NCBI GenBank assembly: GCA_050951405.1
Contig: JBMNIZ010000008.1
Location: 5,986-69,985, forward strand
Direction of reading: 5' to 3'
Length of the DNA: 64,000 nucleotides
DNA from: Bacillota bacterium
GTDB taxonomy: Bacteria; Bacillota; DULZ01
Part shown: one piece after another, positions 1-64,000 of the stretch
How positions within the stretch are numbered: the stretch's first letter is position 1
Layout of the letters: every line of letters starts with the position of its first letter
Position numbers and translations under genes: made by a program
The notes under the pieces: model-generated
What the model was told of the DNA's origin: nothing
Databases searched by the model: none
Seen by the model: only the letters and a program-made list of their open reading frames with translations

Positions 1-173
1 TTGCTTTTCCTATGATATAATTTCGATAAAAGGGCCGAAAATGCCTGCAATTACTGGCTTTTTAACACTTTTGCCAAAGAATTTTTGCCCACTGCTAACT
101 ATGGACTGTTAGTGAAAATGCAAACCAAGGATCGTCCAAGGTTTGCATTTTCTAAGACTTTGTCTACAGTCTG
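1..173 (-). mobile_element. Truncated second copy (terminal ~170 bp, cut by window edge) of the IS1182-family element that is complete at 46780..48489, in opposite orientation
   Basis: nt 1-110 are ~90% identical to the reverse complement of 46861-46960; nt 113-173 mirror the IS left end (CAGACTGTAGACAAAGTCTTA...GCAAACCTTGG) found at 46780-46840. Confidence 0.6.
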
Positions 174-199
174 AAAGGTTGCCTTGCAGCAACCTTTTT
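174..199. terminator. Bidirectional stem-loop AAAGGTTGC-cttgca-GCAACCTTTTT downstream of the aldehyde oxidoreductase gene, directly abutted by the IS end
   Basis: 9-bp stem with A-run/T-run flanks, immediately 3' of the minus-strand CDS ending at 225. Confidence 0.55.
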
Positions 200-224
200 C
201 CGGTGATGATGCTCATTTATATTC

Positions 225-2999
225 TTAATTTTTTTCCAGGGCCTCTTTGATCCTGGCCGGTGTGGCCGGCAGGGTATAGATGCGCACGCCCACCGCATCG
301 TAGATGGCGTTTAGAATCGCCGGCGTGATAGGCACAGTGGCCACCTCAGATATCCCCTTGGCTCCGTAAGGCCCGGTTGGTTCAGGGTCCTCCACGATCA
401 AGACCTGGTACTCGGGGGTCTCGTCTATTTTAGGCACCCCCAGCTGGCGAAAACTGCGGGCCTTGTGGATTCCCTTTTCCACCGGGTATTCCTCGGAAAG
501 AGCATAGCCCTGGCCCATGGAGCAGCTTCCCTGAATCTGTCCTTCGATTTTTTGGGGGTTGATAGACCTGCCCACATCATGGGCGGCGATTACCTTCAAG
601 AGTTTCACCTGGCCGCTGTCCGGGTCAACCTCAACGATGGCCACTTGGGTTGTATAAGCATAAGCCGGATAGTTCCGGTATTCCTCCTTGGGCACCTTGG
701 CTCTGGCCTCTTTATCCGCCAGGGCATAAGTCTTGGGAGCCACGTAGAAATAATCAGCCCGAATGCTGTCCCCTCGGGAAGATACCTGAGAGGCTAAATC
801 AGCCAAAGAACAAACCAGCTTCCCGTCTTTCCCCCTCACTGCCCCTTCCTGCAGTTCCAGCTGGGCTGGATCAAGCCTGTAAATTTCTCCCGCATAATTC
901 AACAGTTTTTCTTTGAAAATGCGGGCTGCATGATACATGGCATTGCCGCTGATGAGGGTCTGCCTTTCTCCTACGGCACCGCCGTGCCTGGGGGTCAAAG
1001 AAGTATCTCCGGTGATAATCTCTAAAGACTGGGCCGGCAGATTGAGGGTCTCGGCGGCAATTTGAGCCATTGTGGTCCTGATCCCCTGCCCCATATCCAC
1101 TGCCGACACTCTCACCTGTATGCCGCCATCAGGTTTCAGCTCCACTATGGCCCCGGCATCATCCACCTTGCCCTTGCCCGCTCCCACATTTTTAAAGCCG
1201 CTGGCTACCCCTATGCCCAACTTTTTCCTGCTCCCCCGGTACATTTCCTGAAAGCGGGGCAAATCCTTCTCCAGGGCTGCCTTAGCCTGCTTGATGGTTT
1301 CCTTAATGGCCACACTGGCCTTGAGGATCTCACCGGAAGCGGTTTCCGAACCCACATCCAGAGCATTCTTCAGGCGGATGTGGAAACGGTCCATCCCCAA
1401 TTTCAGGGCAATTTCATCCAAAAGGCTCTCGATGGCTACCGCCGCCTGATTAATGCCAAAACCCCGGAATGCACCCGAATTGGCGTTGTTGGTAAAAACC
1501 GCCCAGCCCTCTACCCTGATATTGGGTACCACATAAGGTCCGCAGGCAAAGATACAGGCCTGATCGATGACCCTGGGGCTCAGTCCCGAATAGGGTCCCG
1601 CATCGGACAACAATTTGGCGTCCACAAAAAGCAGCTTGCCTTCTTGATCCGCTCCCACCTGGTAGTCCATGATATAAGGATGGCGCTTGGCACTCATGCG
1701 CATGGACTCTTCCCTGCTCAGGGTGAGCTTCACCGGTTTGCCGGTACAGTATGCTGCCAAAGCCGTCATGTATTCTACCGGGCCGTCGATCTTCCCGCCA
1801 AAAGCGCCCCCCAAAGGCGTAACGATGATTCTGATCCGATCTTCCGGCAAATTCAAAACCGCTTGCAGCCTTTTCTTAATCTCGAAAGGGAACTGGGTGG
1901 GCCCGTATACTGTCAGCACGCCCTTTTCATCCAGAAAACTAACGCTGGATTCAGGCTCCAGGTAAGCATGCTCCACAAAGGGTGTTTCAAAATGACCTTC
2001 CACCACAATGTGTGCCCGGGCCTTGGCCTGCTCAACATCGCCCACCTGATGGACCAAATGCTTGCAAATGTTGCCTTCCGGGTACAATTTGGCGCTGGTC
2101 TCCTGCAAGGCTTCTTGGGGAGTAAAAACTCCAGGGAGAACCTGGTAGCGAACCTTGATCAAATCCACTGCCGCCTGGGCAATCTCCTCTGTTTCTGCCA
2201 CCACCAAAGCTACAGCGTCCCCCAAAAACCTGACTTTCTCCCCGCAGAGAACGGGCTGGTCCGGTTTAATAGTACCAATGCCGTTTTCCCCCGGGATATC
2301 CTTGGCGGTCAACACCGCCGTAACGCCCGGCAGGGCCTGGGCCTCGGTGATGTCTATATCCAATATTTGCGCATGAGGATGTTCCGCCCAGAGCACTTTG
2401 ACGTGTTGGAGGCCTTCCATGTCCAGATCGTCAGCATATTGCAGTTTTCCCGTTACCTTGGCTTCCCCGTCAATATCCGGCAGGGAAGCCCCCAAGCCGC
2501 CTCCTTTTTCCTCCGGATACTGCTTGCCCTCTGCCAGCCGGCCCGCCAGCTGAACCGCTTCGATTATTTTGGTGTAACCGGTGCAGCGGCAGATGTTGTT
2601 CTTTAAGCCCTGCATGATTTGCTCCTGGCTGGGCCTGGGATGTCTGTCCAGTAAAGCCTTTGCCGCCATAATCATCCCCGGGGTGCAAAAACCGCACTGT
2701 ACAGCGCCGGCAGCTAAAAAGGCCTCTTGAATAGGATGGAACTTGCCGTCTGCCGCCAGGCTCTCGATGGTGAGCACGCTTTTACCCTCCATCTGCTTCA
2801 ACGGCAGGAGACAGGACCGTTTGGCCTCCCCGTCCACAATCACCGTACAGGCCCCGCAATGACCGGTACTACAACCGTTTTTGGTCCCCGTAAGCTTCAA
2901 TTCTTCCCGCAGGAAGGAAAGCAGGCTTTGTTTGTCTTTCGCCTTCGCTTCCACAGGCTGCCCATTGACCGTAAACCTGATCACCCTCATGAACCTCAC
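225..2999 (-). CDS. Molybdopterin-dependent aldehyde oxidoreductase, Mop-type (two N-terminal 2Fe-2S domains fused to MoCo-binding domains, no FAD subunit)
   Basis: 924 aa; 2Fe-2S motifs GCSTGHCGACTV and QCGFCTPGMIMAAKAL, CRCTGY; C-terminus GVRIYTLPATP resembles D. gigas MOP GVRIYRLPAYP. Confidence 0.8.
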   Translation of the reverse strand: MRFMRVIRFTVNGQPVEAKAKDKQSLLSFLREELKLTGTKNGCSTGHCGACTVIVDGEAKRSCLLPLKQMEGKSVLTIESLAADGKFHPIQEAFLAAGAVQCGFCTPGMIMAAKALLDRHPRPSQEQIMQGLKNNICRCTGYTKIIEAVQLAGRLAEGKQYPEEKGGGLGASLPDIDGEAKVTGKLQYADDLDMEGLQHVKVLWAEHPHAQILDIDITEAQALPGVTAVLTAKDIPGENGIGTIKPDQPVLCGEKVRFLGDAVALVVAETEEIAQAAVDLIKVRYQVLPGVFTPQEALQETSAKLYPEGNICKHLVHQVGDVEQAKARAHIVVEGHFETPFVEHAYLEPESSVSFLDEKGVLTVYGPTQFPFEIKKRLQAVLNLPEDRIRIIVTPLGGAFGGKIDGPVEYMTALAAYCTGKPVKLTLSREESMRMSAKRHPYIMDYQVGADQEGKLLFVDAKLLSDAGPYSGLSPRVIDQACIFACGPYVVPNIRVEGWAVFTNNANSGAFRGFGINQAAVAIESLLDEIALKLGMDRFHIRLKNALDVGSETASGEILKASVAIKETIKQAKAALEKDLPRFQEMYRGSRKKLGIGVASGFKNVGAGKGKVDDAGAIVELKPDGGIQVRVSAVDMGQGIRTTMAQIAAETLNLPAQSLEIITGDTSLTPRHGGAVGERQTLISGNAMYHAARIFKEKLLNYAGEIYRLDPAQLELQEGAVRGKDGKLVCSLADLASQVSSRGDSIRADYFYVAPKTYALADKEARAKVPKEEYRNYPAYAYTTQVAIVEVDPDSGQVKLLKVIAAHDVGRSINPQKIEGQIQGSCSMGQGYALSEEYPVEKGIHKARSFRQLGVPKIDETPEYQVLIVEDPEPTGPYGAKGISEVATVPITPAILNAIYDAVGVRIYTLPATPARIKEALEKN

Positions 3000-3019
3000 C
3001 AGCCTTTGGTTTTATTACC

Positions 3020-3253
3020 TTAAAAAGGCAACCGGTTTCCCTGATCCTCAACTAACCGATGATATAATTTTTCAATACCCAGCCGGGAAATCCTCCTCAA
3101 GCAGCTTGCCATTTTTGCTGTTATCCCCATGGTTTCCTCCTGTTTTTCCCCGGAAATAACAATACTCTCCTCCGGCGGCAACTTTTTAATTGTCCGCCCA
3201 AAGGAGAGTATTTTCTTCAGTGCAAATGAAATTTTTTTCTGGGCTTTTTCCAT
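3020..3253 (-). CDS. Hypothetical small protein (77 aa), directly abutting upstream flavoprotein gene
   Basis: ORF only; start adjacent to stop of 3254..4093 suggests coupling; no recognisable motif. Confidence 0.25.
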   Translation of the reverse strand: MEKAQKKISFALKKILSFGRTIKKLPPEESIVISGEKQEETMGITAKMASCLRRISRLGIEKLYHRLVEDQGNRLPF

Positions 3254-4093
3254 TTAGTATTCATTGGGAAGCTCTTTCAGCTGGGCCAGGGTAAAAACCG
3301 GCCCATCAAGGCAGACATAGCGGCTCCCCAAGTTACAGCGGCCGCACTTGCCGATACCGCATTTCATCCGCATTTCCAGGGTAGTGACGATTTGTTCCGG
3401 TTGAAAACCCATCTTATCCAGGGATTGGAGCACAAATTTGATCATAATGGGAGGACCGCAGGTTAAAGCGATGGTATTGACCGGGCTGGGATTAAGTTTT
3501 TCCAAAAAAGCCGGCACAAAACCCACATGTCCCTGCCAGTTTTCGTCTCCTGCATCCACGGTCACACTCACCTGGGTATCCTTCACCTTAGGCCAGTTCT
3601 CAAAAAGGTCTTCTTTGAAGCAGAGATCCGCAGGAGAACGGGCCCCGTAAACAATATGCAGCTTGCCGAAATCCTCCCGGTGCTCCACACAATAGTTGAT
3701 CAGAGAACGTACCGGGGCCAATCCGATACCGCCGCCGATAAAGAGAACGTCTTTTCCTTGAAAAAGATCCAGGGGAAAACAATTACCGTAAGGCCCCCGG
3801 ATGCCCACTTCCTGGCCGACTACCGCTTCATGGAGGGCTTCCGTTAAAGTGCCGACCTTTTTGATGGCAAATTCCAGGTGATTTTCGCCCTGGGAAGTAA
3901 CGGAAAACATGGCTTCCCCTACCGGCAGCAAAGAGAGCATGCCCAGCTGTCCCGGCATGGGATGAAAGGGCTTACCCTCATCGGTAGTAATATGAAAGGT
4001 CTTTACATCGGGAGTTTCCTCCACAATTTTGACAATCTTTCCGATCTTCGGCAGTAAGGGATTAGCAGAAGCTTGACCATTTGCCTTAGTCAT
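3254..4093 (-). CDS. FAD/NAD(P)-binding ferredoxin-reductase-type oxidoreductase with C-terminal 2Fe-2S (AsrB / sulfhydrogenase gamma / FloxA-like)
   Basis: 279 aa; GGGIGLAP nucleotide-binding motif; C-terminal CGIGKCGRC cluster motif; overlaps next gene by 8 nt. Confidence 0.7.
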   Translation of the reverse strand: MTKANGQASANPLLPKIGKIVKIVEETPDVKTFHITTDEGKPFHPMPGQLGMLSLLPVGEAMFSVTSQGENHLEFAIKKVGTLTEALHEAVVGQEVGIRGPYGNCFPLDLFQGKDVLFIGGGIGLAPVRSLINYCVEHREDFGKLHIVYGARSPADLCFKEDLFENWPKVKDTQVSVTVDAGDENWQGHVGFVPAFLEKLNPSPVNTIALTCGPPIMIKFVLQSLDKMGFQPEQIVTTLEMRMKCGIGKCGRCNLGSRYVCLDGPVFTLAQLKELPNEY

Positions 4094-5096
4094 GGATGGG
4101 CACCTCCCTTAACTGATTGATCACCCTGGTGATATCAAGGGTAACCGGGCACTTCACCAGGCAACGCCCGCATCCTACACAACCCCACTTCTCATACCTT
4201 TCCGGCATATACTGAAGTTTATGCAGGAAACGCTGGCGGACCCTTTCTTTCTTAGTGGGTCTGGGATTGTGCCCCCCGGCCATTAAAGTATATTCCTTGT
4301 ACATACAGGAGTCATAGCAGCGATACTTTACTCCCTTTTCGCCCCTGTTCCTGTTTAGAATATCAAAACAGTGACAGGTGGGGCAAAGATAAGTGCAAGT
4401 GCCGCAGTTGATGCATTTACGGCAAATCTCCTCCCAAACGGGGTGCTCAAACATTTTCTGCAGCTTTTCCGTTAAACCTTCAACTTCCACCTGCAAGGAG
4501 CATTCTTTCCCTTCAGGGAATTCCTGGGAAGTATCTGCCAGAAGCGATTGAGTAGCCTGGAGCAGCTTTTCCCCTTTTTCGCTCTGGGCTGAGAGAAGAA
4601 AAGCGTCGCCAGTATCAGCCATCATGATATCGGCCTGGGGCGCCCGGCCGGGATCGATTCCCCAAGAACTGCAGAAACAGCTGGGCTCCGGCTGCAGGCA
4701 GCCTAGAGATACCAAAACCGTTTCTTCCCGCTTTTTCTTGTAATAGATATCTTCAAAACCTTTGGCGAGAAAAACGTCATCCAACAATTCTATGGCTTTT
4801 ACGTCACAGGGTCTGATGCCCACAACCACCGTTGGGCCGCCGACACCATCCAGCTCCTGGACAGCAGCCTGAAGCTTCTTGGTTTCATATGCATAAAGCT
4901 CCTCTGTTTGAGGGAAAAATATTTTTTTAGGAGAAATAATAGTATTTTTATCCAGCGCCGGTTCCGTTCCTTCTTCCCAGACGGCAAACTGGGTCAGCCC
5001 ATCATTGTCAACAGGAACATAAACTGTTGCCTGCTTCTTCAGCTCCGCCAAAAATCTCGGCAAATCCTTCTTTTGCAGTTTTTTCATTGATTTCAC
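4086..5096 (-). CDS. Iron-sulfur protein with two 4Fe-4S ferredoxin motifs (AsrA / sulfhydrogenase beta / FloxB-like)
   Basis: 336 aa; CINCGTCTYLCPTCHC and CVGCGRCLVKCP motifs. Confidence 0.65.
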   Translation of the reverse strand: MKSMKKLQKKDLPRFLAELKKQATVYVPVDNDGLTQFAVWEEGTEPALDKNTIISPKKIFFPQTEELYAYETKKLQAAVQELDGVGGPTVVVGIRPCDVKAIELLDDVFLAKGFEDIYYKKKREETVLVSLGCLQPEPSCFCSSWGIDPGRAPQADIMMADTGDAFLLSAQSEKGEKLLQATQSLLADTSQEFPEGKECSLQVEVEGLTEKLQKMFEHPVWEEICRKCINCGTCTYLCPTCHCFDILNRNRGEKGVKYRCYDSCMYKEYTLMAGGHNPRPTKKERVRQRFLHKLQYMPERYEKWGCVGCGRCLVKCPVTLDITRVINQLREVPIHD

Positions 5097-5109
5097 CGCC
5101 TCCTCGACC

Positions 5110-5997
5110 TTACATGAATTCTTCCGGATCTTCGGTTTTATACAGGCCCAGAGGAGGAGTTACCTCCAAATCGAGACCGGCTTCGTACTCGCCAAACAAC
5201 TCGTTGATATCCTTGGCAATCTTGCGGTTTAACAACATGATGGGAATACCGGCTGGACAGACCCTTTCGCACTCGCCGCACTCAGTACATCTTCCCGCCA
5301 CATGAAAGGCCCGGACCAGTCCATAAAACTCATTGCCCCCTCGGTCAACGCTTCTTTCCAGCCAATCCTGACCCTGATCGAAGATACACTCCCGGCAGTT
5401 ACAGGCGGGGCACACATTGCGGCAGGCATAACAGCGAAGACAGCGATCATAATGAGAGGACCAAAACTCATAGCGGCTGTCAGGATCCATTTTTTCGATT
5501 TCCTCTACCCCGGCAAATCGATCCTTTTGTGGGGATGGCTGCACTTCCTCTCCCAACAGCACGTCGTAAATCACCGGATTGGGATGGGTGCAGTAAAGGC
5601 ACTTTTCCTCCAGAGGCAGGTCCTGAATTTTCTCCGGTCCGGCTTCTTTCGCCGCCTGAATACTCTTCATGCCCGGACAGGGAATACCGATCAAATAGAT
5701 TTTATCTCTATCCAGTTGTAAATCCTGCAGCAAACGGTTAACGCCCCGGGCATCACAACCCTTGACAAAAATAGCCGTTTTGCCTTCCTTCTGCCTATAC
5801 TCCATGAGATATTTGGCCAGATTAACCGCACAAAACTCATCCCAGATCAGACAGTCCGTATCTTCCGGTCGGGTAATGAAAACCGGCGTGGAATCATAGA
5901 AAAAAGTGCCCTTTTCCCAACCGATAATCAGATCCACTTCTTTCTTTTTAAGCAACTCTTTGGCCAGCTGCCGCATTTTTTCCGTCACTGACTTCAT
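5110..5997 (-). CDS. FrhB/FdhB-family (coenzyme F420 hydrogenase beta-like) iron-sulfur flavoprotein, FloxC-like
   Basis: 295 aa; CLRCYACRNVCPACNC and CTECGECERVCP motifs; ATGA overlap with mvhD stop. Confidence 0.6.
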   Translation of the reverse strand: MKSVTEKMRQLAKELLKKKEVDLIIGWEKGTFFYDSTPVFITRPEDTDCLIWDEFCAVNLAKYLMEYRQKEGKTAIFVKGCDARGVNRLLQDLQLDRDKIYLIGIPCPGMKSIQAAKEAGPEKIQDLPLEEKCLYCTHPNPVIYDVLLGEEVQPSPQKDRFAGVEEIEKMDPDSRYEFWSSHYDRCLRCYACRNVCPACNCRECIFDQGQDWLERSVDRGGNEFYGLVRAFHVAGRCTECGECERVCPAGIPIMLLNRKIAKDINELFGEYEAGLDLEVTPPLGLYKTEDPEEFM

Positions 5998-6431
5998 TTG
6001 GCATCCCTCAACTTCCTATTGGGTCCCAGAGGCCGGATGCGCTCCGACAAATCCGCGATTACCTGAGCGAATTTCGGTCCCTCTGATCCTGAAACCCAAC
6101 GCACTTCAAATCTTTCAGGATCCAGACCCGTGTACTCCAGCATCCGTTGCATAATCAGATAACGGCGCCGGGTGAAATAATTGCCACTACCATAGTGGCA
6201 GTCACCGGGGTGTCAGCCGGCCACTAAAACTGCATCGGCCCCCCGTTTAAAGGCCCGGAGAACAAATTGGGGATTAACCCGGCCCGAACAGGGGACGCGG
6301 ATGACGCGAACATGAGGAGGATATTGGAGACGATTCAGCCCAGCCAGGTCAGCACCCGCATAAGCGCACCAGTGACAGCAAAAGGCTATTATTTTCGGCT
6401 CCCAATTGGCTCCGTGATTTTCTAGAGACAT
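5994..6431 (-). CDS. mvhD: MvhD-like hydrogenase/heterodisulfide-reductase iron-sulfur subunit, predicted selenoprotein (in-frame TGA at 6213..6215)
   Basis: ORF track stops at TGA after ...AVLVAG. Reading through gives [20 protein letters not shown]..., matching the MvhD GCHPGDCHY motif with Sec in place of the first Cys. The frame then stays open to a TGA at 5994 (ATGA overlap with next gene). Likely start is [22 protein letters not shown] at 6431. Confidence 0.7.
6183..6215 (-). other. UGA-Sec recoding site with candidate SECIS hairpin 13 nt downstream (mRNA GCCACUA-UGG-UAGUGGC)
   Basis: Perfect 7-bp stem and 3-nt loop at the spacing typical of bacterial SECIS elements; palindrome gccactaccatagtggc on + strand 6183..6199. 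Confidence 0.55.
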
Positions 6432-8416
6432 AAAGCTTCCACCTCCGCTAAGATTTGCTGATCGGTAAAGCCTTTGACAGTGATCGCCCCGGACCGGCAG
6501 GCCACATTGCAGGCACCACAACCCTGGCAAAGACCCTTATTGACCGCAGCCACCATTCTTTCCTGCATCTTGCCTGCTACCCTTTCCTGCAAGGGAACCA
6601 GCTCAATGGCTTTGTAAGGGCAGACTCCCACGCAAATGCCGCAGCCGGCACAGATGGCGTTATCAACAGTGGCCACCATGGGGTCGGTGGGCATTTCCGT
6701 TTTGGAAAAGAGGCTGGTCACTTTTACAGCAGCAGCGCTGGCCTGGCTGACCGTATCGGGAATATCCTTCGGCCCCTGACAGGCCCCGGCCAAGAAGACC
6801 CCCGCCGTAAAGGTTTCCACCGGCCTGAGCTTGGGATGGGCTTCCTGGAACCAGCCGTCTTTATCCGTGGAGATGCTGGCCAGCTTGGCCACCTTCTCGA
6901 AACCGGCGGCCGGCACCATGGCAGTAGCCAAAACCACCAGGTCCGCCTCCACTTCCACCGGGCGGCCCAGCAGTGTATCTTCACCTTTGACCACCAGTTT
7001 GCCCTCCCGGGGATAGATTTTGGAAACCCTGACCCCGTAAATACACAGCCCCTTCCTCCACCGTCCTTTCATAGAACTCGTCATAGGCCTTGCCCGGAGT
7101 CCGGACATCCATGTAGAAGACGAAGGCCTGACCGTCGGGAATCTTCTCCAGGACCTGATGGGCGTGTTTCGCCGTATACATGCAGCAGGCCCGGGAACAG
7201 TAGCTCTTCCCTTTGGTCAGATCTCTGGAACCGGCACACTTAATGAAAGACCACTGTTTTCGGTTCCTGCCCGTCGGAAGGACGAATAATCTTCCCTCCC
7301 GTCGGGCCGGACGCACTGGCCATTCTTTCAAACTGCATCCCGCTGATCACATCGGGATACCTGCCGTAACCATATTCACCGTACGCCTCTTCCCAGGCGA
7401 AGAGATCATAACCGGTGGCGACGATGATGGCGCCGAACTTCTCATCAATGATCTCGTCCTGCTGCTCGTAATCAACGGCCCCGGCCGGGCAGAATCTTCT
7501 GGCAGATACCACAACGCCCTCTGGTAAAGAGGCGGCAGTGTTCCTTGTCAATTACCGGCACATTGGGCACGGCCTGGGGAAATGGGAGTGTAAATGGCTT
7601 TCCGCTGGCCCAAACCGCATAGTCAAATTCGCTGGGTACTTTCGCTTGGGCATTTCTCCTGGCAAAGACCGCATCCGGTGCACCTGCTTTCGTCTACCAG
7701 ACGGGCTTTCTTCCTGAATCTTGACTTGGTAAGATTGCCCACATAGCCCCCGATTTCTTCCACTTCGGAGTAGGTTAAAGTTCTAATGTTAGGGTGCTGC
7801 GCCGCAGCAACCATTTTCGGCGTGCTAATTCAGGCGGAGCAGTCCAGGGTCGGGAAGGTCTTATCCAGCCTGACCATATTCCCGCCGATGGTGGGCTCCC
7901 TTTCCACCAGAACCACCTGGTAACCGGCATCAGCCACATCGATGGCCGCCTGCATCCCGGCAATACCGGCGCCGATCACCAAGCGCCCGCCTTTCCACCG
8001 GAATGGTGGTCAGCTCCAGGGGCTCATTTTTCGCCACCTTGGCCACAGCACTGCGCACCAGGTCGATGGCCTTGGCCGTGGCTTTTTCCTTATCTTTGTG
8101 TACCCAGGCACATTGCTCCCGGATATTGGCCATTTCCATGAGGAACTGGTTAATGCCGCCACTTTCACAAGCCTTCCGAAAAGTAGTCTCATGCAAGTCT
8201 CGGGGTGCAGGATGCCACCACCACCCGGTCCAGGTCATGCTCGGCGATGGCCTGTCTTGATCAAGTCCTGGCCCGGTTCCGAACACATATATTGATAATC
8301 GGTGGCAAAGGCCACATCAGGACATTTCCGCCGCTGTCAGCCGCTACTTTTTTCACATCCACCGTGGAGGCAATGTTGGTTCCACAATGACAAACAAAAA
8401 CTCCTACCCGTTTCAC
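6422..8416 (-). pseudogene. hdrA: hdrA (heterodisulfide reductase subunit A). It carries an in-frame TGA at the conserved Cys of the FPTxDCSxC motif (probable Sec) and at least six apparent frameshifts
   Basis: GTG start with AGGAGGG RBS. N-terminus VKRVGVFVCHCGTNIA. Fragments in three frames: [84 protein letters not shown]. Also [28 protein letters not shown]...YCSRACCMY and a C-terminal double ferredoxin. Overall span ~665 codons as expected for HdrA. Confidence 0.75.
7792..7832 (-). other. UGA-Sec codon of hdrA (7830..7832) plus a downstream hairpin with a bulged U (mRNA GGUUGCUGC-GGC-GCAGCACC)
   Basis: TGA aligns with the second Cys of the DCSMCI motif of HdrA. The hairpin lies 17 nt downstream, with an 8-bp stem, a bulged U and a G-rich apical loop, as in bacterial SECIS. 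Confidence 0.5.
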
Positions 8417-8443
8417 GCTTCTTCCCTCCTCGTTGCCGGATGT

Positions 8444-9315
8444 CTAAGCAAGTCCTTTTTCTCTAAAAGAGGCAGCCCGTTCACAAAATGTTTGGGCAGA
8501 CCCTAATTCTTTCGGGCCGTAGCCAAAAGCCAGCCCCATCAATTCCGTAAAGTAGAAGATGGGCAGATCGTACTTCTCCCTGGTAAGCTGCCCTCAGTCC
8601 CTTTCTGCCTCATGTCCAGGTTCATGAAGCACAAGGGGCAGGCCACCGCAATACAATCGGCTCCATTAGCCTTGGCATCAGCAAAAATGTTGCGCAGAAG
8701 AGGTCCCGCCTCCCTGGACAGAGTAGTGGTATGCCCGGCGCCACAACACTCTACCTTGAAGGACCAGTCCACGGGCGCGGCACCCAGCATCTCCATTAGT
8801 CGATCCATGCTCTGCGGGTTTTCCGCATCATCGAAACCCGTAGTTTCCACGGGACGGACCAGCAAACAACCATAATAGCAGGCAACTTTCAAACCTGTTA
8901 AAGGCCTGACCACTTTTTCCTGGATCTGTTCCTGATCCACCCGATTAGCCAGCAAATCCAGCAAGGATAAAGTCTGGTTGGATGCCTCATAATCCATTTC
9001 AATAATGCCCGCCACTTCTTCCTGGCACTCCTTGGAATTTCGTACCGCCAATTCCACTACCCGCATCCTGTTGTAACAGGCTGCACAGGGCACGGCCACA
9101 TCCAGACCTTCTTTTTCCGCCAGGGCCAGGTTTCGAGCCGGCAAAGCAAACCCCAATAACCGGTTGGTGGCATGGGCGGCAGAGGCCCCACAGCAATTCC
9201 AATCGGGTATTTCCCACAACTCCAATCCCAGGTGTTTCGCTACCAGTTTGGTGGAAAGATTGTACTCAACACCTGTAGCCTCAAGAGAACAACCGGGGTA
9301 ATAAGCATATTTCAA
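8444..9315 (-). CDS. hdrB: hdrB (heterodisulfide reductase subunit B, two CCG domains), one apparent frameshift near 8600
   Basis: NCCGASAAH and ECCGAGHTT CCG-domain motifs. The C-terminus continues in another frame as EKYDLPIFYFTELMGLAFGYGPKELG...REKGLA, ending at TAG 8444. Confidence 0.8.
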
Positions 9316-9884
9316 CGCTTTTCACCTCCCGCAGCGCGAACCCTTTCAAAAATACGTTTAACCGCCTTCTGTCCCCCGCTTCTCTTCGGCAGAGGATGAA
9401 CTTTGCCGTTCAGCAAAAGAGGCGGCCCCAAGAGCACATCTTTAAATAATTGCCCTGACTTTAAATTAAAAAAAGCAATCAGCAAAGCTTCCTGTACCCG
9501 CCCGAAATTTTCCACCAGACTTAAAAAGGTGTCGCTGAAGATATCTACGGTTTTTACAGGTACTTTGCCTCGCCTTTTCGCTTCCATCCGCAGGGTCTCC
9601 ATCAGCTTAGGAATATCAATTCCTTTTGGGCAGCGAGCATAACAAGTGGCACAGTGGGCACAAACCCAAATGGATTTCGCTCCCAGTGCCTTTTCTCCCA
9701 GCCCCAACTGCAGCATCCGAATCACCTGATGTGGCGTGTAGTCCATGGCTGCAGACAGAGGGCATCCGGCAGAACACTTGCCGCACTGATAGCAATCCTG
9801 GACATTGACCCCACTGTCTAAACGGACCAGCTCCTTGAAACTCCGGCCCGCAGTTAAAGTGGAAGCAAGTTCCAAGTTTTCCAT
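9312..9884 (-). CDS. hdrC: hdrC (heterodisulfide reductase subunit C, two 4Fe-4S motifs)
   Basis: 190 aa; CYQCGKCSAGCP and CAHCATCYARCP. Confidence 0.85.
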   Translation of the reverse strand: MENLELASTLTAGRSFKELVRLDSGVNVQDCYQCGKCSAGCPLSAAMDYTPHQVIRMLQLGLGEKALGAKSIWVCAHCATCYARCPKGIDIPKLMETLRMEAKRRGKVPVKTVDIFSDTFLSLVENFGRVQEALLIAFFNLKSGQLFKDVLLGPPLLLNGKVHPLPKRSGGQKAVKRIFERVRAAGGEKR

Positions 9885-10111
9885 ACAATCCCCCTCTTTA
9901 CAGCAAAATAAAAGCCATTTGTAAGAAAAAGCGCAAGCTCCTTAAAAAAAATGAAAAAGCCGCCCGGCAATTTTATATATTCGTTAACCTAAGCGAAATT
10001 CCTGCCCCGTCGCATCAAATTTCGCAAAAATACCGCATCTGGATACATCTTCCTTGCTTTCCTTACTTTCAGACAGATCGGGTATATCCGACTAACTCGA
10101 ATGAAGTATAT

Positions 10112-11182
10112 ATGAAAAGACAGATGCCTTTGTCTACAGGAACAAATTGCGGAAGGGGAACCATCGATGCTCTTTCCTTTCTTATCCGGTACCGGCGGAC
10201 TGATCCTTTTCTTTTGCCGGCATGCGCTGGATCAAAAAAGGACTGGACCAGGGCCGGCCGGAGGGGACTGGAAACCGCCATCAGCCTCTACTCACCGCCA
10301 CTCCCCTAGTGGCCACCCTGACCGGTACCGTCATCACCATGCTCTTCCAGAGCAGCAGCGCCGTCACCGTCCTCACCGTGGGTCTGGTCAACTCCGGCCT
10401 CATGACTTTTGTCCAGGGGCTGGGCATCGTCCTGGGCACCAACATCGGCACGACCTTTACCGTCCAGCTGCTGGCTTTTGAGTTCGACTCTCCTGGCACC
10501 CTGGCTGCTGGTGGGCGGGCTTCTGTTACGCAGCATGGTTTACACCGGAATGACCTCTGGCAGGGCAGTAGGGAGAAACCCTCTCCGGCCTGGGACTGGT
10601 CTTTTGCGGCCTCCACCTGTTTCGTCTCTCTTTTGCACCCTCTGCAAAGCCAGCCCTCTTTTCCTGGGCTGGCTCTCTTCTCTGGGAGACAACTACTCTA
10701 TGGCCCTGGTGACCGGCCTAATGGCCACTGCCCTGCTCCAGTCCAGCACCGCCGTCACCGCCGTCACCATCGTCCTGGGCAGCCAGGGGCACCTGACCAC
10801 TGGAGACCGCTATCGCCCTCATGCTGGGATCAAATATCGGCACCTGCTCCACGGCCCTTCTTGCTTCTTTTAACGCAGCTGCCTGGAGGCCCGCCGCATC
10901 GCCATGGCCCACGTAGTCCTCAACGTCCTGGGAGCCATCATCTTCTTTCCCCTGATCGATTTCTTTGCGGACTGCCTGCGATACCTTTCCCCTCTCCTGC
11001 CCCGCCAAATCGCCCACGGCCATACCCTGTTCAACCTGTCATTTCCTCTCTCCTGGTCCTACCCTTTCTTACCCTGCTTTCGCCCGCCTCATCATCTTTT
11101 TGGTACCGGACAAAAAATAATGGCTGCCGGAATGGCCAGCCCCGTCGTGAGTTATTTTCATAGTAGACCCCCATGCCGCTAG
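10112..11182 (+). pseudogene. Na+/phosphate cotransporter (NptA / Na_Pi_cotrans family), split across three frames
   Basis: Fragments MLFQSSSAVTVLTVGLVNSGLMTFVQGLGIVLGTNIGTTFTVQLLAFE, LLQSSTAVTAVTIVLGSQG and HVVLNVLGAIIFFPLIDFFADCL lie in different frames. The 313-aa ORF has a Pro/Arg-rich out-of-frame tail. Confidence 0.55.
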
Positions 11183-11446
11183 CGCGGCACCAGCAGAGCA
11201 TGAAAAACATCCAGGGAGGGGTGGTTATTCCGGCGCAGAGCGACCTTGAGCCGAGCGGCTAACCAAGGTTAGCGAGGCCGAGGGCGGAGGCGGGCCCGAG
11301 GACAGGACGTCCGAGGCCGACCATTGAGGCAAGGATGCCGAATTGGTCGGGAAGCCCGCCGGAGCCAGAGGAAGAGCGCTACCTTGGTCCGCGAGGATCA
11401 CCGGGAGCGGCTGCCGGAATGACCAGCCCCGTCACGAGTTATTTTC
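11117..11446. repeat. Two ~40-bp direct repeats (11117-11158 and 11407-11446, 37/40 identical: GGCTGCCGGAATGRCCAGCCCCGTCRTGAGTTATTTTCA) bracketing a ~250-bp GC-rich segment
   Basis: Direct repeat read from the sequence; the intervening DNA is >65% GC with repeated CCGAGG/GAGGC motifs and small hairpins (GCTAACC-aagg-TTAGC). Confidence 0.6.
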
Positions 11447-11502
11447 AAAGCAGTAACATTTCCTGCAGTCCCATTACGCACAATTTAACCAAAACAGCCA
11501 CT

Positions 11503-12216
11503 TTAAAAAACCACCCGCTGATTGTGCGTATATACATTTAACCGGCCTCCCCGAACGGAACCAACCAGGGTCACTCCCAATTCTTCACCAAGCTGGACAG
11601 ACAAATCGCTGGGGGCGGAGCGGGAAGCCAGGACCGGCACTCCCAACTTGGCCGCCTTGACCATGATTTCCGAAGTACAGCCTGCCGGTGGTTAAGAGCA
11701 GCTTATCCGCCAGAGATATGCCGTCCAGAAAACACCGGCCCAGGATCTTATCGGCAGCATTGTGCCTGCCCACATCTTCCCGGAGAAACAAGATTCTTCT
11801 CGCTGGTGCCAAGAGCGGCGCTGTGGGAGCCCCGGGTCCGCCGGTAAAGTTCACCCATTCTCTGCATTTCTTTCATCAAAGCCAAGATTTCTTTCCCTTT
11901 AACCAGAAGAGAAGAAGTTACGGGCCGGCAGTGGGAAGAATCCGCATAATGTAAAAAGAAGTCCCTTTGCCGCAGCCGGTGGTAATATATCTTTTCAGAA
12001 AGGTCCGCCGAGCCAACAGGGAAGTATGATCCGACTGCACCCAGGCCAATCCCTTCTCCCTGTCCAGCTGCACTCGCCGCAAATGGCCCGATCAGCCAAA
12101 AAACCCTCCGCCACCAAAAAACCTACTGCCAGCTCTTCCTGATCCTGGGGAGTGCATAGAAGAGTGACAATTTCTTCTTCGTTAAAATAAATGGTCAGAG
12201 GTCTTTCGGCGATCAC
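11503..12216 (-). pseudogene. fdhD: fdhD (formate dehydrogenase accessory sulfurtransferase), frameshifted into at least three frames
   Basis: Fragments LTIYFNEEEIVTLLCTPQDQEELAVGFLVAEG, EDVGRHNAADKILG and SEIMVKAAKLGVPVLASRSAP...LGVTLVGSVRGGRLNVYTHN. No formate dehydrogenase catalytic gene nearby. Confidence 0.65.
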
Positions 12217-12394
12217 CTCTCCTGCCAGGGTTTCTTTTTTCTGTGGTTTTTTATTCCCATGGTATCGTAGATAACCTTTTCTGTAAGGCTGGACATCTGT
12301 TCCACCTCAAATAAAAATCCTTTATGGCTTTTCTTTCTATTCTAACTTAAAACAAAACAAAAAGACAAATTCATTCCAGTTTATTTAACGAAAA

Positions 12395-12604
12395 ATGCGC
12401 ACAATAAAAAAGCGGCAGCTTGCTAAGGAGGTTCAATCTTTGGCCAAATTAATGTCCGAAGAACTGCGCTGGGAGTTAGCCAAGGAATTAGGCGTGGACC
12501 ACATCGTGGCCACAGAGGGCTGGGGAGGAGTTCCTTCCCGGGAATGTGGAAATCTGGTGCGCAAAGCTATTGAACTAGCGGAGCGAAGCCTGGTGCAACG
12601 ATAG
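12395..12604 (+). CDS. Small acid-soluble spore protein, alpha/beta-type-like (divergent); start may be the TTG at 12431 behind an AAGGAGG RBS
   Basis: 69 aa; EELRWELAKELGV...PSRECGNLVRKAIELAE resembles the SASP core (EIAxEFGV...TSRANGSVGGEITKRLV); followed by a strong terminator. Confidence 0.45.
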   Translation: MRTIKKRQLAKEVQSLAKLMSEELRWELAKELGVDHIVATEGWGGVPSRECGNLVRKAIELAERSLVQR

Positions 12605-12606
12605 CT

Positions 12607-12640
12607 GCCGAAAAAAGGCCGCTTTCCGGCGGCCTTTTCC
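12607..12640. terminator. Bidirectional rho-independent terminator (AAAAAAGGCCGC-tttccg-GCGGCCTTTTCC) shared by the SASP gene (+) and the MCP / fla-che operon end (-)
   Basis: GC-rich 8-bp stem flanked by A-run and T-run. Confidence 0.7.
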
Positions 12641-12679
12641 CATTATTTTCCTTCTGGCGATAGTCTAAAAAAATCTTCT

Positions 12680-14005
12680 TTAATTTTCTGTCTGCATATG
12701 TTTGACCATATCCATTAAATCCTTGGAAAGATTGGACAGCCTGTTGACATATTCCGGTGCTCCAGATAGTTGGCGGCTATTTCCTCCACGGAAGCTGCCA
12801 GCTCCTGGGTGCTTCCTCCGGTTTGGGCGGCAATGTTTTCGATCTGCGCCATATGCTGAGCCACCTGGCGCCGCCGGCCGCCATTTGCTGGGTAGCATAA
12901 GAGACTTGTTGAATTTCCCGGCCACATCCTCAACGGATTTGATTATAGTTTCAAAAGCTCGCCCCGCCTCGGTCACCACTTGGATACCGCCGGCCGCTTC
13001 CTGGGTCCCCTGTTCCATGGATTCCACCGCTTTTTTCGTATCCTGTTGGATCTGCTGGATCATTTCCGCAATCTGCCCAGCCGCCGCTCCGGCCTGCTCA
13101 GCCAATTTTCTCACCTCTTCCGCCACCACGGCAAATCCCCGTCCTTGCTCTCCCGCCCTGGCGGCTTCAATGGCTGCATTCAAAGCCAGCAGATTGGTCT
13201 GCTCAGCAATGCTGGTGATGGTCTCCACGATTTGTCCAATTTCTATGGATCTTTCACCCAAAAGCCCCACCGTTTGAGAAGAACTGTGGACTGCCTTGCT
13301 GATCACCTTCATCTGCTCAATGGACTTGCTGATGGTCACCCCTCCCTGGGAAGCGATCTCCGCCGTCTCCCGCGAAAGATCGGATACGGCACGGGCGTTG
13401 GCCGCTATCTGCTGGATATCTTCAGACATGCGGCTGATAGTGGCAGAAATATCCTCGATACTGCCGGTCTGGTTTTCCATGCCCAGGGCTACCTGCTGAA
13501 TGGTCTGAGCGATTTGCTCAGTAGACTGGGATGATTGCTCCACATCAGCCTGCAAATTTCCGGCCATTTCCGCCACTTCCGCAGCCACCTCTCTGATTTT
13601 CAAAACAAAAGTCCTGAAGTTCTCCACCATCAAGTTAAAACCCCTGGCCAGGTCCAGCAGCTCATCATTGCTTTTACAGGCAGTTTGTACGGTCAAATCC
13701 CCTTTTTCCGCCCTTTTCATGGCCTTAACCACCTGTCCCACCGGGCCGAGAATGACTACGGACATAATGTAACCTACAAAAATAGAAAAAAGAGTGCCTC
13801 CCGTGCCGGCCACCAGAATATTTCTTTGAAAAATCCTGAAAGCCTGGTCAGCATTGCCGTGCCGGGCTGCCTCTTGCAAAAGAACGGCCACCGTGGGAAA
13901 AGTATAGCCGACGGTAGCTATCCAGATGACAACGGTCACTACTGAAAAGATGAGCACCATTTTCACTTTCAGGCTCAAGCGCATCTTTCCACCTCTTTTG
14001 TTCAT
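12680..14005 (-). CDS. Methyl-accepting chemotaxis protein; C-terminal signalling domain disrupted by apparent frameshifts
   Basis: N-terminal TM helices; highly conserved MCP core [35 protein letters not shown]. The C-terminal continuation ([29 protein letters not shown]) lies in another frame (12715..12933). Confidence 0.8.
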
Positions 14006-15075
14006 TTCTTCAGGTTGGTGATCCTTTCCACCGGACTTTCAATACTGGTAATCTTCACCCCAAAATTTTCACTGATCACCACCACTTCTCCTCTAGCGAT
14101 GGGAGTGCCGTTGACTAGAATATCCACCGGCTCCTCCGCCAGTTTCTCCAGCTCCACAATACTGCCGGGGGTAAAGTTCAGCACTTCTTTAATGGGCTTC
14201 TTTGTTTTGCCCAGGACAACCGACACTTTTAGTGGCACATCCAGGATCAAATCCAGATTCCGGGGTTTAATTCCTTCCGGCAATTCGGGCAATTCTTCTG
14301 CTGCCGGGGACAGCCCGGAATCAGGCCTGGTCTCAACCCCGGGGGAAAGCTCCTCGTTGGAAGCCGGTGCCGCCGACTGCTGGGGGACAGGCTCCTCTTC
14401 AATATTGTTCGTACCCAAAAGAAGGCCTGCTTCCTTTTTGGCCACCTCGATGGGAAGTACCTGCATAATTGAGCTGTCAAGCATAGTGCCTATTTCCATT
14501 TTAAAAGATACCACCACCAAGGCATTATCCACAGTCCAAGGGAAATCCATCTCTCCCTGAACATTGACTGCTTGAATTTTCGGGGTGGAAATCATCACTT
14601 TCGTATTAAACAGGCTGGACATGGAAGTAGCGGCAGAACCCATCATCTGGTTCATGGCTTCCGCCACGGCGCTGGAGTGCAGCTCGGTAATCTCCGCCGG
14701 TAAATTGGTGCCATCACCCCCCATCATCAAATCGGCAATGATCATGGCATCAGACACTTTCAGCACCAACAAGTTACTTCCCTGTAACCCCTCAATAAAG
14801 CCCACTTCAATGATCATCAGGGGCACTTTAAAACTGTCAATCAGCTCCTGGGGGGTCATAATCCGAACCCAGGGCGTGGTAATGCTCACCCTTTGATTTA
14901 AAAGCTGAGAAAGAGCAGTGGCAGCACTGCCCATAGAGATATTGCCTATTTCCCCGAGGGCGTCCTTTTCCATTTCATTCAGGTTAGCTGATGCCCCTCC
15001 GTCCGGTGCCAAATCGCCTCCATCCTGCCCTACCAAAAGAGCATCGATTTCTTCTTGTGACAAAAACCCGCTCAA
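14002..15075 (-). CDS. fliY: Flagellar motor switch phosphatase FliY (CheC-like N-terminal domains + FliN/SpoA C-terminal domain)
   Basis: 357 aa; C-terminus [46 protein letters not shown]. Confidence 0.9.
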
Positions 15076-16085
15076 CTCTCCCCACCTCTTTCCAGCATAC
15101 CGGTTACCTGTACAGCCAGTTTTTCCTGATAAATTCCCGGCTGCACCCGAAATTTAGGTTTATCTTCCACTGCCAGGATCATATCCTGTCCGATTTTGCT
15201 ATCCAGGGCGACTATATCTCCCACCTGGAGCCCCAAAAATTCCCTGATGGTTAACTCAGTCTCTCCTCCCAAGGCTGTCAGGGTTACCGGAGTTCTACCC
15301 AAAGCCTCCTCCACCAATTTATGGTAGTTTTCATAAGTGTCCTGAGTGGAGGAGAACCAATGACGAGCAGAGAGTTTGGAAATCACCGGTCCCAAAGTCA
15401 AAAAAGGCAAGCAGATGTTCATCATCCCTTGATGCCCGTTAATGTCGGTAGAAAAAGTAACTACGGCTACTATTTCATTGGGTGAAATAAGCCGATTCAG
15501 CTGGGGATTGGTTTCTATCCCCTGGATAGTTGTGGAAATCTGGTAAACATCACTCCAAACGTAATTCAGATTCTCCAACAGTCTCCCATATAAATGTTTC
15601 AGCACATTGGCCTCAATATCCGTTAATTCCCGCACCTTCTCCGGCATGGTGCCGGGCCCCCCGAAAAGTAGGTCGATCAAGGGAAAAACAAAATTGGCGT
15701 TGGTTTCCAGGACCGCCGAACCGGAGAGGGGCTCCATACTAAAAATGGCCATCAAGGTAGGGGTAGGAATGGATACGATAAAATCCTCAAAGGTCAATTG
15801 ATCCACGGAAAGAATCTTGATCTGAACATTGGTCCGCAAATAAACCGAAAGAGAATTGGCCACCAGCCGGGCGAAGTTTTCATGCATCAGGTAAATAGTC
15901 CGCATCTGATCCTTGGAAAACTTATTCGGCCGGCGAAAATCGTAAACCTTGGTTTTAACCTGTTCTGCCTCTCGGCGCATCTCCTCCGTATTCAGCTGCC
16001 CGGAAGTCAAAGCCTTTAAAAGCATATCAATTTCTGATTGAGACAATACTTCTTCCGCCACGAAGTCACCATCCTTCCCCGCCAT
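15072..16085 (-). CDS. fliM: Flagellar motor switch protein FliM
   Basis: 337 aa; N-terminal EVLSQSEIDMLLKAL CheY-binding motif. Confidence 0.9.
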   Translation of the reverse strand: MAGKDGDFVAEEVLSQSEIDMLLKALTSGQLNTEEMRREAEQVKTKVYDFRRPNKFSKDQMRTIYLMHENFARLVANSLSVYLRTNVQIKILSVDQLTFEDFIVSIPTPTLMAIFSMEPLSGSAVLETNANFVFPLIDLLFGGPGTMPEKVRELTDIEANVLKHLYGRLLENLNYVWSDVYQISTTIQGIETNPQLNRLISPNEIVAVVTFSTDINGHQGMMNICLPFLTLGPVISKLSARHWFSSTQDTYENYHKLVEEALGRTPVTLTALGGETELTIREFLGLQVGDIVALDSKIGQDMILAVEDKPKFRVQPGIYQEKLAVQVTGMLERGGES

Positions 16086-16104
16086 CCCAAAGCCTTTAGA
16101 CTAA

Positions 16105-16467
16105 TCAAGACAGGGCCTTTTCCACCGCTTGAATAACCCTTTCCTGCTGAAAAGGCTTGACAATAAAATCCCTGGCTCCCGCCTGAATGGCCTCCATCAC
16201 CATCATCTGCTGTCCCATGGCACTGCACATGATAATTTTGGCTTCCGGATCAATCTGGCGGATAGCCTTTACTGCCGAAATTCCGTCCATTTCCGGCATG
16301 GTAATATCCATGGTGACCAAATCAGGCTTTAACTCTTTATACAAGTTCACAGCCACCGTGCCGTTTTCCGCCTCTCCAGCCACCTCAAAGCCATGTTTGG
16401 TGAGAATATCACGGATCATCATGCGCATGAACGCAGCATCATCCACAATCAAAATCCTTTTTCCCAT
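16105..16467 (-). CDS. cheY: Chemotaxis response regulator CheY
   Basis: 120 aa single receiver domain; ILIVDDAAFMR...DITMPEMDG...KP. Confidence 0.9.
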   Translation of the reverse strand: MGKRILIVDDAAFMRMMIRDILTKHGFEVAGEAENGTVAVNLYKELKPDLVTMDITMPEMDGISAVKAIRQIDPEAKIIMCSAMGQQMMVMEAIQAGARDFIVKPFQQERVIQAVEKALS

Positions 16468-16481
16468 CCCTGCTACCTCCT

Positions 16482-17099
16482 CTATACATTTAATCCCAGT
16501 GCCTGAAAAATTTTATCCAGGGAACCTACCTCGGGCACCAGAAAAAAATGCCCATTGATGCTTACATCCTCCTCATAAAACTCCGTTTCAATGATCAAGG
16601 CCCGATCTTCGAAATATCCCCTTTCGAAAAAGGCTGTGCTCAAAACGGCCCCCAACATATCAAAGGCAAAAGCAGGCACTGAAGGTATAAAATTGATTTG
16701 AGTAAACTCAGAAAAAGCGGTCAAAAAGGAGCCGGTTAAGATATTGCCCACTTCTTTCAGGGTGGATTCTCCGATAGGATCCAGGGTCCCTTGGGACTCG
16801 CCCTCCCCACCCAAAAGCATCTGCAAGAGGCGAAAAGCGCTTTCTTCATCAACGATGAAGAGAATCACGCTGGGAGCCTCTCCGCTGACATGAAAATTAA
16901 CGCAGGCCACCCTGTCTTCTTCCTGTCCCACCAGCTGAAAAATCTCCTGAAAGTGAAGGATGCCCGCTTTGGGAATGGACATCCCCACTTTTTTGTTAAT
17001 CAATGAGGCTAAAGAGGTGGCCGCATTGCCTGCTCCAATATTACCGATTTCCTTTAACACATCCAATTGAAAACCTGTCAAATTATCCCAGCTGCTCAT
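16482..17099 (-). CDS. cheC: CheY-P phosphatase CheC
   Basis: 205 aa; DVLKEIGNIGAGNAATSLASL and TLKEVGNILTGSFLTAF duplicated CheC motifs. Confidence 0.85.
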   Translation of the reverse strand: MSSWDNLTGFQLDVLKEIGNIGAGNAATSLASLINKKVGMSIPKAGILHFQEIFQLVGQEEDRVACVNFHVSGEAPSVILFIVDEESAFRLLQMLLGGEGESQGTLDPIGESTLKEVGNILTGSFLTAFSEFTQINFIPSVPAFAFDMLGAVLSTAFFERGYFEDRALIIETEFYEEDVSINGHFFLVPEVGSLDKIFQALGLNV

Positions 17100-17150
17100 G
17101 GCACCGCTCCTTCAGGGAAGTTTTTTATCTGTCAGCTCTTTGCCTCCCGC

Positions 17151-17930
17151 TCACTTTTTCGTATCGGCGCGCCGATAAAACCAGGGGGAGATTTTTTCGT
17201 AGCCCAAGTCACGGTAACGCAACATATTCTCGGTGGCCCCGATAAACAGCACTCCTCCCGGGTTCAAAGCTTCGAAAAACTTCCGATACAAAAGATTCTG
17301 CGCCTCCATGGTGAAATAAATGGTCACATTGCGACAGACAATCAGATCATAATTTCTCCCGTACGGATCCTGCAGCAGATCATGGTATCGAAATACAACC
17401 CGGTCTCTAATCTGAGGATTGATGACATAGCCCTTACCCTCCGGCTGAAAAAATCTCTTCAGCCTGTCCCGGGATACATTTTTGAGAAACCTGGCTTCAT
17501 AATATCCCCTCCGAGCCTCTTGGAGTATCTTCCGGTCGATGTCAGTGGCTTCGATAACATGTTTCATCCCCGGGCCCAGTTCTTCTAAAATAATGGCCAG
17601 GGAATAAGGCTCCGCTCCGTTGGCACAGGCAGCGCTCCACACTTTAAGGCGCGGCTTGTCCCGGAGCAAAACCGGTAGAATCTCCGTTTCCAGAATTTCG
17701 AAAATCTCCGGATTACGAAAAAACTCGGAAACGTTGATGGTAACTTTATCCAGAAAGCGCGCCAGTTCCTCTTCATTCTCCACCAGCAGGCGCAGATACC
17801 GGCCGTAATCCTGGCACTGCCGGCCTTGCATCAAGCTATCTATTCGACGTTTCAGCTGTTTCTCCTTGTAACCTTCCAGATTTAAGCCAAATTGCCTGTA
17901 AACCCCTTTCTTAAACTCCAAAAAATCCAT
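17151..17930 (-). CDS. cheR: Chemotaxis protein methyltransferase CheR
   Basis: 259 aa; SAM-MTase motif VWSAACANGAEPYSLAI. Confidence 0.9.
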   Translation of the reverse strand: MDFLEFKKGVYRQFGLNLEGYKEKQLKRRIDSLMQGRQCQDYGRYLRLLVENEEELARFLDKVTINVSEFFRNPEIFEILETEILPVLLRDKPRLKVWSAACANGAEPYSLAIILEELGPGMKHVIEATDIDRKILQEARRGYYEARFLKNVSRDRLKRFFQPEGKGYVINPQIRDRVVFRYHDLLQDPYGRNYDLIVCRNVTIYFTMEAQNLLYRKFFEALNPGGVLFIGATENMLRYRDLGYEKISPWFYRRADTKK

Positions 17931-17943
17931 AAGCCCTCCGGTT

Positions 17944-18447
17944 CTAGATGGTAATCAACGGTCTCGCTATGCTTCTTATGTATACATCACCGCTTGACAG
18001 ATCAAAAATCATGGTGCGCCCGTAGTTTCTACCGGTATGCCGGCCTTTGAGAGGAATATTTAAAGACCGCAGTACCTGGATGGTCATTTCCACATTTCGC
18101 TGGCCGATATTGAGAGTGCTGATGCTCTTGTCGGGAAAACTGAACATCTGGGCTCCTCCGGCGATCTTGGCGGTGATGGCGTTTCTTCGGGCGCCCCGCC
18201 GCAGCATTTCTGCCAACATATCCGGTATAGCCAAATCCGCATATTTAGCCGGCTTGGATTTGTCGGAAAACTGCCTGCTGTCGGGGAGCATGATATGAGC
18301 CAGGCCCCCTATTTTTTCATAGGGATCCCACAAAGCTATTCCCACACAGGAACCCAATCCCAGGGTAATCATGCGCATCGGTTCCCTGGCCACCTTCCAA
18401 TCGGCAATACCCACCTTGATCTCCTCGATAGTCTTATCAGCTGACAT
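17944..18447 (-). CDS. cheD: Chemoreceptor glutamine deamidase CheD (start taken at internal ATG, MSADKTIEEIKVG)
   Basis: ITLGLGSCVGIALWDPYEKIGGLAHIMLP CheD signature. Confidence 0.85.
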   Translation of the reverse strand: MSADKTIEEIKVGIADWKVAREPMRMITLGLGSCVGIALWDPYEKIGGLAHIMLPDSRQFSDKSKPAKYADLAIPDMLAEMLRRGARRNAITAKIAGGAQMFSFPDKSISTLNIGQRNVEMTIQVLRSLNIPLKGRHTGRNYGRTMIFDLSSGDVYIRSIARPLITI

Positions 18448-18543
18448 TGATGCGTATCCTCCGCACAAGCTATTCTTCCTTTCCCACTCCTGCCTGCCCG
18501 GGCTGTTGGAGGGCCCGGGCATCTGTGCTAAGATAAAATGTTA

Positions 18544-19329
18544 TCACCGGCGCAGGTTATTGGCCAAGGACCACATCTCATCGGCAACTTGCAGGGTCCG
18601 GGAATTGATTTGAAAGGCCCTTTGGGCCCCAATCAGCTCCAGCAACTCTTCTGCCAGGTCCACATTGGCCAGCTCAAGAAAACCCTGCTTAATTTGGCCA
18701 TAACCATCTCTACCCGGCTCCCCTTCCCGGGGAAAGCCGCTGGCCTCAGTGGGCAGAAATAGACTCTCCCCCCTTGCTTCCAAACCGGCTGGATTGTCAA
18801 AAAGGTAGAGAGGAATAAAACCCAGCTCTTCCACCATCCCTTCCTCGTTCTTTCCCGTCACGCCGCCGGTAGGTCCCACCACAATTTCCGTAAATCCCGG
18901 TGGAATGATGACAGGCGCCGTGAGGCGATAACCCTGGGAGGTGACCAGGTTCTGATCTCCATCCAGATAAAAAGAGGCGTTTCTGGTATAAGCCCGCGAG
19001 CCATCCGGGAGCTCCACTTCAAAGAACCCGGGCCCCTGAATGGCAAAATCAAGACTCCGGCCTGTCTCTGCCAAGGAACCTTGTCCAAAGTCCCGGAGAG
19101 TTCCCCCTATCTTGACTCCGGCTCCCTGGATCACTTCTTTTCCATCGGCAGGATTCCGGTTCACAGGCAGCCCCGGTCTGGCCAGAGATTGGTAGAACAT
19201 CTCCGTAAAAGTGACCCGCTGCTTTTTGTAAGCTGCGGTATTAATGTTGGCCAGGTTATGAGCAATCACATCAATCTTATGCCCAAAGGAGGTCAGACCC
19301 GAAGCACTATTATTCAAAGAACGCAGCAA
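18544..19329 (-). CDS. flgG: Flagellar basal-body rod protein FlgG
   Basis: 261 aa; N-terminal rod motif NNLANINTAAYKK and C-terminal ELANVDLAEEL...INSRTLQ. Confidence 0.85.
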   Translation of the reverse strand: MLRSLNNSASGLTSFGHKIDVIAHNLANINTAAYKKQRVTFTEMFYQSLARPGLPVNRNPADGKEVIQGAGVKIGGTLRDFGQGSLAETGRSLDFAIQGPGFFEVELPDGSRAYTRNASFYLDGDQNLVTSQGYRLTAPVIIPPGFTEIVVGPTGGVTGKNEEGMVEELGFIPLYLFDNPAGLEARGESLFLPTEASGFPREGEPGRDGYGQIKQGFLELANVDLAEELLELIGAQRAFQINSRTLQVADEMWSLANNLRR

Positions 19330-19343
19330 TTTTCCTCACCTCC

Positions 19344-20105
19344 CTAACGAATGCTGCCCACTTCGTTGACGCTCTTACCCAGGATCTCATCCTGGGTTTG
19401 GATGGCTTTCTGATTCATTTCGTAGATTCTCATGGTGGCGATTAAATCCGTCATTTCCCGGATCACATCCACATTGGACTGCTCCAGATACCCCTGTTTC
19501 ACCACCACTTCTTCCGCCGGCCGGGGGGCTAAATCCTCCGGGGCCCGGAACAAACCCTGGCCCGTTTTCTCCAGCCGCTCCCAAGCGGGGAAATCTGCCA
19601 GTAACAGCCTTTCCACCGGCTCCCCCGCCAGTAGAATGGTTCCGTCGGCAGCAATGGTACAACCGGATTGGGCCAACTGAATCCTTCCCTCATAGCCCAG
19701 CACATAGTAGCCTTCCTCGTTTACTAAAAAACCTCCATCGTCCAGGTGAAAGGCACCGTTGCGGGAATAGCGCAGCCCGTCAGGTGTTTCTATGGTGAAA
19801 AAACCCCTGCCCTGCAGGGCCAGATCCAGCTGGCCTCCCGTATGCTGGAGTGCTCCGGCAGAAAAATCCGTCACAGAAGCATCGATCAACGGCCCATCAT
19901 GCAATGAACCAACTTGCCCCCGGTTGATTTTCCCGCCGGGCAGACGGTCGATCCTGTCCAGATAAATCTCCCGGAAACTCCTGAAAACATGGGTATCTTT
20001 CTTGTAGCCCACAGTGGCCAGATTGGCCAGGTTATTGGAGATTCTTTCCTGGTTCAACTCCTGGGCGGTCATGCCTGCGGCGGAAATATAAAGACCTCTG
20101 AGCAT
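19344..20105 (-). CDS. flgF: Flagellar basal-body rod protein FlgF/FlgG paralogue
   Basis: 253 aa; MLRGLYISAAGMTAQ...NLANLATVGYKKD. Confidence 0.8.
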   Translation of the reverse strand: MLRGLYISAAGMTAQELNQERISNNLANLATVGYKKDTHVFRSFREIYLDRIDRLPGGKINRGQVGSLHDGPLIDASVTDFSAGALQHTGGQLDLALQGRGFFTIETPDGLRYSRNGAFHLDDGGFLVNEEGYYVLGYEGRIQLAQSGCTIAADGTILLAGEPVERLLLADFPAWERLEKTGQGLFRAPEDLAPRPAEEVVVKQGYLEQSNVDVIREMTDLIATMRIYEMNQKAIQTQDEILGKSVNEVGSIR

Positions 20106-20110
20106 CAGTT

Positions 20111-20509
20111 TTACCTCCTTCCCTTAATCAGCAGAACATCGATAATCTGATCTATGCTCCAGGACGGGGATAACTCAAACTGGCCCGCCTCCAGCTGAGT
20201 GCTGACCCCCCTTTCCCGGACCCGTCTCTCAAAAGCAGATCGGTCTTGGATCAAGCCTTTTTCCACCAGCAGGGAAGCAATTTGCTGGGAACTGCTTCCC
20301 GGCGGAATAGCAACCTGAATATATTCCTTTTCCGGCTCAGGCTTTTCCCCTTTTTCGGGGGCGCCTGGGGGCGATTCCGGAATAGGGAGCACTTCTTCCC
20401 GGTAAACCATTCCTAAATTTCTGGCCATCCTTTCGATCTGGGCCTGATCCGGGAGGATTTTTCCCGGGCTGCTCCCCAGGGCAATGAGGGAGGTCAGCAC
20501 CATGCCCAT
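20111..20509 (-). CDS. Small protein with only the N-terminal (YceG/MltG LysM-like) domain, no transglycosylase catalytic domain
   Basis: 132 aa; IQVAIPPGSSSQQIASLLVEKGLIQDRSAFERRVRERGVSTQLEAGQFELSPSWSIDQIID matches the MltG N-terminal domain pattern. Confidence 0.5.
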   Translation of the reverse strand: MGMVLTSLIALGSSPGKILPDQAQIERMARNLGMVYREEVLPIPESPPGAPEKGEKPEPEKEYIQVAIPPGSSSQQIASLLVEKGLIQDRSAFERRVRERGVSTQLEAGQFELSPSWSIDQIIDVLLIKGRR

Positions 20510-20553
20510 CCCCAGGCCCGCCAGAAACTGGGCCCGCCTGGCCAGGAATTTTT

Positions 20554-20955
20554 TTAGCGCCTCAGGTTTAAGATTAATTCTATCTCACCCTTTCCTTTGC
20601 CAAACTCCCTGGCAATCTCCGTGATGGTGCGGCCCTTTTCAAAAGAGCTGATCACCGCCTGTTTAAAATCATCTTCCGCCGGCGGCAGCTTCTTTTCTTC
20701 CAGCAGCCGGGCAAAGTTTAAAGCAGGGGCCCTTTCCGCCGGTAGAAAATGCTGAGACTTGATCTCCAGAAAACTCTCGTGCAAAAGTTCCACCTGTTGC
20801 TGCAGCTCCTGCATCTTCTTCAGGACCGGTTCCAGATTCCCAGCTGCCCCCTTGTCTTCCAAATTCTCCTGGCGCTGCTGACGTACAGCTTCAGGCAGAA
20901 ACACCACCAGCAAAATCATCCCTAAAACCAAGAGCAGATAAAGCACGCTTTTCAC
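20554..20955 (-). CDS. Hypothetical membrane-anchored protein with a C-terminal helix-turn-helix-like segment (at the position of swrB in Bacillus)
   Basis: Start uncertain: GTG 20955, ATG 20919, or the ORF start 21000 taken in the track. N-terminal TM helix VLYLLLVLGMILLVVFLP. C-terminal RTITEIAREFGKGKGEIELILNL. Confidence 0.4.
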   Translation of the reverse strand: MKSVLYLLLVLGMILLVVFLPEAVRQQRQENLEDKGAAGNLEPVLKKMQELQQQVELLHESFLEIKSQHFLPAERAPALNFARLLEEKKLPPAEDDFKQAVISSFEKGRTITEIAREFGKGKGEIELILNLRR

Positions 20956-21664
20956 CTCAACTTCTCCAACTCTCCCCGTAACCGGAGAAGGGCCCGGCAT
21001 GCAGTTGGCAAACCCTGGATTCCGATACTTCCAATACTTTCCCTATTTCTTTTAAAGTCAGCTCCTCAAAATAGTAGAGGGATAGGATCAGGTAGTCCCT
21101 TTCTCCCAGCTTTTTTAAAGCCCTGGTCAGATCTCTCAGCAGCTCTTCTTCCGCATAGACCATGGCGGGATCCGGGCTGGAGACGTCCTGAATGGTGTCC
21201 AGCAGCCGCAAATTGCTTTCTGCCCCATCGACGAGAAACTTTTCCAGGGATTCCACCGCCAAACGGCTGCCCTCCGCCAAAGTTTCCTGCAGCTCTTCCA
21301 CTGACATGCCCGCCGCTGAGGCCGCTTCTTCATCGCTGACCTCCCGTCCCCATTGGCTTTCCAGCTGCTGATAAGCCCGCTCCACCTGGCGGAGCCTGTC
21401 CAGGACGGATCTGGGCGCCCAGTTATCCCGGCGTAGGGCGTCCAGAATTGCACCTTTGATGCGCCTGGAGGCATAAGTCTCGAATTTAATGCCCCTTCCC
21501 GGGTCATATTTGTCCAAGGCATCCATCAGCCCCAAAACCCCATAGCCAACTAAATCCTCCCGGTCCAGGTGGGGAGGCAGTTTCACCTTCAGTCTCCCGG
21601 CCATCTGCTTTACCAGGGGCAGATACCGGAGTATCATCTGTTCCCGGTCAAGAGCTCCGCTCAT
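20952..21664 (-). CDS. fliA: Flagellar sigma factor FliA / SigD (sigma-28); C-terminus out of frame by a 1-nt indel
   Basis: Sigma-70 regions 2-4. The track ORF ends QLHAGPFSGYGESWRS; the adjacent frame reads RALLRLRGELEKLR, the expected sigma-28 tail. Confidence 0.85.
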
Positions 21665-21673
21665 GCTGTCACC

Positions 21674-22336
21674 TCATCGTTCCATCCGGTGCTGTTCCAG
21701 CATTTTTCGGAAAATATATCTGATCAGACCATCTCTTTCCTTTTCTGTGATATCCAAGAAAACAGCGCCGGCAATAAATTTGGGCTTTTCCGACAGACTT
21801 CTTTCACAACGCCGTATCTCCGCCTTTAGCTTGAATTGACAATCCTCGTCGTCTTTTTCGATCCCGGGCAGGTTGAATTTTAACAGGATTTTACTGCCTA
21901 CTGCCAAGGGTTCCCTCAGGGCAATGGAAACCCCTCCTCCGCTAATATCAAGGATGAGCACCTTTTGTTCCAATCCGGCCCGATCCTCATCCAAAAGCAC
22001 CGCCAGCTGCGCTTTAATCACCTTCTTGAGTCTGACGTACTCCCGTAACTGTACCCTCTTGATCTCCTCAGGCTCCTTCAGCACATAATGGGGGAAGGGA
22101 GAGGTCCGGCGGGCCAGAACTTCCGATGTAAAAAGGAATTGCTCGTTCTTGCCAATAACGCGGACCTTAACCTTGGTCCCCGGAGACAGCAGCAGAACAT
22201 CCTTTTTCTCATACGGAAGAGTTACGGTGAAAAAACCCGGGCCCAGGGAAAGAATAATGCTCTTGAAGGGCTTTCCCTTTTCCTCGTCGATGATCTCCAC
22301 TTTGTTATTGATTGCCAATGCGCGTTTTTTCAGCAA
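21674..22336 (-). CDS. PilZ-domain protein (YcgR/MotI-type flagellar brake, c-di-GMP receptor) inside the flagellar operon
   Basis: 220 aa; N-terminal YcgR-like domain; C-terminal PilZ motifs RRCERS...DISGGGVS. Confidence 0.7.
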   Translation of the reverse strand: MLKKRALAINNKVEIIDEEKGKPFKSIILSLGPGFFTVTLPYEKKDVLLLSPGTKVKVRVIGKNEQFLFTSEVLARRTSPFPHYVLKEPEEIKRVQLREYVRLKKVIKAQLAVLLDEDRAGLEQKVLILDISGGGVSIALREPLAVGSKILLKFNLPGIEKDDEDCQFKLKAEIRRCERSLSEKPKFIAGAVFLDITEKERDGLIRYIFRKMLEQHRMER

Positions 22337-22350
22337 GAATAAACATCCCC

Positions 22351-23226
22351 CTAACTAAACAAACGCAACAACCGGTTCAGAAAATGGTTCATGCCGCGGG
22401 GAGATTCCACATGAATATTCAAGATAATTCCCGCCAGCCGGAAAATATCCTGGGATGCATCGGCGTGAGGATATTTGATAACAAGAGGCTCCTGTTCCTT
22501 CACAGCCTGAGCCACAGCCTTATCTTCTCTCACATAACCTAAAGATTGGACCTTGATCTGCAGGAAACGCTCCGCTGCCATTTCCAGTTTGGTCATGGTA
22601 TTCTTTGCTTCAGACCTGCTGGAAGCACGATTAACCACAATTTTGATCTGAGAATGGACGGAAAACTTGGAAAGTATTTTCATAATGCCATAAGCATCGG
22701 TAATGGCCGTGGGCTCCGGGGTAACCACCAGGAGCACCTCCTGGGCCGCGCCCAAAAAACCCAGCACATTGCGGGAAATCCCCGCTCCCGTATCGATAAG
22801 AAGATAGTCCGCCCGGTGGTGAAAGCTGCTCAGGCTCTCAATTAAACGCTTTCTCTGATAGTAGTCCATATTGGCCAGCTCCTGGACCCCGGAGCCACCT
22901 GGAATAATCAGCACATTATGGGGGCCCTCCAGGAGAATATCATCAATGTCTTTATGGCCCAAAAACACATCATACAAGGTAAAACGAGGAATCAAACCCA
23001 ATAAAATATCGATATTGGCCATTCCCAAGTCAGCATCAAATACAACCACTCTCTTTCCCTGCTGGGCGATGGCTATGGCCAAATTGAGCACCAGGCTGGT
23101 CTTGCCTACCCCTCCTTTACCGCTGGCCACCGCCAGGATCCGGGGGCCGGCGGTGGTTTGCTCCTTCTTTTGCTGAAGAGGGAAGCGGCGGGCCAATTCC
23201 CTAAGCCCCAATGCCTGATCAGACAC
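22351..23226 (-). CDS. flhG: Flagellar number regulator FlhG (MinD-like ATPase, YlxH)
   Basis: Deviant Walker A GKGGVGKTSLVLNLA. Confidence 0.9.
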   Translation of the reverse strand: MSDQALGLRELARRFPLQQKKEQTTAGPRILAVASGKGGVGKTSLVLNLAIAIAQQGKRVVVFDADLGMANIDILLGLIPRFTLYDVFLGHKDIDDILLEGPHNVLIIPGGSGVQELANMDYYQRKRLIESLSSFHHRADYLLIDTGAGISRNVLGFLGAAQEVLLVVTPEPTAITDAYGIMKILSKFSVHSQIKIVVNRASSRSEAKNTMTKLEMAAERFLQIKVQSLGYVREDKAVAQAVKEQEPLVIKYPHADASQDIFRLAGIILNIHVESPRGMNHFLNRLLRLFS

Positions 23227-24278
23227 TAGTCCATCGCCCCCAAAATCATTTTTGCCAACTTCTGCGGATTGGCCGCCATAATATCTTCCGGAACATTTTG
23301 GCCTGTGGTCAAATAAGCCACAGCCCGGCCTGTTTCCTCCACCACATTTAAGATAGTGCCTAAAGAGCGTGTTTCATCCGCTTTGGTGAAAATCAACTGA
23401 TTATATTCGGTCACTTGAAAATCCCTCACCGCCTGCAGCAGGTCGCTGCTCTTGGTGGAGCAACTTAAAACCAAAAAAGTCAACCGGCGGGGAATAACCC
23501 GCAAAAACTCCTGTAATTCTCCCAACTGCTTGGTATTGCTCCAAGGTCTGCCGGCCGTGTCCACGAAAATCGCGTCTTTGTCCTGGTGACGGGGCAGCAC
23601 CTCCGCCAGTTCTTCGGGGGTCATCACCACTTCCAAAGGCACATTGAGAATCTCTGCATAAATGCGCAGTTGATCAATGGCGCCAATGCGGTAGGTATCG
23701 GTGGTAATGATGGCAATGTTTTTATGCTGAAAAAGAGCCGCCTCGGCAGCTAGTTTGGCCAAGGTTGTGGTTTTACCCACCCCGGTAGGGCCCACAAAAC
23801 AATAGACCTTCACATCCGGGTCCAGTTCCGGCTCTTTAAACAAACTGGCAATGCGCTGTCCAAGAATCTCTTTGATGGAAGGATCATTATGGTCCGGTGA
23901 CAATTCTTCCATGTTTTCCAGGAGTTTTCCCACCAGTCCATGGTTGATGTCCAATTTCAAAAGCAGTTCCTGCCAGCGGTTCAGGCTCTCCAGCAGATTT
24001 GCCTGTTCCTCCCCTTGACCGGGCCGAACCTGCAAGCCCTTGATCAGCCGTTTTAATTCTCCCACTTCCTGCCGCAGATCAACGGCCAACTGTTGGGTCC
24101 CTGCAGATGGGTACTCCACCGCCGCTGTTACTTCCAGCTTTTTCGGCTGGAAAAGTCCCCTCCAACCGCCGGTGCGCACCTTCCGGCTGGATACGATAAC
24201 CGCGTCCGGACCCAGGTCTCTCCTGATCATTTCAACGGCTTCCGGCATATCTTTAGCTAAATAGCGTTTTATTTTCAC
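23226..24278 (-). CDS. flhF: Flagellar biosynthesis GTPase FlhF (SRP-type)
   Basis: GPTGVGKTTTLAKLAA, DTAGR SRP-GTPase motifs. Confidence 0.9.
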   Translation of the reverse strand: MKIKRYLAKDMPEAVEMIRRDLGPDAVIVSSRKVRTGGWRGLFQPKKLEVTAAVEYPSAGTQQLAVDLRQEVGELKRLIKGLQVRPGQGEEQANLLESLNRWQELLLKLDINHGLVGKLLENMEELSPDHNDPSIKEILGQRIASLFKEPELDPDVKVYCFVGPTGVGKTTTLAKLAAEAALFQHKNIAIITTDTYRIGAIDQLRIYAEILNVPLEVVMTPEELAEVLPRHQDKDAIFVDTAGRPWSNTKQLGELQEFLRVIPRRLTFLVLSCSTKSSDLLQAVRDFQVTEYNQLIFTKADETRSLGTILNVVEETGRAVAYLTTGQNVPEDIMAANPQKLAKMILGAMD

Positions 24279-26359
24279 GTCACCACCACCGTCCCCACAG
24301 ATTCAACCTCCAGTTCAGGAAGCAGCTCCCCATAGGCCAAAACCGTCAACTGGGGCAGGAATCTTTCCGTCAATCGCCGGAAGAGAAGACGCGCCCTGGA
24401 AGAGCAAAGAACCACCGGCTGCTGCCCTTCCATGGCCAGTTTCTCCACCAAAGGCGTCAGCCTGTCGAAAACCTTCTGGGACATTTCCGGGCTGAGAGCC
24501 GGGTAGTTCCCGTTCTGGGTTTTCTGGGCTCCATCCACCAACATCTGCTCCAATTGGGGATGGAGGGTGATCACCTTCAATTTCCCCTGGGGACCGGCAT
24601 AAAGCCTGCTGATAGTCCTCTTCAAGGATTGGCGCACATTCTCCGTCAAGTAATCCGGGTCTTTGGTCACCCGGGCCGTATCGGCCAGCACCTCCAGAAT
24701 AGTCACCAGGTTCCGAATAGGTATGCGCTCCGCCAGCAAATTCTGAAGTATTCTCTGCACTTCTCCATAGGTTAACAACTCCGGCACCAGTTCCTCCACC
24801 ACCGCCGGATTGGTCTCTTTCAACTTATCCAGCATATCCTTGACTCCCTGTCTTCCCAGGAGTTCCGCCGCATGAGACTTGATAAATTCCGTTAAATGGG
24901 TGATCAAAACTGTAGCAGCATCCACGACAGTAAAGCCCTGAATTTCCGCCTTCTCCTTTTCAGACGCCGTCACCCACCAAGCGGGCAAACCAAAAGTGGG
25001 TTCCCGGGTCTCTATTCCCTCCAGTCCTTCCCCTGTGCCGGCCGGATTCATAGCCAACCAGTAACCGGGTATAATTTCCCCCTTGGCGGCTTCCGTCCCA
25101 TGGATCTTAAAACAGTATTGGTTGGGGCCCAGCTGGAGATTATCCCGGATTCTAATGGGACGAACAAAAATACCCAGGTCAGAAGCGCACTGCCGGCGGA
25201 CTGCCGCCAGCCGATCCAACAGATTCCCTCCTTGTTCCTCATCGGTAAGGGGAATCAGGTTGTAGCCAATCTCAATTTCCAAAGGATCCACTTGGAGAAG
25301 ATTTAATACATTTTCCGGCTGCCTCTGCTGCCGGCGGCTTTCCTCCAGCATCCGGGCCTGTTCCCTGGTCTCTTCGCTCAACTTTTCTCCCCGCAAGACA
25401 TAGGCCACATAGCCGGTGGCCGCTGCCAGGATTAAAAAAGGCAAAGTAGGCAGCCCGGGTACAAGTCCCAAAACCAAGAGCAACACCGCCGCCAAGGCAA
25501 TCACCCGGGGAAAAGCGGTAAGTTGGGACGACAGATCCTCCCCCAAACTGGACCCTGATTCAGCTCTGGTCACCAGAATGCCGGTGCCGGTGGAAACCAT
25601 CAGAGCGGGGATCTGGTTTACCAAACCATCACCTACGGTTAAAACCGTATAAAGCCTTAGGGCTTCCATGACAGTTCTGTCCTGCTGCCAAACACCGATA
25701 ATAAAACCACCGCAAATATTGATAATAATGATCACAATGCCCGCGATGGCATCGCCCCGGACAAACTTGCTGGCCCCGTCCATGGCGCCGAAAAAGTCGG
25801 CCTCTCTCTGGAGGCGCTTCCTCCTTTCCCGGGCCTCATCCTCGGTGATCAGGCCCCCGTTCAAGTCGGCGTCGATGCTCATCTGTTTCCCCGGCATGGC
25901 ATCCAGGGTGAAACGGGCCGCCACCTCCGCCACCCGTCCGGCCCCGTTGGTGATCACCACGAACTGGATGACCGTAATAATGAAGAAAATAATCAGACCC
26001 ACCACATAATTACCGCCCACCACGAAATCTCCAAAGGACTGGATCACTTTTCCCGCATGGGCTTTCGTCAGGATCAACCTGGTGGAAGAAATATTCAGAG
26101 CCAGCCGGTAAAAGGTCACCACCAGCAGAAGGGCTGGAAATACAGAAAACTGCAGGGGCTCCGTGGTGAACATGGTCGTCAAAAGGATGATCAGACCAAA
26201 AGTCAGGCTGAAGGTGAGAAGGATATCCAACAGCTGAGCTGGCAACGGAATGATAATGATAAAAACAATGCCGATAATGACAGCTGCAATCAGCAAATCA
26301 CTGTAGCCCGTCAAACGTCGAAAAGAAGAGAAAATACTCTGAGAGCCCGGCGCCGCCAT
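24275..26359 (-). CDS. flhA: Flagellar export apparatus protein FlhA
   Basis: 694 aa; N-terminal TM domain and FHIPEP motifs. Confidence 0.95.
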   Translation of the reverse strand: MAAPGSQSIFSSFRRLTGYSDLLIAAVIIGIVFIIIIPLPAQLLDILLTFSLTFGLIILLTTMFTTEPLQFSVFPALLLVVTFYRLALNISSTRLILTKAHAGKVIQSFGDFVVGGNYVVGLIIFFIITVIQFVVITNGAGRVAEVAARFTLDAMPGKQMSIDADLNGGLITEDEARERRKRLQREADFFGAMDGASKFVRGDAIAGIVIIIINICGGFIIGVWQQDRTVMEALRLYTVLTVGDGLVNQIPALMVSTGTGILVTRAESGSSLGEDLSSQLTAFPRVIALAAVLLLVLGLVPGLPTLPFLILAAATGYVAYVLRGEKLSEETREQARMLEESRRQQRQPENVLNLLQVDPLEIEIGYNLIPLTDEEQGGNLLDRLAAVRRQCASDLGIFVRPIRIRDNLQLGPNQYCFKIHGTEAAKGEIIPGYWLAMNPAGTGEGLEGIETREPTFGLPAWWVTASEKEKAEIQGFTVVDAATVLITHLTEFIKSHAAELLGRQGVKDMLDKLKETNPAVVEELVPELLTYGEVQRILQNLLAERIPIRNLVTILEVLADTARVTKDPDYLTENVRQSLKRTISRLYAGPQGKLKVITLHPQLEQMLVDGAQKTQNGNYPALSPEMSQKVFDRLTPLVEKLAMEGQQPVVLCSSRARLLFRRLTERFLPQLTVLAYGELLPELEVESVGTVVVT

Positions 26360-26383
26360 CCTCCTTCACCTCCTGTTCACAAA

Positions 26384-27487
26384 TCAGATCTTTTGCCTGT
26401 CCTTTCTTCCCATCCTATAGAGCATAGCCAGGATCTCCGCCACTGCCTGGTATAGTTCCGGGGGGATTTCTTGTCCGATGTCCACCTTGTCAAAGATGAA
26501 ACGGGCCACCGGCTTATCTTCCACAATGGGGACCGCATTCTCCTTGGCCACCGCCACAATGCGGTTGGCCACAGCACCCGCTCCTTTCGCCAAAACCAAG
26601 GGAGCCGCATCTTCACCTTCTCGATAACGTAAAGCCACGGCTAAATGGGTGGGGTTGGTGATGACTACGGTAGCTTCCGGCACCCTTTGCATCATCCGGT
26701 GCATGGCCAGCTTCCTCTGTTTTTCCCTGAGCTTAGCCTTGAGAAAGGGGTCTCCTTCCGTCTGTTTGAGTTCCTCCTTCACTTCCTGTTTGCTCATGCG
26801 GATGCTTTTTTCAAATTCCCGCCTTTGATAAATATAATCCAGAACCGCAATCAGCAAAAAAGCGGAAGTTGCCCCCAGTCCCACCTGGAAAATAAGTGCC
26901 GATACCACCTCAAAGCTATCAAAAAGACTCAGGTCCACCAGGAAAAGCAGTTTTTCCAAATCACCTTTCACCATCTGATAGCCCACAATCCCCACAATGA
27001 CGATTTTTAAAAGAGACTTCAGGAACTCCACCGCCGCCCGGCGAGAAAAAATCCTTTTCATCCCTTGCAAAGGATTGATATTTCCCAGCCGCGGCTCCAC
27101 TGCTTCCGAACTAATCCGGAATCCCACCTGCCCATAATTGGCCAGCAAACCGATCGCTACTGCTCCCACAAAAACCGGCCCCATTAAACGGAAGAAAAAT
27201 ACGGTCAAATCCAAGAAAATTCTCCGCAAACCGTTGATGCTTAAAGGCCTGGGCAGCCATTCCTGCAGCAAATAAGTCATCAAATGACGAATCTGCTCAC
27301 TAAAATAATGGCGCAGGAAAAAAACAAGGACGACCAAGGTCAGCAAAACCAGAGCTCCGTTTAAATCGGTGCTTTTTGCCACCTGCCCCTTTTTCCGGGC
27401 CTCCCGCCGGCGGTAAGGGGTGGCTTCCTCGGTTTTCTCTTCCGCGGCAAAAAGCTGTAAATCAATGTAAAAAAGTTCCTCTCCCAT
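26384..27487 (-). CDS. flhB: Flagellar export apparatus protein FlhB
   Basis: 367 aa; AAEEKTEEATPYRRREARKKGQVAKS; NPTH autocleavage motif (VVITNPTHLAVAL). Confidence 0.9.
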   Translation of the reverse strand: MGEELFYIDLQLFAAEEKTEEATPYRRREARKKGQVAKSTDLNGALVLLTLVVLVFFLRHYFSEQIRHLMTYLLQEWLPRPLSINGLRRIFLDLTVFFFRLMGPVFVGAVAIGLLANYGQVGFRISSEAVEPRLGNINPLQGMKRIFSRRAAVEFLKSLLKIVIVGIVGYQMVKGDLEKLLFLVDLSLFDSFEVVSALIFQVGLGATSAFLLIAVLDYIYQRREFEKSIRMSKQEVKEELKQTEGDPFLKAKLREKQRKLAMHRMMQRVPEATVVITNPTHLAVALRYREGEDAAPLVLAKGAGAVANRIVAVAKENAVPIVEDKPVARFIFDKVDIGQEIPPELYQAVAEILAMLYRMGRKDRQKI

Positions 27488-28254
27488 CAGCGGAAACTCC
27501 CCATGATCAGGTGCAAATCCCTTTCCATTAAGCTGACAATATTGCTGAAAGCCAAAGCTACGATGGGCATGATCACTGCTAAAACCAGAAGTCCCACACC
27601 GATCTTCAAAGGGAAACCCAAAATAAACACATTCAACTGGGGAACGGTCCTGGCCACCAGCCCCAGGGACAAGTCGCTGATGAGCAGCACCGCCATCACC
27701 GGCGCCACAATCTTCAAAGCCAGGAGAAACATCCCACTAAAAACTGTCACTATTTGCTGCACGATCACTCCCTGAAAACGGACGCCTCCCGGCGGGACCA
27801 GTTCATAGCTCTGGGCCAGGGCCAAAAGAAGACTGTGATGGCCGTCAATGGTGAGCAAAAGAAGCACTCCCACCAGATTGAAAAAATTGCCCAGGAGAGT
27901 GGAGTGCATCTGGCTGGTGGGGTCCACCAAGCCGGACATGCCAAAGCCGATCTGCAAATCTAAAAGCTGCCCGGCGATTCTGATCCCCGTAAACACCATA
28001 TTGGCCGTTATTCCCAAGGCCAAGCCCAGCAAAGTCTCCGCCGCCAGCATTAAGCCGAAGAAAATAATGTCCACTTCCGGCGTGAGCCAGTCCGGACTGC
28101 TGACAAAAGGCGAAATCAAGACGGCCAGACCAAACCCTGTACCGATCTTCGCCAAAGGCGGGATGCTCCGGTTGGAAAACAAAGGGGCTGCCGCGATAAA
28201 AGCGGTAATCCTGGTGAAAACCAGAAGAAAAACCAGCCAGCGCGCATAATCCAC
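27487..28254 (-). CDS. fliR: Flagellar export apparatus protein FliR (GTG start at 28254)
   Basis: Polytopic membrane protein; the ORF as listed overlaps fliQ, and an internal GTG with a GGGGGAGA RBS sits just after the fliQ stop. Confidence 0.85.
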   Translation of the reverse strand: MDYARWLVFLLVFTRITAFIAAAPLFSNRSIPPLAKIGTGFGLAVLISPFVSSPDWLTPEVDIIFFGLMLAAETLLGLALGITANMVFTGIRIAGQLLDLQIGFGMSGLVDPTSQMHSTLLGNFFNLVGVLLLLTIDGHHSLLLALAQSYELVPPGGVRFQGVIVQQIVTVFSGMFLLALKIVAPVMAVLLISDLSLGLVARTVPQLNVFILGFPLKIGVGLLVLAVIMPIVALAFSNIVSLMERDLHLIMGSFR

Positions 28255-28271
28255 TCCAGGTCTCCCCCCCT

Positions 28272-28541
28272 CTAGCCAATGAGGCTGCTCAAACTGCCGA
28301 AAAGATTGTTGGTAAAATCCATCAAGGTGGTAAGCATCCAAGAGCCAAACAAAATTAAAGACAGCAAAACCGCTACGATTTTCGGCACAAAAGTCAGAGT
28401 CTGTTCCTGGATCTGAGTTGTGGCCTGAAAAATACTGATCACCAATCCAACCAGGAGACCCAATCCTAAAGCAGGCGCCGCCAACAACAAGGCCAGCACC
28501 AGAGCTTCCCTGGCCAGGTTAACCACAAATTCTTGCGACAT
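28272..28541 (-). CDS. fliQ: Flagellar export apparatus protein FliQ
   Basis: 89 aa, two TM helices, MSQEFVVNLAREAL. Confidence 0.85.
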   Translation of the reverse strand: MSQEFVVNLAREALVLALLLAAPALGLGLLVGLVISIFQATTQIQEQTLTFVPKIVAVLLSLILFGSWMLTTLMDFTNNLFGSLSSLIG

Positions 28542-28650
28542 GGGGTTCCCTCCCATCCGGATCAGCCTCTACCACAATTCTCCAGCTTCCTACAAAAAAC
28601 CTGCTTAGTTCGCAGTTTCACTCATTTCAGCTCCCCTGCTTGATTAACTT

Positions 28651-29427
28651 TCACTGGGCAAAACTCTCCAAGAGGGATTTGACCACCAGGTACCAGCCGT
28701 CCACCATCACAAAAAGCATCAGCTTAAAAGGCAAAGAGATGATAATGGGCGGCACCATAAACATCCCCATGGACATCAGGGTACTGGCCACCACCACATC
28801 GATCACCAAAAAAGGGATGAAAATGATAAATCCCATCTGAAAAGCAGTCTTTAACTCGCTGATCACAAAAGCGGGCACCAGCACCGTCAAAGGTATATCC
28901 TCTTTCGTCTCCGGGCGCTCCATCTGCGACATGTGCACAAACAGAGCCAGGTCTTTTTCCCGGGTGTGCCGGAACATGAACTCCTTGAGGGGCGCAGCGG
29001 CATTTGCCAGCGCCACCTCCTGGGAGATGGTGCCGGCCAAATAGGGATCGAGGGCTTCCGCCTTCAGCTCCTGGTAAACGGGAGCCATGATAAAAAAGGT
29101 GAGAAAAAGAGCCAGGCCGATGAGCACCTGATTGGGAGGGGTCTGCTGGGTGGCCAGGGCATTTCTGACAAAGCTCAAAACAATGACAATCCGGGTAAAA
29201 GAGGTCATCAGGATCAAAATGGCCGGTGCCAAAGCCAGAATCGTGAGGATGACCAACAGCCTTAAAGTGCTTACCACTTCTTCCGGACTGTCCGACTGGG
29301 AAATCTGCAGGTCCACATTGGGTAATGGTACCGGCTGGGCCCCGGCCTGCTGCGGAAAGGAAAACAGCAGCAAAATCACCAGCCCAAGGGAGATCAAAAG
29401 AGCAGTTCTCCTAATCATCTCTTTCAT
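28651..29427 (-). CDS. fliP: Flagellar export apparatus protein FliP
   Basis: 258 aa with signal peptide; FliP family conserved TM segments. Confidence 0.9.
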   Translation of the reverse strand: MKEMIRRTALLISLGLVILLLFSFPQQAGAQPVPLPNVDLQISQSDSPEEVVSTLRLLVILTILALAPAILILMTSFTRIVIVLSFVRNALATQQTPPNQVLIGLALFLTFFIMAPVYQELKAEALDPYLAGTISQEVALANAAAPLKEFMFRHTREKDLALFVHMSQMERPETKEDIPLTVLVPAFVISELKTAFQMGFIIFIPFLVIDVVVASTLMSMGMFMVPPIIISLPFKLMLFVMVDGWYLVVKSLLESFAQ

Positions 29428-29779
29428 TCCCTACTCCCTTGGCGTCGCCGACTCGCTTCCGCCCCTGCCATAGACGGAAAAGGGCTGCCCTTTCGCCCTC
29501 GAGGACGGATGCCGTTTCCCTGTAGTCAGTCAATTCCCGCAGCAAAGTAATCTCCCGTTCAGTAACTCCCAGCAAATAATAGCGCCCGGACACCTGGACA
29601 ATGCACAGGCAGGCTTTGGGACCCAGGGAGAGCCTTTCCAGCAAGCGCATATTCTTGGAGGCCGCCGTCAGATAGCCTCCTTTTTTCGCTCCAAACCGGA
29701 TACTCCAATAGGCTAAGCCGATTACTAGAGGTAAAAAGATTGCCAACCGCAGCAGAGCCTTCCAGAATTCCCATTCCAA
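29411..29779 (-). CDS. fliO: Flagellar biosynthesis protein FliO/FliZ
   Basis: 122 aa, single TM, position between fliN and fliP. Confidence 0.7.
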   Translation of the reverse strand: MEWEFWKALLRLAIFLPLVIGLAYWSIRFGAKKGGYLTAASKNMRLLERLSLGPKACLCIVQVSGRYYLLGVTEREITLLRELTDYRETASVLEGERAALFRLWQGRKRVGDAKGVGNERDD

Positions 29780-29793
29780 AATTTCTTTTCCCC

Positions 29794-30182
29794 CTATTCG
29801 CTCTTCTTCCCGGTTTCCTTCTCATTCAGCAAACCGGTGATGCGCACGCCGAATACCTCGTTAATAACCACCACTTCACCCCGGGCAAAGGGGACATCGT
29901 TCAGGTGCACTTCCACCGGTTCTCCCGCCAGCTTATCCAGCTGGATCACCGAACCCTCTTCCAGCTCCAAAATCTCCTTCACCGTAAGCCTGGTGGAACC
30001 CAACTCCACCCCCAAGGTCAACTGGACATCGGCCAGATTGCCCAATCCGCCGCCAACCGGCCGTCCCGGCGGCACCGGCTCCAAGGGTTGAAATTTCACG
30101 CTGGATACCACAGGTCTTTTTTCATCATGGAGGGCTGCAAACATTTTGGCGATTTCTTTTTCGGACAGAGAAGCTGATACCA
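29794..30182 (-). CDS. fliN: Flagellar motor switch protein FliN (SpoA domain only)
   Basis: C-terminal [51 protein letters not shown]; start taken as MVSASL after fliL stop. Confidence 0.85.
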
Positions 30183-30199
30183 TTTTCTTCCCCCTAAAC

Positions 30200-30646
30200 T
30201 CATTGAATGATAAATTCCTCAAAATAGATGGCGGCAATTTCCCCTTCATCAAGCAGATCATTAATGGCATTCACCAATTCTCTTCGAAGGACATCTTTCT
30301 CCGCCAGCTCTGCCACCTCTTTACCGGAAAGAAGATTGATAATGGTATCCCTTAATCGGTATTCCTTGGACTTCAGTTCGGAAACAAGCCCTTTCTTGTT
30401 CACTTCGATGGTGATCTGCACCCGCAAATAACGGCGGAAATTGCTGTCGGCCAGGTTTACGGTAAAAGGTCTCAGGGAAAGTTGGTAGACGGGCAACTGC
30501 TTTGTTTCTTCCGCCCCTGCCGCCTGCTGCCGGGCAAAGAAGTAGACTCCCACGCCGGTGCCCACCGCTACCAAGATCAGAATCAAAGCCAAAGCCAACC
30601 AGAAGCCCAGCCAGTTTTTCGGTTTCGCCGCCGCCTGTTCACTCAA
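30200..30646 (-). CDS. fliL: Flagellar basal-body-associated protein FliL
   Basis: 148 aa, single N-terminal TM helix, FliL family. Confidence 0.8.
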   Translation of the reverse strand: MSEQAAAKPKNWLGFWLALALILILVAVGTGVGVYFFARQQAAGAEETKQLPVYQLSLRPFTVNLADSNFRRYLRVQITIEVNKKGLVSELKSKEYRLRDTIINLLSGKEVAELAEKDVLRRELVNAINDLLDEGEIAAIYFEEFIIQ

Positions 30647-31397
30647 CTAGAATCACCTCTTCCTTCTGCATTTCCCTGGCCTGGATCACCATGACCACCC
30701 GCCGGTTCAACTGCATGTTCTCTTCCGTATCATTAGGAGCAACCGGCTTATACTCTCCATAACCCACAGTATAAAACTGATAAGGATCCAGATTATGCCG
30801 ATCAATAAAATACCTGACTACTCTGCTGGCTCTGGCCCCAGATAGCTCCCAGTTACTGGGAAACTGAATTGTATTGATGGCTCTGTTATCCGTATGTCCC
30901 TCCACGGCAATTTTAAAGGGCAGGCGGGCAAACAGTTCCGCCAGGGGATCGAGGATTTGGCGCGCTTCGGGTTTTAAATCCGCCTTAGCCGTATCAAAAA
31001 GCACCAGATCCTGAATATCCAGGGCCACTCCCGCCTCCTCGTAGCGCAGTTCCACCTGATCTTCCAATCCCGTTTCCACCAGATATTCCTGGACCATTTC
31101 AAATACTTCCATCACCGTATAATCGGGCGCCACGGGCAAAGGCTGCTCCCCGGTCTGGGAATCTTCGATGGGGGTAGGGGTGTCTTCCGGCTTATTCCGA
31201 TCCAGAGGCGTATCTCCCCAATCCAAAATACCCACCCCTTTGAAGGAAGCCAGGAAAGCCTGAAACTTTATGGTATCAATGACGGAAAGAGAATAGAGAA
31301 GGACAAAAAAGACCAGGATCAAGGTCATTAAATCGGAAAAAGTGACCATCCAGTGAGGAGCTCCCTCCTGGCCCTTCTTTTCCCTCGGCTTACGCAT
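30639..31397 (-). CDS. motB: Flagellar stator protein MotB (OmpA-like peptidoglycan-binding C-terminus)
   Basis: N-terminal TM with conserved Asp (TFSDLMTLIL); OmpA-like C-terminus NRRVVMV. Confidence 0.85.
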   Translation of the reverse strand: MRKPREKKGQEGAPHWMVTFSDLMTLILVFFVLLYSLSVIDTIKFQAFLASFKGVGILDWGDTPLDRNKPEDTPTPIEDSQTGEQPLPVAPDYTVMEVFEMVQEYLVETGLEDQVELRYEEAGVALDIQDLVLFDTAKADLKPEARQILDPLAELFARLPFKIAVEGHTDNRAINTIQFPSNWELSGARASRVVRYFIDRHNLDPYQFYTVGYGEYKPVAPNDTEENMQLNRRVVMVIQAREMQKEEVILVE

Positions 31398-32193
31398 CTA
31401 TTCTCACCCCTTCCGCCTCCACTGCGGCTAATTCTTTCCTCGGCTCGGGAGGCAGGAAGGATTTCAGCTTTTCTTCTAAAATACGGGGGTTCATCCCCGA
31501 TTGGATGGAAATGATCCCTTCCAGGATAATGGATTTCAGCAAAACTTCTTCCTGGCTCCTCAACTCCAGTTTGCCGGCCAGGGGAATAAAAACCAGGTTG
31601 GCCATGATTGCCCCGTAAAAAGTGGTGATCAAGGCTACGGACATGCCCGGACCTAAGGAGCTGGGATCTTCCAGGTGAGCCAACATCTGGATCAGCCCGA
31701 TCAAAGTTCCGATCATGCCGAAGGCCGGGGACAGAGCTCCCCAGGTTCGAAACACACCGGCCCCCGTCTCATGCCTCTGCCTCATGTACTCAATATCCGT
31801 TTCCAAAATGTCACGGATCAATTCCGGGTCCAGGGCATCCACCATCATTTGCACTCCTTTCTGGAAAAAGGGATCATCCAAACGATCCATGTCATCTTCC
31901 AGAGCCAAGAGCCCCTCCCGGCGGGCCTTTCTTGCCAATTCCGAAAACATGGCGATCAATTCCCTGGGATCCATCAGCTGAGTAGTGAAAGCCTGTTTGG
32001 TTGTCTTCAGGACATTCTTTACCTGCTGGATATCGTAATGGATCAGAAGAGCTGCCGTGGAACCGCCCACAGTGATCATCACCGAGGGCAAGTTCCAAAA
32101 CATCCCCGCATGACCACCTTGAGCGATGGAAAACACTATTAAAAAAGTCCCGGCAATAATGCCAAAGATGGTCATCAAGTCCGCCTTGCGCAA
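31390..32193 (-). CDS. motA: Flagellar stator protein MotA
   Basis: 267 aa, four TM helices, MotA/TolQ/ExbB family. Confidence 0.9.
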   Translation of the reverse strand: MRKADLMTIFGIIAGTFLIVFSIAQGGHAGMFWNLPSVMITVGGSTAALLIHYDIQQVKNVLKTTKQAFTTQLMDPRELIAMFSELARKARREGLLALEDDMDRLDDPFFQKGVQMMVDALDPELIRDILETDIEYMRQRHETGAGVFRTWGALSPAFGMIGTLIGLIQMLAHLEDPSSLGPGMSVALITTFYGAIMANLVFIPLAGKLELRSQEEVLLKSIILEGIISIQSGMNPRILEEKLKSFLPPEPRKELAAVEAEGVRIDA

Positions 32194-32206
32194 ATACGCT
32201 CACCTC

Positions 32207-32407
32207 TCACTGCTTCTGCTGCCACCGTCCGGAGCATTTAATTCGGTAGGCAATCACTGCTTCAATGATTTCTTCCATAGTCTCCCGGACCATCAGTTTC
32301 TTACCGTTAGTCAAGGTAATTATGGTTTCAGGAACATTTTCCACCCTCTCAATGTGGTCCGCATTGATGGCGATCTTCCGATTGTCCAAGGTAGATACTT
32401 TAATCAT
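32207..32407 (-). CDS. flbD: Flagellar protein FlbD
   Basis: MIKVSTLDNRKIAINADHIERVENVPETIITLTNGKKLMVRETMEEII matches the FlbD family. Confidence 0.8.
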   Translation of the reverse strand: MIKVSTLDNRKIAINADHIERVENVPETIITLTNGKKLMVRETMEEIIEAVIAYRIKCSGRWQQKQ

Positions 32408-32528
32408 GACAAGCCACCCGTTAGTTATTTTTCATCAGCCGCCCGTGACGAAAAAGAACCCTTTCTCACGAGCGGCTGAAAAAGCTTGAACTGTAGAAAA
32501 CCGGGTTTAGGGAAAAAGCCCCTTCCCG

Positions 32529-33368
32529 CTACCTTTTCAGATTGACCAGCTCCTGCAGCATCTCATCGGAAACGGTGATCGTGCGAGCGTTGGCCTGAAA
32601 ACCCCTCTGGGTGATAATCATTTCCGTAAATTCCTGGGCCAGCTCCACATTGGACATTTCCAAGGCGCTGGGGATAATGGTGCCTCGGCCCTCTGTCCCC
32701 GGTTCACCGCCAGCGTCATTTGCTCCTCCCGGCTCCTGGCCGGCCGCAAAATCATAGCGGTAGAGATTTTCCCCCACTTTCAAAAGACCCGACGGGTTGG
32801 GGAATTTGGCGATGGCGATGGGATCATCAAGGACCACACTCTCCCCGGTATCACCGTCGATGTAAGAAACAAAGCCCATGGTATCGATGTGAAAGCTCCT
32901 GGCAGTGCTGGGGATGGAAATCCGCTCCCCGGCAGTATTCATCACATATAAGCCATTGGCCGGGTTCACCAGGTAGTCATTTCCGTCATCGGAGGGAACA
33001 AAGCGGAAAGCCCCCGCCCGGGTGAAATAGGCTCCCTCGTCCGCAGGATCCTCCTTCAAAACAAAAAAACCGTCTCCCTGAATCATCAGGTCATCCGCCT
33101 TGCCTGTGGGCTGGGGCGCCCCTTGGGTATGGATCACATCAATGGTAGCCAGGGAAATGCCGAGACCGATCTGCTGAGGGTTAGTACCGCCCCTTATCTC
33201 GGAACCCATGGTACCTCCCCTGAGAGTTTGGTAGAAAATATCCTGAAATGTGGCCCGGCTCCTTTTAAAACCGGGAGTGTTCACATTGGCGATATTATCT
33301 CCGATCACATCCATCCGCATCTGGTGGGTACGGAGTCCCGCCACTGCGGCATACATGGAACGCATCAT
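32529..33368 (-). CDS. flgE: Flagellar hook protein FlgE (short form, 279 aa)
   Basis: N-terminal GLRTHQMRMDVIGDNIANVNTPGFKRSR and C-terminal ELAQEFTEMIITQRGFQANARTITVSDEMLQELVNLKR rod/hook motifs. Confidence 0.8.
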   Translation of the reverse strand: MMRSMYAAVAGLRTHQMRMDVIGDNIANVNTPGFKRSRATFQDIFYQTLRGGTMGSEIRGGTNPQQIGLGISLATIDVIHTQGAPQPTGKADDLMIQGDGFFVLKEDPADEGAYFTRAGAFRFVPSDDGNDYLVNPANGLYVMNTAGERISIPSTARSFHIDTMGFVSYIDGDTGESVVLDDPIAIAKFPNPSGLLKVGENLYRYDFAAGQEPGGANDAGGEPGTEGRGTIIPSALEMSNVELAQEFTEMIITQRGFQANARTITVSDEMLQELVNLKR

Positions 33369-33463
33369 CAGAAACGACCTCCTTCATCAGGAATCTGCCG
33401 CACCATTTTTGCTGGCTGCCTCCGTCCTTCAGCAGCCGGAAGGCCCCCTCAATGAGGTCCGGC

Positions 33464-33868
33464 CTAAACAATAATGGCGCTGTCGATATTGGTGAAAAGA
33501 TTATTCTTGATGGATTGCCCATCCAGGGCTGTCACCACCGTACGATTTTTTACACTGACAATAAAGGCCAGCTCATCCAGCAGCACCAGGGATTCCCGGC
33601 AGCCTTTTGAGGCTGCTTTTTCAATACCGCCCTCAATCCGGGCCAGGCCTTCCGCTGACAAAACAATACCCCTGGACTTGATCCTTTCCACCGCATGACG
33701 GGAAAAATGCAGGGATTGGCTTTCCTGGAGCTTTTCCTGCAGGAGTTCCTGAAAAGCTTTTCCGGGCGTCCGGCCCGTTCCAGGGGCTTTCTGCTGTCCG
33801 GGCAGCCCTTGTGGCGACACCGGGTACCTTAAATCAACCTTCTGCACCAAGCCGGCTCTCCTCCTCAC
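33464..33868 (-). CDS. Flagellar operon protein of unknown function (TIGR02530-like), between flgD and flgE
   Basis: 134 aa; FSRHAVERIKSRGIVLSAEGLARIEGGIEKAASKGCRESLVLLDELAFIVSVKNRTVVT. Confidence 0.5.
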   Translation of the reverse strand: MRRRAGLVQKVDLRYPVSPQGLPGQQKAPGTGRTPGKAFQELLQEKLQESQSLHFSRHAVERIKSRGIVLSAEGLARIEGGIEKAASKGCRESLVLLDELAFIVSVKNRTVVTALDGQSIKNNLFTNIDSAIIV

Positions 33869-34277
33869 TTGCCCACCGAACTTTGACGGCAGTGATCAAC
33901 TGTAAGTCTCTTTCCTCCCCGTCAATCAGCAGGACAAGCTGTCCCTCCAAAAACTTCACTCCTGTCACAATTCCTTCAACCAGATTTCCGTCTCCGTCAA
34001 TTCCTTCGATTTCTCGCCCCAGGAAAGATAAAGCCTGGCTCCAGAGAAGATTATCCTGCATGACCTCCAAATGCCTGCTGATATTATGCAGCTGCTCCAA
34101 AGAACTGAACTGGGCCATCTGGGCAATGAACTCCGTATCCTTCACCGGTTCCAGGGGGTTTTGGTTTTTGAACTGGGAAACCAAAATTTGCAGGAACTCA
34201 TCCTTGCCCAGTTCCCTGGGGGCCGTCCCTTGGGTATAACCCAAGCTTCCTCCCCCGCCAACGGCTGAAACGCTCAC
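33834..34277 (-). CDS. flgD: Flagellar hook capping protein FlgD
   Basis: KDEFLQILVSQFKNQNPLEPVKDTEFIAQMAQFSSLEQL. Confidence 0.85.
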   Translation of the reverse strand: MSVSAVGGGGSLGYTQGTAPRELGKDEFLQILVSQFKNQNPLEPVKDTEFIAQMAQFSSLEQLHNISRHLEVMQDNLLWSQALSFLGREIEGIDGDGNLVEGIVTGVKFLEGQLVLLIDGEERDLQLITAVKVRWASEEESRLGAEG

Positions 34278-34290
34278 GGGCGCTCACCTC

Positions 34291-35394
34291 CTAAGCATGG
34301 TAGTCGATGCTCCCGGCGGAAAACTTCCCCCCAGCAAAAGAAGCGGGATCTTCCTGCTCCCCGGCCGGCTTGGCCTGCCAGAAGAGCGGCGGTCTGCCTG
34401 ACCACTGCTTATCCTCCTGCCGGCTGAAGGCCCCGGAATGACCTACTTCCACTTGCAGCTGATCCAACTTCAAGCCTTGTTCTTCCAAGGTTTGCCTCAA
34501 GTTGAACAGATTGCCGTCTAAAAGCCTGCCCAACTGCTGGTTTTCCACCAGGAAGCGAGCCGTTAAAACCCCTTCCGTCAAAGTCAAACGTATTTCCAGC
34601 CGCCCCAGATACTCCGGTTTCAATTTGATTTCCACTTGGCTCTTCTGCCCCAGGGATTTCAATTTACCCGACCGGACCAGCTGATCCGCCACTTGCCGGA
34701 AAGATAGGGCTTCGGGAAACGGGCTTTCCCCCTTGCCGCTGACCATGGCTCCTGGGCTTTCCGCCCACATTCTACTTTCTGCCGGAAAAGAGAAAGAATT
34801 ATCCCCTTGTTTCCCTTCTCCCCCTGTACTGATCGGCAGCTTTTCCCCGGCCTTCTCCAGGGGCGGAGGACAGTGGGCATTGTTCGCCGGAAGCACCCCG
34901 GAGGAACCGGATACCAGCCGGACCGGGCCTAAAACAACCTCCTCAGCCGGCTTCTCCCCCTTCCCGACAGGCGGAGCAAGCATCCCTTCCGGGAGATTCA
35001 CCTTGGAAGCTTTTCCGCCGGCAGTCAGGGCTACTCTTCCCTCAGCCGGGCTTTTATCTTGGGACGGGGGAAGGAACTCACTCTCCCCACCAGGAGAAGC
35101 TTCCAGGCTTCCTGCCGGAGGGATTTCTCCTACCGGCGGCAAAAATCCCTGAGCCAGGACAGGAAAAAGCAGCAGGGCCTCTTCTTCCCCTTCTTCTCCC
35201 GCAAATCCAGGGAAAACCGCCCCTTCCGCCGACTGAAAAGGCATCTCCCTTATCCCGGGACTTCCCTGGAGGAGGGCTGCCAGGAAAAAACTGAAATTCT
35301 TCCCTTCTCCCGCCGAAAAAATTTGTTTCTGAGCGGCGGCTCCCGTCAGGAAAGAAGCAATCAGACCCAGCTGCCCGTTCATTTCCACAGACAC
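34291..35394 (-). CDS. fliK: Flagellar hook-length control protein FliK
   Basis: Pro/Gly-rich middle; C-terminal Flg_hook domain KPEYLGRLEIRLTLTEGVLTARFLVENQQ. Confidence 0.75.
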   Translation of the reverse strand: MSVEMNGQLGLIASFLTGAAAQKQIFSAGEGKNFSFFLAALLQGSPGIREMPFQSAEGAVFPGFAGEEGEEEALLLFPVLAQGFLPPVGEIPPAGSLEASPGGESEFLPPSQDKSPAEGRVALTAGGKASKVNLPEGMLAPPVGKGEKPAEEVVLGPVRLVSGSSGVLPANNAHCPPPLEKAGEKLPISTGGEGKQGDNSFSFPAESRMWAESPGAMVSGKGESPFPEALSFRQVADQLVRSGKLKSLGQKSQVEIKLKPEYLGRLEIRLTLTEGVLTARFLVENQQLGRLLDGNLFNLRQTLEEQGLKLDQLQVEVGHSGAFSRQEDKQWSGRPPLFWQAKPAGEQEDPASFAGGKFSAGSIDYHA

Positions 35395-35487
35395 TTCCTC
35401 ACCTCCTTTCCCTGCATCTGATCTCTTGTCATCTTCTTATCAACCCCTTTCACCACAAAAATCCTGAAATAGACTGGCCAAACTATT

Positions 35488-35931
35488 TCAGAGAAGATCC
35501 TCTTTGCTTCGATAGCGCGACAGGGCCAGATCGTCCAGCATCAGCTGTTCCCGGCGGTTTTCCTCGTAAAGATACTGGCCGTATTTTTTTTCTTTAAGCT
35601 TTTCTAACATGTGCAGCTCCTGCCTGGCCTTTTCCAGTTGGGAACGACAGACCGCCACCTTTTTCTCCGCCTGGAGAACCCGGCTGGTCTGCACCTGAAT
35701 TCGCTCCTCCAGGGACCGGCAGTATTGTTCTCCCATCACCATCCGGTCCAGATCCAATTTGCCGCAAGGAACAGGAACCAGATTTTCTGCCAACTGATTT
35801 TGGTAATTCTCCAGGATTTCTTCCTCTCGCCGGCAGAGCTGCAGCGCGCCGGCCAGTCTTTCTTTCGCCTGGTTTTCCTTCGCCTGGCGAAAGTTGAGGA
35901 CCGCCTGCAGTGAAAAACTGAACCGGGCCAA
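35488..35931 (-). CDS. fliJ: Flagellar export protein FliJ
   Basis: 147 aa coiled-coil, position after fliI. Confidence 0.8.
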   Translation of the reverse strand: MARFSFSLQAVLNFRQAKENQAKERLAGALQLCRREEEILENYQNQLAENLVPVPCGKLDLDRMVMGEQYCRSLEERIQVQTSRVLQAEKKVAVCRSQLEKARQELHMLEKLKEKKYGQYLYEENRREQLMLDDLALSRYRSKEDLL

Positions 35932-35951
35932 TTGCTTCCTCCTCCCTGCGT

Positions 35952-37256
35952 TTAGGCGAAAATTTCTTTCAGCTTCAGGATCGTATCATGATAGTCCCAG
36001 CGTTCATGAATCCCTTGCTTGAGAAAATCCATGATCAGAGGATAAACCTCTATCGCCCGATCCACCTCCGGGCTGCTGCCCTTTTGGTAAGCTCCGATAT
36101 TAATCAGATCTTCCACCCGCCGGTATTCGGCCAGGTTCTCCCGCAAAAGAGCCGCCAATCGTTGCTGCTCTTCCTCGGTAATCTCCACCATTAAACGGCT
36201 CACGCTCTGTAAAACGTCAATGGCCGGATAATGATTTCTTGCCGCCAAATCCCGGGAAAGAACGATATGCCCGTCCAGGATTCCCCGCACCGCATCGGCA
36301 ATGGGCTCGTTCAGATCGTCACCATCCACCAGCACGGTATAAAGGCCGGTAATGGAGCCTCTTTCCCCGTTGCCGGCTCTTTCCAAAAGTTTGGGCAAGA
36401 GAGCGAAGACGGAAGGGGTGTAACCCTTCGTAGCCGGCGGCTCTCCCACGGCCAAACCCACTTCTCGCTGGGCCATGGCAAAGCGGGTGATAGAATCCAT
36501 CATCAGCATGACTTTTTTCCCCTGATCTCGGAAGTATTCGGCAATGGCGGTGGCCACAAAAGCCCCTTTGATGCGCACCAAGGCCGGCTGATCGGAAGTG
36601 GCCGCCACCACCACTGACCGGGCCAAGCCCTCCGGGCCCAGGTCCTTTTCCAAAAACTCCAGCACTTCCCGGCCTCTTTCCCCGATGAGAGCGATCACGT
36701 TCACATCGGCACTGCTGTTCCTGGCAATCATCCCCAAAAGAGTGCTCTTACCCACCCCGCTGCCTGAGAAAATGCCCAGCCGCTGACCGCTGCCGCAAGT
36801 AAAGAGGGCGTCAATGGCTTTTACTCCGGTGGCCAGGACCTGGGTAATCCTCTTTCTTTTCAGGGGATTAAGGGGTGAATTCATCACCGGCACCCACTTC
36901 CCGGGAACGTCTTCCTGGTCCCCTTGGAGAGGCCTCCCCAAGCCGTCCAATACTTTGCCCAAAAGTCCGGGGCCTACTTTCACCCGGTGGCTTTCCCCTG
37001 CCGCCTGTACTTCACAGCCGGGAGACACCCCGTCTAAAGAACCCAGAGGCATGAGCAGGGTGCGTTTCTTCCGGAAACCCACCACTTCCGCTTCTGTGGC
37101 TAGCCTTCCCGGCACCAGGATGTGGCAGATTTCCCCGATGGAGGCGCTCAATCCCGTTACCTCCACGATCAGCCCGATGACTTGCGCCACCTTGCCCGAA
37201 ATGCGCACCGGATTAAAATCCTCCAGCATTCGCCTGTATTTACTGATTTCCAACAT
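35952..37256 (-). CDS. fliI: Flagellum-specific ATPase FliI
   Basis: Walker A GSGVGKSTLLGMIARN; F1/T3SS ATPase family. Confidence 0.95.
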   Translation of the reverse strand: MLEISKYRRMLEDFNPVRISGKVAQVIGLIVEVTGLSASIGEICHILVPGRLATEAEVVGFRKKRTLLMPLGSLDGVSPGCEVQAAGESHRVKVGPGLLGKVLDGLGRPLQGDQEDVPGKWVPVMNSPLNPLKRKRITQVLATGVKAIDALFTCGSGQRLGIFSGSGVGKSTLLGMIARNSSADVNVIALIGERGREVLEFLEKDLGPEGLARSVVVAATSDQPALVRIKGAFVATAIAEYFRDQGKKVMLMMDSITRFAMAQREVGLAVGEPPATKGYTPSVFALLPKLLERAGNGERGSITGLYTVLVDGDDLNEPIADAVRGILDGHIVLSRDLAARNHYPAIDVLQSVSRLMVEITEEEQQRLAALLRENLAEYRRVEDLINIGAYQKGSSPEVDRAIEVYPLIMDFLKQGIHERWDYHDTILKLKEIFA

Positions 37257-37980
37257 TCTCTTCCCCGCCCAAAAGCAGCTTTTTTAATTGGGCCAACTGC
37301 CCTTCCAGGGTGGCATCATAATAGCCCGTATCCGTTTCCACCCGGCAGCCGCCGGGGCTGATCTTCTTATCGGCCACCATCTGCAAACCCGCCCCTTCCG
37401 GAAGACAGTCTCGCAGCTCCTTCCAGGCATTTTTCAGGAATTCCACATCCTGCGGGTGAGCATAAATCAAATAGGTCTCCCCTGCCCTGGCCTCCTCCAG
37501 CACCTGCCTGGCCAGATTAAAAACAGTTTCCGGGGCCAGGGATACCTGCTTTTGCAAGATCTTTTCCGCCAGCAGCAGGGAGAGTTCGATTAAACGGGGC
37601 TCTGCTTCCTCCAGCAATTCCCGGTAAACCCGGCGGGCCTCTTCCAGGGTGGACCGGGCTTCATCCTCCAGAATCCGGGCTTTTCTCCGGGCTTCTTCCA
37701 TCCCCTGCCGGTAACCGATTTCCATCCCTTCCCGGCGGGCTTCTTCCACATAGGAAGCCCTCTTCCGCCGGGCTTCCTCCAAGATGGCTTCCCCCTGCTG
37801 CCTGGCTTCCTGTAAAATGGCCTCTTTTTCCTGCTGGATCAACTTTTTCTCCGCCTCAGACAGCAAGGCCGCCCCGGCTGCGGAGGGAGAAAAATCCCGG
37901 CGGATTTCCACTTCCACCGGTTCCCTCTCCAAACGGGCCTCCCGGATAATTTTTTTCCTCTGCTTAGATAATAATGGCAT
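37240..37980 (-). CDS. fliH: Flagellar assembly protein FliH
   Basis: Glu/Ala/Arg-rich coiled N-terminus, FliH C-terminal domain; ATG at 37980. Confidence 0.8.
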   Translation of the reverse strand: MPLLSKQRKKIIREARLEREPVEVEIRRDFSPSAAGAALLSEAEKKLIQQEKEAILQEARQQGEAILEEARRKRASYVEEARREGMEIGYRQGMEEARRKARILEDEARSTLEEARRVYRELLEEAEPRLIELSLLLAEKILQKQVSLAPETVFNLARQVLEEARAGETYLIYAHPQDVEFLKNAWKELRDCLPEGAGLQMVADKKISPGGCRVETDTGYYDATLEGQLAQLKKLLLGGEENVGNQ

Positions 37981-38983
37981 CTTCGCCACCTCTGGAAATT
38001 ACAATCTCTCCCGCTTCGTCCAAGCGGCGGATAATCTGGACTATGCGCTGCTGGGCTTCTTCCACCTCCCTCAGCCGGATGGGCCCCAGGAATTCGATGT
38101 CTTCCCTGAGCATTTCCGCCGCCCTTTGCGACATATTCTTATAGATGCGGGCAGCCACCTCTTGACTGGAACCTTTAATGGCCAAAGCCAAATCCTTGCT
38201 GTCCACTTCCCGGAGAATTCTTCTAATAGAAGTGTCATCAAGGGTGATAATATCTTCAAAGACAAAGAGCCTTTTGCGCACTTCTTCCGCCAGCTCCTGG
38301 TCATCCTTTTCCATGGTCTCCAAAATCACTTTTTCCGTGCTGCGGTCCACCCGGTTGAGAATATCCACCAAGGTCTTCACTCCGCCTACGGAAGTAAAGT
38401 CCTGGTCCATTAAGGAGGAGAGTTTGCTTTCCAAAACGTTCTCCACTTCCCGGACCACTTCCGGGGAGGCCCTCTCCATCAGGGCAATCCGGCGGGCAAT
38501 ATCCGCCTGCATCTCATGGGGCAGGCCGCTTAAGACGATGGAAGCTTGCTCCGGCTCCAGGTAGGCCAGAATCAAAGCAATGGTCTGGGGATGCTCGTTG
38601 TATATAAAATTGACCAGCTGTTTGGGATCCGCTTTGCGCACCATGGAAAAGGGGCGAATTTTGGAGCTCTCCGTCAACCTCCGGATAATCTCCGCCGCCT
38701 TGGCCGGACCCACGCTTTTCTCCAGAATCTCCCGAGCGTAATTGATTCCCCCGTGCATCAGGTATTGCTGGGCTTCATAGAGCTGCAGGAACTCCTCGAT
38801 TACGGCAGTCTTGGCTTCACTGCTGACGGTGGACATATTGGCAATCTGGTAAGTTACTCTTTCAATCTCCGTTTCCGGCAAGTACCGAAGAAGCTTGGCC
38901 GATAATTCAGGTCCCACCATGATCAAAAAAGTTGCTGCTTTTTCCAGACCGGACATTTCCCTAGCGCGCACCAACAGCTCCAC
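37964..38983 (-). CDS. fliG: Flagellar motor switch protein FliG
   Basis: 339 aa, FliG family throughout. Confidence 0.95.
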   Translation of the reverse strand: MELLVRAREMSGLEKAATFLIMVGPELSAKLLRYLPETEIERVTYQIANMSTVSSEAKTAVIEEFLQLYEAQQYLMHGGINYAREILEKSVGPAKAAEIIRRLTESSKIRPFSMVRKADPKQLVNFIYNEHPQTIALILAYLEPEQASIVLSGLPHEMQADIARRIALMERASPEVVREVENVLESKLSSLMDQDFTSVGGVKTLVDILNRVDRSTEKVILETMEKDDQELAEEVRKRLFVFEDIITLDDTSIRRILREVDSKDLALAIKGSSQEVAARIYKNMSQRAAEMLREDIEFLGPIRLREVEEAQQRIVQIIRRLDEAGEIVISRGGEDAIII

Positions 38984-38986
38984 TCC

Positions 38987-40504
38987 TTATTCCTCTGATA
39001 ACCAGGTTCTTAAAAGCTGCACCGCTTCTTCCGGCTTTTCCCGGGCGATATCGGTAATTTTCTTCTGCCTTTCCTTATGAATTTTTTCTTCCTCGGTCAA
39101 TTCAGGCACAATTTGTCTGACGGGAACAGGCGTCTCCACAGCAGGGATCTCCTCCTGCTGGGGAGCCTTTCCTCTCCGGAACAGCAAGAGCAAAACAATC
39201 AGCAGAAGAGCCAGCCCTATGAGAGAAGCGGCCAACCAGGACCAGGGGAAACGGCCTTCCTCCGGCTCCCGATCCATTTCCTCGGGAATCGCTTCCGGCC
39301 GGGCGTCAAAAGGCATGCTCACCACGGAAATCTGGTCCCCGCGCAGGGCGTCAAAACCGATGGCCGTTTGGACGATCTGGGTAATCCGCTCTGTTTCTTC
39401 ATTGGATAAAAGCCCGTCCACCACCACCGCCGTGGAGAGCCTGGTCAAACGACCGGGAGCTTGGATCACCCTCCGTTCGATCTGATCCACCAGATAGTTG
39501 GTGATGATGTCGGTTCTTGAATATGTCTCACCTGCCTGGCCCGTTTCCGGGTAATAGGGGAGACCGATATTGCCTTCAATTCCGGCGGGCCCTTGCGCCC
39601 CGCCGCCACCGGTGCTCTCCTCCTGGGATTCCTGCTGGCTTAAAATGGAGCCTTCACCATATTCCACGACGGATTCCTCTACCGCATCAAAATCCAGCTC
39701 GGCGGTAACCATGGCCACCGCCCGGTTTGGCCCCAAGATCCTTTCCAGCATATCCTGGATCCGCCGCTCCAAGTCCCTCTCAAAAGACCGGCGGATCTCC
39801 TCCTGGGTCATCTTTTGCCAGGCCGGAGACCGGTCCCCGCCGGTGACCACCCCGTCGCTTAACACCACCCCGCTGCTGTCGATGACTTTCACATTTTCCG
39901 GAGGGAGATTTTCCACACTGGAGGAGACTAAATAAATAATGCCTTCGATTTGGGCCGGTTTCAGGCTGGCCAAGGGCTTGAGTTTGATGGTTACCGCTGC
40001 TGAAGCGGGCCTATCCTCGGAAACAAAGACGCTTCTTTCCGGCAGCACCAGGTGCACCCGGGCCCTCTCAATCTCTTCCAGCTGGACGATGGTCCGCCTC
40101 AGCTCTTCCTGCAGGGCCCTCTGGTAATCCAAACGCCTCTCAAAATCGGTAACCCCCAGTTTGCTTTTGTCAAAAAGCTCGAAACCCAGTCCCGTGTCGG
40201 TCAGCACGCCCTCCCCGGCCAGTTGGATGCGAATATCATAAACCTGGCTTTTCGGTACTAAAATGCTAGTCCCTTCAGCAGCCAGGCGGTACGGAATGCC
40301 GTTTTCCTTGAGCTTCTCCACCACAGCGCTGGCATTTTTCGGGTCCAGTTCAGTGAATAAAGGAGTATATTCCTCCCTGGTCAACCAAGGAACAAAAAAA
40401 GCCAGCGCCAGCAAAGAAGCTGCAGCCATTACTACGATTATTAATTTGCGAGAAGCCGGAAGCTCTTGCCATTTCCCCCAAACTTGCTTAACCATTCCTT
40501 CCAA
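38987..40504 (-). CDS. fliF: Flagellar MS-ring protein FliF
   Basis: 505 aa, two TM segments flanking the periplasmic ring domain. Confidence 0.95.
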   Translation of the reverse strand: MEGMVKQVWGKWQELPASRKLIIVVMAAASLLALAFFVPWLTREEYTPLFTELDPKNASAVVEKLKENGIPYRLAAEGTSILVPKSQVYDIRIQLAGEGVLTDTGLGFELFDKSKLGVTDFERRLDYQRALQEELRRTIVQLEEIERARVHLVLPERSVFVSEDRPASAAVTIKLKPLASLKPAQIEGIIYLVSSSVENLPPENVKVIDSSGVVLSDGVVTGGDRSPAWQKMTQEEIRRSFERDLERRIQDMLERILGPNRAVAMVTAELDFDAVEESVVEYGEGSILSQQESQEESTGGGGAQGPAGIEGNIGLPYYPETGQAGETYSRTDIITNYLVDQIERRVIQAPGRLTRLSTAVVVDGLLSNEETERITQIVQTAIGFDALRGDQISVVSMPFDARPEAIPEEMDREPEEGRFPWSWLAASLIGLALLLIVLLLLFRRGKAPQQEEIPAVETPVPVRQIVPELTEEEKIHKERQKKITDIAREKPEEAVQLLRTWLSEE

Positions 40505-40548
40505 TTTCCCACCTTAAGGTTCCTTTGGGCTGAAGTCCGTCTCTTGGT

Positions 40549-40839
40549 TCAAATCTGCATCCTGGAGATTTCCTGGTAGGCTTCTACCAATTTATTGCGT
40601 ATCTGTACAGTCATCTGCAGGGCCAGGTTGGCTTTCTCCGCCGCGATCATCACTTGATGCAAATCTTCCACTTCGCCCACCAAGAACTGATTAGTTAAAA
40701 GATCCGCTTCTTTTTGCAGCTGATTCACTTCCTGGAGCTTCTCATTGAGCACTTGGGCAAAAGAAGCAGCTCCCTCTTTTTTTTCTCCCCTAACTTGGAA
40801 CAATCCCAAAGGCTGGGGGACCAGCATGGATACTTTCAT
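40549..40839 (-). CDS. fliE: Flagellar hook-basal body protein FliE
   Basis: 96 aa; FliE family C-terminus MTVQIRNKLVEAYQEI. Confidence 0.85.
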   Translation of the reverse strand: MKVSMLVPQPLGLFQVRGEKKEGAASFAQVLNEKLQEVNQLQKEADLLTNQFLVGEVEDLHQVMIAAEKANLALQMTVQIRNKLVEAYQEISRMQI

Positions 40840-40852
40840 CGCTGCCCACCTC

Positions 40853-41278
40853 CTAAGCTCGCCCGATCTCCAGAGCTTTTAGGGCCATGGTCTTTGCCGC
40901 ATTCAGGGCGGTAACGTTGGCTTCATAGGCCCTGCTGGCCGTGATCAGATCCACCATTTCATTCACCACATTGATATTGGGATAGGCCACATAACCCTCT
41001 TCATTGGCATCAGGATGGGAAGGGTCATATACCAGGCGGGGAGGAGAATCATCTCGGACGATTTCCGCCACCGCCACTCCCCGGCCCCGAAAGCTGCCGG
41101 GACGCCCCAGCACCCTTTCCAGCCTTTCGGCGAAAACCGCCGTATGACGCCGGTAAGGGCCTCCTTCAGCTGTTCTGGTGGTGCTGACGTTGGCCAGATT
41201 GCTGGAGATCAAATCCAAACGCAGGCGCTCCGCCGTCATGCCGGAAGCGCTGATGGTCATTGACTTGAACAAGCCCAT
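40853..41278 (-). CDS. flgC: Flagellar basal-body rod protein FlgC
   Basis: ISASGMTAERLRLDLISSNLANVSTT. Confidence 0.9.
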   Translation of the reverse strand: MGLFKSMTISASGMTAERLRLDLISSNLANVSTTRTAEGGPYRRHTAVFAERLERVLGRPGSFRGRGVAVAEIVRDDSPPRLVYDPSHPDANEEGYVAYPNINVVNEMVDLITASRAYEANVTALNAAKTMALKALEIGRA

Positions 41279-41280
41279 CT

Positions 41281-41694
41281 CTATCTTCTCCCTTCATTGA
41301 TCACATACCTGAGCAAGCTCAATTTGCTGTTCAGCCGCGTGGCTGCCGCACTGTACATGAGAGTATTTATCGCCAATTCCGCCATTTCCGCATCTATGTC
41401 CACATTGTTGCCGTCCGCCCGCATGCCGGGGGAATCATCTTTTTCCACCCGGGGTCTAATCGTGGCCAGGCTGCGGTCCCTGCCCAGATGACCCGGGTGA
41501 GTTTTTCTCAGGCCCAGGCTCTTTTCCATCCCCAGGGCCGCCTTCAGTTCATCTTCAAAAGCCACATAGGACCTTTTATAGCCGGGAGTGTTGATGTTGG
41601 CAATGTTGTGAGCGGCTACCCTCTGTCGCAGCCCGGCTGCATCCAGGGCTTTCTCCAGGGCCCCTGTCGTCATATCCCTAAAAAAACCAGACAC
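41281..41694 (-). CDS. flgB: Flagellar basal-body rod protein FlgB (GTG start with AAAGGAGG RBS)
   Basis: AAHNIANINTPGYKR rod motif. Confidence 0.9.
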   Translation of the reverse strand: MSGFFRDMTTGALEKALDAAGLRQRVAAHNIANINTPGYKRSYVAFEDELKAALGMEKSLGLRKTHPGHLGRDRSLATIRPRVEKDDSPGMRADGNNVDIDAEMAELAINTLMYSAAATRLNSKLSLLRYVINEGRR

Positions 41695-41699
41695 CGAAC

Positions 41700-41900
41700 C
41701 GACCTCCTTTTTCCAGGTGAGGGGATCTGTTTATTTAACAAATACTAACAATAACATTATTTAGCTATGTCTATTTCAACAATTAACCCTAAATTCCTCT
41801 AACTTTCGCCAAATTTATGGTAAATTATAGTCCTATTTCCATTTTAGGACGTCCCAGTTTTCACCATTTTTCCCCATCTCCCCTTTAGGCGCATCTTTCC
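41700..41900 (-). promoter_or_regulatory. AT-rich promoter region of the main fla/che operon; candidate elements TTGAAA (41779..41774) and TATAAT (41829..41824)
   Basis: 200-nt AT-rich gap between the fliS terminator and flgB; element assignment tentative. Confidence 0.3.
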
Positions 41901-41902
41901 CC

Positions 41903-41935
41903 AAAAAAAAGCGCCGGTTTTCCAGCGCTTTTTTG
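41903..41935. terminator. Rho-independent terminator after fliS (CAAAAAAGCGCTGGAAAACCGGCGCTTTTTTTT on the minus strand)
   Basis: GC stem followed by T-run on the transcribed strand. Confidence 0.7.
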
Positions 41936-41948
41936 ACAGATTCCTTCT

Positions 41949-42401
41949 TTATTTGGCTGACCGGGCTTCGGCACTGCCATTTTCCCTGTCCACTGCCTCC
42001 ACCCAGGTATCCCTTAGCTCCTTGATCAATTCTTTTACTTCCACGATGATTTCCGGATCTTTTTTCAGATTGGCTTCCACCGAACGCCGGTAGAGATAAT
42101 CGTAGAGCAAAAAAAGGCTCTCTCCGATGTCTCCCGTCTCCCGGTTCACATTGGACATGAGCTCTGCCAAAATAGACTGGGCTTTCAGCAGCAGCCGGTG
42201 CGTTTCTTCCACTTTCTTTTGGCGGCAGGCTGTTTCTCCCTGGGTCAAAAAACGAATGGCCCCGTCATAAAGCATGGTCACCAGTTTTTCCGGCCCTGCC
42301 GTCTGCACCTGGTTTTGCTGATAAGTCTGATAGGCACGCCCGTAGGCTCCTTGGTACACTCCGTCCCTCTCCCTTCCCCGCATTTCCTCTTCTTTCCTCA
42401 A
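41949..42401 (-). CDS. fliS: Flagellin-specific chaperone FliS
   Basis: LVTMLYDGAIRFL...LYDYLYRR FliS motifs. Confidence 0.85.
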   Translation of the reverse strand: MRKEEEMRGRERDGVYQGAYGRAYQTYQQNQVQTAGPEKLVTMLYDGAIRFLTQGETACRQKKVEETHRLLLKAQSILAELMSNVNRETGDIGESLFLLYDYLYRRSVEANLKKDPEIIVEVKELIKELRDTWVEAVDRENGSAEARSAK

Positions 42402-42778
42402 ATCTTTTCATCCAGCACCAATCCCCGGCTTTCCACCGCCTGGCGGAAAATCCTTCTGGCTGCCGCCAAAGTCAACTGGCGCAGCACTTTTCCCTCTTTG
42501 ATGCTGCGGACCTCCACCAGCCATTTTCCCTGGGATTTCACCAGGAAAAAGCGCAAGGGGTGCCCTTCTTTCTCCAGACCCTGGTTGACCTCCTGCAGGA
42601 ATTCCTCCAGCTCCTCTTCAGTGGCCTCCCGGAACCATTCTCGCTTTTTGAGGCCCTCCTCCCGGTCGGCCACCCGGATTTCCCGAGAACCCCGCACCAC
42701 TCTTTTGGCGGTTTGGTCCTTAAGATTCTGTAAAAGTATGGGGTCAATGCCGGGGATTTTAATCAACATTATTTCCAC
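42398..42778 (-). CDS. FlaG-like paralogue (second copy), function unknown
   Basis: 126 aa; C-terminus FFLVKSQGKWLVEVRSIKEGKVLRQL...GLVLDEKI parallels FlaG (44930..45289) C-terminus VKVFDRESGELIREIP...GIMVDERI. Confidence 0.45.
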   Translation of the reverse strand: MEIMLIKIPGIDPILLQNLKDQTAKRVVRGSREIRVADREEGLKKREWFREATEEELEEFLQEVNQGLEKEGHPLRFFLVKSQGKWLVEVRSIKEGKVLRQLTLAAARRIFRQAVESRGLVLDEKI

Positions 42779-42787
42779 CCCGCCGGC

Positions 42788-43198
42788 TTATTTTTTTTGA
42801 TCCAGAAAAACTCCTTCCGGCACAATGGCTGCCGCCTGGTATGCACCCAAGCTTCTTCTGCTCTGCTGCAGGGCGGCAAGCTTTTCAGCTATCTCCGATC
42901 TCTGCCGCAGCAGCTCCAAAATGAGTTCCCGATGCAGCTCCTGGATGGCCGCTAAAAGTTCCTGCTGCTCTTCGTGCCAGGCCTGGCCTTTTTCCTCTCC
43001 CCCATGGGGAAAAGCCCTTCTTCTTTCTTCCAGGCGGTCCACTTGCTCCATCAAACGATCCGTCTCCGCCAGTAATTGGCTGAACAAGTCCATCTTCCCC
43101 TGCCGGAAAGCCTCCTTCTGCTTTTCCAGGCTTAAGAGCATTTCCTGCAAGAGGGCGTTTTTTTCTTCCTGCAGCCTTTTTCCCTCATTTTTCGTCAT
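42788..43198 (-). CDS. Coiled-coil protein, possible FliT/FlgN-like export chaperone
   Basis: 136 aa, heptad-rich, located between fliD and fliS. Confidence 0.35.
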   Translation of the reverse strand: MTKNEGKRLQEEKNALLQEMLLSLEKQKEAFRQGKMDLFSQLLAETDRLMEQVDRLEERRRAFPHGGEEKGQAWHEEQQELLAAIQELHRELILELLRQRSEIAEKLAALQQSRRSLGAYQAAAIVPEGVFLDQKK

Positions 43199-43213
43199 AA
43201 AGGCTTCTCCCCA

Positions 43214-44881
43214 TTACCGACCCGGCCAGCCGCCCAGCTGCATGGACAGCCACATGGCCTGGGCATTCATCTGGTTGATGGCTTTTTCCAAGGCCGCAAA
43301 TTGGGCCCAGTAGCGGTTTTCCGCCCGGATCAGCCTTTCGTTCATCCGGTCAATTCTTTCATCCAGCCGGTTCAGATCCCGGTCCAGCAGGCTGATGCTG
43401 CCCTGCTCCGCCACAAAGTCGATGAGCATGCGGGAATCCACGTTCCGCAGCAGGGGGGCGTCGTTCCCGGGCCCCGCCTTGCTGATGACCTGTTTCATCC
43501 CCTGGATGATATCCTCGTAGATCCGGCTCACTAAACCAGTCTGCCGGCGCCTTTCCGCCGATTCAGTCAGGGACCGGTCCGGCTGGCTGAAAAGGAGCTC
43601 CAACAGGGCGCCGGGATTCTCCCGGATCGCTTCTTTCAGCTTATCTTCTTTAATGATAAGTTTGCCGCCCCGGGAACCGCTCACATAACCCTCCGTTTCG
43701 ATCCCGAACTCCGTTAAGCGATAAAGCCCGGAAGAGCCCTGCACTTCTTCATAAAGCCCTGATCTCACCCTCTGCAGGATCTGGCTCAGGATGGGGTCAT
43801 TCCACAAGAGGCCGCTTTTTGCCTTTTCTTCCCATAATTCGATTTCCCTTTCCGACATGGCCTCTTTCTGCTCCCGGGTCAAAGAGGGATAGTCGGGATG
43901 CCTTTTTTCTTGCAGCTGCTGGTTGATCTTGTCCACCAGCTCGTTATAGCGGTTGACGAATTCTGTTATTTTTCCGTAAACGGCTTCCACATCTGTGTCC
44001 ACGATGATCTGGGTGCTGCCTAAAGACTTGATTTGCACATTGATATTATTGATCTGAAACTGGTTGTGGCTGAATCGCAATCCTACCGCCGCGCCAAAGT
44101 CCACCAGGGCATCCCTGCCTCCGTATTGGACCCGGTCCGCCAGCCACTTCTGCTCCCCTTCCTCCAGGTATTGGAGCTTGAGCAGGTTGCCGGCGCCGGT
44201 GATAAAGCCCACTCCTGCAACAAGGCTGCTGTTTTCCTCAATCCGGATGGTATTTTCCGCTCCGGTTTCCTCCGTCTGGAGAAAAAATCGGTCCAAAGCC
44301 GCATCATAGATGGCCCTGACTCCGATTTTGCTTTGATTGATCTCCCGCACCAGCTCTTCCAGCTGCACCGCGCTCAAACCGCTTTTATTGATGGTCACGG
44401 AACCCTTATTGGTGGTAATGGTGAAGTTGATGACATCATCATCATTCAGGCCAAACTGTTCAGCCAGACTTTTCCCTTCGCCCAAGGAAATTTTATCGCT
44501 GCTGGCCGCGGACCAGTTGGCGGCCAGCTCCCGCACCACCAGCCGGTAACTGCCGGCGGCCGCATCGGCCCTGGCGCTGACTTCCACCACTGAGCTGTCC
44601 GCCGCCGTGGCTTTCTTCACCCAGGGCAGGCTGCTCACCGACTGCTGCAGCAGGGCGCCGCCGGAGGAAACCCGAGTCAAGCCCAGTTCCTTTCTGGTCT
44701 CCAGGATAAAAGCAGCCAAAGCTCTATTGATCTCCTGATAGGCTTCCTGTCGCCAGCTGTGCAGGGTTTTTTCCTGTTCCAGCTTGTCCACTCTCATTCT
44801 TTCAATCCGCATCAGGTCCTTGACGATGGCCTCCAGGTCCATACCCGTGGCCAATCCGCCCACCCTTAAATTGCCCGCCAA
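43214..44881 (-). CDS. fliD: Flagellar filament cap protein FliD
   Basis: 555 aa; N-terminal GLATGMDLEAIVKDLM and FliD C-terminal domain. Confidence 0.9.
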   Translation of the reverse strand: MAGNLRVGGLATGMDLEAIVKDLMRIERMRVDKLEQEKTLHSWRQEAYQEINRALAAFILETRKELGLTRVSSGGALLQQSVSSLPWVKKATAADSSVVEVSARADAAAGSYRLVVRELAANWSAASSDKISLGEGKSLAEQFGLNDDDVINFTITTNKGSVTINKSGLSAVQLEELVREINQSKIGVRAIYDAALDRFFLQTEETGAENTIRIEENSSLVAGVGFITGAGNLLKLQYLEEGEQKWLADRVQYGGRDALVDFGAAVGLRFSHNQFQINNINVQIKSLGSTQIIVDTDVEAVYGKITEFVNRYNELVDKINQQLQEKRHPDYPSLTREQKEAMSEREIELWEEKAKSGLLWNDPILSQILQRVRSGLYEEVQGSSGLYRLTEFGIETEGYVSGSRGGKLIIKEDKLKEAIRENPGALLELLFSQPDRSLTESAERRRQTGLVSRIYEDIIQGMKQVISKAGPGNDAPLLRNVDSRMLIDFVAEQGSISLLDRDLNRLDERIDRMNERLIRAENRYWAQFAALEKAINQMNAQAMWLSMQLGGWPGR

Positions 44882-44929
44882 AGCTAAACACCCTCTTTTT
44901 GTTCCGTGATTGCTCTTTATGCTAATTCT

Positions 44930-45289
44930 CTAGATCCTTTCATCCACCATGATCCCGGCCAGCTCCCAGAGCTTGGCCACCATGTCCAGCAGTTTTTCCG
45001 GTGGGATTTCCCGGATCAGTTCCCCGCTTTCCCGGTCAAAAACCTTCACCATGATCTCGTGGGTGGCCTCATGGATGGAAAATTCAAAACGGGTGAAAGT
45101 CCCTTCCAAAGATTTGTTGGCATGTTCAATGGCCCGGATGATCTCTCTTTCGCTGGGGGGCTTCTCTCCGGCTGTGCTTTCCCTCTTTTGGGCCCTTTCC
45201 GCTACTTTCAGATTTTTCTCGCCGGCAGCAGCCTTCAGCCGGGACTGGTCCATGCCCATGCTTCCGGTAGTGACAGGATTGATCTGCAT
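44930..45289 (-). CDS. flaG: Flagellar protein FlaG
   Basis: 119 aa; FlaG family C-terminus. Confidence 0.8.
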   Translation of the reverse strand: MQINPVTTGSMGMDQSRLKAAAGEKNLKVAERAQKRESTAGEKPPSEREIIRAIEHANKSLEGTFTRFEFSIHEATHEIMVKVFDRESGELIREIPPEKLLDMVAKLWELAGIMVDERI

Positions 45290-45326
45290 TTACCTCCCCC
45301 CTTACCTCAGGGTCTTTCTATCAACT

Positions 45327-45355
45327 ATATCGGCAGTTTTCCTGCGAAACTTTAG
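45327..45355 (-). promoter_or_regulatory. Sigma-28 (SigD/FliA) promoter for flaG-fliD-...-fliS: TAAA-N16-GCCGATAT
   Basis: Minus-strand CTAAAGTTTCGCAGGAAAACTGCCGATATAG ~35 nt upstream of the flaG RBS. Confidence 0.6.
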
Positions 45356-45463
45356 CATGTAAGCGTTGGAAAAAACCTTTTCCTCATCAAGCCGTGGTTT
45401 GACAAAAAAATCAGGTGGAAACCGGATGCCATTTCCCTTCCACAAAATAAAAACGACCAGGCC

Positions 45464-45490
45464 TAAAGTTTCCAGCCCGTCAGCCGATAA
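45464..45490 (+). promoter_or_regulatory. Sigma-28 promoter for flagellin: TAAA-N15-GCCGATAA
   Basis: CTAAAGTTTCCAGCCCGTCAGCCGATAAT ~95 nt upstream of fliC start; leader contains several GGA motifs. Confidence 0.7.
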
Positions 45491-45585
45491 TATTAAATGA
45501 GAAGTGAAATCCTTCCCGCGGCCGCAAAGAAGGATGAACTTAAAGGCAAGGAAGCCAAAATTAATTTCAAGGAGGAATGGGAAAA

Positions 45586-46743
45586 TTGATTATCAATCAC
45601 AACATTTCTGCTCTAAACACCTATCGCCAACTATCGTCAAACAACGTACTGCAAAACAAGAGCTTGGAAAAGCTCTCCTCGGGTTTTCGCATCAACCGGG
45701 CCGGGGATGATGCGGCTGGTCTGGCCATCTCGGAAAAAATGCGGGGGCAGATCAGAGGCTTAAACCAAGCCTCCAGAAACGCCCAGGATGGGATTTCCCT
45801 CATCCAAACTGCAGAAGGCGCATTAAATGAAACTCATGCCATCCTGCAGAGAATGAGGGAGCTGGCAGTACAAGCATCTACCGATACCAATACCAACGAG
45901 GACAGAGCGGAGATTCAAAAAGAAATTGACCAATTGGCCACGGAAATTACCAGAATCGCGGATACTACTCAATTTAACACCATGAATCTGTTAAATGGGG
46001 ACTTCAAGGGCAAAGTATTTCATATCGGCGCCAACGCACAGCAGAATGCTTCCATTGAAATAGCCGGCATGAGGGCTTACGAATTAGGGGTTGGAACCGA
46101 AGGCTCTGATGGATCGGGAGCAGCTGCGTCAGGCACCATTCAAGAAATCACCATTACCGCCAATAGTGTAGGCTCACAATATAACAAAACAATAAAAATT
46201 GAACAAGGCACAGGTAATAATGCTGAAACAGCGATAACAGAAACTGATGACGAAATAATCATTACATTAGGAACGGATTCGGAGGGCGCCCCATTAACAG
46301 TAACGCAAGATGAGATAGTTAATTTAATCAACGGGCTTGGCACCTACACGGCTACAACTACCAATCCAACCGGTTCAATTACGACAGGTGAGGCCCAAAT
46401 AAGCGGTGGCATAGATGCCGGTGAGCCGGTACCTGCCAAAGGTATTGATGTGTCTACCCAAGCTGCGGCCGATGCGGCAATTTCCATCATCGATACGGCG
46501 ATAAGCACTGTTTCCTCCGAGCGCGCCAAGCTGGGTGCTATGCAAAACCGCTTGGAGCATACCATTGCCAACCTGACCACTGCCGCCGAAAACCTGCAGG
46601 CTTCCGAATCCAGAATCAGGGATGTGGACATGGCCAAAGAAATGATGGAGTTCACCAAGATGAACATCCTCAGCCAAGCGGCCACGGCCATGCTGGCCCA
46701 GGCCAACCAGCAGCCCCAGATGGTCCTGCAGCTGCTCCGGTAA
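45586..46743 (+). CDS. fliC: Flagellin (TTG start giving MIINHNISALNT; the ORF track starts 9 nt earlier at ATG 45577)
   Basis: Conserved N- and C-terminal D0/D1 domains; AGGAGG 10 nt upstream of the TTG; central region 46140-46340 is AT-rich and Thr-rich. Confidence 0.9.
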   Translation: MIINHNISALNTYRQLSSNNVLQNKSLEKLSSGFRINRAGDDAAGLAISEKMRGQIRGLNQASRNAQDGISLIQTAEGALNETHAILQRMRELAVQASTDTNTNEDRAEIQKEIDQLATEITRIADTTQFNTMNLLNGDFKGKVFHIGANAQQNASIEIAGMRAYELGVGTEGSDGSGAAASGTIQEITITANSVGSQYNKTIKIEQGTGNNAETAITETDDEIIITLGTDSEGAPLTVTQDEIVNLINGLGTYTATTTNPTGSITTGEAQISGGIDAGEPVPAKGIDVSTQAAADAAISIIDTAISTVSSERAKLGAMQNRLEHTIANLTTAAENLQASESRIRDVDMAKEMMEFTKMNILSQAATAMLAQANQQPQMVLQLLR

Positions 46744-46756
46744 CTCTGCCGCAAAA

Positions 46757-46779
46757 AGAGCCGGGAATTCCCCGGCTCT
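46757..46779. repeat. 23-bp palindrome AGAGCCGGGAATTCCCCGGCTCT (fliC terminator stem); left copy of the IS target-site duplication
   Basis: Identical 23-mer recurs at 48490..48512 on the other side of the IS, there followed by the terminator T-run. Confidence 0.7.
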
Positions 46780-48489
46780 CAGACTGTAGACAAAGTCTTA
46801 TGAAATGCAAACCTTGGCCGATCCTTGGTTTGCATTTTCATTTATACATTCCATAATTGCCGTGCGCAAAAAATCTTTGGCAAAAGTGTAAAAAAGCCAG
46901 TAATTGCAGGCATTTTCAGCCCTTTTAACGAAATTATATTATGGGAAAAACCAATACCGCCGGGGTGATGAAAATGCTTGCGAAAAAAGACCGTGAAGCT
47001 GTTAACCAAATGGAAATTGTTTGCATAGACAGCCTGGTTCCGGAAAACCATCTGCTTAGAGCCGTCCAGGAGAGTATTGACTTTCAGCTTCATCTATGAT
47101 GAAGTGAAAGACCTGTATTCAGAAAACCATGGCCGTCCCAGTGTAGATCCGGTTGTTCTAATTAAGCTGTTGATCCTGCAGGCACTCTATGGCATCCGTT
47201 CCATGCGGCAGACCATAGAAGAGGTAAAGGTAAACGTCGCTTACCGCTGGTTTCTGGGATATGGCTTGCAGGAGCAGATCCCTCACTTCTCTACCTTTGG
47301 CAAGAATTACGTGAGACGGTTTCAGGAAAGCGACATTTTTGAAAAAATCTTTGCGCGTGTTCTCGAAGGAAGCCATCAACTGCGGGTTTCTCAACACCAG
47401 CGCCATTTTCATTGATGCCACTCATGTCAAAGCCAGCGCCAATAAGAAGAAGTACATCAAAAAGATGGTCAGGCATCGTGTACATAAATACAAGCGTGAT
47501 TTGCTTTATGAAATTAACGAGGATCGGAAAGCCCATGGCAAGGAACCGTTTGCTGATGATGAGGACGGAGGCAATGATTCCGGAGATGAAGGAGGCACCC
47601 CGGCTGACAGCGGCAAGGAACGAGAAGTCATAGAAAGTACAACAGATCCGGAAAGCGGCATGTTCTACAAGAGTGAAAAAGAGAAATGCTTTGCCTATAC
47701 TGTAACCGTTGCCTGTGATCAGAACAACTTTGTCCTGGGATTAAAAGCAGCTCCCGGCAATGTTCACGACAGCCAGGTTTTCTCCGATGTCTTCCAGCCA
47801 GTCATTGAGACAGCACCCCGAAATCGAGTCTGTAGTTCCAGGATTCCGGATACAAAACCCCGGCCATCTGCCGGGAGATAGTCGAAGCCGGCAAAGACCC
47901 CATCATGCCCTACAAGCGCCCCATGACAAAGAAAGGCTATTTCAGAAAACATGAATTTGTTTATGACGAATACTACGACTGCTACATTTGCCCCAATAAC
48001 CAGATCTTAAAGTACAGCACCACCAACCGCAACGGTTACCGCGAATACAAAAGTGATCCCAAGGTCTGCATCGGCTGTGAGCATAGAAAGAAGTGTACAC
48101 AGAGCAAAAACTTTACCAAAGTGGTTACCCGTCATGTATGGCAGTCCTATACAGAAATAGCCGAAGACCTCAGGCATACCGAACGGGGAAAAGAACTTTA
48201 TCGTAAGCGCGGCGAGACAATTGAGCGTGTCTTTGCCGATGCGAAAGAAAAACACGGGATGCGTTTCACGCAGCTCCGGGGCTTGAGAAAAGTACAACAC
48301 TATCTCACGCTTCTTTTTGCATGCATGAATCTGAAAAAGCTGGCCATGTGGAAGCGGAAACAACGGACATTACCGCCCACAACCTCCCCGCAGCAGGGAG
48401 GTACTCTCTAACATTTCAGCTATTTTATGTTTAAAAGTAAAATGGCCTCTAGGTTTTGCTTCCTAAAGGCCATTTTTGTCTACAGTCTG
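46780..48489 (+). mobile_element. IS1182-family insertion sequence (1710 bp) inserted in the fliC / SLH-gene bidirectional terminator
   Basis: 15-bp terminal inverted repeats CAGACTGTAGACAAA; flanked by 23-bp direct duplication; internal DDE transposase with IS1182-type N-terminus (LVPENHLLRAVQESIDFSFIYDEV) and C-terminus (ERVFADAKEKHGMRFTQLRGLRKV). Confidence 0.75.
46941..48411 (+). pseudogene. IS1182-family transposase, interrupted by at least four frameshifts
   Basis: Continuous homology in alternating frames (46941-, 47077-, 47339-, 47905-); breaks near 47085, 47400, 47830 and 47890. Confidence 0.7.
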
Positions 48490-48512
48490 AGAGCCGGGAA
48501 TTCCCCGGCTCT
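48490..48512. repeat. Right copy of 23-bp palindromic target-site duplication, followed by the T-run of the original terminator
   Basis: AGAGCCGGGAATTCCCCGGCTCT + TTTTTCTTTTC. Confidence 0.7.
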
Positions 48513-48709
48513 TTTTCTTTTCTCTTTTTTCTCCTTTCTCCCGTCATTGTATTTTTATTGTCATAATGCTCCTGGAAGCCTAAACTATGGCGATGGATGG
48601 AAGCTTCCAATCACCGGTTTTTTCACAAAAATCACAACACCGCTCACATCCCGCCTCATTTCCCTTCATGGAAATGATCCTGGATGGACGGAGAAAGATT
48701 CCTTTTTGC

Positions 48710-50230
48710 TTACCGGAAATGGAGGAGGCGGTCCCGGTACTCACTTTTCATCTCCCGCTGCATGTAGTTGATAAAGCGCTGGAGAAAAACGGCGGCCTCG
48801 GCCCGGGACATGGTTTCTCCCGGAAGAACCCGGCCGAAAGCGTCACCGCTGACCAGCCCCATTTCCGCAGCCACATAAATGGCGTCCCTGGCCCAGTAAG
48901 GGATCTCCTGATCATCCCGGAAAGGGGTGGGGCTGGGGTTAAAGGGAGCCAAGCCTTCAAAACCCAGGGCCCGGATCAGGGCGGTGATGGCCTGGGCCCT
49001 GGTCAAGACTCCACCGGGATCAAAACTGCCCGGCCTGGTCCCTTTGATCACACCCGCCTGGCTGACCGCCTTTATTTCCTGATAATAGGGATGATCCACC
49101 CTCACATCCACAAAAAGCGAAATCTCCTTCTCTTCCTCCCGGTTGAATCGGTCAAAGGGATTGAGCGCAGTTTGCCGGCTCTCTTTGGCTGTCTCCATGC
49201 CCGTCAGGCGGGCCAAAGCCCGGGCAAATTCGCCTCGAGTCATGGGCAAGCGGGGTCCAAAGTACTCCCCCCGGGCCGGAAAGGCTTCCAAACTGGCCAG
49301 CTCCAAGATGGGCCCTTCCGCCCAGTGCCCGGAAATATCCCTGAAGAGAGGTACCGGCAGCCTCCTCTGGCTGGGCAGGGTGGTCAAGCGGGTGCTCCCG
49401 CTGACCTGTTTCCTGCTCCGGCCCTTCTCTAGGAAACCTTCTGCATCAAAGCGGGGCAAATTGGCCTCATAGCGCAGAATGCCCTCTTCCTGGATGCTTT
49501 CCAAGTAGCCCCCGGCAAAACTGATGGGAGTGGGTTCATTGGGCTGGTACGATAGCTCCCGGGAACGGTTAACGGAAATGTGGAGCTGGAAAGTACCCGA
49601 CCACTCCTGGGGATATCTTTCCTTATCTTTGATCAGATCCCCGGTAAAGCGGATAATCCCATCCACCCTCTGGGTTTCGGTGCTCCCCCAGGCATGGTCA
49701 TAGCCCACCGTATCCCCCCAGGTCTCCACCACAACAGTGGCCTGATCCTTGCCCAAAACATAAGTCTTCCGCCCGGACCAGTTCCCGCTGAAATAGGCCA
49801 CCGCCGGCTGGTGATCAACCAGAGTGGATTTGGAAAACTGGTAATCCTTCAGGGTGTAGCGATCCTTCCCTACGGTCACGGTTTCGCTGATCCGGTCCAC
49901 CGAAGTCACATAGACAGTCTGCTTGTCCTCCATTTTCTTCTCTTCACTGCTGCTGAAGGAAACAGTACGATTTAATTTAATGGAACCGGTACTGTCGCTG
50001 AGCTTGTAACTCAAGTTGGTCTGATAGCCCCCTCCCCGGCCGGCCCGCTGGCTTTTCTGCACGGTACCGGTCAGGATCACCGGCTCTCCGGTGAGAAAAG
50101 TCAGCTCTCGGTATTCCCTTTCGTTGGAGATGCCTTCTTCCAGATGGAGCAGGTATTCTGTTCCCAAGGCAGGCCCGGCCCCAAGCCAGAACAGGAGCAA
50201 ACTGCAGAAAAAAATTACCGCTTTTCTCAT
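48710..50230 (-). CDS. Secreted cell-wall protein with three C-terminal S-layer-homology (SLH) domains
   Basis: 506 aa; signal peptide MRKAVIFFCSLLLFWLGAGPALG; SLH repeats FRDISGHWAEGPI..., FVDVRVDHPYYQEIKAVSQAGVIKG..., FRDDQEIPYWARDAIYVAAEMGLVSG... Confidence 0.75.
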   Translation of the reverse strand: MRKAVIFFCSLLLFWLGAGPALGTEYLLHLEEGISNEREYRELTFLTGEPVILTGTVQKSQRAGRGGGYQTNLSYKLSDSTGSIKLNRTVSFSSSEEKKMEDKQTVYVTSVDRISETVTVGKDRYTLKDYQFSKSTLVDHQPAVAYFSGNWSGRKTYVLGKDQATVVVETWGDTVGYDHAWGSTETQRVDGIIRFTGDLIKDKERYPQEWSGTFQLHISVNRSRELSYQPNEPTPISFAGGYLESIQEEGILRYEANLPRFDAEGFLEKGRSRKQVSGSTRLTTLPSQRRLPVPLFRDISGHWAEGPILELASLEAFPARGEYFGPRLPMTRGEFARALARLTGMETAKESRQTALNPFDRFNREEEKEISLFVDVRVDHPYYQEIKAVSQAGVIKGTRPGSFDPGGVLTRAQAITALIRALGFEGLAPFNPSPTPFRDDQEIPYWARDAIYVAAEMGLVSGDAFGRVLPGETMSRAEAAVFLQRFINYMQREMKSEYRDRLLHFR

Positions 50231-50281
50231 GGCGAAACCTCCAGAGAATTCATTCCCACCCCGAAATCCCGATCAAAACCA

Positions 50282-52795
50282 TTAATAAGCTATCTTGAAC
50301 ACCAAATAAGCTGTCGTCAGGTCGTGAACAAAGTAAACTGTATCCCCCGGCTGCAGCTCTTCCGCCCGGATGAAAGAATGATCGTCAAAGACCAGGGCTT
50401 TCTCCAAATCCAAGACCAAATCGTCCGGGTTGGGAGTCCAGCGTTGATAGCCCTCGCTCCAGTCTTGAATTCGCTCCAGCCTGACCGTAGCGGTAACAGG
50501 GTCCGCTTCTTTCACCCGGCCGATGCTGGTCTTCATTACCGCCGCAAGGTTCCGGTGGAGGGACAAGGCCAGGATGTTCCCTTCCTCATCGGTGATCGCC
50601 AGCACATACCGCCTTTTATATTCCTCGCTCCAGCGGCTTTCAGCCAGATCCTCAGGGGAGATGAAACGGGCTGTTCGCACCGCATCCAGAATAAGGCCGG
50701 CCCTGGTCAGGACAAGCTGCTGGGTCCGGCGGCTTCGCGCCACCCGTTCCCATTGATTGTTTTGCAGATAATCGGCAGAGCTGATTTCCAGGGATGATTT
50801 TTCCACCCGATCCAGGCGGCCCCGGTAGACTTGCCAAGCCTTGGGAAGAAAATTCCGGGAAAGCATGATGAGAACGGATTCCCCGCCGGAAATCCTCTCC
50901 CCTTCCAGAAAAAGGTGTTCTCCTTGGTTGAAGTCAGCCGGATCCACCAGCTTACCGTCTTTGACAGCGATAGTCCCGGCTCTGAAGGAAAATATTTCTT
51001 CCCGATCGGACAGGGTTAACTGCTGCAAGGGCCAGGAAATCCGGTCAATAAAACCGTTGTAGCTTTCAGCCGGCCCCTCCCCCACTTTGAGCTTCAGCCC
51101 CTGGGGACTGCCGTAAACGGAAGAGAGGGCCAGATAGACTTCCGCACCTAACCGGCTTTTCCGCAATTCCTCCAGGGTCAGCTCTTTTTCTCCCAGGTAT
51201 AATTCCGCTCCCGGCGCCAATTCGATCAATTCCAAGTCCCGGCGGGGATACCAAAGACCGTAAAAATATTCCTCGGGGCCGCTCAGGCTGAGCCTTGATC
51301 CTTCCGGATAAACCCCTTCCAGGCGGCCCCTGACCAGTAAGTCCACCGCCCCTAGGGAAGGAGATACTATAATTCTCGCCAGCTCTCCCCTATCCAGGTC
51401 CGCTATCTCCAATTTCACCCGGTCCCCGACGTTCAGATCATCCAATCCCCGGATCCGACCCTCTCTTACCACTTGGGTGCCGGCCGTCAGCCGGTAGACT
51501 TTTTCCTGGCCGTTTTCCAAAAGATATAAGCGGTCCCCGTCCAGGGACTTGACCCGGCCGGTCTTCACCCCGGAACGGGCTGCGGCATAACCGGGCAAGA
51601 GGGAACCCAGGGTCCCTTCCACCGCCACTACCGCATTATCCTGGACCTTGACCCGGATTTCCTGCCCCACAAGCAGATCTTCCAGCCCTGCCGGGCGCCC
51701 GTCGATGGTCACGGAAAGGCGGGCATTAAGGGGAAGGATTCTCTCCCGCCCGGAGGAGATTTCCTTAAAAAAGAGAGTTTTTTGATCGGCACTGATGCCG
51801 GACAGCAGTCCCTCCAGCCAACCGCTTGCGGCCGGGAAAACAGCGGCAAAAGCAACCGAACCGGTTGGATCGAGGAAAAGCTCCAGCCGGTCGCCGGTTT
51901 TCAAAGCAGAAGCCCGGCTCAAACCTCCGTTTTTCAGGACCGGAAAACCGGCTCCCTCCGGAAAGAGAACCCGGATATATTCCAGTCCGTCTAATTCCAC
52001 TTCCAACTCCGTCCAACTGCCGGCCTGCCAAAAACTGCGCTGTCCCAGCACTCGGCCGGAAAGAAAATCCCAGCCCCGCCTGGGCCCGGCCAGAGGAGAA
52101 ATTCGATCTAAAATAGCCGACATTTCTCCCCGGGTCAGATGGCCCCGCGGGTGAAAAGTACCGTCCCGGTAACCGCTCATGATCTTTTGCTGGAGGAGGG
52201 GCTCAATGGCCGTTATATAGCTGGGCTTAAAATCCTGCCAGTCGGAAAAAGAATAGACGGACCGGATCCGGTCTCCATAAACCGGCGGGATCTCCAGGGC
52301 CCGAGCAAGCCAGAAGGCCGCCTCCTGGCGCTGGGCGGGCTTGGTCCTGTTCTGATCAAAAGCCCCCTGTTCTTCCGGTAAAATGATCCCCCGATTTTTG
52401 GCCACTTGAATGTAGCCCAAGGACCAAAGTCCGGCGGCGCTAGCGGGCGGCTGCGGCAACCCTGCTCCTATCAACTCGCCGGCTCTCTGGGCTTCCGCCT
52501 CCAGGCCGGCAATCCGCAGGACCAGGGCCAGGGCCTCTTCTTTGGTCAAAAGGCCGTTGGGCTGGAATTTACCGCCCCCCACACCCTGAATCACTCCCTG
52601 GGCGGCCATCCGATAAATGGGAGCAGCGGCCCAGTGGCCTTTGATGTCCTGGAAATCCATCTGGCGGTAAAGCTGGGCGGCATAGGGAGCCTCCCGGTAA
52701 ACGGGAATCTCCGCCCCCCAGGCGCCGGAAAAGACCGGCAAAAGCAGCAGGAAGATGTTGATGATGAAGACAGTGAAGATGGCTTTTCTTTTCAT
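50282..52795 (-). CDS. Cell-wall protein with three N-terminal SLH domains and a large C-terminal beta-rich domain
   Basis: Signal peptide MKRKAIFTVFIINIFLLLLPVFSGAWGAE; SLH repeats FQDIKGHWAAAPIYRMAAQGVIQG..., ...WSLGYIQVAKNRGII..., FSDWQDFKPSYITAIEPLLQQKIMSGYRDGTFHP... Confidence 0.75.
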   Translation of the reverse strand: MKRKAIFTVFIINIFLLLLPVFSGAWGAEIPVYREAPYAAQLYRQMDFQDIKGHWAAAPIYRMAAQGVIQGVGGGKFQPNGLLTKEEALALVLRIAGLEAEAQRAGELIGAGLPQPPASAAGLWSLGYIQVAKNRGIILPEEQGAFDQNRTKPAQRQEAAFWLARALEIPPVYGDRIRSVYSFSDWQDFKPSYITAIEPLLQQKIMSGYRDGTFHPRGHLTRGEMSAILDRISPLAGPRRGWDFLSGRVLGQRSFWQAGSWTELEVELDGLEYIRVLFPEGAGFPVLKNGGLSRASALKTGDRLELFLDPTGSVAFAAVFPAASGWLEGLLSGISADQKTLFFKEISSGRERILPLNARLSVTIDGRPAGLEDLLVGQEIRVKVQDNAVVAVEGTLGSLLPGYAAARSGVKTGRVKSLDGDRLYLLENGQEKVYRLTAGTQVVREGRIRGLDDLNVGDRVKLEIADLDRGELARIIVSPSLGAVDLLVRGRLEGVYPEGSRLSLSGPEEYFYGLWYPRRDLELIELAPGAELYLGEKELTLEELRKSRLGAEVYLALSSVYGSPQGLKLKVGEGPAESYNGFIDRISWPLQQLTLSDREEIFSFRAGTIAVKDGKLVDPADFNQGEHLFLEGERISGGESVLIMLSRNFLPKAWQVYRGRLDRVEKSSLEISSADYLQNNQWERVARSRRTQQLVLTRAGLILDAVRTARFISPEDLAESRWSEEYKRRYVLAITDEEGNILALSLHRNLAAVMKTSIGRVKEADPVTATVRLERIQDWSEGYQRWTPNPDDLVLDLEKALVFDDHSFIRAEELQPGDTVYFVHDLTTAYLVFKIAY

Positions 52796-53007
52796 GGGCC
52801 TTTTCGCCTCCAATTTGCGGTTACCAAAACCCTATCGGGGAGCGATGCGGTCATCGCCCCTTGCGGGCAAGGACGGAACCCTGCCCCTACAAATTTTTAC
52901 GTAATTTGCGGGATCCATGTAGGGGCCGGCGCCCACGCCGGCTCGCTTTAGGACCCGAAAGGATGCCCCCAAATTCCCACGACTGTATTCCCACATCCGA
53001 CGAACGT

Positions 53008-55296
53008 TCATTGGGCTACCAACATCACCCAAATGGGGCGCATGGTTTTCAGGGTTAAACGGGGCAGGTACCGGTCCTTGACCGCAGCCGCCGCTTCCCA
53101 CCGGCCTGCGTCATCATTGTATAGATAAAGAACTGCCTTTTCTCCCGGGCCCATCAAAGACGGCGCATAATCCATGGACAGGGTGATTTCCTGGTAGAAC
53201 AGCCCCTGGGGCAGGATTTCCTTGTCTTCGAACAGCTGCCAGCCCACGCTGTAAACCGGGCTGATGATCCGGCTGCCCCGGGGCAGCTTTTTCAAAGCCC
53301 TTTCCGCCTCCGCCTGTCCCAGGTCCCGGATCAGGATTTCCCCATAGGCGGAGGAACTGCCGGTCAAGACCGGCAAGAGGCTGTAAGGAGGCACTTCCAA
53401 CACCAGCTTGCCGGTATCGATGGTGAAAGACCAGACCGCCTGCTGCAAAGCATCCCGGCTGATCCGCACCGTCTTCAACGGTATTTTTTGGTAAGCAGGA
53501 GGAGTGAAGTCCACCTGATAAGCGGCCAAGGCCAAGGCCCGGGCAGAGGAAATCACCGCCGTCAACCGTCCCGTCTCGGACTGGACCAGCATCTCTTCCG
53601 GCTCCAGCTGGGGAACTGCCTTTTCGCCCCTGTCCGTCCTGGCATTGTCTTCATAGCTGAAATCTGAAACTCCCAGCTCATTGACCGCCCTCACCTTGAA
53701 ATAATAACGAGTGTTGGGCTGAAGACCCGTGGCATAATAAACTGTCCGGATGGTCTGGTCCAGGAAACGATAAGGGCCGCTGCGGGAATCGCTGATATAA
53801 ATTTCATAGTAATTGGCGAACTCCACCGGGGGCCACTGAATCTTAATAGTCTCGTGGTCCGCCCGGTCCGTCTCCAGCCAGTCCGGTGCCTCCGGCGCCA
53901 TACGGGGGCGCAGATAGAGAAAACCCTGGGGCAGGGCGGCCCAACCCCCGTCGGGGTTTCTCACCCTTACTTCCTGCCAACCCGGTTCACCGGGAGGAGT
54001 AAGAAAAGTCAGGGTCTGGGCATCCTGGACCTGCACCTCCTGGGCCGGCCTGCCTCCCACGAAAACAAGAGCGCCTTCTTGCAATCTTTCGCCCCGCAGG
54101 GTGACTCTCGTCCTTCCCGTACTTTCACCCCGATCGGGATCCAGGCCGTAGATGACGGGAAGTTCTATAGCATAGTAAGTAAATCCTTTCGCCAAAGTGG
54201 CCGCTCCCTGATCCGGGTTGATGACGGTGACATCTTTGGGGCCTTCCTCTCCTGGAGGCGTCAGGGCTCTAATGGTTTGATAATTCTCCACCACCACTTC
54301 CCTGGCGGGCACTCCGCCAATGTAGACCAGGGCCCCCGGCCGGAAATCGTTCCCGCTGATGGTAATAGCCGTTTCCCCCACTGCAGGACCTTTGTTTGGT
54401 TCCACCCGAAAAATCTGCGGCTCGCTGTCAGGCTCTTCATAGGTAAAAGCGGCGGTCAATGTATGGGTTCCCCCGTCGTAATTGGTCACTGTGACATCTT
54501 TCGGTCCGGGGGAGTGGGGCGGGATTTTCGCCCGGATGGTGTTCCCATCGATGACTTCCACGGACAAGGCCGTAATCCCGCCAAAATAGACCTCCGCCTG
54601 GTCACGAAAATCTTCACCGATGATCGTGACGATGATATGACCGATCACAGGCCCCCGGGAAGGCGATAGTTCCTTGACTACCGGCCGGCTGTCAGGAAGC
54701 CGGTAACGAAAGCCCTGTTTCAGCAAGGCTTCGGCTCCATCCGGGTTGACCAGTCTCACATCAAAGTAGCCGGTCCTCTCCTGGGCCGGTACTTTGACCC
54801 AAACCCGCTCCTGGCTTTCCACCCGCAGGTCTTGAGCCGGTACTTCCACCTCACCGAAGAAAACCCTGGCCCCTTCCCGGAAATCTTCTCCCAAGAGATA
54901 AGCCTCCGTACCGGCCACCCCTTGGCTGGGGTTGATGGAGACGATTTTTGGATTGGAAGTAACGTAGGTAAAAGCGTTTTTCAGAGTAAAGCTGCCCAAA
55001 TGTTCTCCGGTATTCATCACGGTCACATCGGCGGGGCCTTCCCTCCCCGGCGGGGTGATCACCCTGAGCTCCTTGTAACTGAGGAGCTCCACCGCTGGAG
55101 CCGGGATCCCGTTGAAAAACACCTTGATTCCTTCCCGGAAATCCTTACCGTGGATCACTACCGGAGTCCCCCCGTCCACCGGCCCCCGATCCGGTTCCAG
55201 GGAGAAAACCACCGGTTCGCTTTGGGGGGCCAAATATTCCACTCCCTGGGGCAGATGGGCGTTTCCCCCCGTCATCGTTGACCACGATAAGGTCAA
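53008..55296 (-). CDS. C-terminal part of a giant IPT/TIG-repeat surface protein (IPT repeats, then a fibronectin type III domain and a C-terminal domain); out of frame with 55145..58858 at a poly-C tract
   Basis: Repeats of ~85 aa with PxxGPxxGGTxVTIxGxxF signature. FN3-like YYEIYISDSRSGPYRF...TRYYFKVRAVNELG. Its N-terminus (NAHLPQGVEYLAPQSEP) continues the repeat that the upstream ORF ends in. Confidence 0.7.
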   Translation of the reverse strand: MTLSWSTMTGGNAHLPQGVEYLAPQSEPVVFSLEPDRGPVDGGTPVVIHGKDFREGIKVFFNGIPAPAVELLSYKELRVITPPGREGPADVTVMNTGEHLGSFTLKNAFTYVTSNPKIVSINPSQGVAGTEAYLLGEDFREGARVFFGEVEVPAQDLRVESQERVWVKVPAQERTGYFDVRLVNPDGAEALLKQGFRYRLPDSRPVVKELSPSRGPVIGHIIVTIIGEDFRDQAEVYFGGITALSVEVIDGNTIRAKIPPHSPGPKDVTVTNYDGGTHTLTAAFTYEEPDSEPQIFRVEPNKGPAVGETAITISGNDFRPGALVYIGGVPAREVVVENYQTIRALTPPGEEGPKDVTVINPDQGAATLAKGFTYYAIELPVIYGLDPDRGESTGRTRVTLRGERLQEGALVFVGGRPAQEVQVQDAQTLTFLTPPGEPGWQEVRVRNPDGGWAALPQGFLYLRPRMAPEAPDWLETDRADHETIKIQWPPVEFANYYEIYISDSRSGPYRFLDQTIRTVYYATGLQPNTRYYFKVRAVNELGVSDFSYEDNARTDRGEKAVPQLEPEEMLVQSETGRLTAVISSARALALAAYQVDFTPPAYQKIPLKTVRISRDALQQAVWSFTIDTGKLVLEVPPYSLLPVLTGSSSAYGEILIRDLGQAEAERALKKLPRGSRIISPVYSVGWQLFEDKEILPQGLFYQEITLSMDYAPSLMGPGEKAVLYLYNDDAGRWEAAAAVKDRYLPRLTLKTMRPIWVMLVAQ

Positions 55297-58200
55297 CTTT
55301 GCCCGGTGGGTGGGGAGGAGTGACGGCGATGATTTTTCCTTCGCTCAGCAAATCCACTTGCGGGGAAGCCAGACCGTCAAAGTAAACTTTTACTCCTTCC
55401 CGGAAATCCGCACCCAAGATGGTCACCGGCTGTCCTCCCGCAGCGGGAACCTGAGTGGGATCCACTTGAAAAATCTGGGGCTTGCTGGCAGGATGTTTAT
55501 AATTAAAAGCTTTGGGTAAGATGGCCGTCCCCCCGTCGGGATTGATCACCCGCACATCGGCGGGACCCACCTCCCCAGGGGGAGTAGTGGCATAAATCTT
55601 GTCATGGTATACCTGCAAGTCAAAGGCCTCTTCATCGCCGATAAAGACCCGGGCTCCAGGCCAAAAGTCGCTGCCGGTAATCACCACCCGGGTTCCTCCC
55701 GCCTTGGGCCCTAATTCCGGGAAAATACCCGTAATCCTGGGCTTGGTCAAAGGATCTTTATACTCAAAAGCTTCCGGCGCCACCGCTGTTCCCGTATCCT
55801 CCAGGTTGCTGACCGTCACATCCACCCGTCCCGGAGGATGGGGAGGAGCAGTGACCCGGATCTCCTCCGGGCTGATGACTTTGACACTTTCCGCCCTTTC
55901 CCAGCCAAAGTGAACCACGGCATCGGGAGCAAAGCCCTCCCCCCGGATAAAGACCTCTGTACCTCCCTTGGTCTCCCCGCTGTCAGGAAAAACTCGATGA
56001 ATGACTACCTCCTGCCGGGGTTCTTGATATAAGAAGCCCTCCCAGGAGGCGCTGCCCCCGTCCACATTCTCCACCCGAACTGTTACTTCCCCGGCCGCTC
56101 CTGCCGGCAGCCGGGCCTTGATCAGGTTCTCATGGAAAACCTGGCAGTCGGCCGCACTGCTACCAAAGACGACGGAAGCTCCCGGGTAAAACTGGCTCCC
56201 GGTAATGGTGATGATGTTGCCCCCACCAGTGGAGCCTTTGGCGGGAGACAGCTTCTCGATGGTGGGATTGGAATAATAGAAAAAAGCGTTCTCCAAAGTG
56301 GCGCTCTTGCCGATGGGGCTGACCACCGTCACCGGCTGGTAACCCGGTAATCCCGGAGGGGATACAACCTTAATCCTGGTCTCATCTTCCACCACCACTT
56401 CAGCGGCGGGCACTTCCCCAATGAAAACCGCGGAACCGGCCACAAAATTCATTCCTAAAATAAGGAAGGCGGTGCCGCCGATCACCGGCCCCCGGGCCGG
56501 GTCTCCATTCTCCAGGATAACCCGGTCAATGATTGGGTCCACGCTGGGTATGAGATATTGAAAACCATTTCGGTAAATATATTCCCCATACCGGTTTGCC
56601 ACCACCACATTTTTCCAGCCTGGGGTGAATCTGGGGGTAACGGCGGTCAAGGCCGTGCCGAAGGAATCCGCTTCCAATTCCACTTCCGTGGCCTCATAGC
56701 GAATGATGTTTTCCGGATTGGAGGCATCTTCCAGGTAAATCCAGATCAGGGTATCCTCATCGAAGTTGGCACCGGTAATCCTAATCCTGGTTCCCCCGGC
56801 CACCGGACCGAATTCCGGAGTTACACTGGTAATGATCATGCTCGTTCCCCGGTAAACGAAACCGTTTTTCAAAATGGCCTGCCCCAAGTCCTGGTTGATG
56901 ACGATCACATCCACCGGACCGGCTACGGAAGCAGGAGGCGTGACCGCCCTGATGGAGCCGGTTTCCACGCTCTGGACCTGGGCCTGGTTGGCCGGATCAA
57001 TTTTACCCAAGTAGACCTTCAAGCCGCTGCGAAAATCGACCCCTTCGATTCTGATGATGCTGCCGCCGGCCAGGGGACCGGTATTGTCTCCCGTCTCTTC
57101 ATTGAAAACTCTATCCACCCGGGGCTGACTTTCGGGAATCCTGTAAATAAAGCCTCCCGGCAGGGTATATCTTTCCAGGGAAATCACTTCTCCCTGGCCA
57201 TCCAAGCGCCTGATTTCGATCATCACATCCTGGGCCGTTTCCAGCTCTCCCTCTTCCACATAACCTCCCGGGGTAACGGCGGTAATGGTGTTCGTGTCCA
57301 AAACTTCCACTTCCCCGGCCTCGTTGCCGCCGATGAAGAGCCCCACTTGTGCCTGCTGGGGAACTTCCTCCGGCAGGGGGAAATTAACTCCGAACACAGT
57401 GATGGGAGTCCCTCCCTCCACCGTCCCCCGATCGGGAGTGACGCTGGTAATGCGGACCATTTTTTCCGGGATTTTATAGGTGAAGCCGTCAGGCACGGTC
57501 ACTGTACCCCCGTCAGGGTTGGTGATGGTGACATCCTTGGGGCCGGCAGTATGTTCGGGGCTGATGACCACCATCTGAGTGGGGGCCACGAAAGGTTCTC
57601 CGTCCACGTCCTTTTTAATTTCGGCTGTCTTATTGCCGATTTTTACCACCGGCAGAGAACCGTCAACGGCTATCCGAAAATCTTCCCCCCGGATGGTCAC
57701 TTCCGTTCCCCCTTTCGTGCTGCCCACATTGGGAGTGATTTCATGAACCTGGGGCTGGCTCTTCCCGGTAGTAAAAGTAAAACCGCCCACTACCGTCACT
57801 CCTTGTTCAGGGTCAGCGGGATTTCGCACCGTGACATCGGCTGGACCTAAATTGCCTTCGATAATTTTTACCAGCAGAGTACCTTCGGCTATTTTGGTAG
57901 CATCAACAATTTCCACCGGAAACCCGCCGATGAGCACCTGGGGCTGATGGTATTGTTCAGGATCAAAAATCTTGTCAAAATTAGTGCCCTTGATGGTGAT
58001 CAGATCGCCCACCCAGCCATAGTTGGGAGTGATGCTGGAAATGCTGGGCATGATAATATAGCGAAAAGCACCGGGCAGGGTATCCTGGGCTCCATCGGGA
58101 TTGATGACGGTTACGTCTTTGATCTCCTCCACAGTGCCCGGAGGCACCACGGCCTTGATTTCCCTTTCATGGATGTAGGTGACGCCGCCGGCAAAATTGG

Positions 58201-58858
58201 CTCCCACCCTCACTTGGGCAGCCCGGTCAAACTGGTTCCCCTCTTTGCCGGTAATGGTAATCACCGTTCCACCGGCGCCTTTTTGCGGGACCACGCTTTC
58301 CAAAAGAACGGTGCTTTTTTCGTAGGCAAAAGCACCTTCCAAGGAAAAACTACCCCCGTCCGGATTCACCACCTGGACGGTTTTTGCCCCCAGGCTCCCT
58401 CCCGGGGTCACCGCCCTGACCTGACCGGCATTCAGCCATAAAACAGACCGGGCCGCTTTGCCGTCGATATAAACTTGAATTCCCGGCTGGAACTGTTCTC
58501 CCAGCAATTCTATCTCTGTGCCTCCCACCGAACTGCCCCGGGGAGGATTAACGCTGTCAATCCGGGGAGAGCTAAAAAAAGCATAGCTCTCCGCCAAGAC
58601 TGCCCACTGACCGTCCGGATTTTCCACCCGCACATCAACAGGGCTCCCCTGGGAAGGATGGGGAGGCGTTTTGACCAAGATTTTATCTTTTTGCACCTCT
58701 ATCACTTCGCCGGCCAAACCGCCAAAAGTTACCTTGGTTTCGCCGACGGATCCCACAACAAAATTACTTCCGTAAATGGTGACGAGAGTGCCTCCGCTGC
58801 TGGGGCCCCGCTGAGGACTCAAGCCGTTCAAAACCGGTACCGGCCCTTCCTGGGCCAA
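55145..58858 (-). CDS. N-terminal part of the giant IPT/TIG-repeat surface protein (at least 13 IPT repeats). The likely true start is TTG 58936, which gives a lipoprotein-type signal peptide interrupted by an in-frame TGA at 58874..58876
   Basis: Upstream in frame: GGAGAGAGGG-TTG MRKKFTAIVLIFSFLLGCFP-TGA-IIGSSLAQEGPVPV. The joined 53008..58936 reading frame is ~1,975 codons. Confidence 0.7.
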   Translation of the reverse strand: MAQEGPVPVLNGLSPQRGPSSGGTLVTIYGSNFVVGSVGETKVTFGGLAGEVIEVQKDKILVKTPPHPSQGSPVDVRVENPDGQWAVLAESYAFFSSPRIDSVNPPRGSSVGGTEIELLGEQFQPGIQVYIDGKAARSVLWLNAGQVRAVTPGGSLGAKTVQVVNPDGGSFSLEGAFAYEKSTVLLESVVPQKGAGGTVITITGKEGNQFDRAAQVRVGANFAGGVTYIHEREIKAVVPPGTVEEIKDVTVINPDGAQDTLPGAFRYIIMPSISSITPNYGWVGDLITIKGTNFDKIFDPEQYHQPQVLIGGFPVEIVDATKIAEGTLLVKIIEGNLGPADVTVRNPADPEQGVTVVGGFTFTTGKSQPQVHEITPNVGSTKGGTEVTIRGEDFRIAVDGSLPVVKIGNKTAEIKKDVDGEPFVAPTQMVVISPEHTAGPKDVTITNPDGGTVTVPDGFTYKIPEKMVRITSVTPDRGTVEGGTPITVFGVNFPLPEEVPQQAQVGLFIGGNEAGEVEVLDTNTITAVTPGGYVEEGELETAQDVMIEIRRLDGQGEVISLERYTLPGGFIYRIPESQPRVDRVFNEETGDNTGPLAGGSIIRIEGVDFRSGLKVYLGKIDPANQAQVQSVETGSIRAVTPPASVAGPVDVIVINQDLGQAILKNGFVYRGTSMIITSVTPEFGPVAGGTRIRITGANFDEDTLIWIYLEDASNPENIIRYEATEVELEADSFGTALTAVTPRFTPGWKNVVVANRYGEYIYRNGFQYLIPSVDPIIDRVILENGDPARGPVIGGTAFLILGMNFVAGSAVFIGEVPAAEVVVEDETRIKVVSPPGLPGYQPVTVVSPIGKSATLENAFFYYSNPTIEKLSPAKGSTGGGNIITITGSQFYPGASVVFGSSAADCQVFHENLIKARLPAGAAGEVTVRVENVDGGSASWEGFLYQEPRQEVVIHRVFPDSGETKGGTEVFIRGEGFAPDAVVHFGWERAESVKVISPEEIRVTAPPHPPGRVDVTVSNLEDTGTAVAPEAFEYKDPLTKPRITGIFPELGPKAGGTRVVITGSDFWPGARVFIGDEEAFDLQVYHDKIYATTPPGEVGPADVRVINPDGGTAILPKAFNYKHPASKPQIFQVDPTQVPAAGGQPVTILGADFREGVKVYFDGLASPQVDLLSEGKIIAVTPPHPPGKVDLIVVNDDGGKRPSAPGSGIFGPPKRTGGFLPGTGSGAGGRGDSGSDPR

Positions 58859-58962
58859 AGAACTACCGATTATTCAAGGGAAACATCCCAACAGAAAAGA
58901 AAAAATCAAGACTATTGCTGTAAACTTTTTTCTCAAAACCCTCTCTCCTTCCCAAACCCAGA

Positions 58963-59003
58963 AAACTGCTACCCCCAAACCCTTGCTGGCGGGTAGCAGT
59001 TTA
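58963..59003. terminator. Rho-independent terminator after csrA (AAACTGCTACCC...GGGTAGCAGTTTT), overlapping the csrA stop
   Basis: 10-bp stem, T-run on the transcribed (minus) strand. Confidence 0.65.
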
Positions 59004-59252
59004 CCGGCCCTGATTCCCTTCCCCGGCCGGCGGGCGCAAACTTTCCAATCCCGCCAGCAATTGGGGGCTGATTCCCGCCGACTCCTGGTTTTGCCTTTTG
59101 ATGGCCTCATAAACCTCCAGGCGGTGTACGGAAACATGGGCAGGGGCTTCGATGCCTATTTTCACCTTGTCTCCCTCAACAGAGATCACGGTCAAAAAAA
59201 TGTCTTCTCCAATGATCAAAGTTTCCTTGGGTTTTCGCGTTAAAACCAGCAT
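59001..59252 (-). CDS. csrA: Carbon storage regulator CsrA (flagellin translation repressor)
   Basis: MLVLTRKPKETLIIGEDIFLTVISVEGDKVKIGIEAPAHVSVHR. Confidence 0.9.
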   Translation of the reverse strand: MLVLTRKPKETLIIGEDIFLTVISVEGDKVKIGIEAPAHVSVHRLEVYEAIKRQNQESAGISPQLLAGLESLRPPAGEGNQGR

Positions 59253-59255
59253 TTT

Positions 59256-59720
59256 CTATCCCCCTGCCCCGCCGGCCTGGGAGCCCTGATTGGTAAAAAG
59301 CAAGTGTTTCGTGTGGTAATCGGTTCCGTAGAGGATATACTGCTCACCCCGACGGCTGGCCAGGTTAATCACCAAAGGTCCGATTAAATTGGCGGTCATA
59401 TCTCGCACATCAGCGGAAGGAACGGTGACAATCACATAGACTGCCACCTGCTCCCTTTTTTCAACGGCCAACTTCTTCCTGATCTCTTCATCCAATTCCA
59501 CGGTATAAGAGGGAAAGAAAAGAAATGGATCGGTGAGAAGAAAAGCCACTTCCCCGTCCTCAACAGACTGCAGCCAGTAAAAAGCCGGGTTGTTTTCCAG
59601 GGGAAGCACCAGGTAATCCTTCAGGTGCTCAAAGCCAAAAAGACCTCCGGCAAAATGAATGAGGTCTTCTTTCTCATATGCCAACAGGCCGAAACGGCTT
59701 GTTTCGATCTGCAATTGCAA
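59256..59720 (-). CDS. fliW: Flagellar assembly factor FliW (CsrA antagonist)
   Basis: 154 aa, FliW family; immediately upstream of csrA. Confidence 0.9.
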   Translation of the reverse strand: MQLQIETSRFGLLAYEKEDLIHFAGGLFGFEHLKDYLVLPLENNPAFYWLQSVEDGEVAFLLTDPFLFFPSYTVELDEEIRKKLAVEKREQVAVYVIVTVPSADVRDMTANLIGPLVINLASRRGEQYILYGTDYHTKHLLFTNQGSQAGGAGG

Positions 59721-59735
59721 CCCCTCCCCTCTGCC

Positions 59736-60629
59736 CTATCTGAGAAAGTCCAGCAGGGACGGCTGCATCACCTTGGCCCCGGTCAACAGGGCCGCCTGGT
59801 AAACATATGCCTGCATGGAATAATGCATGGTTATTTCCGCCAGGTCAATATCTTCCAGTTTGGATAAAAGTTCCGTCACATTCACCTGGTTTTCCTCTGC
59901 CCGGGCAATGGCCAGTTCCATGCGGCGGCTTTTAGCCCCCAGGACCGCTCTCTGGGAAAGATTGTGATCAATTTGCTTTTCAATATCCTCAATGGTGGAC
60001 TGGATAGCATGGGTATCATCGTTTTCCAGGGAATTTTTGAGAGCGATCAGGGCTTCAAAGGTAAGGCTGACCCCGCCAACCACATCAAAGGCTTTTTCCC
60101 CGTCAAGATTGATGTCGATGGTGACGCCGGGCGAAACCTCCCACTGCAAGCTTTCATTGTTGCCCGTATAGACCACACTGTCACCCATGCGCTGAAAGGG
60201 AAGATCGGTAGTTTTCGTGCCGGCAAAAATATAACGGCCGGCGTAACTGGAATTGGCCACCTGGATCAGGTGGTCAATGAGCTGATCCACTTCCTGGGCG
60301 ATGGCCTCCCGGGACTGTTGGGGCAGGGTGTCATTGGCCCCGTAAACAGCCAATTCCCGGGCTCTCTGGAGGATTTCATTGGCATTGTCCAGAGCCGTAT
60401 CACAGAAATCCAGCCAGCTTTTTGCATCTTTCATGTTCTTAATATGCTGCTCTTGTTCCGTGAAAGTGCTCCTGATGGTGAGAGCCTGGGTCACCCGGAT
60501 GGGGTCGTCGGAGGGACGGGAGACAACTTTTCCCGATGACATCTGATCCTGGGATCGTTGGAGTATGGATAAATTACGATTGAGATTTTGCAGTACCGTG
60601 TTGACAAGCATTTTATTGGTGACTCGCAT
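59736..60629 (-). CDS. flgL: Flagellar hook-associated protein 3 FlgL
   Basis: Flagellin-like N- and C-termini (MRVTNKML..., ...MHYSMQAYVYQAALLTGAKVMQPSLLDFLR). Confidence 0.85.
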   Translation of the reverse strand: MRVTNKMLVNTVLQNLNRNLSILQRSQDQMSSGKVVSRPSDDPIRVTQALTIRSTFTEQEQHIKNMKDAKSWLDFCDTALDNANEILQRARELAVYGANDTLPQQSREAIAQEVDQLIDHLIQVANSSYAGRYIFAGTKTTDLPFQRMGDSVVYTGNNESLQWEVSPGVTIDINLDGEKAFDVVGGVSLTFEALIALKNSLENDDTHAIQSTIEDIEKQIDHNLSQRAVLGAKSRRMELAIARAEENQVNVTELLSKLEDIDLAEITMHYSMQAYVYQAALLTGAKVMQPSLLDFLR

Positions 60630-60640
60630 GCTCTTCCCTC

Positions 60641-62131
60641 CTATCTCTTGATGCTGAGAATGGTCTGAATGATTTCGTCCAGGGTCATGATCACCCTGGC
60701 TGCAGCCTGATAGGCTCTCTGATACTGGAGCAGGTAGGCCATTTCTTCATCCAAGGAAACGCCGGAAACAGTTTCTTTCCGGTTTTCCAACTGGTTGACC
60801 AGGGCTTCCTGGTTGGTAGTCATCCGGCCGGCCTCATGGGCGGCTACTCCGATCCGGGAAATCAAGTCATTGTAATAACGATCGATGGTGGTGTTTTTCA
60901 ATTTTTCTCCGTCGCTGATGACGGCGTTTTTCAGCTGAGCGATCCGCAAGGCCACTTCACCGTTACCTTTGTTATCCGGATCAGCCGAAGCACGGATCCT
61001 GCTCACATCCTCCTTGATCAGATCATGAACGTCTAAATCGGCGGCGCCGCTGCCGACGAAAAACTGATCCACTTCCTGCTGGCCGTTTAAATCCCAACCC
61101 TCCTGGTGCAATTTATTCAGTTCCCTCATCAAGTCCCGGGCCAATCCGTCAATATCCTCCAAATAAGACATGGCCAGGTCCCTGGCCGCCATCAGACCGA
61201 ACATCTCTCCGTCAGTAATGGCCACTGAATTCCCCAGGAGAGGAGGGCTGCTGCTTCCGTCTTCCACCCACTTGAAGTCATTATCCGCGCTGGAATAAGC
61301 GATTTCCCGGACATTAACGGGCTGGTTCACATCCAGCAACAAATGCTCCGCCTCTTTGCTTTTCCCCAGGTAAATCCTGATCTGCCCGTCGGGAACCCGG
61401 ATAATGGCACCTCCGGTGGTGGGGCGGTCCACCAGGTTTTCTTCAATGGTAAAATCCACCAACTTGGCCAGTTCATCCAAAAGCAGGTCCCTTTGGTCCA
61501 TCAGATCATTGGGAGAATCACCGGCTAGAACAATATTGGCGATCTGTTTATTTAAACCGTCGATTTGCCGGGCCAGGGTATTCACCTGCCCGGCCTTAAT
61601 GCCCGCCACCGTTTCCAGATCGGTGCGGATATCATCCATTTGGCGGTAGGTATGGCGAAAAGCTTCTGCCAAAGCAATGGAGGTCTCCCGCGCCGTAGTC
61701 CGGATGGGGGAGTTTTCCGCATTTTTGCTCAGTTCCTGCCAGGCAGTCCAGAACTGGTTAAAAAGAGCGCTGAGCCCGGTCTCGGAGGGCTCCATGAATA
61801 CCGTTTCCACTCTTTTTAAAACTTCTTCCCTCTGTTCCCACTGGCCCATAGAGCCCAGCTCCATCCGGATCTGATAATCTAAAAACTTATCCCGGATCCG
61901 GCGGATTTCATTCACATCCACTCCCGTACCCAGCTGCCCTGCACCCCCGGGCCTGTTTAAAGAAGGCACGGGAAAAGGCGCAGAGGCTTCCATGATCACC
62001 TGCTGGCGAGTATAACCGGGAGTATTGGCATTCGCTATATTATGCGCGGAAGTATTCATCGCCTTTTGCTGGGCGAAAAGGCCCCTTAAAGCCGTGTTAA
62101 AACCGAAGAAAGTACCTGACACTCGTTCCAC
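60641..62131 (-). CDS. flgK: Flagellar hook-associated protein 1 FlgK
   Basis: 496 aa; NIANANTPGYTRQ rod-type N-terminus, C-terminal LLQYQRAYQAAARVIMTLDEII. Confidence 0.9.
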   Translation of the reverse strand: MERVSGTFFGFNTALRGLFAQQKAMNTSAHNIANANTPGYTRQQVIMEASAPFPVPSLNRPGGAGQLGTGVDVNEIRRIRDKFLDYQIRMELGSMGQWEQREEVLKRVETVFMEPSETGLSALFNQFWTAWQELSKNAENSPIRTTARETSIALAEAFRHTYRQMDDIRTDLETVAGIKAGQVNTLARQIDGLNKQIANIVLAGDSPNDLMDQRDLLLDELAKLVDFTIEENLVDRPTTGGAIIRVPDGQIRIYLGKSKEAEHLLLDVNQPVNVREIAYSSADNDFKWVEDGSSSPPLLGNSVAITDGEMFGLMAARDLAMSYLEDIDGLARDLMRELNKLHQEGWDLNGQQEVDQFFVGSGAADLDVHDLIKEDVSRIRASADPDNKGNGEVALRIAQLKNAVISDGEKLKNTTIDRYYNDLISRIGVAAHEAGRMTTNQEALVNQLENRKETVSGVSLDEEMAYLLQYQRAYQAAARVIMTLDEIIQTILSIKR

Positions 62132-62142
62132 CTCGCCTGCTC

Positions 62143-62592
62143 TTAAACACTCTTATCGATGACAGCCTTGATGGTGGTCTTGGCTTCCAGGCTGCCATCG
62201 GGTTGGTAAACAGCTTGCCCTCCCCCCAGGGCATTCATCACTTTCTGCACATAAGCAAGGGACTGCTTGATCAAAAGGCTGTTCAATTCGTTCAATTCCT
62301 GCAATTCCCGGAAATTTTTCCGCAAGATCTCAGCCAGTTTCGTAAAGCTTTCCGGTAAATCCGGCTGCTGCTTGATCAATTCCTCCAGGCTGGCCTTCGG
62401 CTCCAAGCCCAAGATATTCTGGAGTTTTTCCAGGCTGGCCAGCCGTTTTTGCTCCAGAGCCTTTAGCTTTTCACCGCAAAACTGCTGTTTTTGGGTAATC
62501 TCCAGCAAGCGCCCGAAATCATCGTTGGTGAGGGCTTCCAGCTCCTCTTGACCCCAGCGCAGTAGCTCTTCCACCAAGCGGTTTTGCTCCAT
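62143..62592 (-). CDS. flgN: FlgN-like flagellar export chaperone (start assigned at internal ATG after flgM)
   Basis: Coiled-coil 149 aa between flgM and flgK. Confidence 0.55.
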   Translation of the reverse strand: MEQNRLVEELLRWGQEELEALTNDDFGRLLEITQKQQFCGEKLKALEQKRLASLEKLQNILGLEPKASLEELIKQQPDLPESFTKLAEILRKNFRELQELNELNSLLIKQSLAYVQKVMNALGGGQAVYQPDGSLEAKTTIKAVIDKSV

Positions 62593-62638
62593 CAAAATTT
62601 CTTCTAAAAGGGATAACTCCGCACGCACTTTTTTCACC

Positions 62639-62935
62639 TTATTCCTTTTCAGCTCGCAGGGCATCCAGTATTTTTTGCGCCAAATGCTCCGGTGCCACCC
62701 GGTAAGTCTGGTCCGCCAGCTGCTTTTTGATTTCTGCAATTAAAGCCTCGCGCACTTCCGGCAATTCTTCCACGGCCCGGGCCAATTCCCGGACCTTTTG
62801 CGCCTGTGCGGAAAGTTCCACTTTATCCCCGGCGTAGGATCTGATCTCCTTTTTTTCCTGACTTGCTTGGGAGGCCTGGTAAATCTTGAAAGGATTAACC
62901 GGCGGTTGTCCGGTTATTTTCATTATTTCCACCAC
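62639..62935 (-). CDS. flgM: Anti-sigma-28 factor FlgM
   Basis: 98 aa; C-terminal VREALIAEIKKQLADQTYRVAPEHLAQKIL. Confidence 0.8.
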   Translation of the reverse strand: MVEIMKITGQPPVNPFKIYQASQASQEKKEIRSYAGDKVELSAQAQKVRELARAVEELPEVREALIAEIKKQLADQTYRVAPEHLAQKILDALRAEKE

Positions 62936-62957
62936 CCTACCTGACCTTCTAAGAATA

Positions 62958-62986
62958 ATATCGGCAAAAGAGGCAACATACTTTAG
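62958..62986 (-). promoter_or_regulatory. Sigma-28 promoter for flgM-flgN-flgK-flgL-fliW-csrA: TAAA-N16-GCCGATAT
   Basis: Minus-strand CTAAAGTATGTTGCCTCTTTTGCCGATATTAT, ~25 nt upstream of flgM. Confidence 0.6.
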
Positions 62987-62999
62987 AGGCCCCTCCCTT

Positions 63000-64000
63000 T
63001 TATCCGATTAAAGAAGAAATTTCCTCCCCCATTTTCGCCAGAGGAACAACCTTGTCCACCACTCCCGCTTCCGCCGCCGCCCTGGGCATGCCATAAACAA
63101 TACAGGAATCCTCATCCTGAGCCAGAACATAGCCGGCAGCATTTTTTACTGCCCGCAAACCGCGCACTCCATCATTGCCCATGCCGGTAAGAATGACTGC
63201 CAGAACCTTTGGCCCGTAAATCCTGGCCGCCGAAAGGCACAACACATCCATAGAAGGTTTGAAAGGGGTGGGGAGAGGAGATTGGCTGGACAAACGCACC
63301 CTGACTTCCCTGTTCTGCCTTGCCAATTCCATCTGCCAGCCGGCAGGGGCCAGCAAAGCCCGTCCCGGGAGGACCGGATCCCCTTCCTCCGCTTCTTTAC
63401 AGGGAAGCTTGCCGATGTCGTTCAATCTTTGAGCCAGGCTACGGGTAAAACCCGGCGGCATATGCTGGACGATGAGGACCGCCGCCTTTAGATCCTTGGG
63501 CAAGCTCTTGAAAATCTCCGCCAGAGCGGCGGGACCTCCGGTAGAAGTGCCGATCACAATCGCCTCAAAATCTTTGGGTAAAGTCCCGGCAGCCGGCAGG
63601 GGATAAAGCACTGCCGGAGAGAGGCTCCTCGGAATGCGGATTTTTGCCGCCGGCACCCCGGCCGCCATCCTCACCTTGGCCGGTAATTCCTCGGCCAGCA
63701 GGATTAGGTCCTGTCTTTTCTCAGGTTTGGCTACAAAATCTACGGCGCCCAGTTCCAGTGCTTTCAAAGTGGTCTGGGCGCCTTTCGCAGTTAAGCCGCT
63801 GACCATGACGACAGGCAGCGGATTGGACCCCATGATTTCCTGTAATGTTTCCAGCCCATCCATACCGGGCATCTCCACATCCAGGGTGATGACATCAGGT
63901 TTGAAGCGCTGGATTTTTTCCAAAGCATCCTTGCCGTCCCGAGCAAAGCCCACCACCTGGATGGCGGGATCCTTTTCCAGCATGGCGGTAATAACCCGCC
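63000..64000 (-). CDS. cheB: Chemotaxis methylesterase CheB, N-terminally truncated by the window edge
   Basis: Receiver-domain remnant (DVEMPGMDG) + methylesterase catalytic domain (HMPPGFTRSLAQRLN, GMGNDG). Confidence 0.9.
   Translation of the reverse strand, partial: RVITAMLEKDPAIQVVGFARDGKDALEKIQRFKPDVITLDVEMPGMDGLETLQEIMGSNPLPVVMVSGLTAKGAQTTLKALELGAVDFVAKPEKRQDLILLAEELPAKVRMAAGVPAAKIRIPRSLSPAVLYPLPAAGTLPKDFEAIVIGTSTGGPAALAEIFKSLPKDLKAAVLIVQHMPPGFTRSLAQRLNDIGKLPCKEAEEGDPVLPGRALLAPAGWQMELARQNREVRVRLSSQSPLPTPFKPSMDVLCLSAARIYGPKVLAVILTGMGNDGVRGLRAVKNAAGYVLAQDEDSCIVYGMPRAAAEAGVVDKVVPLAKMGEEISSLIG

Follow-up and report, generated by a model that had tools for sequence, protein, structure and literature searches.

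The in-frame TGA at 7832..7830 on the minus strand of the 64-kb stretch of DNA analysed here (64,000 nt; hereafter, the window) is very probably the selenocysteine (Sec) codon of a bacterial HdrA-like flavoprotein, in a gene copy whose frame breaks are most likely assembly errors. We base the assignment of this codon on homology, on conservation of the UGA, on translation of the frame downstream, and on selection acting on a hairpin that follows the codon. The gene, hdrA (6422..8416, minus strand), encodes a heterodisulfide reductase subunit A-like flavoprotein and was recognised by six-frame reading and by structure and homologue matches. Intact HdrA of relatives has about 660 codons, and the window protein, when stitched across its frame breaks, matches the solved HdrA structure 5odc_A (E = 6e-225, residues 3-658); 8000 HdrA homologues were found at E below 1e-30. 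NCBIfam HdrA models give the stitched protein 620-840 bits, which is under their equivalog cut-offs, tuned on methanogen enzymes; the equivalog name was dropped for this reason.

In intact HdrA the TGA would specify residue 194, which aligns with Cys197 of 5odc_A. The codon replaces the second Cys of the HdrA motif FPTxDCSxCIxxPKMV, as an earlier note on this DNA had described; the coordinates and sequence context given there are exact, and the replacement agrees both with Cys-form homologues, which read LDCSACICTPKMVAAAQHP at the motif, and with 5odc_A, which reads DCSICILAPKMV, the second Cys being residue 197. The partner Cys of the predicted C-x-x-U pair (DCSAU) is encoded by TGC at 7839..7841 (minus strand) and aligns with C194 of 5odc_A. 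Full-length homologues with Cys at the TGA position are 65-71% identical to the window HdrA. Full-length homology and the motif FPTxDC-x-x-[C/U]-I-x-x-PKM are shared with HdrA of Methanothermococcus thermolithotrophicus (C197, 5odc) and of M. maripaludis (U197), and in the latter protein selenocysteine at 197 has been established experimentally, forming a Cys-Sec197 pair (PMC13518236). The predicted Sec of the window HdrA is equivalent to this residue, and is likewise paired with a Cys three residues upstream (PMC13518236).

We considered that the UGA might be read as Trp, Gly or Cys, either by general reassignment or by near-cognate read-through, given that the Sec identity rests here on sequence and that the window revealed no Sec machinery: none of selA, selB, selC and selD was seen within the 64 kb, there are no tRNA genes in the whole window, and a comparison of 20 window ORFs with Pfam, covering only a minority of those located at 15 to 43 kb, gave no sel-type family. 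Nonetheless, UGA is not generally reassigned, because TGA terminates 13 of the 40 confident ORFs of the window. Moreover, homologues have a redox Cys at the aligned position, the classic counterpart of Sec, a selected SECIS-type hairpin follows the codon, and the same position is Sec by experiment in M. maripaludis. We regard insertion of another amino acid as extremely improbable, and the host presumably has the Sec-decoding trait.

Relatives both close and distant keep the TGA, although synonymous sites around it differ; loss of the TGA in close relatives, which the earlier note had named as a refuting outcome, is not observed. An exact-pattern scan using one genome per species found at least 120 loci, and the TGA is in frame in every listed locus; the 50 codons on either side are open in all of them except L109, which has an additional stop downstream of the TGA. 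Among the matches listed, the nearest named genome is Pelotomaculum sp. UBA1371, at about 70% DNA identity. Four assemblies made independently, from the same strain or sister strains (L001, L002, L003 and L245), have an identical TGA and hairpin, with differences at nearby synonymous sites. Past the TGA, the hdrA genes of L001 and L003 differ synonymously at 140 codons and non-synonymously at 24, and these downstream codons are evidently under strong purifying selection. Membership of the HdrA selenoprotein family is supported by the full-length homology, which spans a thioredoxin-reductase-like FAD domain and Fe-S domains, by the position of the UGA opposite a conserved Cys, and by conservation of that UGA in an open, constrained frame.

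The hairpin, GGUUGCUGC-GGC-GCAGCACC(C) (7792..7812, minus strand), is a putative bacterial SECIS element, as judged by fold, conservation and covariation. It is separated from the TGA by a 17-nt gap (7829..7813), and both its fold and its occurrence in relatives agree with the earlier description of a hairpin at this distance with a bulged U and a G-containing loop. The strands run G7812-G-U-U-G-C-U-G-C, G7803-G-C and G7800-C-A-G-C-A-C-C7793, such that the GGC apical loop lies at 7803..7801, 26 nt from the UGA (7829..7804). RNAfold gives a 6-bp upper stem with a GGC loop at -11.0 kcal/mol; at the base, two more G-C pairs lie past an unpaired U, and these lower pairs can be drawn either with a bulged U or as a U/C 1x1 internal loop. 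The published bSECIS model has a loop of 3-9 nt on a stem of 4-16 bp, at least one G among the two opening loop nucleotides (G[G|U]), a UGA-to-loop spacing of 16-37 nt, and a minimum free energy (MFE) of at most -7.5 kcal/mol (PMC13188914). The hdrA hairpin lies within all four limits (loop/stem, loop G, spacing and MFE), yet its energy, although below the MFE limit, is equal to that of shuffled sequences: compared with 200 dinucleotide shuffles, z = -0.02, and 89 of the 200 are at least as stable. We set single-sequence folding significance aside, since chance alone lets short GC-rich segments fold; the lone hairpin is not above chance, and its conservation in relatives is. The fold check that the earlier note had suggested, against a SECIS model, agrees with the bSECIS criteria; Rfam covariance models gave no SECIS family match in the whole window at the gathering score and no match to the hairpin in a scan of 5900..8000 at E up to 10. 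We take the Rfam null as uninformative, as nothing indicates that Rfam includes models of short hairpins of this kind in coding regions.

Alternatively, the TGA could simply terminate translation, or could stem from a nonsense mutation or a sequencing error, leaving hdrA split or truncated and the hairpin a by-product of encoding Met-Val-Ala-Ala-Ala-Gln-His. In L001 to L003, gene callers cut hdrA at the TGA to give products of 193 and 460 aa, the hairpin is no stabler than its shuffles, and the peptide over the hairpin is conserved in Cys homologues too, all of which would fit a stop. We compared Sec and Cys forms among unique metagenome sequences that encode the same peptide, MVA(A/V)AQH. Of 61 unique TGA forms, 57 keep the core hairpin, and 57/61 have G as the opening base of the loop; by contrast, the 19 TGC/TGT forms encode the peptide with other codons, and none has the hairpin. 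The Fisher p value for this split (7.6e-15) overstates independence, because the Sec and Cys groups belong to different lineages. Synonymous sites are frozen in the Sec forms, with four-fold degenerate sites within the stem being invariant, and Thr and Pro sites directly upstream of the hairpin are free to change (entropy 1.95 and 1.39 bits). For pair counts we used only the 83 unique sequences that share the hairpin register of the window. Compensatory changes on both strands are seen at pairs 25/35, 26/34 and 28/32, and 98% of cells are paired in the true register, as opposed to 14-61% with the partner strand slid; the GGC loop is invariant in these 83 related sequences, which were themselves chosen by that loop. 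We show here that the hairpin structure is maintained by selection, the sequences compared being phylogenetically related. Other evidence also argues against a stop: at least 120 species, as well as independent assemblies, carry an in-frame TGA at this very codon, the same frame is under strong purifying selection downstream, and the 460-aa product would begin at an internal Met inside what is a single folded domain in the solved structure. We conclude that a stop or an error is very unlikely, and favour a Sec codon. Comparing Sec and Cys forms of an identical peptide is a clean test for RNA-level selection on a coding hairpin, and can be reused.

Hairpins are found at the same place in other bacterial clades, with other sequences. 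The Desulfobacterota hairpin is GGAUGYC-GGUC-GRCAUCC, and those of Chloroflexota are GGUUGACGC-GGC-GCGUCA or GGUGUCC-GUG-GGACGCC, whereas the window hairpin recurs in Syntrophomonadaceae and Desulfofundulus loci, with a variant, GUGCUGU-GGC-ACAGCAC, in Thermacetogenium (L016). With at least three hairpin registers among clades, we dropped the idea of one consensus structure for all listed species. Almost all of nine archaeal loci (Asgard and Thermoproteota) lack a hairpin after the UGA, the exception being a Bathyarchaeia locus, L060, with a strong fold there (-20.3 kcal/mol). Archaeal SECIS elements sit in the 3' UTR, and the hairpin-less archaeal loci are consistent with this position. The archetype of bacterial SECIS elements is that of E. 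coli fdhF. The window hairpin shares with the bSECIS consensus a stem-loop right after the UGA, a G-G opening of a small loop, and an unpaired U in the stem; it differs in that its loop is very tight (3 nt, GGC), its stem is short, and its sequence is lineage-specific.

As claimed in the earlier note, the gene adjacent to hdrA also has a conserved in-frame TGA. This gene, mvhD/flxD (5994..6431, minus strand), overlaps the end of hdrA, has 145 codons, and belongs to the FlpD family (Pfam FlpD, E = 5.9e-55). Its putative Sec codon, in the context VLVAG-U-HPGDCHY, is the UGA at 6213..6215 (minus strand), at which the 72-aa products of relatives stop, gene callers having shortened mvhD to this length in L001, L002, L003, L245 and L246. 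A hairpin, UGCCACUA-UGG-UAGUGGCA (6182..6200, minus strand), starts 12 nt past the UGA and is the probable SECIS of mvhD, as judged from the fold of the window sequence; the 66-nt stretch folds at -19.3 kcal/mol (z = -1.9). Downstream of mvhD are three flxC/flxB/flxA-like genes recognised by Pfam (3254..5997, minus strand), encoding a 4Fe-4S protein (5110..5997), a Fer4_22 protein (4086..5096) and an FAD/NAD-binding protein (3254..4093). Upstream of hdrA are hdrB (8413..9315, minus strand), with Pfam CCG domains, and an intact hdrC (9312..9884, minus strand), which has two [4Fe-4S] ferredoxin-like motifs by Pfam and is an exact match to MGI6552492.1. Hence, genes for HdrC, HdrB, HdrA, an MvhD-like protein, two Fe-S proteins and an FAD/NAD(P)-binding protein are co-linear, in an order that is the same in L001 and L002, and this set is predicted to be an hdrCBA-mvhD(flxD)-flxCBA electron-transfer module of an uncultured Bacillota/Clostridia bacterium of anaerobic digesters. 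Sulfate reducers such as Desulfovibrio vulgaris have a Flx-Hdr module, flxABCD-hdrABC. The window module has the same domain set in one operon, although its order is hdrCBA followed by flxDCBA.

In the window, hdrA has about 12 frame changes between 7030 and 8340, caused by about 15 extra single bases, and the TGA lies between two of the breaks, in an undisturbed segment of about 250 nt (roughly 7985..7735); the earlier note overlooked these breaks. The lesions are all single-base insertions, with no deletions and no nonsense substitutions, and each extra base falls where the L001 and L003 haplotypes differ by a SNP, the two alleles standing next to each other. The window has only three private substitutions; otherwise, L001 and L003 alleles alternate every few SNPs, amounting to dozens of haplotype switches within 1.4 kb. 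Comparison with relatives places these lesions in a patchy zone of consensus errors (6773..12913), marked by haplotype switching and by extra or missing single bases, that is clean at about 8600..10090. Seven single-base deletions at 11950..12913 are mostly at or next to homopolymer runs; we rejected homopolymer sequencing error as the cause of the hdrA frameshifts, since the extra bases are mostly outside homopolymers. The coincidence of extra bases with L001/L003 SNPs, both alleles being present, and the scarcity of private substitutions, all of them patterns of the assembled sequence, indicate that the breaks are most likely a collapsed two-strain consensus in the deposited assembly; where co-occurring strains differed at a SNP, the consensus would have kept both bases.

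The frameshifts could alternatively be real, making hdrA and hdrB genuine pseudogenes with a TGA and hairpin that are relics of a former selenoprotein gene. Besides the 12 or so frame changes in hdrA, hdrB is shortened by insertions at about 8504 to 8589, as seen in the indel list, and the resulting 258-aa protein stands in the NCBI record (MGI6552491.1), while other cluster members and relatives have 299 aa. A second long contig (L250, a 129,376-bp JGI contig) also has a fragmented hdrA, with 270 private differences and 48 indel columns, and retains FSA-TGA-ISTPKMVAAAQHP; we discarded this contig as a haplotype reference because it is more divergent and still richer in errors. Decay or natural recombination would not place insertions exactly on L001/L003 SNPs with the alleles juxtaposed, nor switch haplotypes in this way, and hdrA is intact in four other assemblies (L001, L002, L003 and L245), including L002, a 10.7-kb contig with two substitutions from the window outside the error zone. 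We see only a slim chance that these are pseudogenes. A similarly slight chance attaches to the possibility that the breaks are real, with a recently and massively disrupted Hdr module and a relic Sec codon and SECIS, or, more mildly, that the strictly invariant GGC triloop and unpaired U mark a distinct, Firmicute-specific class of SelB recognition. As deposited, this hdrA copy does not translate to a complete protein, and the record probably lacks a usable HdrA, because there is only one protein accession between the FlxC-like protein and HdrB.

We propose that the mRNA hairpin at 7812..7792, with its GGC loop starting 26 nt after the UGA, would be bound by the elongation factor SelB, which would carry Sec-tRNA(Sec) and deliver it to the UGA, such that the ribosome reads through to make a 660-residue HdrA. 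This delivery scheme is taken from the established bacterial pathway, and by analogy we infer SelB binding, selenium incorporation and a redox role for the Sec. The Sec would replace the second Cys of the C-x-x-C pair by the bifurcating FAD (C194/C197 in methanogen HdrA), and Sec194 would most likely be in a reversible selenylsulfide with Cys191, as suggested by the M. maripaludis structure. Neighbouring mvhD probably uses the same UGA-plus-hairpin device. The window HdrA differs from the methanogen protein in being bacterial, with its putative SECIS inside the coding region right after the UGA rather than in the 3' UTR. Its partners are flx-like (NAD(P)H-linked), not Vhu hydrogenase or Fwd, and its disulfide substrate would not be CoM-S-S-CoB, the host being a non-methanogen.

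The pairing of Sec-HdrA with Sec-MvhD is already known, both having been described as Clostridia selenoprotein families in 2006 (Zhang et al., 2006; PMC1794560). That work includes both HdrA and FrhD/MvhD among the selenoproteins of Syntrophomonas wolfei, Carboxydothermus hydrogenoformans, Desulfotomaculum reducens and Moorella thermoacetica (PMC1794560). The window shares with these pairs the phylum, the co-occurrence of both families and, as we propose, the mechanism; only the host differs, being an uncultured digester bacterium. For annotation, gene callers break hdrA at the TGA in three of four related contigs; for assembly quality, the deposited assembly splits the gene further, probably by two-strain consensus errors. 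For biology, the window HdrA would be one more member of a known selenoprotein family, with the expected hairpin and the expected Sec-MvhD operon partner.

An in-frame TGA in hdrA lies at 7832..7830 on the minus strand (...GAC TGC TCC GCC TGA ATT AGC ACG CCG AAA ATG GTT GCT GCG GCG CAG CAC CCT...), to the base where the earlier note had placed it and in the frame that it had translated. Stitched together, the hdrA frames give a 661-residue protein that matches 5odc_A, the solved structure of HdrA from Methanothermococcus thermolithotrophicus, over its whole length (E = 6e-225). The TGA aligns with C197 in DCSIC197ILAPKMV of that structure, and full-length homologues (65-71% identity) have Cys at the site, where they read LDCSACICTPKMVAAAQHP, in agreement with the claim that the second Cys of the HdrA motif is replaced. 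In M. maripaludis the equivalent residue is Sec197, which pairs with a cysteine close to FAD (PMC13518236). The two nearest database proteins, at 98% and 95% identity, have 460 aa and begin with the Met right behind the TGA; their contigs also carry a gene call of 193 aa that terminates precisely at the TGA.

Our species-level scan used one genome per species and the pattern TTYCCNACN4GAYTGYN6TGAN9CCNAARATG. The TGA is in frame in every locus listed (at least 120, from Desulfobacterota, Chloroflexota, Firmicutes, Asgard archaea and other taxa), and the 50 codons on each side are open in all of these except L109, which has an extra stop downstream. Whether close relatives keep the TGA while flanking sites change, a comparison suggested alongside the original call, can be read from L001 (JGI), L002 and L003 (both ENA) and L245 (NCBI), independent assemblies of this strain or of sister strains: TGA and hairpin are identical in all four, and neighbouring codons vary synonymously (TGC/TGT, TCC/TCT, CCG/CCC, ACG/ACT). 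Codon differences between L001 and L003 on the 3' side of the TGA comprise 140 synonymous and 24 non-synonymous changes, so the downstream part is translated in the same frame. A general reassignment of TGA is contradicted by the 13 of the 40 confident ORFs of the window that terminate in this codon. Public annotation of the same hdrA gene is inconsistent: L245 (MAG GCA_012512425.1, JAAZEG010000039.1, 984..2963) carries hdrA as a 659-residue product through the TGA, whereas in the gene calls of JGI and ENA the identical DNA is divided into products of 193 and 460 aa.

The hairpin GGUUGCUGC-GGC-GCAGCACC, 17 nt after the TGA (7812..7793, minus strand), likewise has exactly the sequence and position first reported. 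RNAfold gives a 6-bp stem, a GGC loop and two G-C pairs beyond an unpaired U (-11.0 kcal/mol); the claimed 8-bp stem with a bulged U is recovered as 6 + 2 bp. Its energy alone is no better than that of dinucleotide shuffles (mean -10.95 kcal/mol, z = -0.02; 89 of 200 fold at least as well). Folding energy by itself is uninformative, and we regard in the same way an Rfam scan that found no family matching the hairpin, even at E up to 10. Set against the bacterial SECIS model, for which four criteria have been published (PMC13188914), the hairpin agrees on all of them: its loop of 3 nt opens with G-G, its stem has 6+2 bp, 26 nt separate UGA and loop, and the energy is -11.0 kcal/mol.

Comparison among homologues argues more strongly for a SECIS than agreement with the four-criterion model does. 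A metagenome scan that allowed TGH (Sec or Cys) at the codon and required the peptide I-x-x-P-K-M-V-A-(A/V)-A-Q-H to be encoded after it gave 118 matches, 99 with TGA and 19 with TGC or TGT. All six core pairs and a leading G in the loop are retained in 57 of the 61 unique TGA sequences and in none of the 19 Cys sequences (Fisher p = 7.6e-15, a value overstated through relatedness among the sequences). Sec forms average an MFE of -10.5 kcal/mol, Cys forms -6.4 kcal/mol. In the 61 Sec sequences, four-fold degenerate sites are freely variable at the Thr and Pro codons shortly before the stem (entropy 1.95 and 1.39 bits), and Ala sites within the stem show no variation. The loop is closed by C-G, U-A or U·G, and never by C/A; with same-register Chloroflexota included, pairs 25/35 (C-G to A-U) and 26/34 (U-A to C-G) change on both sides. 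Pairing holds in 98% of cells, and in 14-61% on sliding the 3' strand by 1-3 nt. This Sec-versus-Cys control, made on sequences coding for the same peptide, is possibly a useful by-product.

At an unchanged distance from the UGA, Sec-HdrA genes from different bacterial phyla (L004..L123, the species-representative loci) carry hairpins that differ in sequence and fall into three or more registers; that of Desulfobacterota is GGAUGYC-GGUC-GRCAUCC. Nearly all of the nine archaeal loci listed (Asgard, Thermoproteota) have no hairpin at this spot, which fits the location of archaeal SECIS elements in the 3' UTR. An exception is a Bathyarchaeia locus, L060, which folds strongly there (-20.3 kcal/mol).

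The earlier note did not mention that the hdrA reading frame is broken in the window: a three-frame reading reveals about 12 frame changes (8340..7030), and hdrB encodes 258 aa versus 299 aa in relatives. Compared with contigs L001 and L002, the window shows just one or two substitutions and is free of indels outside 6773..12913; inside this zone, where about 8600..10090 is clean, the difference rises to about 5% substitutions plus many single-base indels. A three-way hdrA alignment with L001 and L003 leaves no more than 3 substitutions private to the window; at variable sites the window equals L001 at 164 and L003 at 78, switching every few SNPs. Each of the approximately 15 extra bases sits on an L001/L003 SNP, with both alleles adjacent (CCC-TTT in L001, CCA-TTT in L003 and CCCATTT in the window; CTTT-ATT, TTTC-ATT and CTTTCATT, respectively). 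The hdrA frame breaks look like a consensus artefact from a two-strain mixture, judging from this alignment; gene decay or recombination as their cause is rejected by the both-allele pattern at haplotype SNPs. The zone also breaks hdrB, a Na/Pi cotransporter gene (about 28 extra bases, 10091..11120) and probably fdhD. Seven single-base deletions at 11950..12913, mostly at or next to homopolymer runs and with no substitutions, look like long-read errors. NCBI MGI6552491.1, encoded on a 'Bacillota bacterium' MAG contig of 129,697 bp, is identical to the truncated 258-aa HdrB, so the errors are present in the deposited record; since a single accession lies between the FlxC-like MGI6552489 and HdrB MGI6552491, hdrA would have no protein record there. 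On a long contig from a related organism (JGI 3300053716, 129,376 bp), hdrA at 6800..9400 is more fragmented, called as 32- to 93-aa pieces, and FSA-TGA-ISTPKMVAAAQHP and the mvhD motif VLVAG-TGA-HPGDCHY are retained; the locus seems error-prone in long contigs of the lineage. None of this affects the Sec conclusion, since both haplotypes have the same TGA and hairpin and the 250 nt that contain them are clean. Diagnosis of the two-haplotype artefact over 6773..12913 is another possibly useful by-product.

The surrounding genes, all on the minus strand, form what we take to be a module of the hdrCBA-flxDCBA type, named after the Desulfovibrio Flx-Hdr system: hdrC (9884..9312; Pfam, 4Fe-4S motifs), hdrB (9315..8413; Pfam CCG domains), hdrA (8416..6422; HdrA homology, 5odc_A match), mvhD/flxD (6431..5994; Pfam FlpD, E = 5.9e-55), and genes for a 4Fe-4S protein (5997..5110; Pfam Fer4 families), a Fer4_22 protein (5096..4086; Pfam Fer4_22) and a FAD/NAD-binding protein (4093..3254; Pfam NAD_binding_1, DHODB Fe-S). 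Directly downstream, adjoining the flx-like genes, is a molybdopterin oxidoreductase gene (2999..225; Pfam MoCoBD_1/2, Fer2). Its product is a fused 924-aa protein with 2Fe-2S domains, an aldehyde oxidase/xanthine dehydrogenase hammerhead and MoCo-binding domains, whose exact sequence was not found in the protein collection searched; it is a possible partner of the Hdr/Flx module on the substrate side. The candidate Sec codon claimed for the adjacent mvhD is also in place, as an in-frame TGA at 6215..6213 (VLVAG-U-HPGDCHY) followed by a hairpin, UGCCACUA-UGG-UAGUGGCA, at 6200..6182 (z = -1.9), both on the minus strand. In five related contigs, gene callers leave only 72 aa of the product, and the TGA is consistent with the known FrhD/MvhD selenoprotein family.

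A tRNA search of the window found none, and a Pfam scan of 20 window ORFs, with a minority of those between 15 and 43 kb among them, gave no match to a sel-type family. From 13 kb onward, these Pfam matches and synteny with L001 make the window look like mostly flagellar, chemotaxis and cell-surface genes. Two minus-strand IPT/TIG-repeat ORFs, 53008..55296 (762 aa) and 55145..58858 (1237 aa, 13 TIG repeats), overlap by about 150 nt in different frames, next to a pair of proteins with S-layer homology (SLH) domains at 48710..52813. A frameshift may have divided a single surface protein of about 2000 aa into these two ORFs, or the upstream start, a TTG, may be miscalled.

HdrA and FrhD/MvhD belong to the commonest selenoprotein families of prokaryotes. 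They were listed jointly in 2006 for Syntrophomonas wolfei, Carboxydothermus hydrogenoformans, Desulfotomaculum reducens and Moorella thermoacetica (PMC1794560), and a review of 2026 lists them once more (PMC13188914). The present locus shares with the known Sec-HdrA family the same residue, the operon partner and a consensus-fitting SECIS, and is an ordinary member of that already known family. By analogy with the bacterial pathway and the M. maripaludis structure, selenium would be incorporated at the UGA, SelB would bind the hairpin, and the Cys-x-x-Sec pair would have a redox role.

Follow-up and report, generated by a model that had tools for sequence, protein, structure and literature searches.

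An IS1182-family insertion sequence found at terminator hairpins, with the stem-loop duplicated on either side

The stretch of 64,000 nucleotides analysed here (the window) carries an element that, judged by its sequence, is a previously unnamed IS1182-family insertion sequence (IS) whose single DDE transposase gene has about 505 codons. Very probably, the transposase picks its targets by DNA structure and not by sequence, and joining at the 5′ feet of the target duplicates whole terminator stem-loops. Hairpin and terminator targeting by IS1182-family elements is already published for ISCbo5 and IS1272, and the window IS is therefore a further case and not a new phenomenon. What makes it valuable is a proof of uncommon completeness, drawn from alleles with and without the element and from two sites in the same genome, together with a rule seen to apply at more than 100 termini in Bacillota (among the matches listed), where the target holds hardly any sequence information.

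The complete element occupies positions 46780–48489 on the plus strand and measures 1710 bp here and 1700 bp on contig L120, which carries a copy at the same site. Its ends are 16-nt inverted repeats matching at 15 of 16 positions (CAGACTGTAGACAAAG/A), the left one, CAGACTGTAGACAAAG, lying at 46780–46795 on the plus strand and the right one, CAGACTGTAGACAAAA when read on the minus strand, at 48474–48489. The window contains the terminal 16-mer three times (expectation 0), and the same string is found at IS ends of more than 100 loci in other Bacillota (among the matches listed). Inside the left end, a terminator-like hairpin followed by UUUUCAUUU (46803–46837, plus strand) faces inward ahead of the transposase gene. 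The segment that spans it (46757–46850) folds at −40.7 kcal/mol (z = −7.0), and subterminal structure is enriched across the listed loci that carry the terminal 16-mer. Inverted-repeat search and folding also identified a right subterminal hairpin (48439–48476) with U-runs on both strands, which is predicted to end the transposase transcript and would also stop inward read-through. The transposase coding region (46941–48466, plus strand) contains five single-base insertions, at 47085, 47368, 47809, 47841 and 48396, and the same-site copy on L120 encodes an intact transposase of 505 aa (L120:11363-12880).

The IS1182 family had been named in the first-pass annotation, and profile searches bear this out. 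The intact L120 transposase scored 448 bits against the NCBIfam model NF033551 ‘IS1182 family transposase’ (cutoff 270), covering model positions 7–488 of 488, and the models for IS5, ISNCY, IS1634 and IS982 all stayed below their own cutoffs with this protein. Pfam searches of the window ORF pieces found DUF772 (2e-24), DDE_Tnp_1 (8e-06) and DDE_Tnp_1_6 (2e-29). The domain order is an N-terminal DUF772 followed by a DDE domain with DDE_Tnp_1_6 as its C-terminal part, in agreement with the annotation of L120 and of a second matching contig, L121. The nearest annotated relatives are IS1182/ISEfa7-type transposases at 50–57% identity. Members of the IS1182 family are about 1.3–1.95 kb long, with a single transposase ORF, short terminal inverted repeats and direct repeats of 0–60 bp; the window element fits this size and layout with 1700–1710 bp, one 505-aa ORF and 16-nt inverted repeats. 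Direct repeats in the family are variable and sometimes very long, and some members have palindromic targets, according to the portion of the family description relayed by later work (Siguier 2015, via PMC4923244 and PMC5678879). The whole-palindrome duplications of 23 and 24 nt found here match this trait.

At the first site, the element is flanked on both sides by AGAGCCGGGAATTCCCCGGCTCT (46757–46779 and 48490–48512), the two copies being identical at 23 of 23 positions. The left copy is the stem-loop of the fliC terminator, now parted from its T-run; the right copy, which scored as terminator-like, continues directly into TTTTTCTTTT and retains the original T-run (48513–48522). The empty site is seen in L132, a metagenome contig that is nearly identical but lacks the IS; there, fliC is followed by one hairpin copy and the T-run. 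Both flanks are 99.9% identical between this contig and the window, and the two alignments overlap by exactly 23 nt. Because the IS-free allele carries a single hairpin copy, target duplication of the whole hairpin is proven. The stem-loop of the empty site has 13 pairs (7 G–C) and a 5-nt loop followed by TTTTTCTTTT, and its stem starts 9 nt past the fliC stop codon; the fliC terminator folds at −26.6 kcal/mol (z = −5.5). With a GC-rich stem-loop, a T-run and a position close to a stop codon, the target is predicted to be an intrinsic (Rho-independent) terminator.

Insertion into the fliC terminator with a 23-nt stem-loop duplication, as proposed from the window alone, is thus confirmed by the exact repeat and the IS-free allele. 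The accompanying statement that the whole stem was duplicated holds in that the stem-loop was copied, but the 23 nt span nine of the 13 possible stem pairs, and the four basal A:T pairs lie outside the duplication. With A as its first letter and T as its last, the duplicated stretch could formally lose this T/A to the IS and would then measure 21 nt. The terminator was also described as shared with an SLH gene, which is plausible from the sequence because A- and T-runs flank the hairpin on both sides; the hairpin lies about 200 nt beyond the stop codon of that gene. SASP, SLH and flagellar genes are present on the contigs, consistent with a spore-forming member of the Bacillota.

The second site lies at the window edge. 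Positions 1–173 (minus strand) are the left end of a second IS copy, identical at 173 of 173 positions to the subtype of locus L129, and its terminus (158–173, minus strand), the third in the window, adjoins the hairpin AAAGGTTGC-CTTGCA-GCAACCTTT at 174–197. This terminator hairpin (AAAGGTTGCCTTGCAGCAACCTTT) lies just downstream of a 924-codon ORF (225–2999, minus strand), an aldehyde/xanthine-type oxidoreductase gene whose orthologue on L121 (called as 921 aa) has molybdopterin oxidoreductase domains. On L121 the second copy is complete (13921–15620), and the terminator hairpin of the aldehyde oxidoreductase gene stands on both sides of it as a 24-nt duplication; one of these hairpins is that at 174–197, and L121 shows the other, which falls outside the window. 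The initial reading of a truncated copy at a different terminator was therefore right as to the independent hairpin, now with its 24-nt duplication, and wrong as to the truncation, which is the edge of the window only. Over the 173 nt visible, the two window copies differ by about 10% (93% identity by column; 154 matches, 18 mismatches and 3 gap columns).

Targeting directed by hairpins had been suggested from these two insertions, and a census extended it to other genomes. Species genomes were scanned with the terminal 16-mer as the pattern alone, giving at least 119 loci, with the window’s own genome not among them, and metagenomes were scanned with a 34-nt IS-specific pattern, giving 4 loci. 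Among the matches listed from species genomes, 112 of 129 termini (87%) adjoined a hairpin within 3 nt and 88 did so without a gap, against 13–22% at control offsets of 10–300 nt from the same listed termini. Mean flank folding energy was −13.8 kcal/mol at the listed termini vs about −4.5 kcal/mol at the control offsets. An ORF of at least 100 codons ended within 150 nt, pointing at the IS, for 78 of 118 listed termini (66%), compared with 16% of random positions, and an A-run crossed the 5′ foot in 57 of 89 listed hairpin flanks with a perfect stem (64%). Target sequence information was confined to positions −1 (T, 85%) and −2 (C or T, 91%) in the listed matches. Furthermore, the four additional sites of the window’s own IS (L127–L130) were all hairpin-adjacent. 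The hairpin sequence was different at each site, while the 16-nt terminus was invariant.

Exact duplications of the whole hairpin, 21–29 nt long, were found at L025, L033, L034, L038, L046 and L073, and longer, near-exact ones at L002, L044, L069 and L072; with the two window-site copies included, there are 12 elements in all whose duplication matches the stem-loop. Short non-palindromic duplications at other copies, which would have spoken against hairpin targeting, were absent from the two-ended elements examined among the matches listed. Four base pairs (A:T) lie outside the duplication at fliC and 0–2 in the other cases; ‘foot of the stem’ is thus approximate, because the cut is not always at the outermost possible pair.

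A minority of termini deviate from this pattern. Among the matches listed, 13% had no detectable hairpin; some of these are likely to be chance 16-mers, and a uniform-composition estimate predicts several hundred chance matches in 596 Gb. About seven listed two-ended elements had unlike hairpins on their two sides, and four listed IR–IR palindromes of 42–46 bp had a hairpin on one side only; both groups need secondary rearrangements or another mode of insertion. For one element with unlike flanks (L064), blunt insertion between tandem hairpins was considered and rejected, given that a relative (L139) has the first hairpin alone, followed exactly past the element boundary by unrelated DNA and a different downstream gene. 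This comparison favours a rearrangement at the element over insertion between adjacent hairpins. The IR–IR palindromes were also considered as left ends of full-length elements, on the pattern of ISEfa7; for L009 and L101 this was rejected, since neither has a transposase within 2–6 kb.

In the mechanism proposed here, the element would integrate at the feet of short GC-rich stem-loops, in practice the intrinsic terminators found at the 3′ ends of genes. Each 3′ end of the transposon would be joined to a different target strand, at the 5′ foot of the palindrome on that strand, and gap repair would then copy the entire stem-loop (21–29 nt in the exact cases) to both sides of the element; it is because the 3′ ends join opposite strands at 5′ feet that the whole stem-loop would be duplicated. 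Junction geometry points to a substrate that may be an extruded cruciform or paired hairpins, cut with a short IS5-like stagger across the base. The subterminal hairpins with their U-runs may replace the terminator function lost as the left hairpin leaves its T-run, and because of this replacement terminators would be a low-cost landing site. Whole stem-loop duplication is the outcome predicted for 3′ ends joined at 5′ feet in pathway b of Figure 13 in PMC5678879.

An alternative that is unlikely but deserves serious weight is that the target is a hairpin in transient single-stranded DNA, on the lagging-strand template or on the non-template strand at a terminating RNA polymerase, with the second strand joined later at the symmetric position. 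Cruciform extrusion of 9–12-bp stems is energetically costly in vivo, most of the targets are predicted to be active terminators, and there is a precedent in the IS200/IS605 elements, which recognise hairpins and act on single-stranded DNA at the fork. However, the duplication is symmetric and the strands are cut at equivalent 5′ feet, as a two-fold symmetric four-way structure would give, and the enzyme is an IS5-related DDE transposase and not an HUH enzyme.

The state of the fliC-site copy was also reconsidered. The reading frame of its transposase switches 0>1>2>0>1, which makes four frameshifts, with a fifth near the C-terminus; the earlier count of at least four was thus accurate, and five +1 insertions are present in the ORF. 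It is improbable, however, that these frameshifts are real and the copy an old, decaying pseudogene, as the first-pass annotation had supposed also from the 10% difference between the two window copies. The flanks of L120 and the window are 99.99% identical and the IS is only 94% identical. Along its length the window IS is a blend: the left part is L120-like (97–99% over the first 800 or so columns), the middle is intermediate, and columns 1200–1600 match the L129 subtype at 199 of 200 positions per 200-column block. Each of the five insertions is private to the window copy and lies where the two subtypes differ, with both alleles in tandem; all indels in this copy are insertions, and both subtypes are intact elsewhere (505 and 497 aa). 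Because the frameshifts sit at subtype differences with both alleles side by side, they are most likely an assembly artefact, and the difference of about 10% between copies would reflect two co-resident subtypes and not age. In metagenome-derived assemblies, the inner part of an IS present in several copies may blend subtypes, and frameshifts that appear in it should not be taken for decay.

It is very improbable that insertion is random and that purifying selection merely spares copies in terminators, the hairpin association then being survivorship and not targeting. Intergenic 3′ regions are tolerant of insertion, 66% of the listed termini lie just past a gene end, and a large-scale survey found terminator-like sequences beside many IS families (bioRxiv 10.1101/2025.07.22.666184). 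However, selection cannot set junctions to the nucleotide, and 88 of the 129 listed termini touch the last base of the stem; nor can it equate duplication with stem-loop in 12 elements. The hairpin signal is largely lost at an offset of 10 nt, and neutral intergenic DNA outside hairpins is unused. There is next to no chance that the palindromes are part of the element itself, either as long, extended inverted repeats or as terminators that it carries, with no duplication made: a palindromic direct repeat is nearly indistinguishable from an extended inverted repeat, but the 42-nt arms formed by flank copy and IS terminus are only 93% complementary, the asymmetric loop shows the flanks to be direct copies and not extended IS arms, the hairpin varies by site beside a constant 16-nt terminus, and the single hairpin in the empty site, together with the loop, rules out the extended-repeat reading.

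Targeting by DNA structure, with 5′-foot joining, can be set beside several known systems. The IS5 family makes short palindromic duplications (‘YTAR’ for IS5, ‘ANT’ for the ISL2 group), and IS5-family models gave sub-threshold matches to the L120 transposase. The window-IS duplications likewise begin with A(R) and end with (Y)T, which would be the look of a 2–4-bp IS5-like stagger if the hairpin were looped out between the cuts. They differ in length (21–29 nt when exact, longer when near-exact), in comprising a whole stem-loop and in having no fixed target sequence. Palindromes or terminators also serve as safe landing sites for IS1397/ISKpn1 (IS3 family, in REP/BIME loops), IS110-family elements in REP sequences, IS200/IS605 and class C group II introns, which insert past terminator stem-loops. 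The enzymes of these elements are of the DEDD, HUH, reverse transcriptase/ribozyme or IS3-type DDE kinds, and recognition is sequence- or RNA-guided or acts on single-stranded DNA. None of these elements is known to copy an arbitrary stem-loop in its entirety.

Within the IS1182 family, ISEfa7 of Enterococcus faecium (IS1182-like) has a left terminus identical to that of the window IS, CAGACTGTAGACAAAG, and a transposase 50% identical over 91% of the length; the plasmid copy examined (L140) has an IR–loop–IR palindrome at its left end and no flanking hairpin there. ISCbo5, a multi-copy IS1182-family element of Clostridium botulinum group III (the ‘ISbma2-like’ IS of C. novyi-NT), is described in the available portion of its source as inserted, at all sites but one, in hairpin-forming inverted repeats at gene ends that were read as terminators (PMC3098183). 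As with the window IS, the element is there said to be ‘surrounded’ by the hairpin; it is a different element, its hosts are low-GC clostridia, and the likeness drawn here is one of insertion sites. Exact whole-hairpin duplication with an empty site, shown for the window IS, is absent from that portion of the ISCbo5 description (PMC3098183). IS1272/TnSha1 of staphylococci, also of the IS1182 family, resembles the window IS in its 16-bp terminal inverted repeats and its stem-loop or intrinsic terminator targets, which are used without primary-sequence specificity; the same hairpin has been struck repeatedly and in both orientations (PMC4923244, PMC5678879). However, IS1272 reportedly deletes or replaces the stem-loop without target duplication, whereas the window IS keeps and duplicates it: the empty fliC site has one hairpin and the occupied site two intact ones, and the second site behaves likewise, so that no deletion or replacement of the IS1272 type was found at either. 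The window IS thus fits joining at 5′ feet (pathway b, Figure 13 of PMC5678879) and not at 3′ feet. Literature searches returned unrelated papers only for the terminus string, and for ISBma2 together with hairpin-type terms none of the papers listed had the name in it.

For annotation, the window IS is an ordinary, tidy case, its insertion at terminators and its long palindromic ‘direct repeats’ agreeing with ISCbo5, IS1272 and the family description. Its duplication, set against the deletion by IS1272, makes the strand-transfer polarity model of PMC5678879 directly testable. A broader view can be put forward tentatively, namely that a Bacillota-wide IS1182 clade with an invariant 16-nt end and many MITE-like derivatives may follow one structure-read rule. 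An IS5-like short stagger would be made across the base of an extruded cruciform, with only a Y–T foot required and the whole palindrome as the duplication, and whether a terminator is duplicated or deleted would then depend on which feet are joined, the 5′ ones as here or the 3′ ones as in IS1272. If this is true, no DDE transposases before these would have been shown to target four-way or hairpin DNA in a generic way, and they could also serve as a natural ‘terminator safe-harbour’ system for insertion, supplying replacement terminators of their own.

The IS element downstream of fliC occupies 1710 bp (46780-48489) between two copies of the direct repeat AGAGCCGGGAATTCCCCGGCTCT (46757-46779 and 48490-48512; 23/23 identical), the right one continuing directly into TTTTTCTTTT. 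Its left terminus is CAGACTGTAGACAAAG (46780-46795) and its right terminus, on the other strand, is CAGACTGTAGACAAAA (48474-48489); the terminal 16-mer was found at three places in the window and in none of 100 shuffles. The 23-nt repeat forms an imperfect palindrome: its stem has 9 bp and its loop is AATTC. That the flanks are extensions of the IS arms is ruled out by the asymmetric loop and the direct-repeat identity, and the 42-nt arms (repeat copy plus IS terminus), read as inverted repeats, are only 93% complementary; the flanks are thus copies of one target.

The neighbouring SLH-protein gene was recovered on seven contigs, one of which (LSQX01178548.1, GCA_001577815.1) lacks the IS and reads fliC-stop ... 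GCAAAA-AGAGCCGGGAATTCCCCGGCTCT-TTTTCTTTT, with one hairpin. Alignment with the window gave two blocks at 99.9% identity, whose overlap within the empty-site contig is exactly the 23 nt. This is direct evidence that IS insertion duplicated the fliC stem-loop. At the empty site, a stem of 13 pairs precedes a T-run (terminator-like by scan; folding energy -26.6 kcal/mol, z = -5.5), and this stem begins 9 nt past the fliC stop. The duplicated part comprises the inner 9 pairs and the loop, with 4 basal A:T pairs left outside. The first-pass annotation, which described an insertion into a terminator hairpin with a palindromic target duplication, was therefore correct on both counts.

A third terminus (158-173, minus strand) adjoins a different hairpin, AAAGGTTGC-CTTGCA-GCAACCTTT (174-197), just downstream of a 924-codon minus-strand ORF. 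The same genomic region is represented by JGI metagenome contig 3300053716 Ga0534105_01100, which carries the IS at both sites (L120, fliC site; L121, oxidoreductase site), each with an intact 505-aa gene; the ORF's ortholog there has molybdopterin oxidoreductase domains. The copy at 1-173 had been called truncated, but it is cut by the window edge alone: at L121 the IS is complete (13921-15620), with AAAGGTTGCTGCAAGGCAACCTTT on both flanks. Here the oxidoreductase gene's entire terminator hairpin (24 nt) has been duplicated, and the right copy is followed by TTTTGCC; this bears out the proposed second, independent insertion at a different terminator. With 23 nt at fliC and 24 nt at the oxidoreductase gene, two different hairpins have been duplicated as whole stem-loops in one genome.

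Transposase ORF fragments in the window carry DUF772, DDE_Tnp_1 and DDE_Tnp_1_6 domains. The 505-aa protein scored 448 bits against the NCBIfam model NF033551 "IS1182 family transposase" (cutoff 270) and below cutoff against the IS5, ISNCY, IS1634 and IS982 models. A search of 72,556 plasmids returned top matches of <60% identity; annotated ones were labelled "IS1182 family" or "IS1182-like element ISEfa7 family" transposase, and an ISEfa7 copy on an E. faecium plasmid (NZ_AP028416.1) starts with an identical CAGACTGTAGACAAAG. Taken together, the model score, the plasmid relatives and the common ISEfa7 terminus identify the element as a new, unnamed IS1182-family member, and the family originally assigned stands. 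On the plasmid, the ISEfa7 left end consists of the IRL, then a short hairpin, then an IR-like copy in inverted orientation, together a 45-bp palindrome (410-454 of the plasmid locus) with TTTTC after it. No hairpin flanks this left end, and a right-end match was not found within the 2.3-kb stretch, which runs into an IS66-family gene.

The window transposase changes frame in the order 0>1>2>0>1, with a fifth shift close to the end, and had been taken as belonging to an old or decaying element. Compared with L120, the window shows 2 differences in ~19.5 kb of flanks vs 99 inside the IS. The left part of the window copy is L120-like (97-99% over the first ~800 columns), the middle is intermediate, and columns 1200-1600 match a second subtype, that of metagenome locus L129, at 199/200 per 200-column block (99.5%). 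These two subtypes are 88% identical and both intact (505 and 497 aa). All indels are insertions in the window copy, nine extra bases found in neither subtype (46846-7, 46957-8, 47085, 47368, 47809, 47841 and 48396); each lies at a subtype-variable site, where both alleles stand in tandem (e.g., GACTTT-AGC and GATTTC-AGC give GACTTTCAGC). Mutation or recombination does not give this both-allele pattern. The IS interior (46780-48489) most likely arose as an artefact of assembly or polishing, a consensus blended from two repeat variants, and decay is not borne out given the near-identical flanks, the alleles side by side and the intact subtypes. The "90% identity" between the window copies reflects two co-resident subtypes rather than age, since 1-173 is identical to the L129 subtype at 173/173 positions. 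At the oxidoreductase site, flanked by virtually identical sequence, the JGI contig has the L120 subtype and the window the L129 subtype, so the assemblies disagree over which subtype occupies which site. That the JGI contig shows the L120 subtype at fliC as well as at the oxidoreductase gene means that these assemblies can be trusted for the junctions but not for IS interiors.

A scan for the bare 16-mer in one genome per species (596 Gb) found at least 119 loci; the sample is unbiased as to flanks because the search pattern carries no flank information. Among the matches listed, nearly all loci are in Bacillota, and hosts include Lachnospiraceae, Oscillospiraceae, Planococcus, Sporosarcina, Enterococcus, Listeria, Tetragenococcus, Macrococcus and Selenomonadales. 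A stem-loop with its 3' arm ending ≤3 nt from the terminus was present at 112/129 (87%) of the listed termini having ≥45 nt outside, and 88 of these 112 had zero gap; the same test placed 10-300 nt farther out gave 13-22%. Hairpin-directed targeting, for which a census of the terminus and its flanks had been suggested as a check, is thereby supported. Among the same listed matches, the last 35 nt of flank had a mean folding energy of -13.8 vs about -4.5 kcal/mol, the flank hairpins had a mean stem of 10 bp and a mean loop of 4.5 nt, and an ORF of ≥100 codons ending ≤150 nt away pointed at the element at 78/118 termini, vs 16% of random positions. An A-run (a T-run on the other strand) crossed the 5' foot in 57 of the 89 listed flanks with perfect-stem hairpins (64%), and sequence information in the listed matches was found only at -1 (T 85%) and -2 (C or T 91%), with essentially none at the outer paired positions. 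Chance 16-mers probably account for some of the 17 hairpin-less matches (a gammaproteobacterium and an Eisenbacteria MAG provide examples); a rough uniform-composition estimate predicts several hundred chance matches for a collection this large. Four further sites of the window's own IS (L127-L130), found in a metagenome scan, all lie beside a hairpin.

Among the matches listed, elements from many Bacillota families share the conserved 16-nt end CAGACTGTAGACAAAR, with transposases just ~35-60% identical to the window's. At ~45 listed termini, >1 kb of interior holds no transposase homologue, so these are MITE-like or solo ends. The hairpin AACCGGGAC-TATT-GTCCCGGTT occurs in two samples, at L128 (~3640-3662) and L129 (~1716-1740), in opposite orientations and joined to the IS left end both times; by analogy with IS1272 targets, it may be one hot-spot used in both orientations.

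Two-ended elements show the duplication itself. Exact whole-hairpin duplications flank L025 (27 nt), L033 (28 nt), L034 (23 nt), L038 (29 nt; 875-1253), L046 (21 nt; 3835-4265) and L073 (23 nt; 3591-4023), and near-exact ones, some longer than this 21-29 nt range, flank L002 (632-793), L044 (6659-6830), L069 (6564-7057) and L072 (3699-4620). Those given with coordinates are MITE-like derivatives of 160-920 bp with the same termini and no transposase. Short non-palindromic duplications, named by the first-pass annotation as evidence against such targeting, were looked for and found in no two-ended element among the matches listed.

About seven elements (L020, 3245-3295; L026; L051; L064, 4551-4610; L096, 7405-7485; L104; L129) have unlike hairpins on the two sides and no duplication. 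That L064 sits between two pre-existing adjacent hairpins is disfavoured by its relative L139, which has the left hairpin alone and a different downstream gene. Because homology with L139 stops exactly at the element boundary, the comparison points to rearrangement at the L064 element, via recombination between copies or intramolecular transposition; with either of these, all junctions would nonetheless have arisen at a hairpin foot. Full-length unlike-hairpin cases in short-read MAGs could be assembly chimeras.

Four loci (L009, 2010-2055; L013, 6844-6885; L101, 6100-6141; L105, 86-131) are 42-46-bp IR-loop-IR palindromes, two 16-nt ends around a 10-14-nt spacer, with a hairpin on one side only and no second hairpin copy at any of the four. 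The palindrome lies between the hairpin and a T-rich stretch at L009, L013 and L101; at L105 it is the hairpin that separates the palindrome from a T-run. No transposase was found near the palindrome at L009 and L101, the loci with enough interior sequence.

The geometry indicates that both transposon 3' ends were joined, one per strand, at the palindrome's 5' foot, as in the hypothetical "pathway b" drawn for IS1272 by Wan et al. (PMC5678879, Fig. 13), where repair of the two single-stranded gaps then copies the stem-loop. The absence of any target motif other than A(R)...(Y)T, the IS5-type-related enzyme and the symmetric cuts suggest that the enzyme staggers its cuts by the usual short distance at the foot of an extruded cruciform or of paired hairpins; counted along the linear sequence, this stagger would take in the entire palindrome. 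A single-stranded DNA substrate, at a fork or a terminating polymerase, is a conceivable alternative. In some cases the cut falls inside the outermost pair that could form (0-4 more pairs could be added), which fits weak basal A:T pairs staying unextruded.

A strong hairpin lies just inside each inverted repeat (46803-46837 and 48439-48476), followed by a U-run read inward and, for the right one, outward too. These hairpins look like built-in terminators, and subterminal folding is enriched across the listed loci (-15.3 vs about -8 kcal/mol). Insertion separates the left hairpin copy from its T-run; the internal hairpins would plausibly restore upstream-gene termination and shield the transposase from read-through. 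Promoter-like hexamer pairs (46829-46857 and 46913-46942) lie in the stretch separating the left subterminal hairpin from the start of the transposase (46941), and the 2.2-kb region has 6 promoter-like sites vs 2.3 expected.

Such behaviour is not new to the family. For ISCbo5 (IS1182 family, also in C. novyi-NT), Skarin et al. (2011, PMC3098183) give all insertion sites but one as hairpin-forming inverted repeats at gene ends, probably terminators, and palindromes are the targets of certain IS1182 members (Siguier et al., 2015, as quoted in PMC4923244 and PMC5678879). IS1272 also selects terminator hairpins, irrespective of their sequence (Furi et al., 2016, PMC4923244; Wan et al., 2017, PMC5678879). 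In those IS1272 cases the stem-loop was deleted or replaced without duplication, whereas the window element duplicated it, and "stem-loop replacement" of the IS1272 type was not seen when the window element was tested for it. What is added here is a new element, an explicit proof of whole-hairpin duplication from occupied and empty sites, a wide-ranging census and the contrast in outcome with IS1272; the case serves mainly as a clean example and as a starting point for tests of structure-directed integration by IS1182 transposases.

Follow-up and report, generated by a model that had tools for sequence, protein, structure and literature searches.

A three-gene surface-protein cassette between csrA and the flagellin gene in an uncultured digester clade of Bacillota

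The three genes that separate fliW-csrA from the flagellin gene in a 64,000-nucleotide stretch of DNA from a Bacillota bacterium (the window) probably form a surface cassette that was relocated once to this position and has since been kept there by vertical descent, and that would yield a fibre expressed alongside the late flagellar genes. The relocation would have occurred in the common ancestor of an uncultured digester clade that includes Bacillota bacterium LX-D, with vertical inheritance at the csrA–flagellin gap thereafter. The first part of the proposed fibre would be a giant secreted protein, a rod in which about 13-22 IPT/TIG repeats are followed by an FN3 domain and a conserved C-terminal domain. 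The second would be a middle protein, which bears SLH repeats in the window clade, and the third a protein of about 500 residues in which a predicted 12-stranded beta-barrel is joined to a C-terminal SLH trimer. We infer that the two SLH proteins bind a pyruvylated wall polymer and anchor the giant rod, which carries no anchor of its own, in trans at the surface, so that the trio functions as a wall-anchored fibre. Such a fibre may serve adhesion, cell-cell contact or surface motility.

The locus and its proteins

The genes that follow fliW-csrA in the window are, in order, the giant IPT/TIG and FN3 gene, a gene for a protein with N-terminal SLH repeats (SLH-N), a gene for a protein with C-terminal SLH repeats (SLH-C), an insertion sequence (IS) and the flagellin gene (Table 1). 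A sequence-only reading of the same stretch had described fliW-csrA as parted from flagellin by these elements, and every gene was found where it had been placed. The opposite domain orders that it had assigned to the two SLH proteins are likewise confirmed, with the SLH repeats at residues ~54-230 of SLH-N and ~300-480 of SLH-C. The trio fills the slot in which flagellin usually comes after csrA; the direct succession of csrA and hag, ascribed by that reading to Bacillus-type loci, is seen in the outgroups, a Clostridia MAG (L009) and a Paenibacillus (L010). Its interpretation of the locus as a whole is only partly supported. Ten metagenome and MAG contigs carry a CsrA protein identical to that of the window.

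Table 1. Positions of genes and sequence elements in the window
Feature	Position	Strand	Remarks
FliA/WhiG (sigma-28) gene, same flagellar cluster	20957..21664	(-)	TIGR02479 250.6 bits vs cut-off 189.6
Sigma-28-type promoter match before flaG-fliD-fliS	45328..45354	(-)	exact match
Flagellin sigma-28-type promoter (45464-45489) and leader	45464..45576	(+)	exact match; GGA motifs
Flagellin gene	45577..46743	(+)	inverted relative to rest of locus; GC3 0.53
Left terminator-hairpin copy	46757..46779	(.)	target-site duplication
IS1182-like element	46780..48489	(+)	15-nt terminal inverted repeats CAGACTGTAGACAAA; DUF772 and DDE_Tnp_1_6
IS1182-like transposase pieces	47077-48411	(+)	three ORFs in window
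Right terminator-hairpin copy AGAGCCGGGAATTCCCCGGCTCT	48490..48512	(.)	target-site duplication
SLH-C protein, 506 aa	48710..50230	(-)	signal peptide, ~270-aa N-domain, three SLH repeats
SLH-N (middle) protein, 837 aa	50282..52795	(-)	signal peptide, SLH repeats, ~600 aa without Pfam family
Giant gene ORF-B	53008..55296	(-)	more TIG repeats, one FN3, C-terminal domain
Giant gene ORF-A	55145..58858	(-)	13 IPT/TIG repeats
G6 run behind giant-gene frameshift	55265..55270	(-)	true frame exits ORF-A here
Giant-gene start TTG 58936 and signal peptide MRKKFTAIVLIFSFLLGCFP	58874..58936	(-)	RBS ahead of start; in-frame TGA ends signal peptide
Hairpin and U-run right after csrA stop	58962..58999	(-)	fold -24.1 kcal/mol, z -1.7
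csrA	59001..59252	(-)	Pfam CsrA 1e-23
fliW	59256..59720	(-)	Pfam FliW 2.9e-40
FlgM ORF	62639-62935		product is FlgM
Sigma-28-type promoter match TAAAGT-N-GCCGATA before flgM	62959..62985	(-)	exact match

The intact giant protein has 18 TIG repeats and an FN3 domain, the latter being its best conserved part (55-71% within the clade); the repeat number varies from 13 to 22 among its relatives. There is no family match for its C-terminal ~210-230 residues, no SLH, sortase or membrane-anchor match elsewhere in the protein, and no vWFA domain in it or its orthologues. The long array of stalk domains and the signal peptides of the orthologues are those of a fibrillar-adhesin stalk; a surface anchor of its own and a recognisable adhesive domain were not found in the giant protein.

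Both SLH proteins score far above the PF00395 cut-off of 20.8 bits (SLH-N 76.5, SLH-C 92.8), and their three repeats are predicted to adopt the pseudo-trimer fold of the kind that binds pyruvylated wall polymer. Outside the repeats, neither protein matches a known family. Residues 325-833 of SLH-N are homologous to the SLH-less middle proteins of 552-563 residues in cassettes elsewhere, as tested in Crassaminicella and Syntrophocurvum. The N-domain of SLH-C (~270 residues) is predicted to form a 12-stranded beta-barrel, the strand faces of which are polar or mixed and not lipid-like, and the PDB libraries hold no solved structure matching the barrel and SLH domains together. The SLH-C family comprises 176 clusters at 50% identity, the N-domain-plus-SLH architecture is present in 111/111 full-length representatives listed, and the named hosts span many Clostridia.

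The giant protein, described as one protein in the sequence-only reading, is split in the window into two overlapping ORFs by a frameshift in a G run. The run is G5 in three independent metagenome contigs (L001, L002 and L003), and the G6 frameshift occurs in the window only. In L001 and L003 a single ORF of 1949 aa spans the gene, and L002 has another frameshift. Differences of this sort in G runs may have arisen in sequencing or assembly. In addition, an in-frame TGA (58874-58876) cuts the well-formed signal peptide off the giant ORF in all same-species contigs that span the site. The orthologues in L012, L015, L017 and LX-D (L023) have signal peptides without interruption. This fixed stop, together with the window frameshift, implies that the fibre subunit is probably lost or made at read-through level only, and the interruption of the signal peptide by a stop codon speaks for a dispensable fibre, at least in the window species.

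The in-frame TGA, the frameshifts in the window and L002, and the degenerate IS copy described below would also be expected if the whole trio in the window species were turning into pseudogenes and encoded nothing functional. However, the giant ORF is otherwise open for 1949 codons in L001 and L003, and single-base G-run differences are also typical of assembly errors. Both SLH genes are intact with signal peptides. SLH-C, the most conserved member of the trio, is 85% identical to the sister-species protein and 55-62% identical to its in-clade orthologues, values that indicate continued constraint. Decay of the whole locus is quite improbable. The sister species is 77-86% identical to the window species.

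Conservation and relocation of the cassette

The order csrA, TIG giant, SLH-N, SLH-C is identical in five lineages, namely the window species, L012/L013, L015/L016, L017 and LX-D. The trio proteins have diverged about as far as the flagellar proteins (41-62% versus 36-64% identity). Compared with the window, the proteins of L012, L015 and L017 are 41% (TIG), 41-46% (SLH-N) and 59-62% (SLH-C) identical; the corresponding values are 54-55% for FlgK, 58-62% for FlgL, 59-64% for FliW, 47-55% for CsrA, 36-46% for FlgM and 39-40% for FlgN. The LX-D trio is 36% (TIG), 32% (SLH-N) and 55% (SLH-C) identical to that of the window. The genes after SLH-C differ in every lineage. In LX-D, csrA and the trio are followed on the same strand by flagellin and then by flaG and fliD, an order that is probably ancestral. 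Flagellin is missing from the locus in L012, L015 and L017, lies 3' of the trio in LX-D and is inverted in the window. The rearranged element is the flagellin gene, not the trio.

A cassette of the same build, with a TIG giant of about 2000 residues, a middle protein and an SLH-C homologue, is present in Crassaminicella, Syntrophocurvum, a JGI MAG, Tepidanaerobacter and Proteiniborus. None of these five out-of-clade cassettes is at a flagellar locus; four have pyrG nearby, and genes for S41 peptidases and other SLH proteins also occur in their neighbourhood. The giants have a TIG array, the FN3 domain and a C-terminal tail motif in common. Many Clostridia thus carry the cassette to which the trio belongs, a set of three uncharacterised genes. 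Because it is widespread at other loci, its history behind csrA is best described as a single relocation and not as accretion of accessory genes.

The sequence-only reading had instead proposed an inserted island, with the csrA–flagellin gap serving as a hotspot for accessory surface genes; on such a view the island would be a recent acquisition of variable content, perhaps brought by the IS. The usual adjacency of csrA and flagellin is indeed broken, an IS adjoins the trio and the GC content of the trio region is slightly raised (0.56-0.59). However, the raised GC is located in codon positions one and two and so reflects amino-acid composition. The GC3 of the trio (0.62-0.69) is that of the flanking flagellar genes (0.58-0.71), its codon-usage distance (0.08-0.13) is within or below the range of the flanking genes, and the comparison with the flanks does not mark it as foreign. 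The compositional outlier is the stretch of flagellin and IS, with a GC content of 0.47-0.49. Neither a hotspot nor a recent arrival agrees with the same content and order in five lineages at 32-62% protein identity, nor with divergence on a par with the flagellar genes. A variable island is hence refuted by synteny, the comparison that the sequence-only reading had itself named as able to overturn it, and we give it hardly any weight.

The IS does not bound the trio either. No repeats bounding the trio were found, and the IS, with its own 23-nt target duplication, sits wholly outside it. Its flanks are identical copies of a palindromic hairpin, which originally served as terminator for both the SLH-C gene and the flagellin gene. 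This duplication at the IS ends identifies the IS as a later simple insertion that did not bring the island. A second IS copy lies beside a different hairpin at window positions 1-199. IS1182 elements tend to target palindromic sequences and to generate long duplications, and the window IS resembles the family in its transposase domains (DUF772 and DDE_Tnp_1_6), short terminal inverted repeats, palindromic target and long target duplication. The transposase is intact (505 aa) in contig L018; relative to that copy, the window IS has 89 substitutions as well as 10 inserted bases, and its transposase is no longer intact.

Promoters and the link to motility

The window contains three exact matches to the sigma-28-type pattern TAAA-N-GCCGATA, against 0.18 expected, located before flgM, flaG and flagellin. 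They support the earlier description of the locus as lying between two sigma-28-driven operons. The product of the FliA/WhiG gene has the Pfam sigma-70 regions r2, r3 and r4. Directly before the window trio, no promoter of the TAAA-N15/16-GCCGATAT type was matched; the upstream flgM-csrA unit has one. Judged from the sequence, the match before flgM likely drives flgM-flgN-flgK-flgL-fliW-csrA and, via read-through, the trio. Read-through is probable because the trio has no sigma-28 promoter of its own and the gap behind csrA is short. It would have to continue past the hairpin after csrA, and the transcript would end at the terminator after the SLH-C gene. Co-regulation of the trio with motility, as suggested earlier, is plausible.

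The gap between csrA and the trio measures 52-143 nt and includes a hairpin; in LX-D it is 52 nt. Hairpins resembling that of the window also follow csrA in L015 and L023. The window hairpin is possibly a leaky terminator or an attenuator ahead of the giant gene, and with its U-run it could be an actual terminator. Gaps within the trio are 14-85 nt in the relatives, and every lineage has a terminator hairpin after SLH-C. In the window, 212 nt separate the giant gene from the SLH-N gene, and this gap could be the site of an independent promoter.

Conceivably, chance alone placed the cassette behind csrA, and it is simply an envelope operon with its own regulation and no functional tie to motility. 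Consistent with this, most Clostridia cassettes are near pyrG, S41 peptidase and other SLH genes and not near flagellar genes, a U-run hairpin stands between csrA and the trio, no sigma-28 match lies directly upstream of the trio in the clade (and none, under the strict pattern, before either flgM or the trio in L012, L017 and L023), and the giant gene is interrupted in the window species, in which the flagellar genes are intact. However, the adjacency to csrA has been held through divergence to 36-60% identity, with everything 3' of SLH-C reshuffled, and the csrA gap in LX-D is just 52 nt. Furthermore, L024, L026 and L027 each contain a single match to the strict pattern TAAA-N16-NCCGATA, 50-140 nt upstream of the cassette, against an expectation of 0.07-0.09 per 21.5-kb locus. 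Four of the out-of-clade loci could be assessed, all but that of Syntrophocurvum; in three of them the sole strict sigma-28 match is just upstream of the cassette, and the Proteiniborus cassette has only a near match (GTCGATAA). There is also a precedent for a TIG protein in a flagellar regulon, namely CmoA (PMC5072692). A chance passenger is unlikely, and we favour production of the fibre with the late flagellar genes. If the sigma-28 link is real, Clostridia would couple a giant surface fibre to motility, which would bear on surface colonisation and cell-cell contact in anaerobic digesters.

Relation to known surface systems

Movement of Paenibacillus sp. NAIST15-1 on hard agar depends on CmoA, a secreted protein with a vWFA domain and eight TIG repeats; its gene lies downstream of flaG-fliD-fliS, with which it is probably co-transcribed, and is induced like flagellar genes (PMC5072692). 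In P. alvei, swarming requires the SLH protein SlhA (PMC3776848). Like CmoA, which acts extracellularly in flagellum-driven surface movement, the giant protein is large and secreted, has tandem IPT/TIG domains and is encoded beside late flagellar genes. However, CmoA has 1064 residues and, as described, is without FN3, the conserved C-terminal domain or partner SLH genes, whereas the giant protein has no vWFA domain and more TIG repeats, and its gene stands behind csrA instead of fliS and is always accompanied by two partner genes. Compared with Sap of B. anthracis and SpaA and SlhA of Paenibacillus alvei, the trio's SLH proteins have non-SLH parts without a family match, and SLH-C adds a predicted barrel.

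An intimin-type protein likewise unites a module for wall binding with a 12-stranded barrel and an Ig-like rod; in the trio, the Ig-like rod is a separate polypeptide. OmpM/SlpA-type tethers also combine a beta-barrel and SLH repeats in one chain, but there the SLH repeats are N-terminal and the barrel follows, which is the reverse of SLH-C. Moreover, the OmpM-type barrel is embedded in a membrane of a two-membrane host, whereas the strand faces of SLH-C are not lipid-like and its hosts are regarded as single-membrane Clostridia. No L/P-ring genes were found among the window ORFs scanned. SLH-C has no sequence homology to OmpM/SlpA or to the families with 12-stranded barrels, namely KdgM/NanC porins, autotransporters and intimin. 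A protein that joins a barrel to SLH repeats, as predicted for SLH-C, would be a new means of fixing proteins to the Gram-positive wall. A bolder proposal, which we consider rather doubtful, is an undescribed Gram-positive organelle belonging to the sigma-28 regulon across Clostridia, in which the barrel and the middle adaptor would form a socket for an Ig-like rod of ~2000 residues. It would be a split, membrane-free counterpart of the intimin or autotransporter architecture, by which swimming cells might put out a long fibre to capture a partner or surface; for digester organisms, contact with syntrophic partners could be meant.

What had appeared to be a strain-specific island is a testable, widely conserved three-gene module with several cultured hosts; its link to sigma-28-type promoters is reproducible, and in one clade its position within a late flagellar operon is fixed. 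The locus also bears on post-transcriptional control of flagellin. Its flagellin leader has CsrA-site-like GGA motifs, conserved in LX-D; as in the hag type, GGA is present in the loop of a hairpin, GGC-AAGGAA-GCC (45545-45556), and again at the ribosome-binding site (AAGGAGG). In the leader of the giant gene, GGA is found solely inside the ribosome-binding site, and the hairpin loop is AAGGG. As in the FliW-CsrA-Hag locus of Bacillus subtilis, fliW and csrA are adjacent, and flagellin is preceded by a sigma-28-type promoter and by a leader that contains GGA motifs; there, however, flagellin comes after csrA, in the slot taken here by the trio. The FliW-CsrA-flagellin circuit tolerates a flagellin gene set apart from csrA.

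The three genes behind csrA and their relatives

Almost all genes of the window lie on the minus strand, and the remainder of a Bacillus-type fla/che cluster is also present in it. The giant IPT/TIG gene with its FN3 domain, the SLH-N gene and the SLH-C gene follow csrA in this order. This gene content, and the opposite domain orders of the two SLH proteins, had been described by the sequence-only reading; both points are borne out, and the observation is confirmed, with corrections.

Coordinates of the flagellar and surface-protein genes and of associated elements in the window
Feature	Position	Strand	Remark
cheB	63983-63000	-	first in transcription order
flgM	62935-62639	-	after cheB
flgN, flgK, flgL		-	in this order between flgM and fliW
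fliW	59720-59256	-	
csrA	59252-59001	-	
Hairpin	58962-58999	-	directly 3' of the csrA stop
Giant IPT/TIG gene	58858-53008	-	next after csrA
ORF-A	55145-58858		first part of the giant gene
ORF-B	53008-55296		second part of the giant gene, overlapping ORF-A
SLH-N	52795-50282	-	SLH repeats at N-terminus
SLH-C	50230-48710	-	SLH repeats at C-terminus
IS1182-like element	46780-48489		between SLH-C and flagellin
Flagellin gene	45577-46743	+	
Flagellin leader	45464-45576	+	
flaG, fliD, FliT-like gene, second FlaG-like gene, fliS			in this order beyond flagellin
FlaG-like and FliT/FlgN-like genes of the fliD operon	42398-43198 and 44930-45289	-	
FliA/WhiG sigma-28 gene	20957-21664		
End of second IS copy and adjoining hairpin	1-199		ends at 173, terminal repeat 159-173

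The same reading suggested that the three genes mark an inserted, variable hotspot. The same trio, however, stands in the same order behind csrA in the relatives of the window species. Full-length SLH-N orthologues are found in a few uncultured lineages, and in three of these (L012, L015 and L017) identity to the window is 41% for the giant, 41–46% for SLH-N and 59–62% for SLH-C, compared with 54–55% for FlgK, 58–62% for FlgL, 59–64% for FliW, 47–55% for CsrA, 36–46% for FlgM and 39–40% for FlgN. The divergence of the trio is thus comparable to that of the flagellar proteins. The corresponding values for Bacillota bacterium LX-D are 36% (giant), 32% (SLH-N) and 55% (SLH-C). Because these relatives have the same gene content at this site, the trio is ancestral to a clade and not a variable island, and the reading as an inserted hotspot is not supported.

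Gene order around the trio in the clade (protein lengths in aa)
Lineage	Order up to the trio	Giant	SLH-N	SLH-C	Downstream of SLH-C
Window				 	IS and inverted flagellin
Clostridia MAG, biogas fermenter (L012/L013)	flgM-flgN-flgK-flgL-fliW-csrA	1803	849	515	Uma2-family gene and transporter (L012)
Bacillota MAG (L015/L016)	as L012/L013	1792	837	508	fliD directly
Metagenome contig (L017)	same order from fliW	1834	858	513	toxin-antitoxin pair
Bacillota bacterium LX-D (L023)	fliW-csrA	2269	824	498	flagellin (same strand)-flaG-fliD-fliT-flaG-fliS-flgB...

Downstream of SLH-C, each lineage differs. The canonical order, csrA and then flagellin, is seen in two outgroup loci (a Clostridia MAG and Paenibacillus), which come from a FliW scan of genome contigs that returned only distant relatives at 37–42% identity, with no close genomes among them. 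The LX-D arrangement probably represents the ancestral one, and it is the flagellin gene that has moved since. The base composition does not mark the trio as a foreign block either: its GC3 (0.62–0.69) is like that of the neighbouring flagellar genes (0.58–0.71), few window genes have a smaller codon-usage distance, and its higher total GC stems from codon positions 1 and 2. The low-GC stretch consists of the flagellin gene (GC3 0.53) and the IS.

The SLH-C family extends far beyond this clade. A metagenome scan with the SLH-C N-domain gave only four loci, and a word-index search that used the N-domain alone did not pick up known orthologues; exhaustive and profile searches recovered the family. 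The exhaustive search with the 277-aa N-domain yielded 176 clusters at 50% identity, and the N-domain is combined with SLH repeats in all 111 full-length representatives among those listed. The hosts named by the profile search span Clostridia (among them Tepidibacter, Caminicella, Tepidanaerobacter, Crassaminicella, Proteiniborus, Defluviitalea, Thermotalea, Syntrophocurvum, Thermosyntropha and Syntrophomonas). Five loci outside the clade were inspected, from Crassaminicella thermophila, Ca. Syntrophocurvum alkaliphilum, a JGI MAG, Tepidanaerobacter sp. GT38 and Proteiniborus sp. All five are non-flagellar, and in each of them a TIG giant (1982–2119 aa) and a middle protein (552–980 aa) precede the SLH-C homologue. 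The middle proteins of Crassaminicella and Syntrophocurvum (555 and 563 aa) are without SLH repeats and align with residues 325–833 of SLH-N (E 1e-36 to 1e-40). The giants combine a TIG array and an FN3 domain with a shared tail motif at the C-terminus, and FN3 is their best conserved part (55–71% identity within the clade). The presence of the cassette in the csrA–flagellin gap thus goes back to one relocation of a unit that already existed, and the region is a conserved three-gene surface cassette that one clade built into its late flagellar operon.

The surroundings of the out-of-clade cassettes share some features. The CTP synthase gene pyrG lies nearby in four of the five (L024, L025, L026 and L028), a CtpB-like S41 peptidase gene in two, and other SLH or Cu_amine_oxidN1 wall-protein genes are found in the vicinity. 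In four of the five, an extra gene (473–1016+ aa, weakly TIG- or Big_5-like) lies upstream of the giant; it is absent from the flagellar-locus form of the cassette.

The giant gene and the predicted SLH-C structure

The giant gene is split in the window. The reading of TIG domains switches frame at a G6A3 tract (55265–55270), where three independent metagenome contigs, otherwise 99.98% identical, have G5 instead of G6. Two of these contigs of the window species (L001 and L003) encode one giant of 1949 aa, in which 18 TIG stretches and one FN3 domain are joined to a C-terminal region of some 210 aa. A third (L002) carries a different one-G deletion, G3 where the others have G4, at 54131. Each of these single-G differences breaks the ORF at another place, and such length differences in short G runs, which set assemblies of one species apart, may reflect either errors of assembly or true slippage variants. 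Programmed frameshifting of the canonical -1 type at this tract is ruled out because a +1 shift is needed to join the two frames.

A second interruption lies at the 5' end of the gene. Upstream of the called start, a ribosome-binding site (GGAAGGAGAGAGG) is followed by TTG (58936) and a signal peptide of the textbook type (MRKKFTAIVLIFSFLLGCFP), and then by an in-frame TGA (58876–58874, minus strand), after which the reading continues as IIGSSLA/QEG..., the start of ORF-A. The ribosome-binding site thus precedes the start of the signal peptide and not the called start (58874–58936, minus strand). The stop codon of this fibre gene is common to every same-species contig covering the site, in several samples; the 1949 codons after it are open in L001 and L003, and the signal peptides of giant orthologues in four other lineages are uninterrupted. 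Because TGA is an ordinary stop in many window genes, an exported full-length giant of this species is possible only by read-through. Selenocysteine insertion or programmed recoding was not adopted, as TGA is an ordinary stop here and the residue would fall in the signal peptide.

AlphaFold2 with an alignment of 118 sequences gave a confident model of SLH-C (pLDDT 87, pTM 0.81); with a three-sequence alignment the model was of no use (pLDDT 36). The N-domain (residues ~50–290) is predicted with high confidence to form a 12-stranded closed beta-barrel. The predicted barrel resembles KdgM/NanC porins and autotransporter beta-domains; the SLH-C hosts are regarded as single-membrane. The alternating strand faces are mixed or polar across the family, not lipid-like, and L/P-ring genes are absent from the ORFs scanned in the flagellar cluster. 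An outer-membrane location is unlikely on these grounds, and the modelled barrel is read as wall-associated. The combination of barrel and SLH repeats recalls OmpM-type tethers, from which SLH-C differs in its reversed domain order and in its predicted environment. Sequence searches of Pfam, NCBIfam and PDB assigned no family to the N-domain of SLH-C, to SLH-N outside its SLH repeats or to the C-terminal domain of the giant, and the latter two also lack a solved relative. The TIG repeats of the giant also match the NCBIfam 'choice-of-anchor Z' repeat.

The giant itself lacks an anchor, and the two SLH proteins would hold it at the wall. The nearest functional precedent for it is CmoA of Paenibacillus sp. 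NAIST15-1, a secreted protein with vWFA and eight TIG domains that is required for movement on hard agar; its gene lies downstream of flaG-fliD-fliS, is probably co-transcribed with them and is induced with the flagellar genes (PMC5072692). The giant falls outside the CmoA family: it lacks a vWFA domain, differs in architecture and always comes with partner genes. Swarming of P. alvei requires its SLH protein SlhA (PMC3776848). With moderate confidence, the cassette is proposed to form a wall-anchored fibre that serves motile cells in adhesion or surface behaviour. The three-gene surface cassette is uncharacterised, and no paper linking SLH proteins to csrA-fliW loci was found.

Sigma-28-type promoters and the operon

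In the window, TAAAGT...GCCGATA has three exact sigma-28-type matches (before flgM, flaG and flagellin), compared with 0.18 expected by chance. No such match precedes the giant gene in the window or elsewhere within the clade. The strict pattern TAAA-N16-NCCGATA, which the flagellar promoters of the window have in common, has exactly one match in each of three out-of-clade loci (L024, L026 and L027), with 0.07–0.09 expected per 21.5-kb locus from base composition. These single matches are on the coding strand, and the distance from each to the giant gene or the first gene of the cassette downstream is 50–140 nt. In Proteiniborus there is no more than a near match (GTCGATAA), and the stretch fetched for Syntrophocurvum did not include the upstream end of the cassette.

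Within the clade, csrA and the giant gene share a strand and are 52–143 nt apart, with a hairpin between them; in the relatives the genes of the trio are separated by 14–85 nt, and a terminator follows SLH-C. In the simplest reading, the cassette would be a sigma-28-dependent unit that gave up its own promoter after relocation and now uses the promoter of the flgM-csrA operon. Co-regulation of the cassette with motility, suggested by the sequence-only reading, is plausible and gains independent support because promoter matches precede unlinked copies of the cassette.

The hairpin directly 3' of the csrA stop is seen in the window, L015 (~4467–4496) and L023 (~580–606). In these three lineages its loop contains (C/U)AAGGG and U residues follow; no counterpart was found in L012 and L017. 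A terminator, an attenuator and a protein-binding site are candidate roles. Binding of CsrA to the giant-gene leader was not adopted, as the loop has AAGGG, not GGA, and is not conserved in L012 and L017.

The insertion element and the flagellin gene

The IS ends in inverted repeats of 15 nt (CAGACTGTAGACAAA). The same 23-nt palindrome (AGAGCCGGGAATTCCCCGGCTCT) borders it left and right and has an A-run on one flank and a T-run on the opposite one. If the IS and one palindrome copy are taken out, the convergent flagellin and SLH-C genes again share a bidirectional terminator, so the IS is a simple late insertion. Because a second copy also adjoins a palindromic hairpin (AAAGGTTGC...GCAACCTTT, downstream of a molybdopterin oxidoreductase gene), targeting of terminator hairpins by this element is suggested. 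Contig L018 matches the window exactly over 13 kb (39577–52753) except inside the IS, where all 101 differing alignment columns fall. The window IS (46750–48500) and that of L018 (7174–8920) differ by 89 substitutions and 10 inserted bases; the 505-aa transposase is intact in L018 and in three fragments in the window. Either the two copies are really different, or the repeat in one of the assemblies was taken from another copy.

The flagellin gene runs opposite to the rest of the cluster, and its GC3 is below that of its neighbours. Its leader contains a sigma-28-type promoter, a hairpin (GGC-AAGGAA-GCC) with GGA in the loop and a ribosome-binding site (AAGGAGGA) that also contains GGA. The LX-D flagellin leader (L023, 11547–11671) has the same arrangement, the hairpin across both having the form GGC-AAGGA(A/U)-GCC, and these leaders resemble the pair of CsrA sites in B. 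subtilis hag. Because the flagellin leader keeps the promoter and the GGA motifs, the FliW–CsrA–flagellin circuit is probably intact though flagellin no longer follows csrA directly. The flagellin has 388 aa in the window and 385 aa in a variant from an NCBI MAG of the same species, which falls in the same 90% cluster. The fliD operon contains two FlaG-like genes (119 and 126 aa) and a FliT/FlgN-like gene, an arrangement also seen in LX-D.
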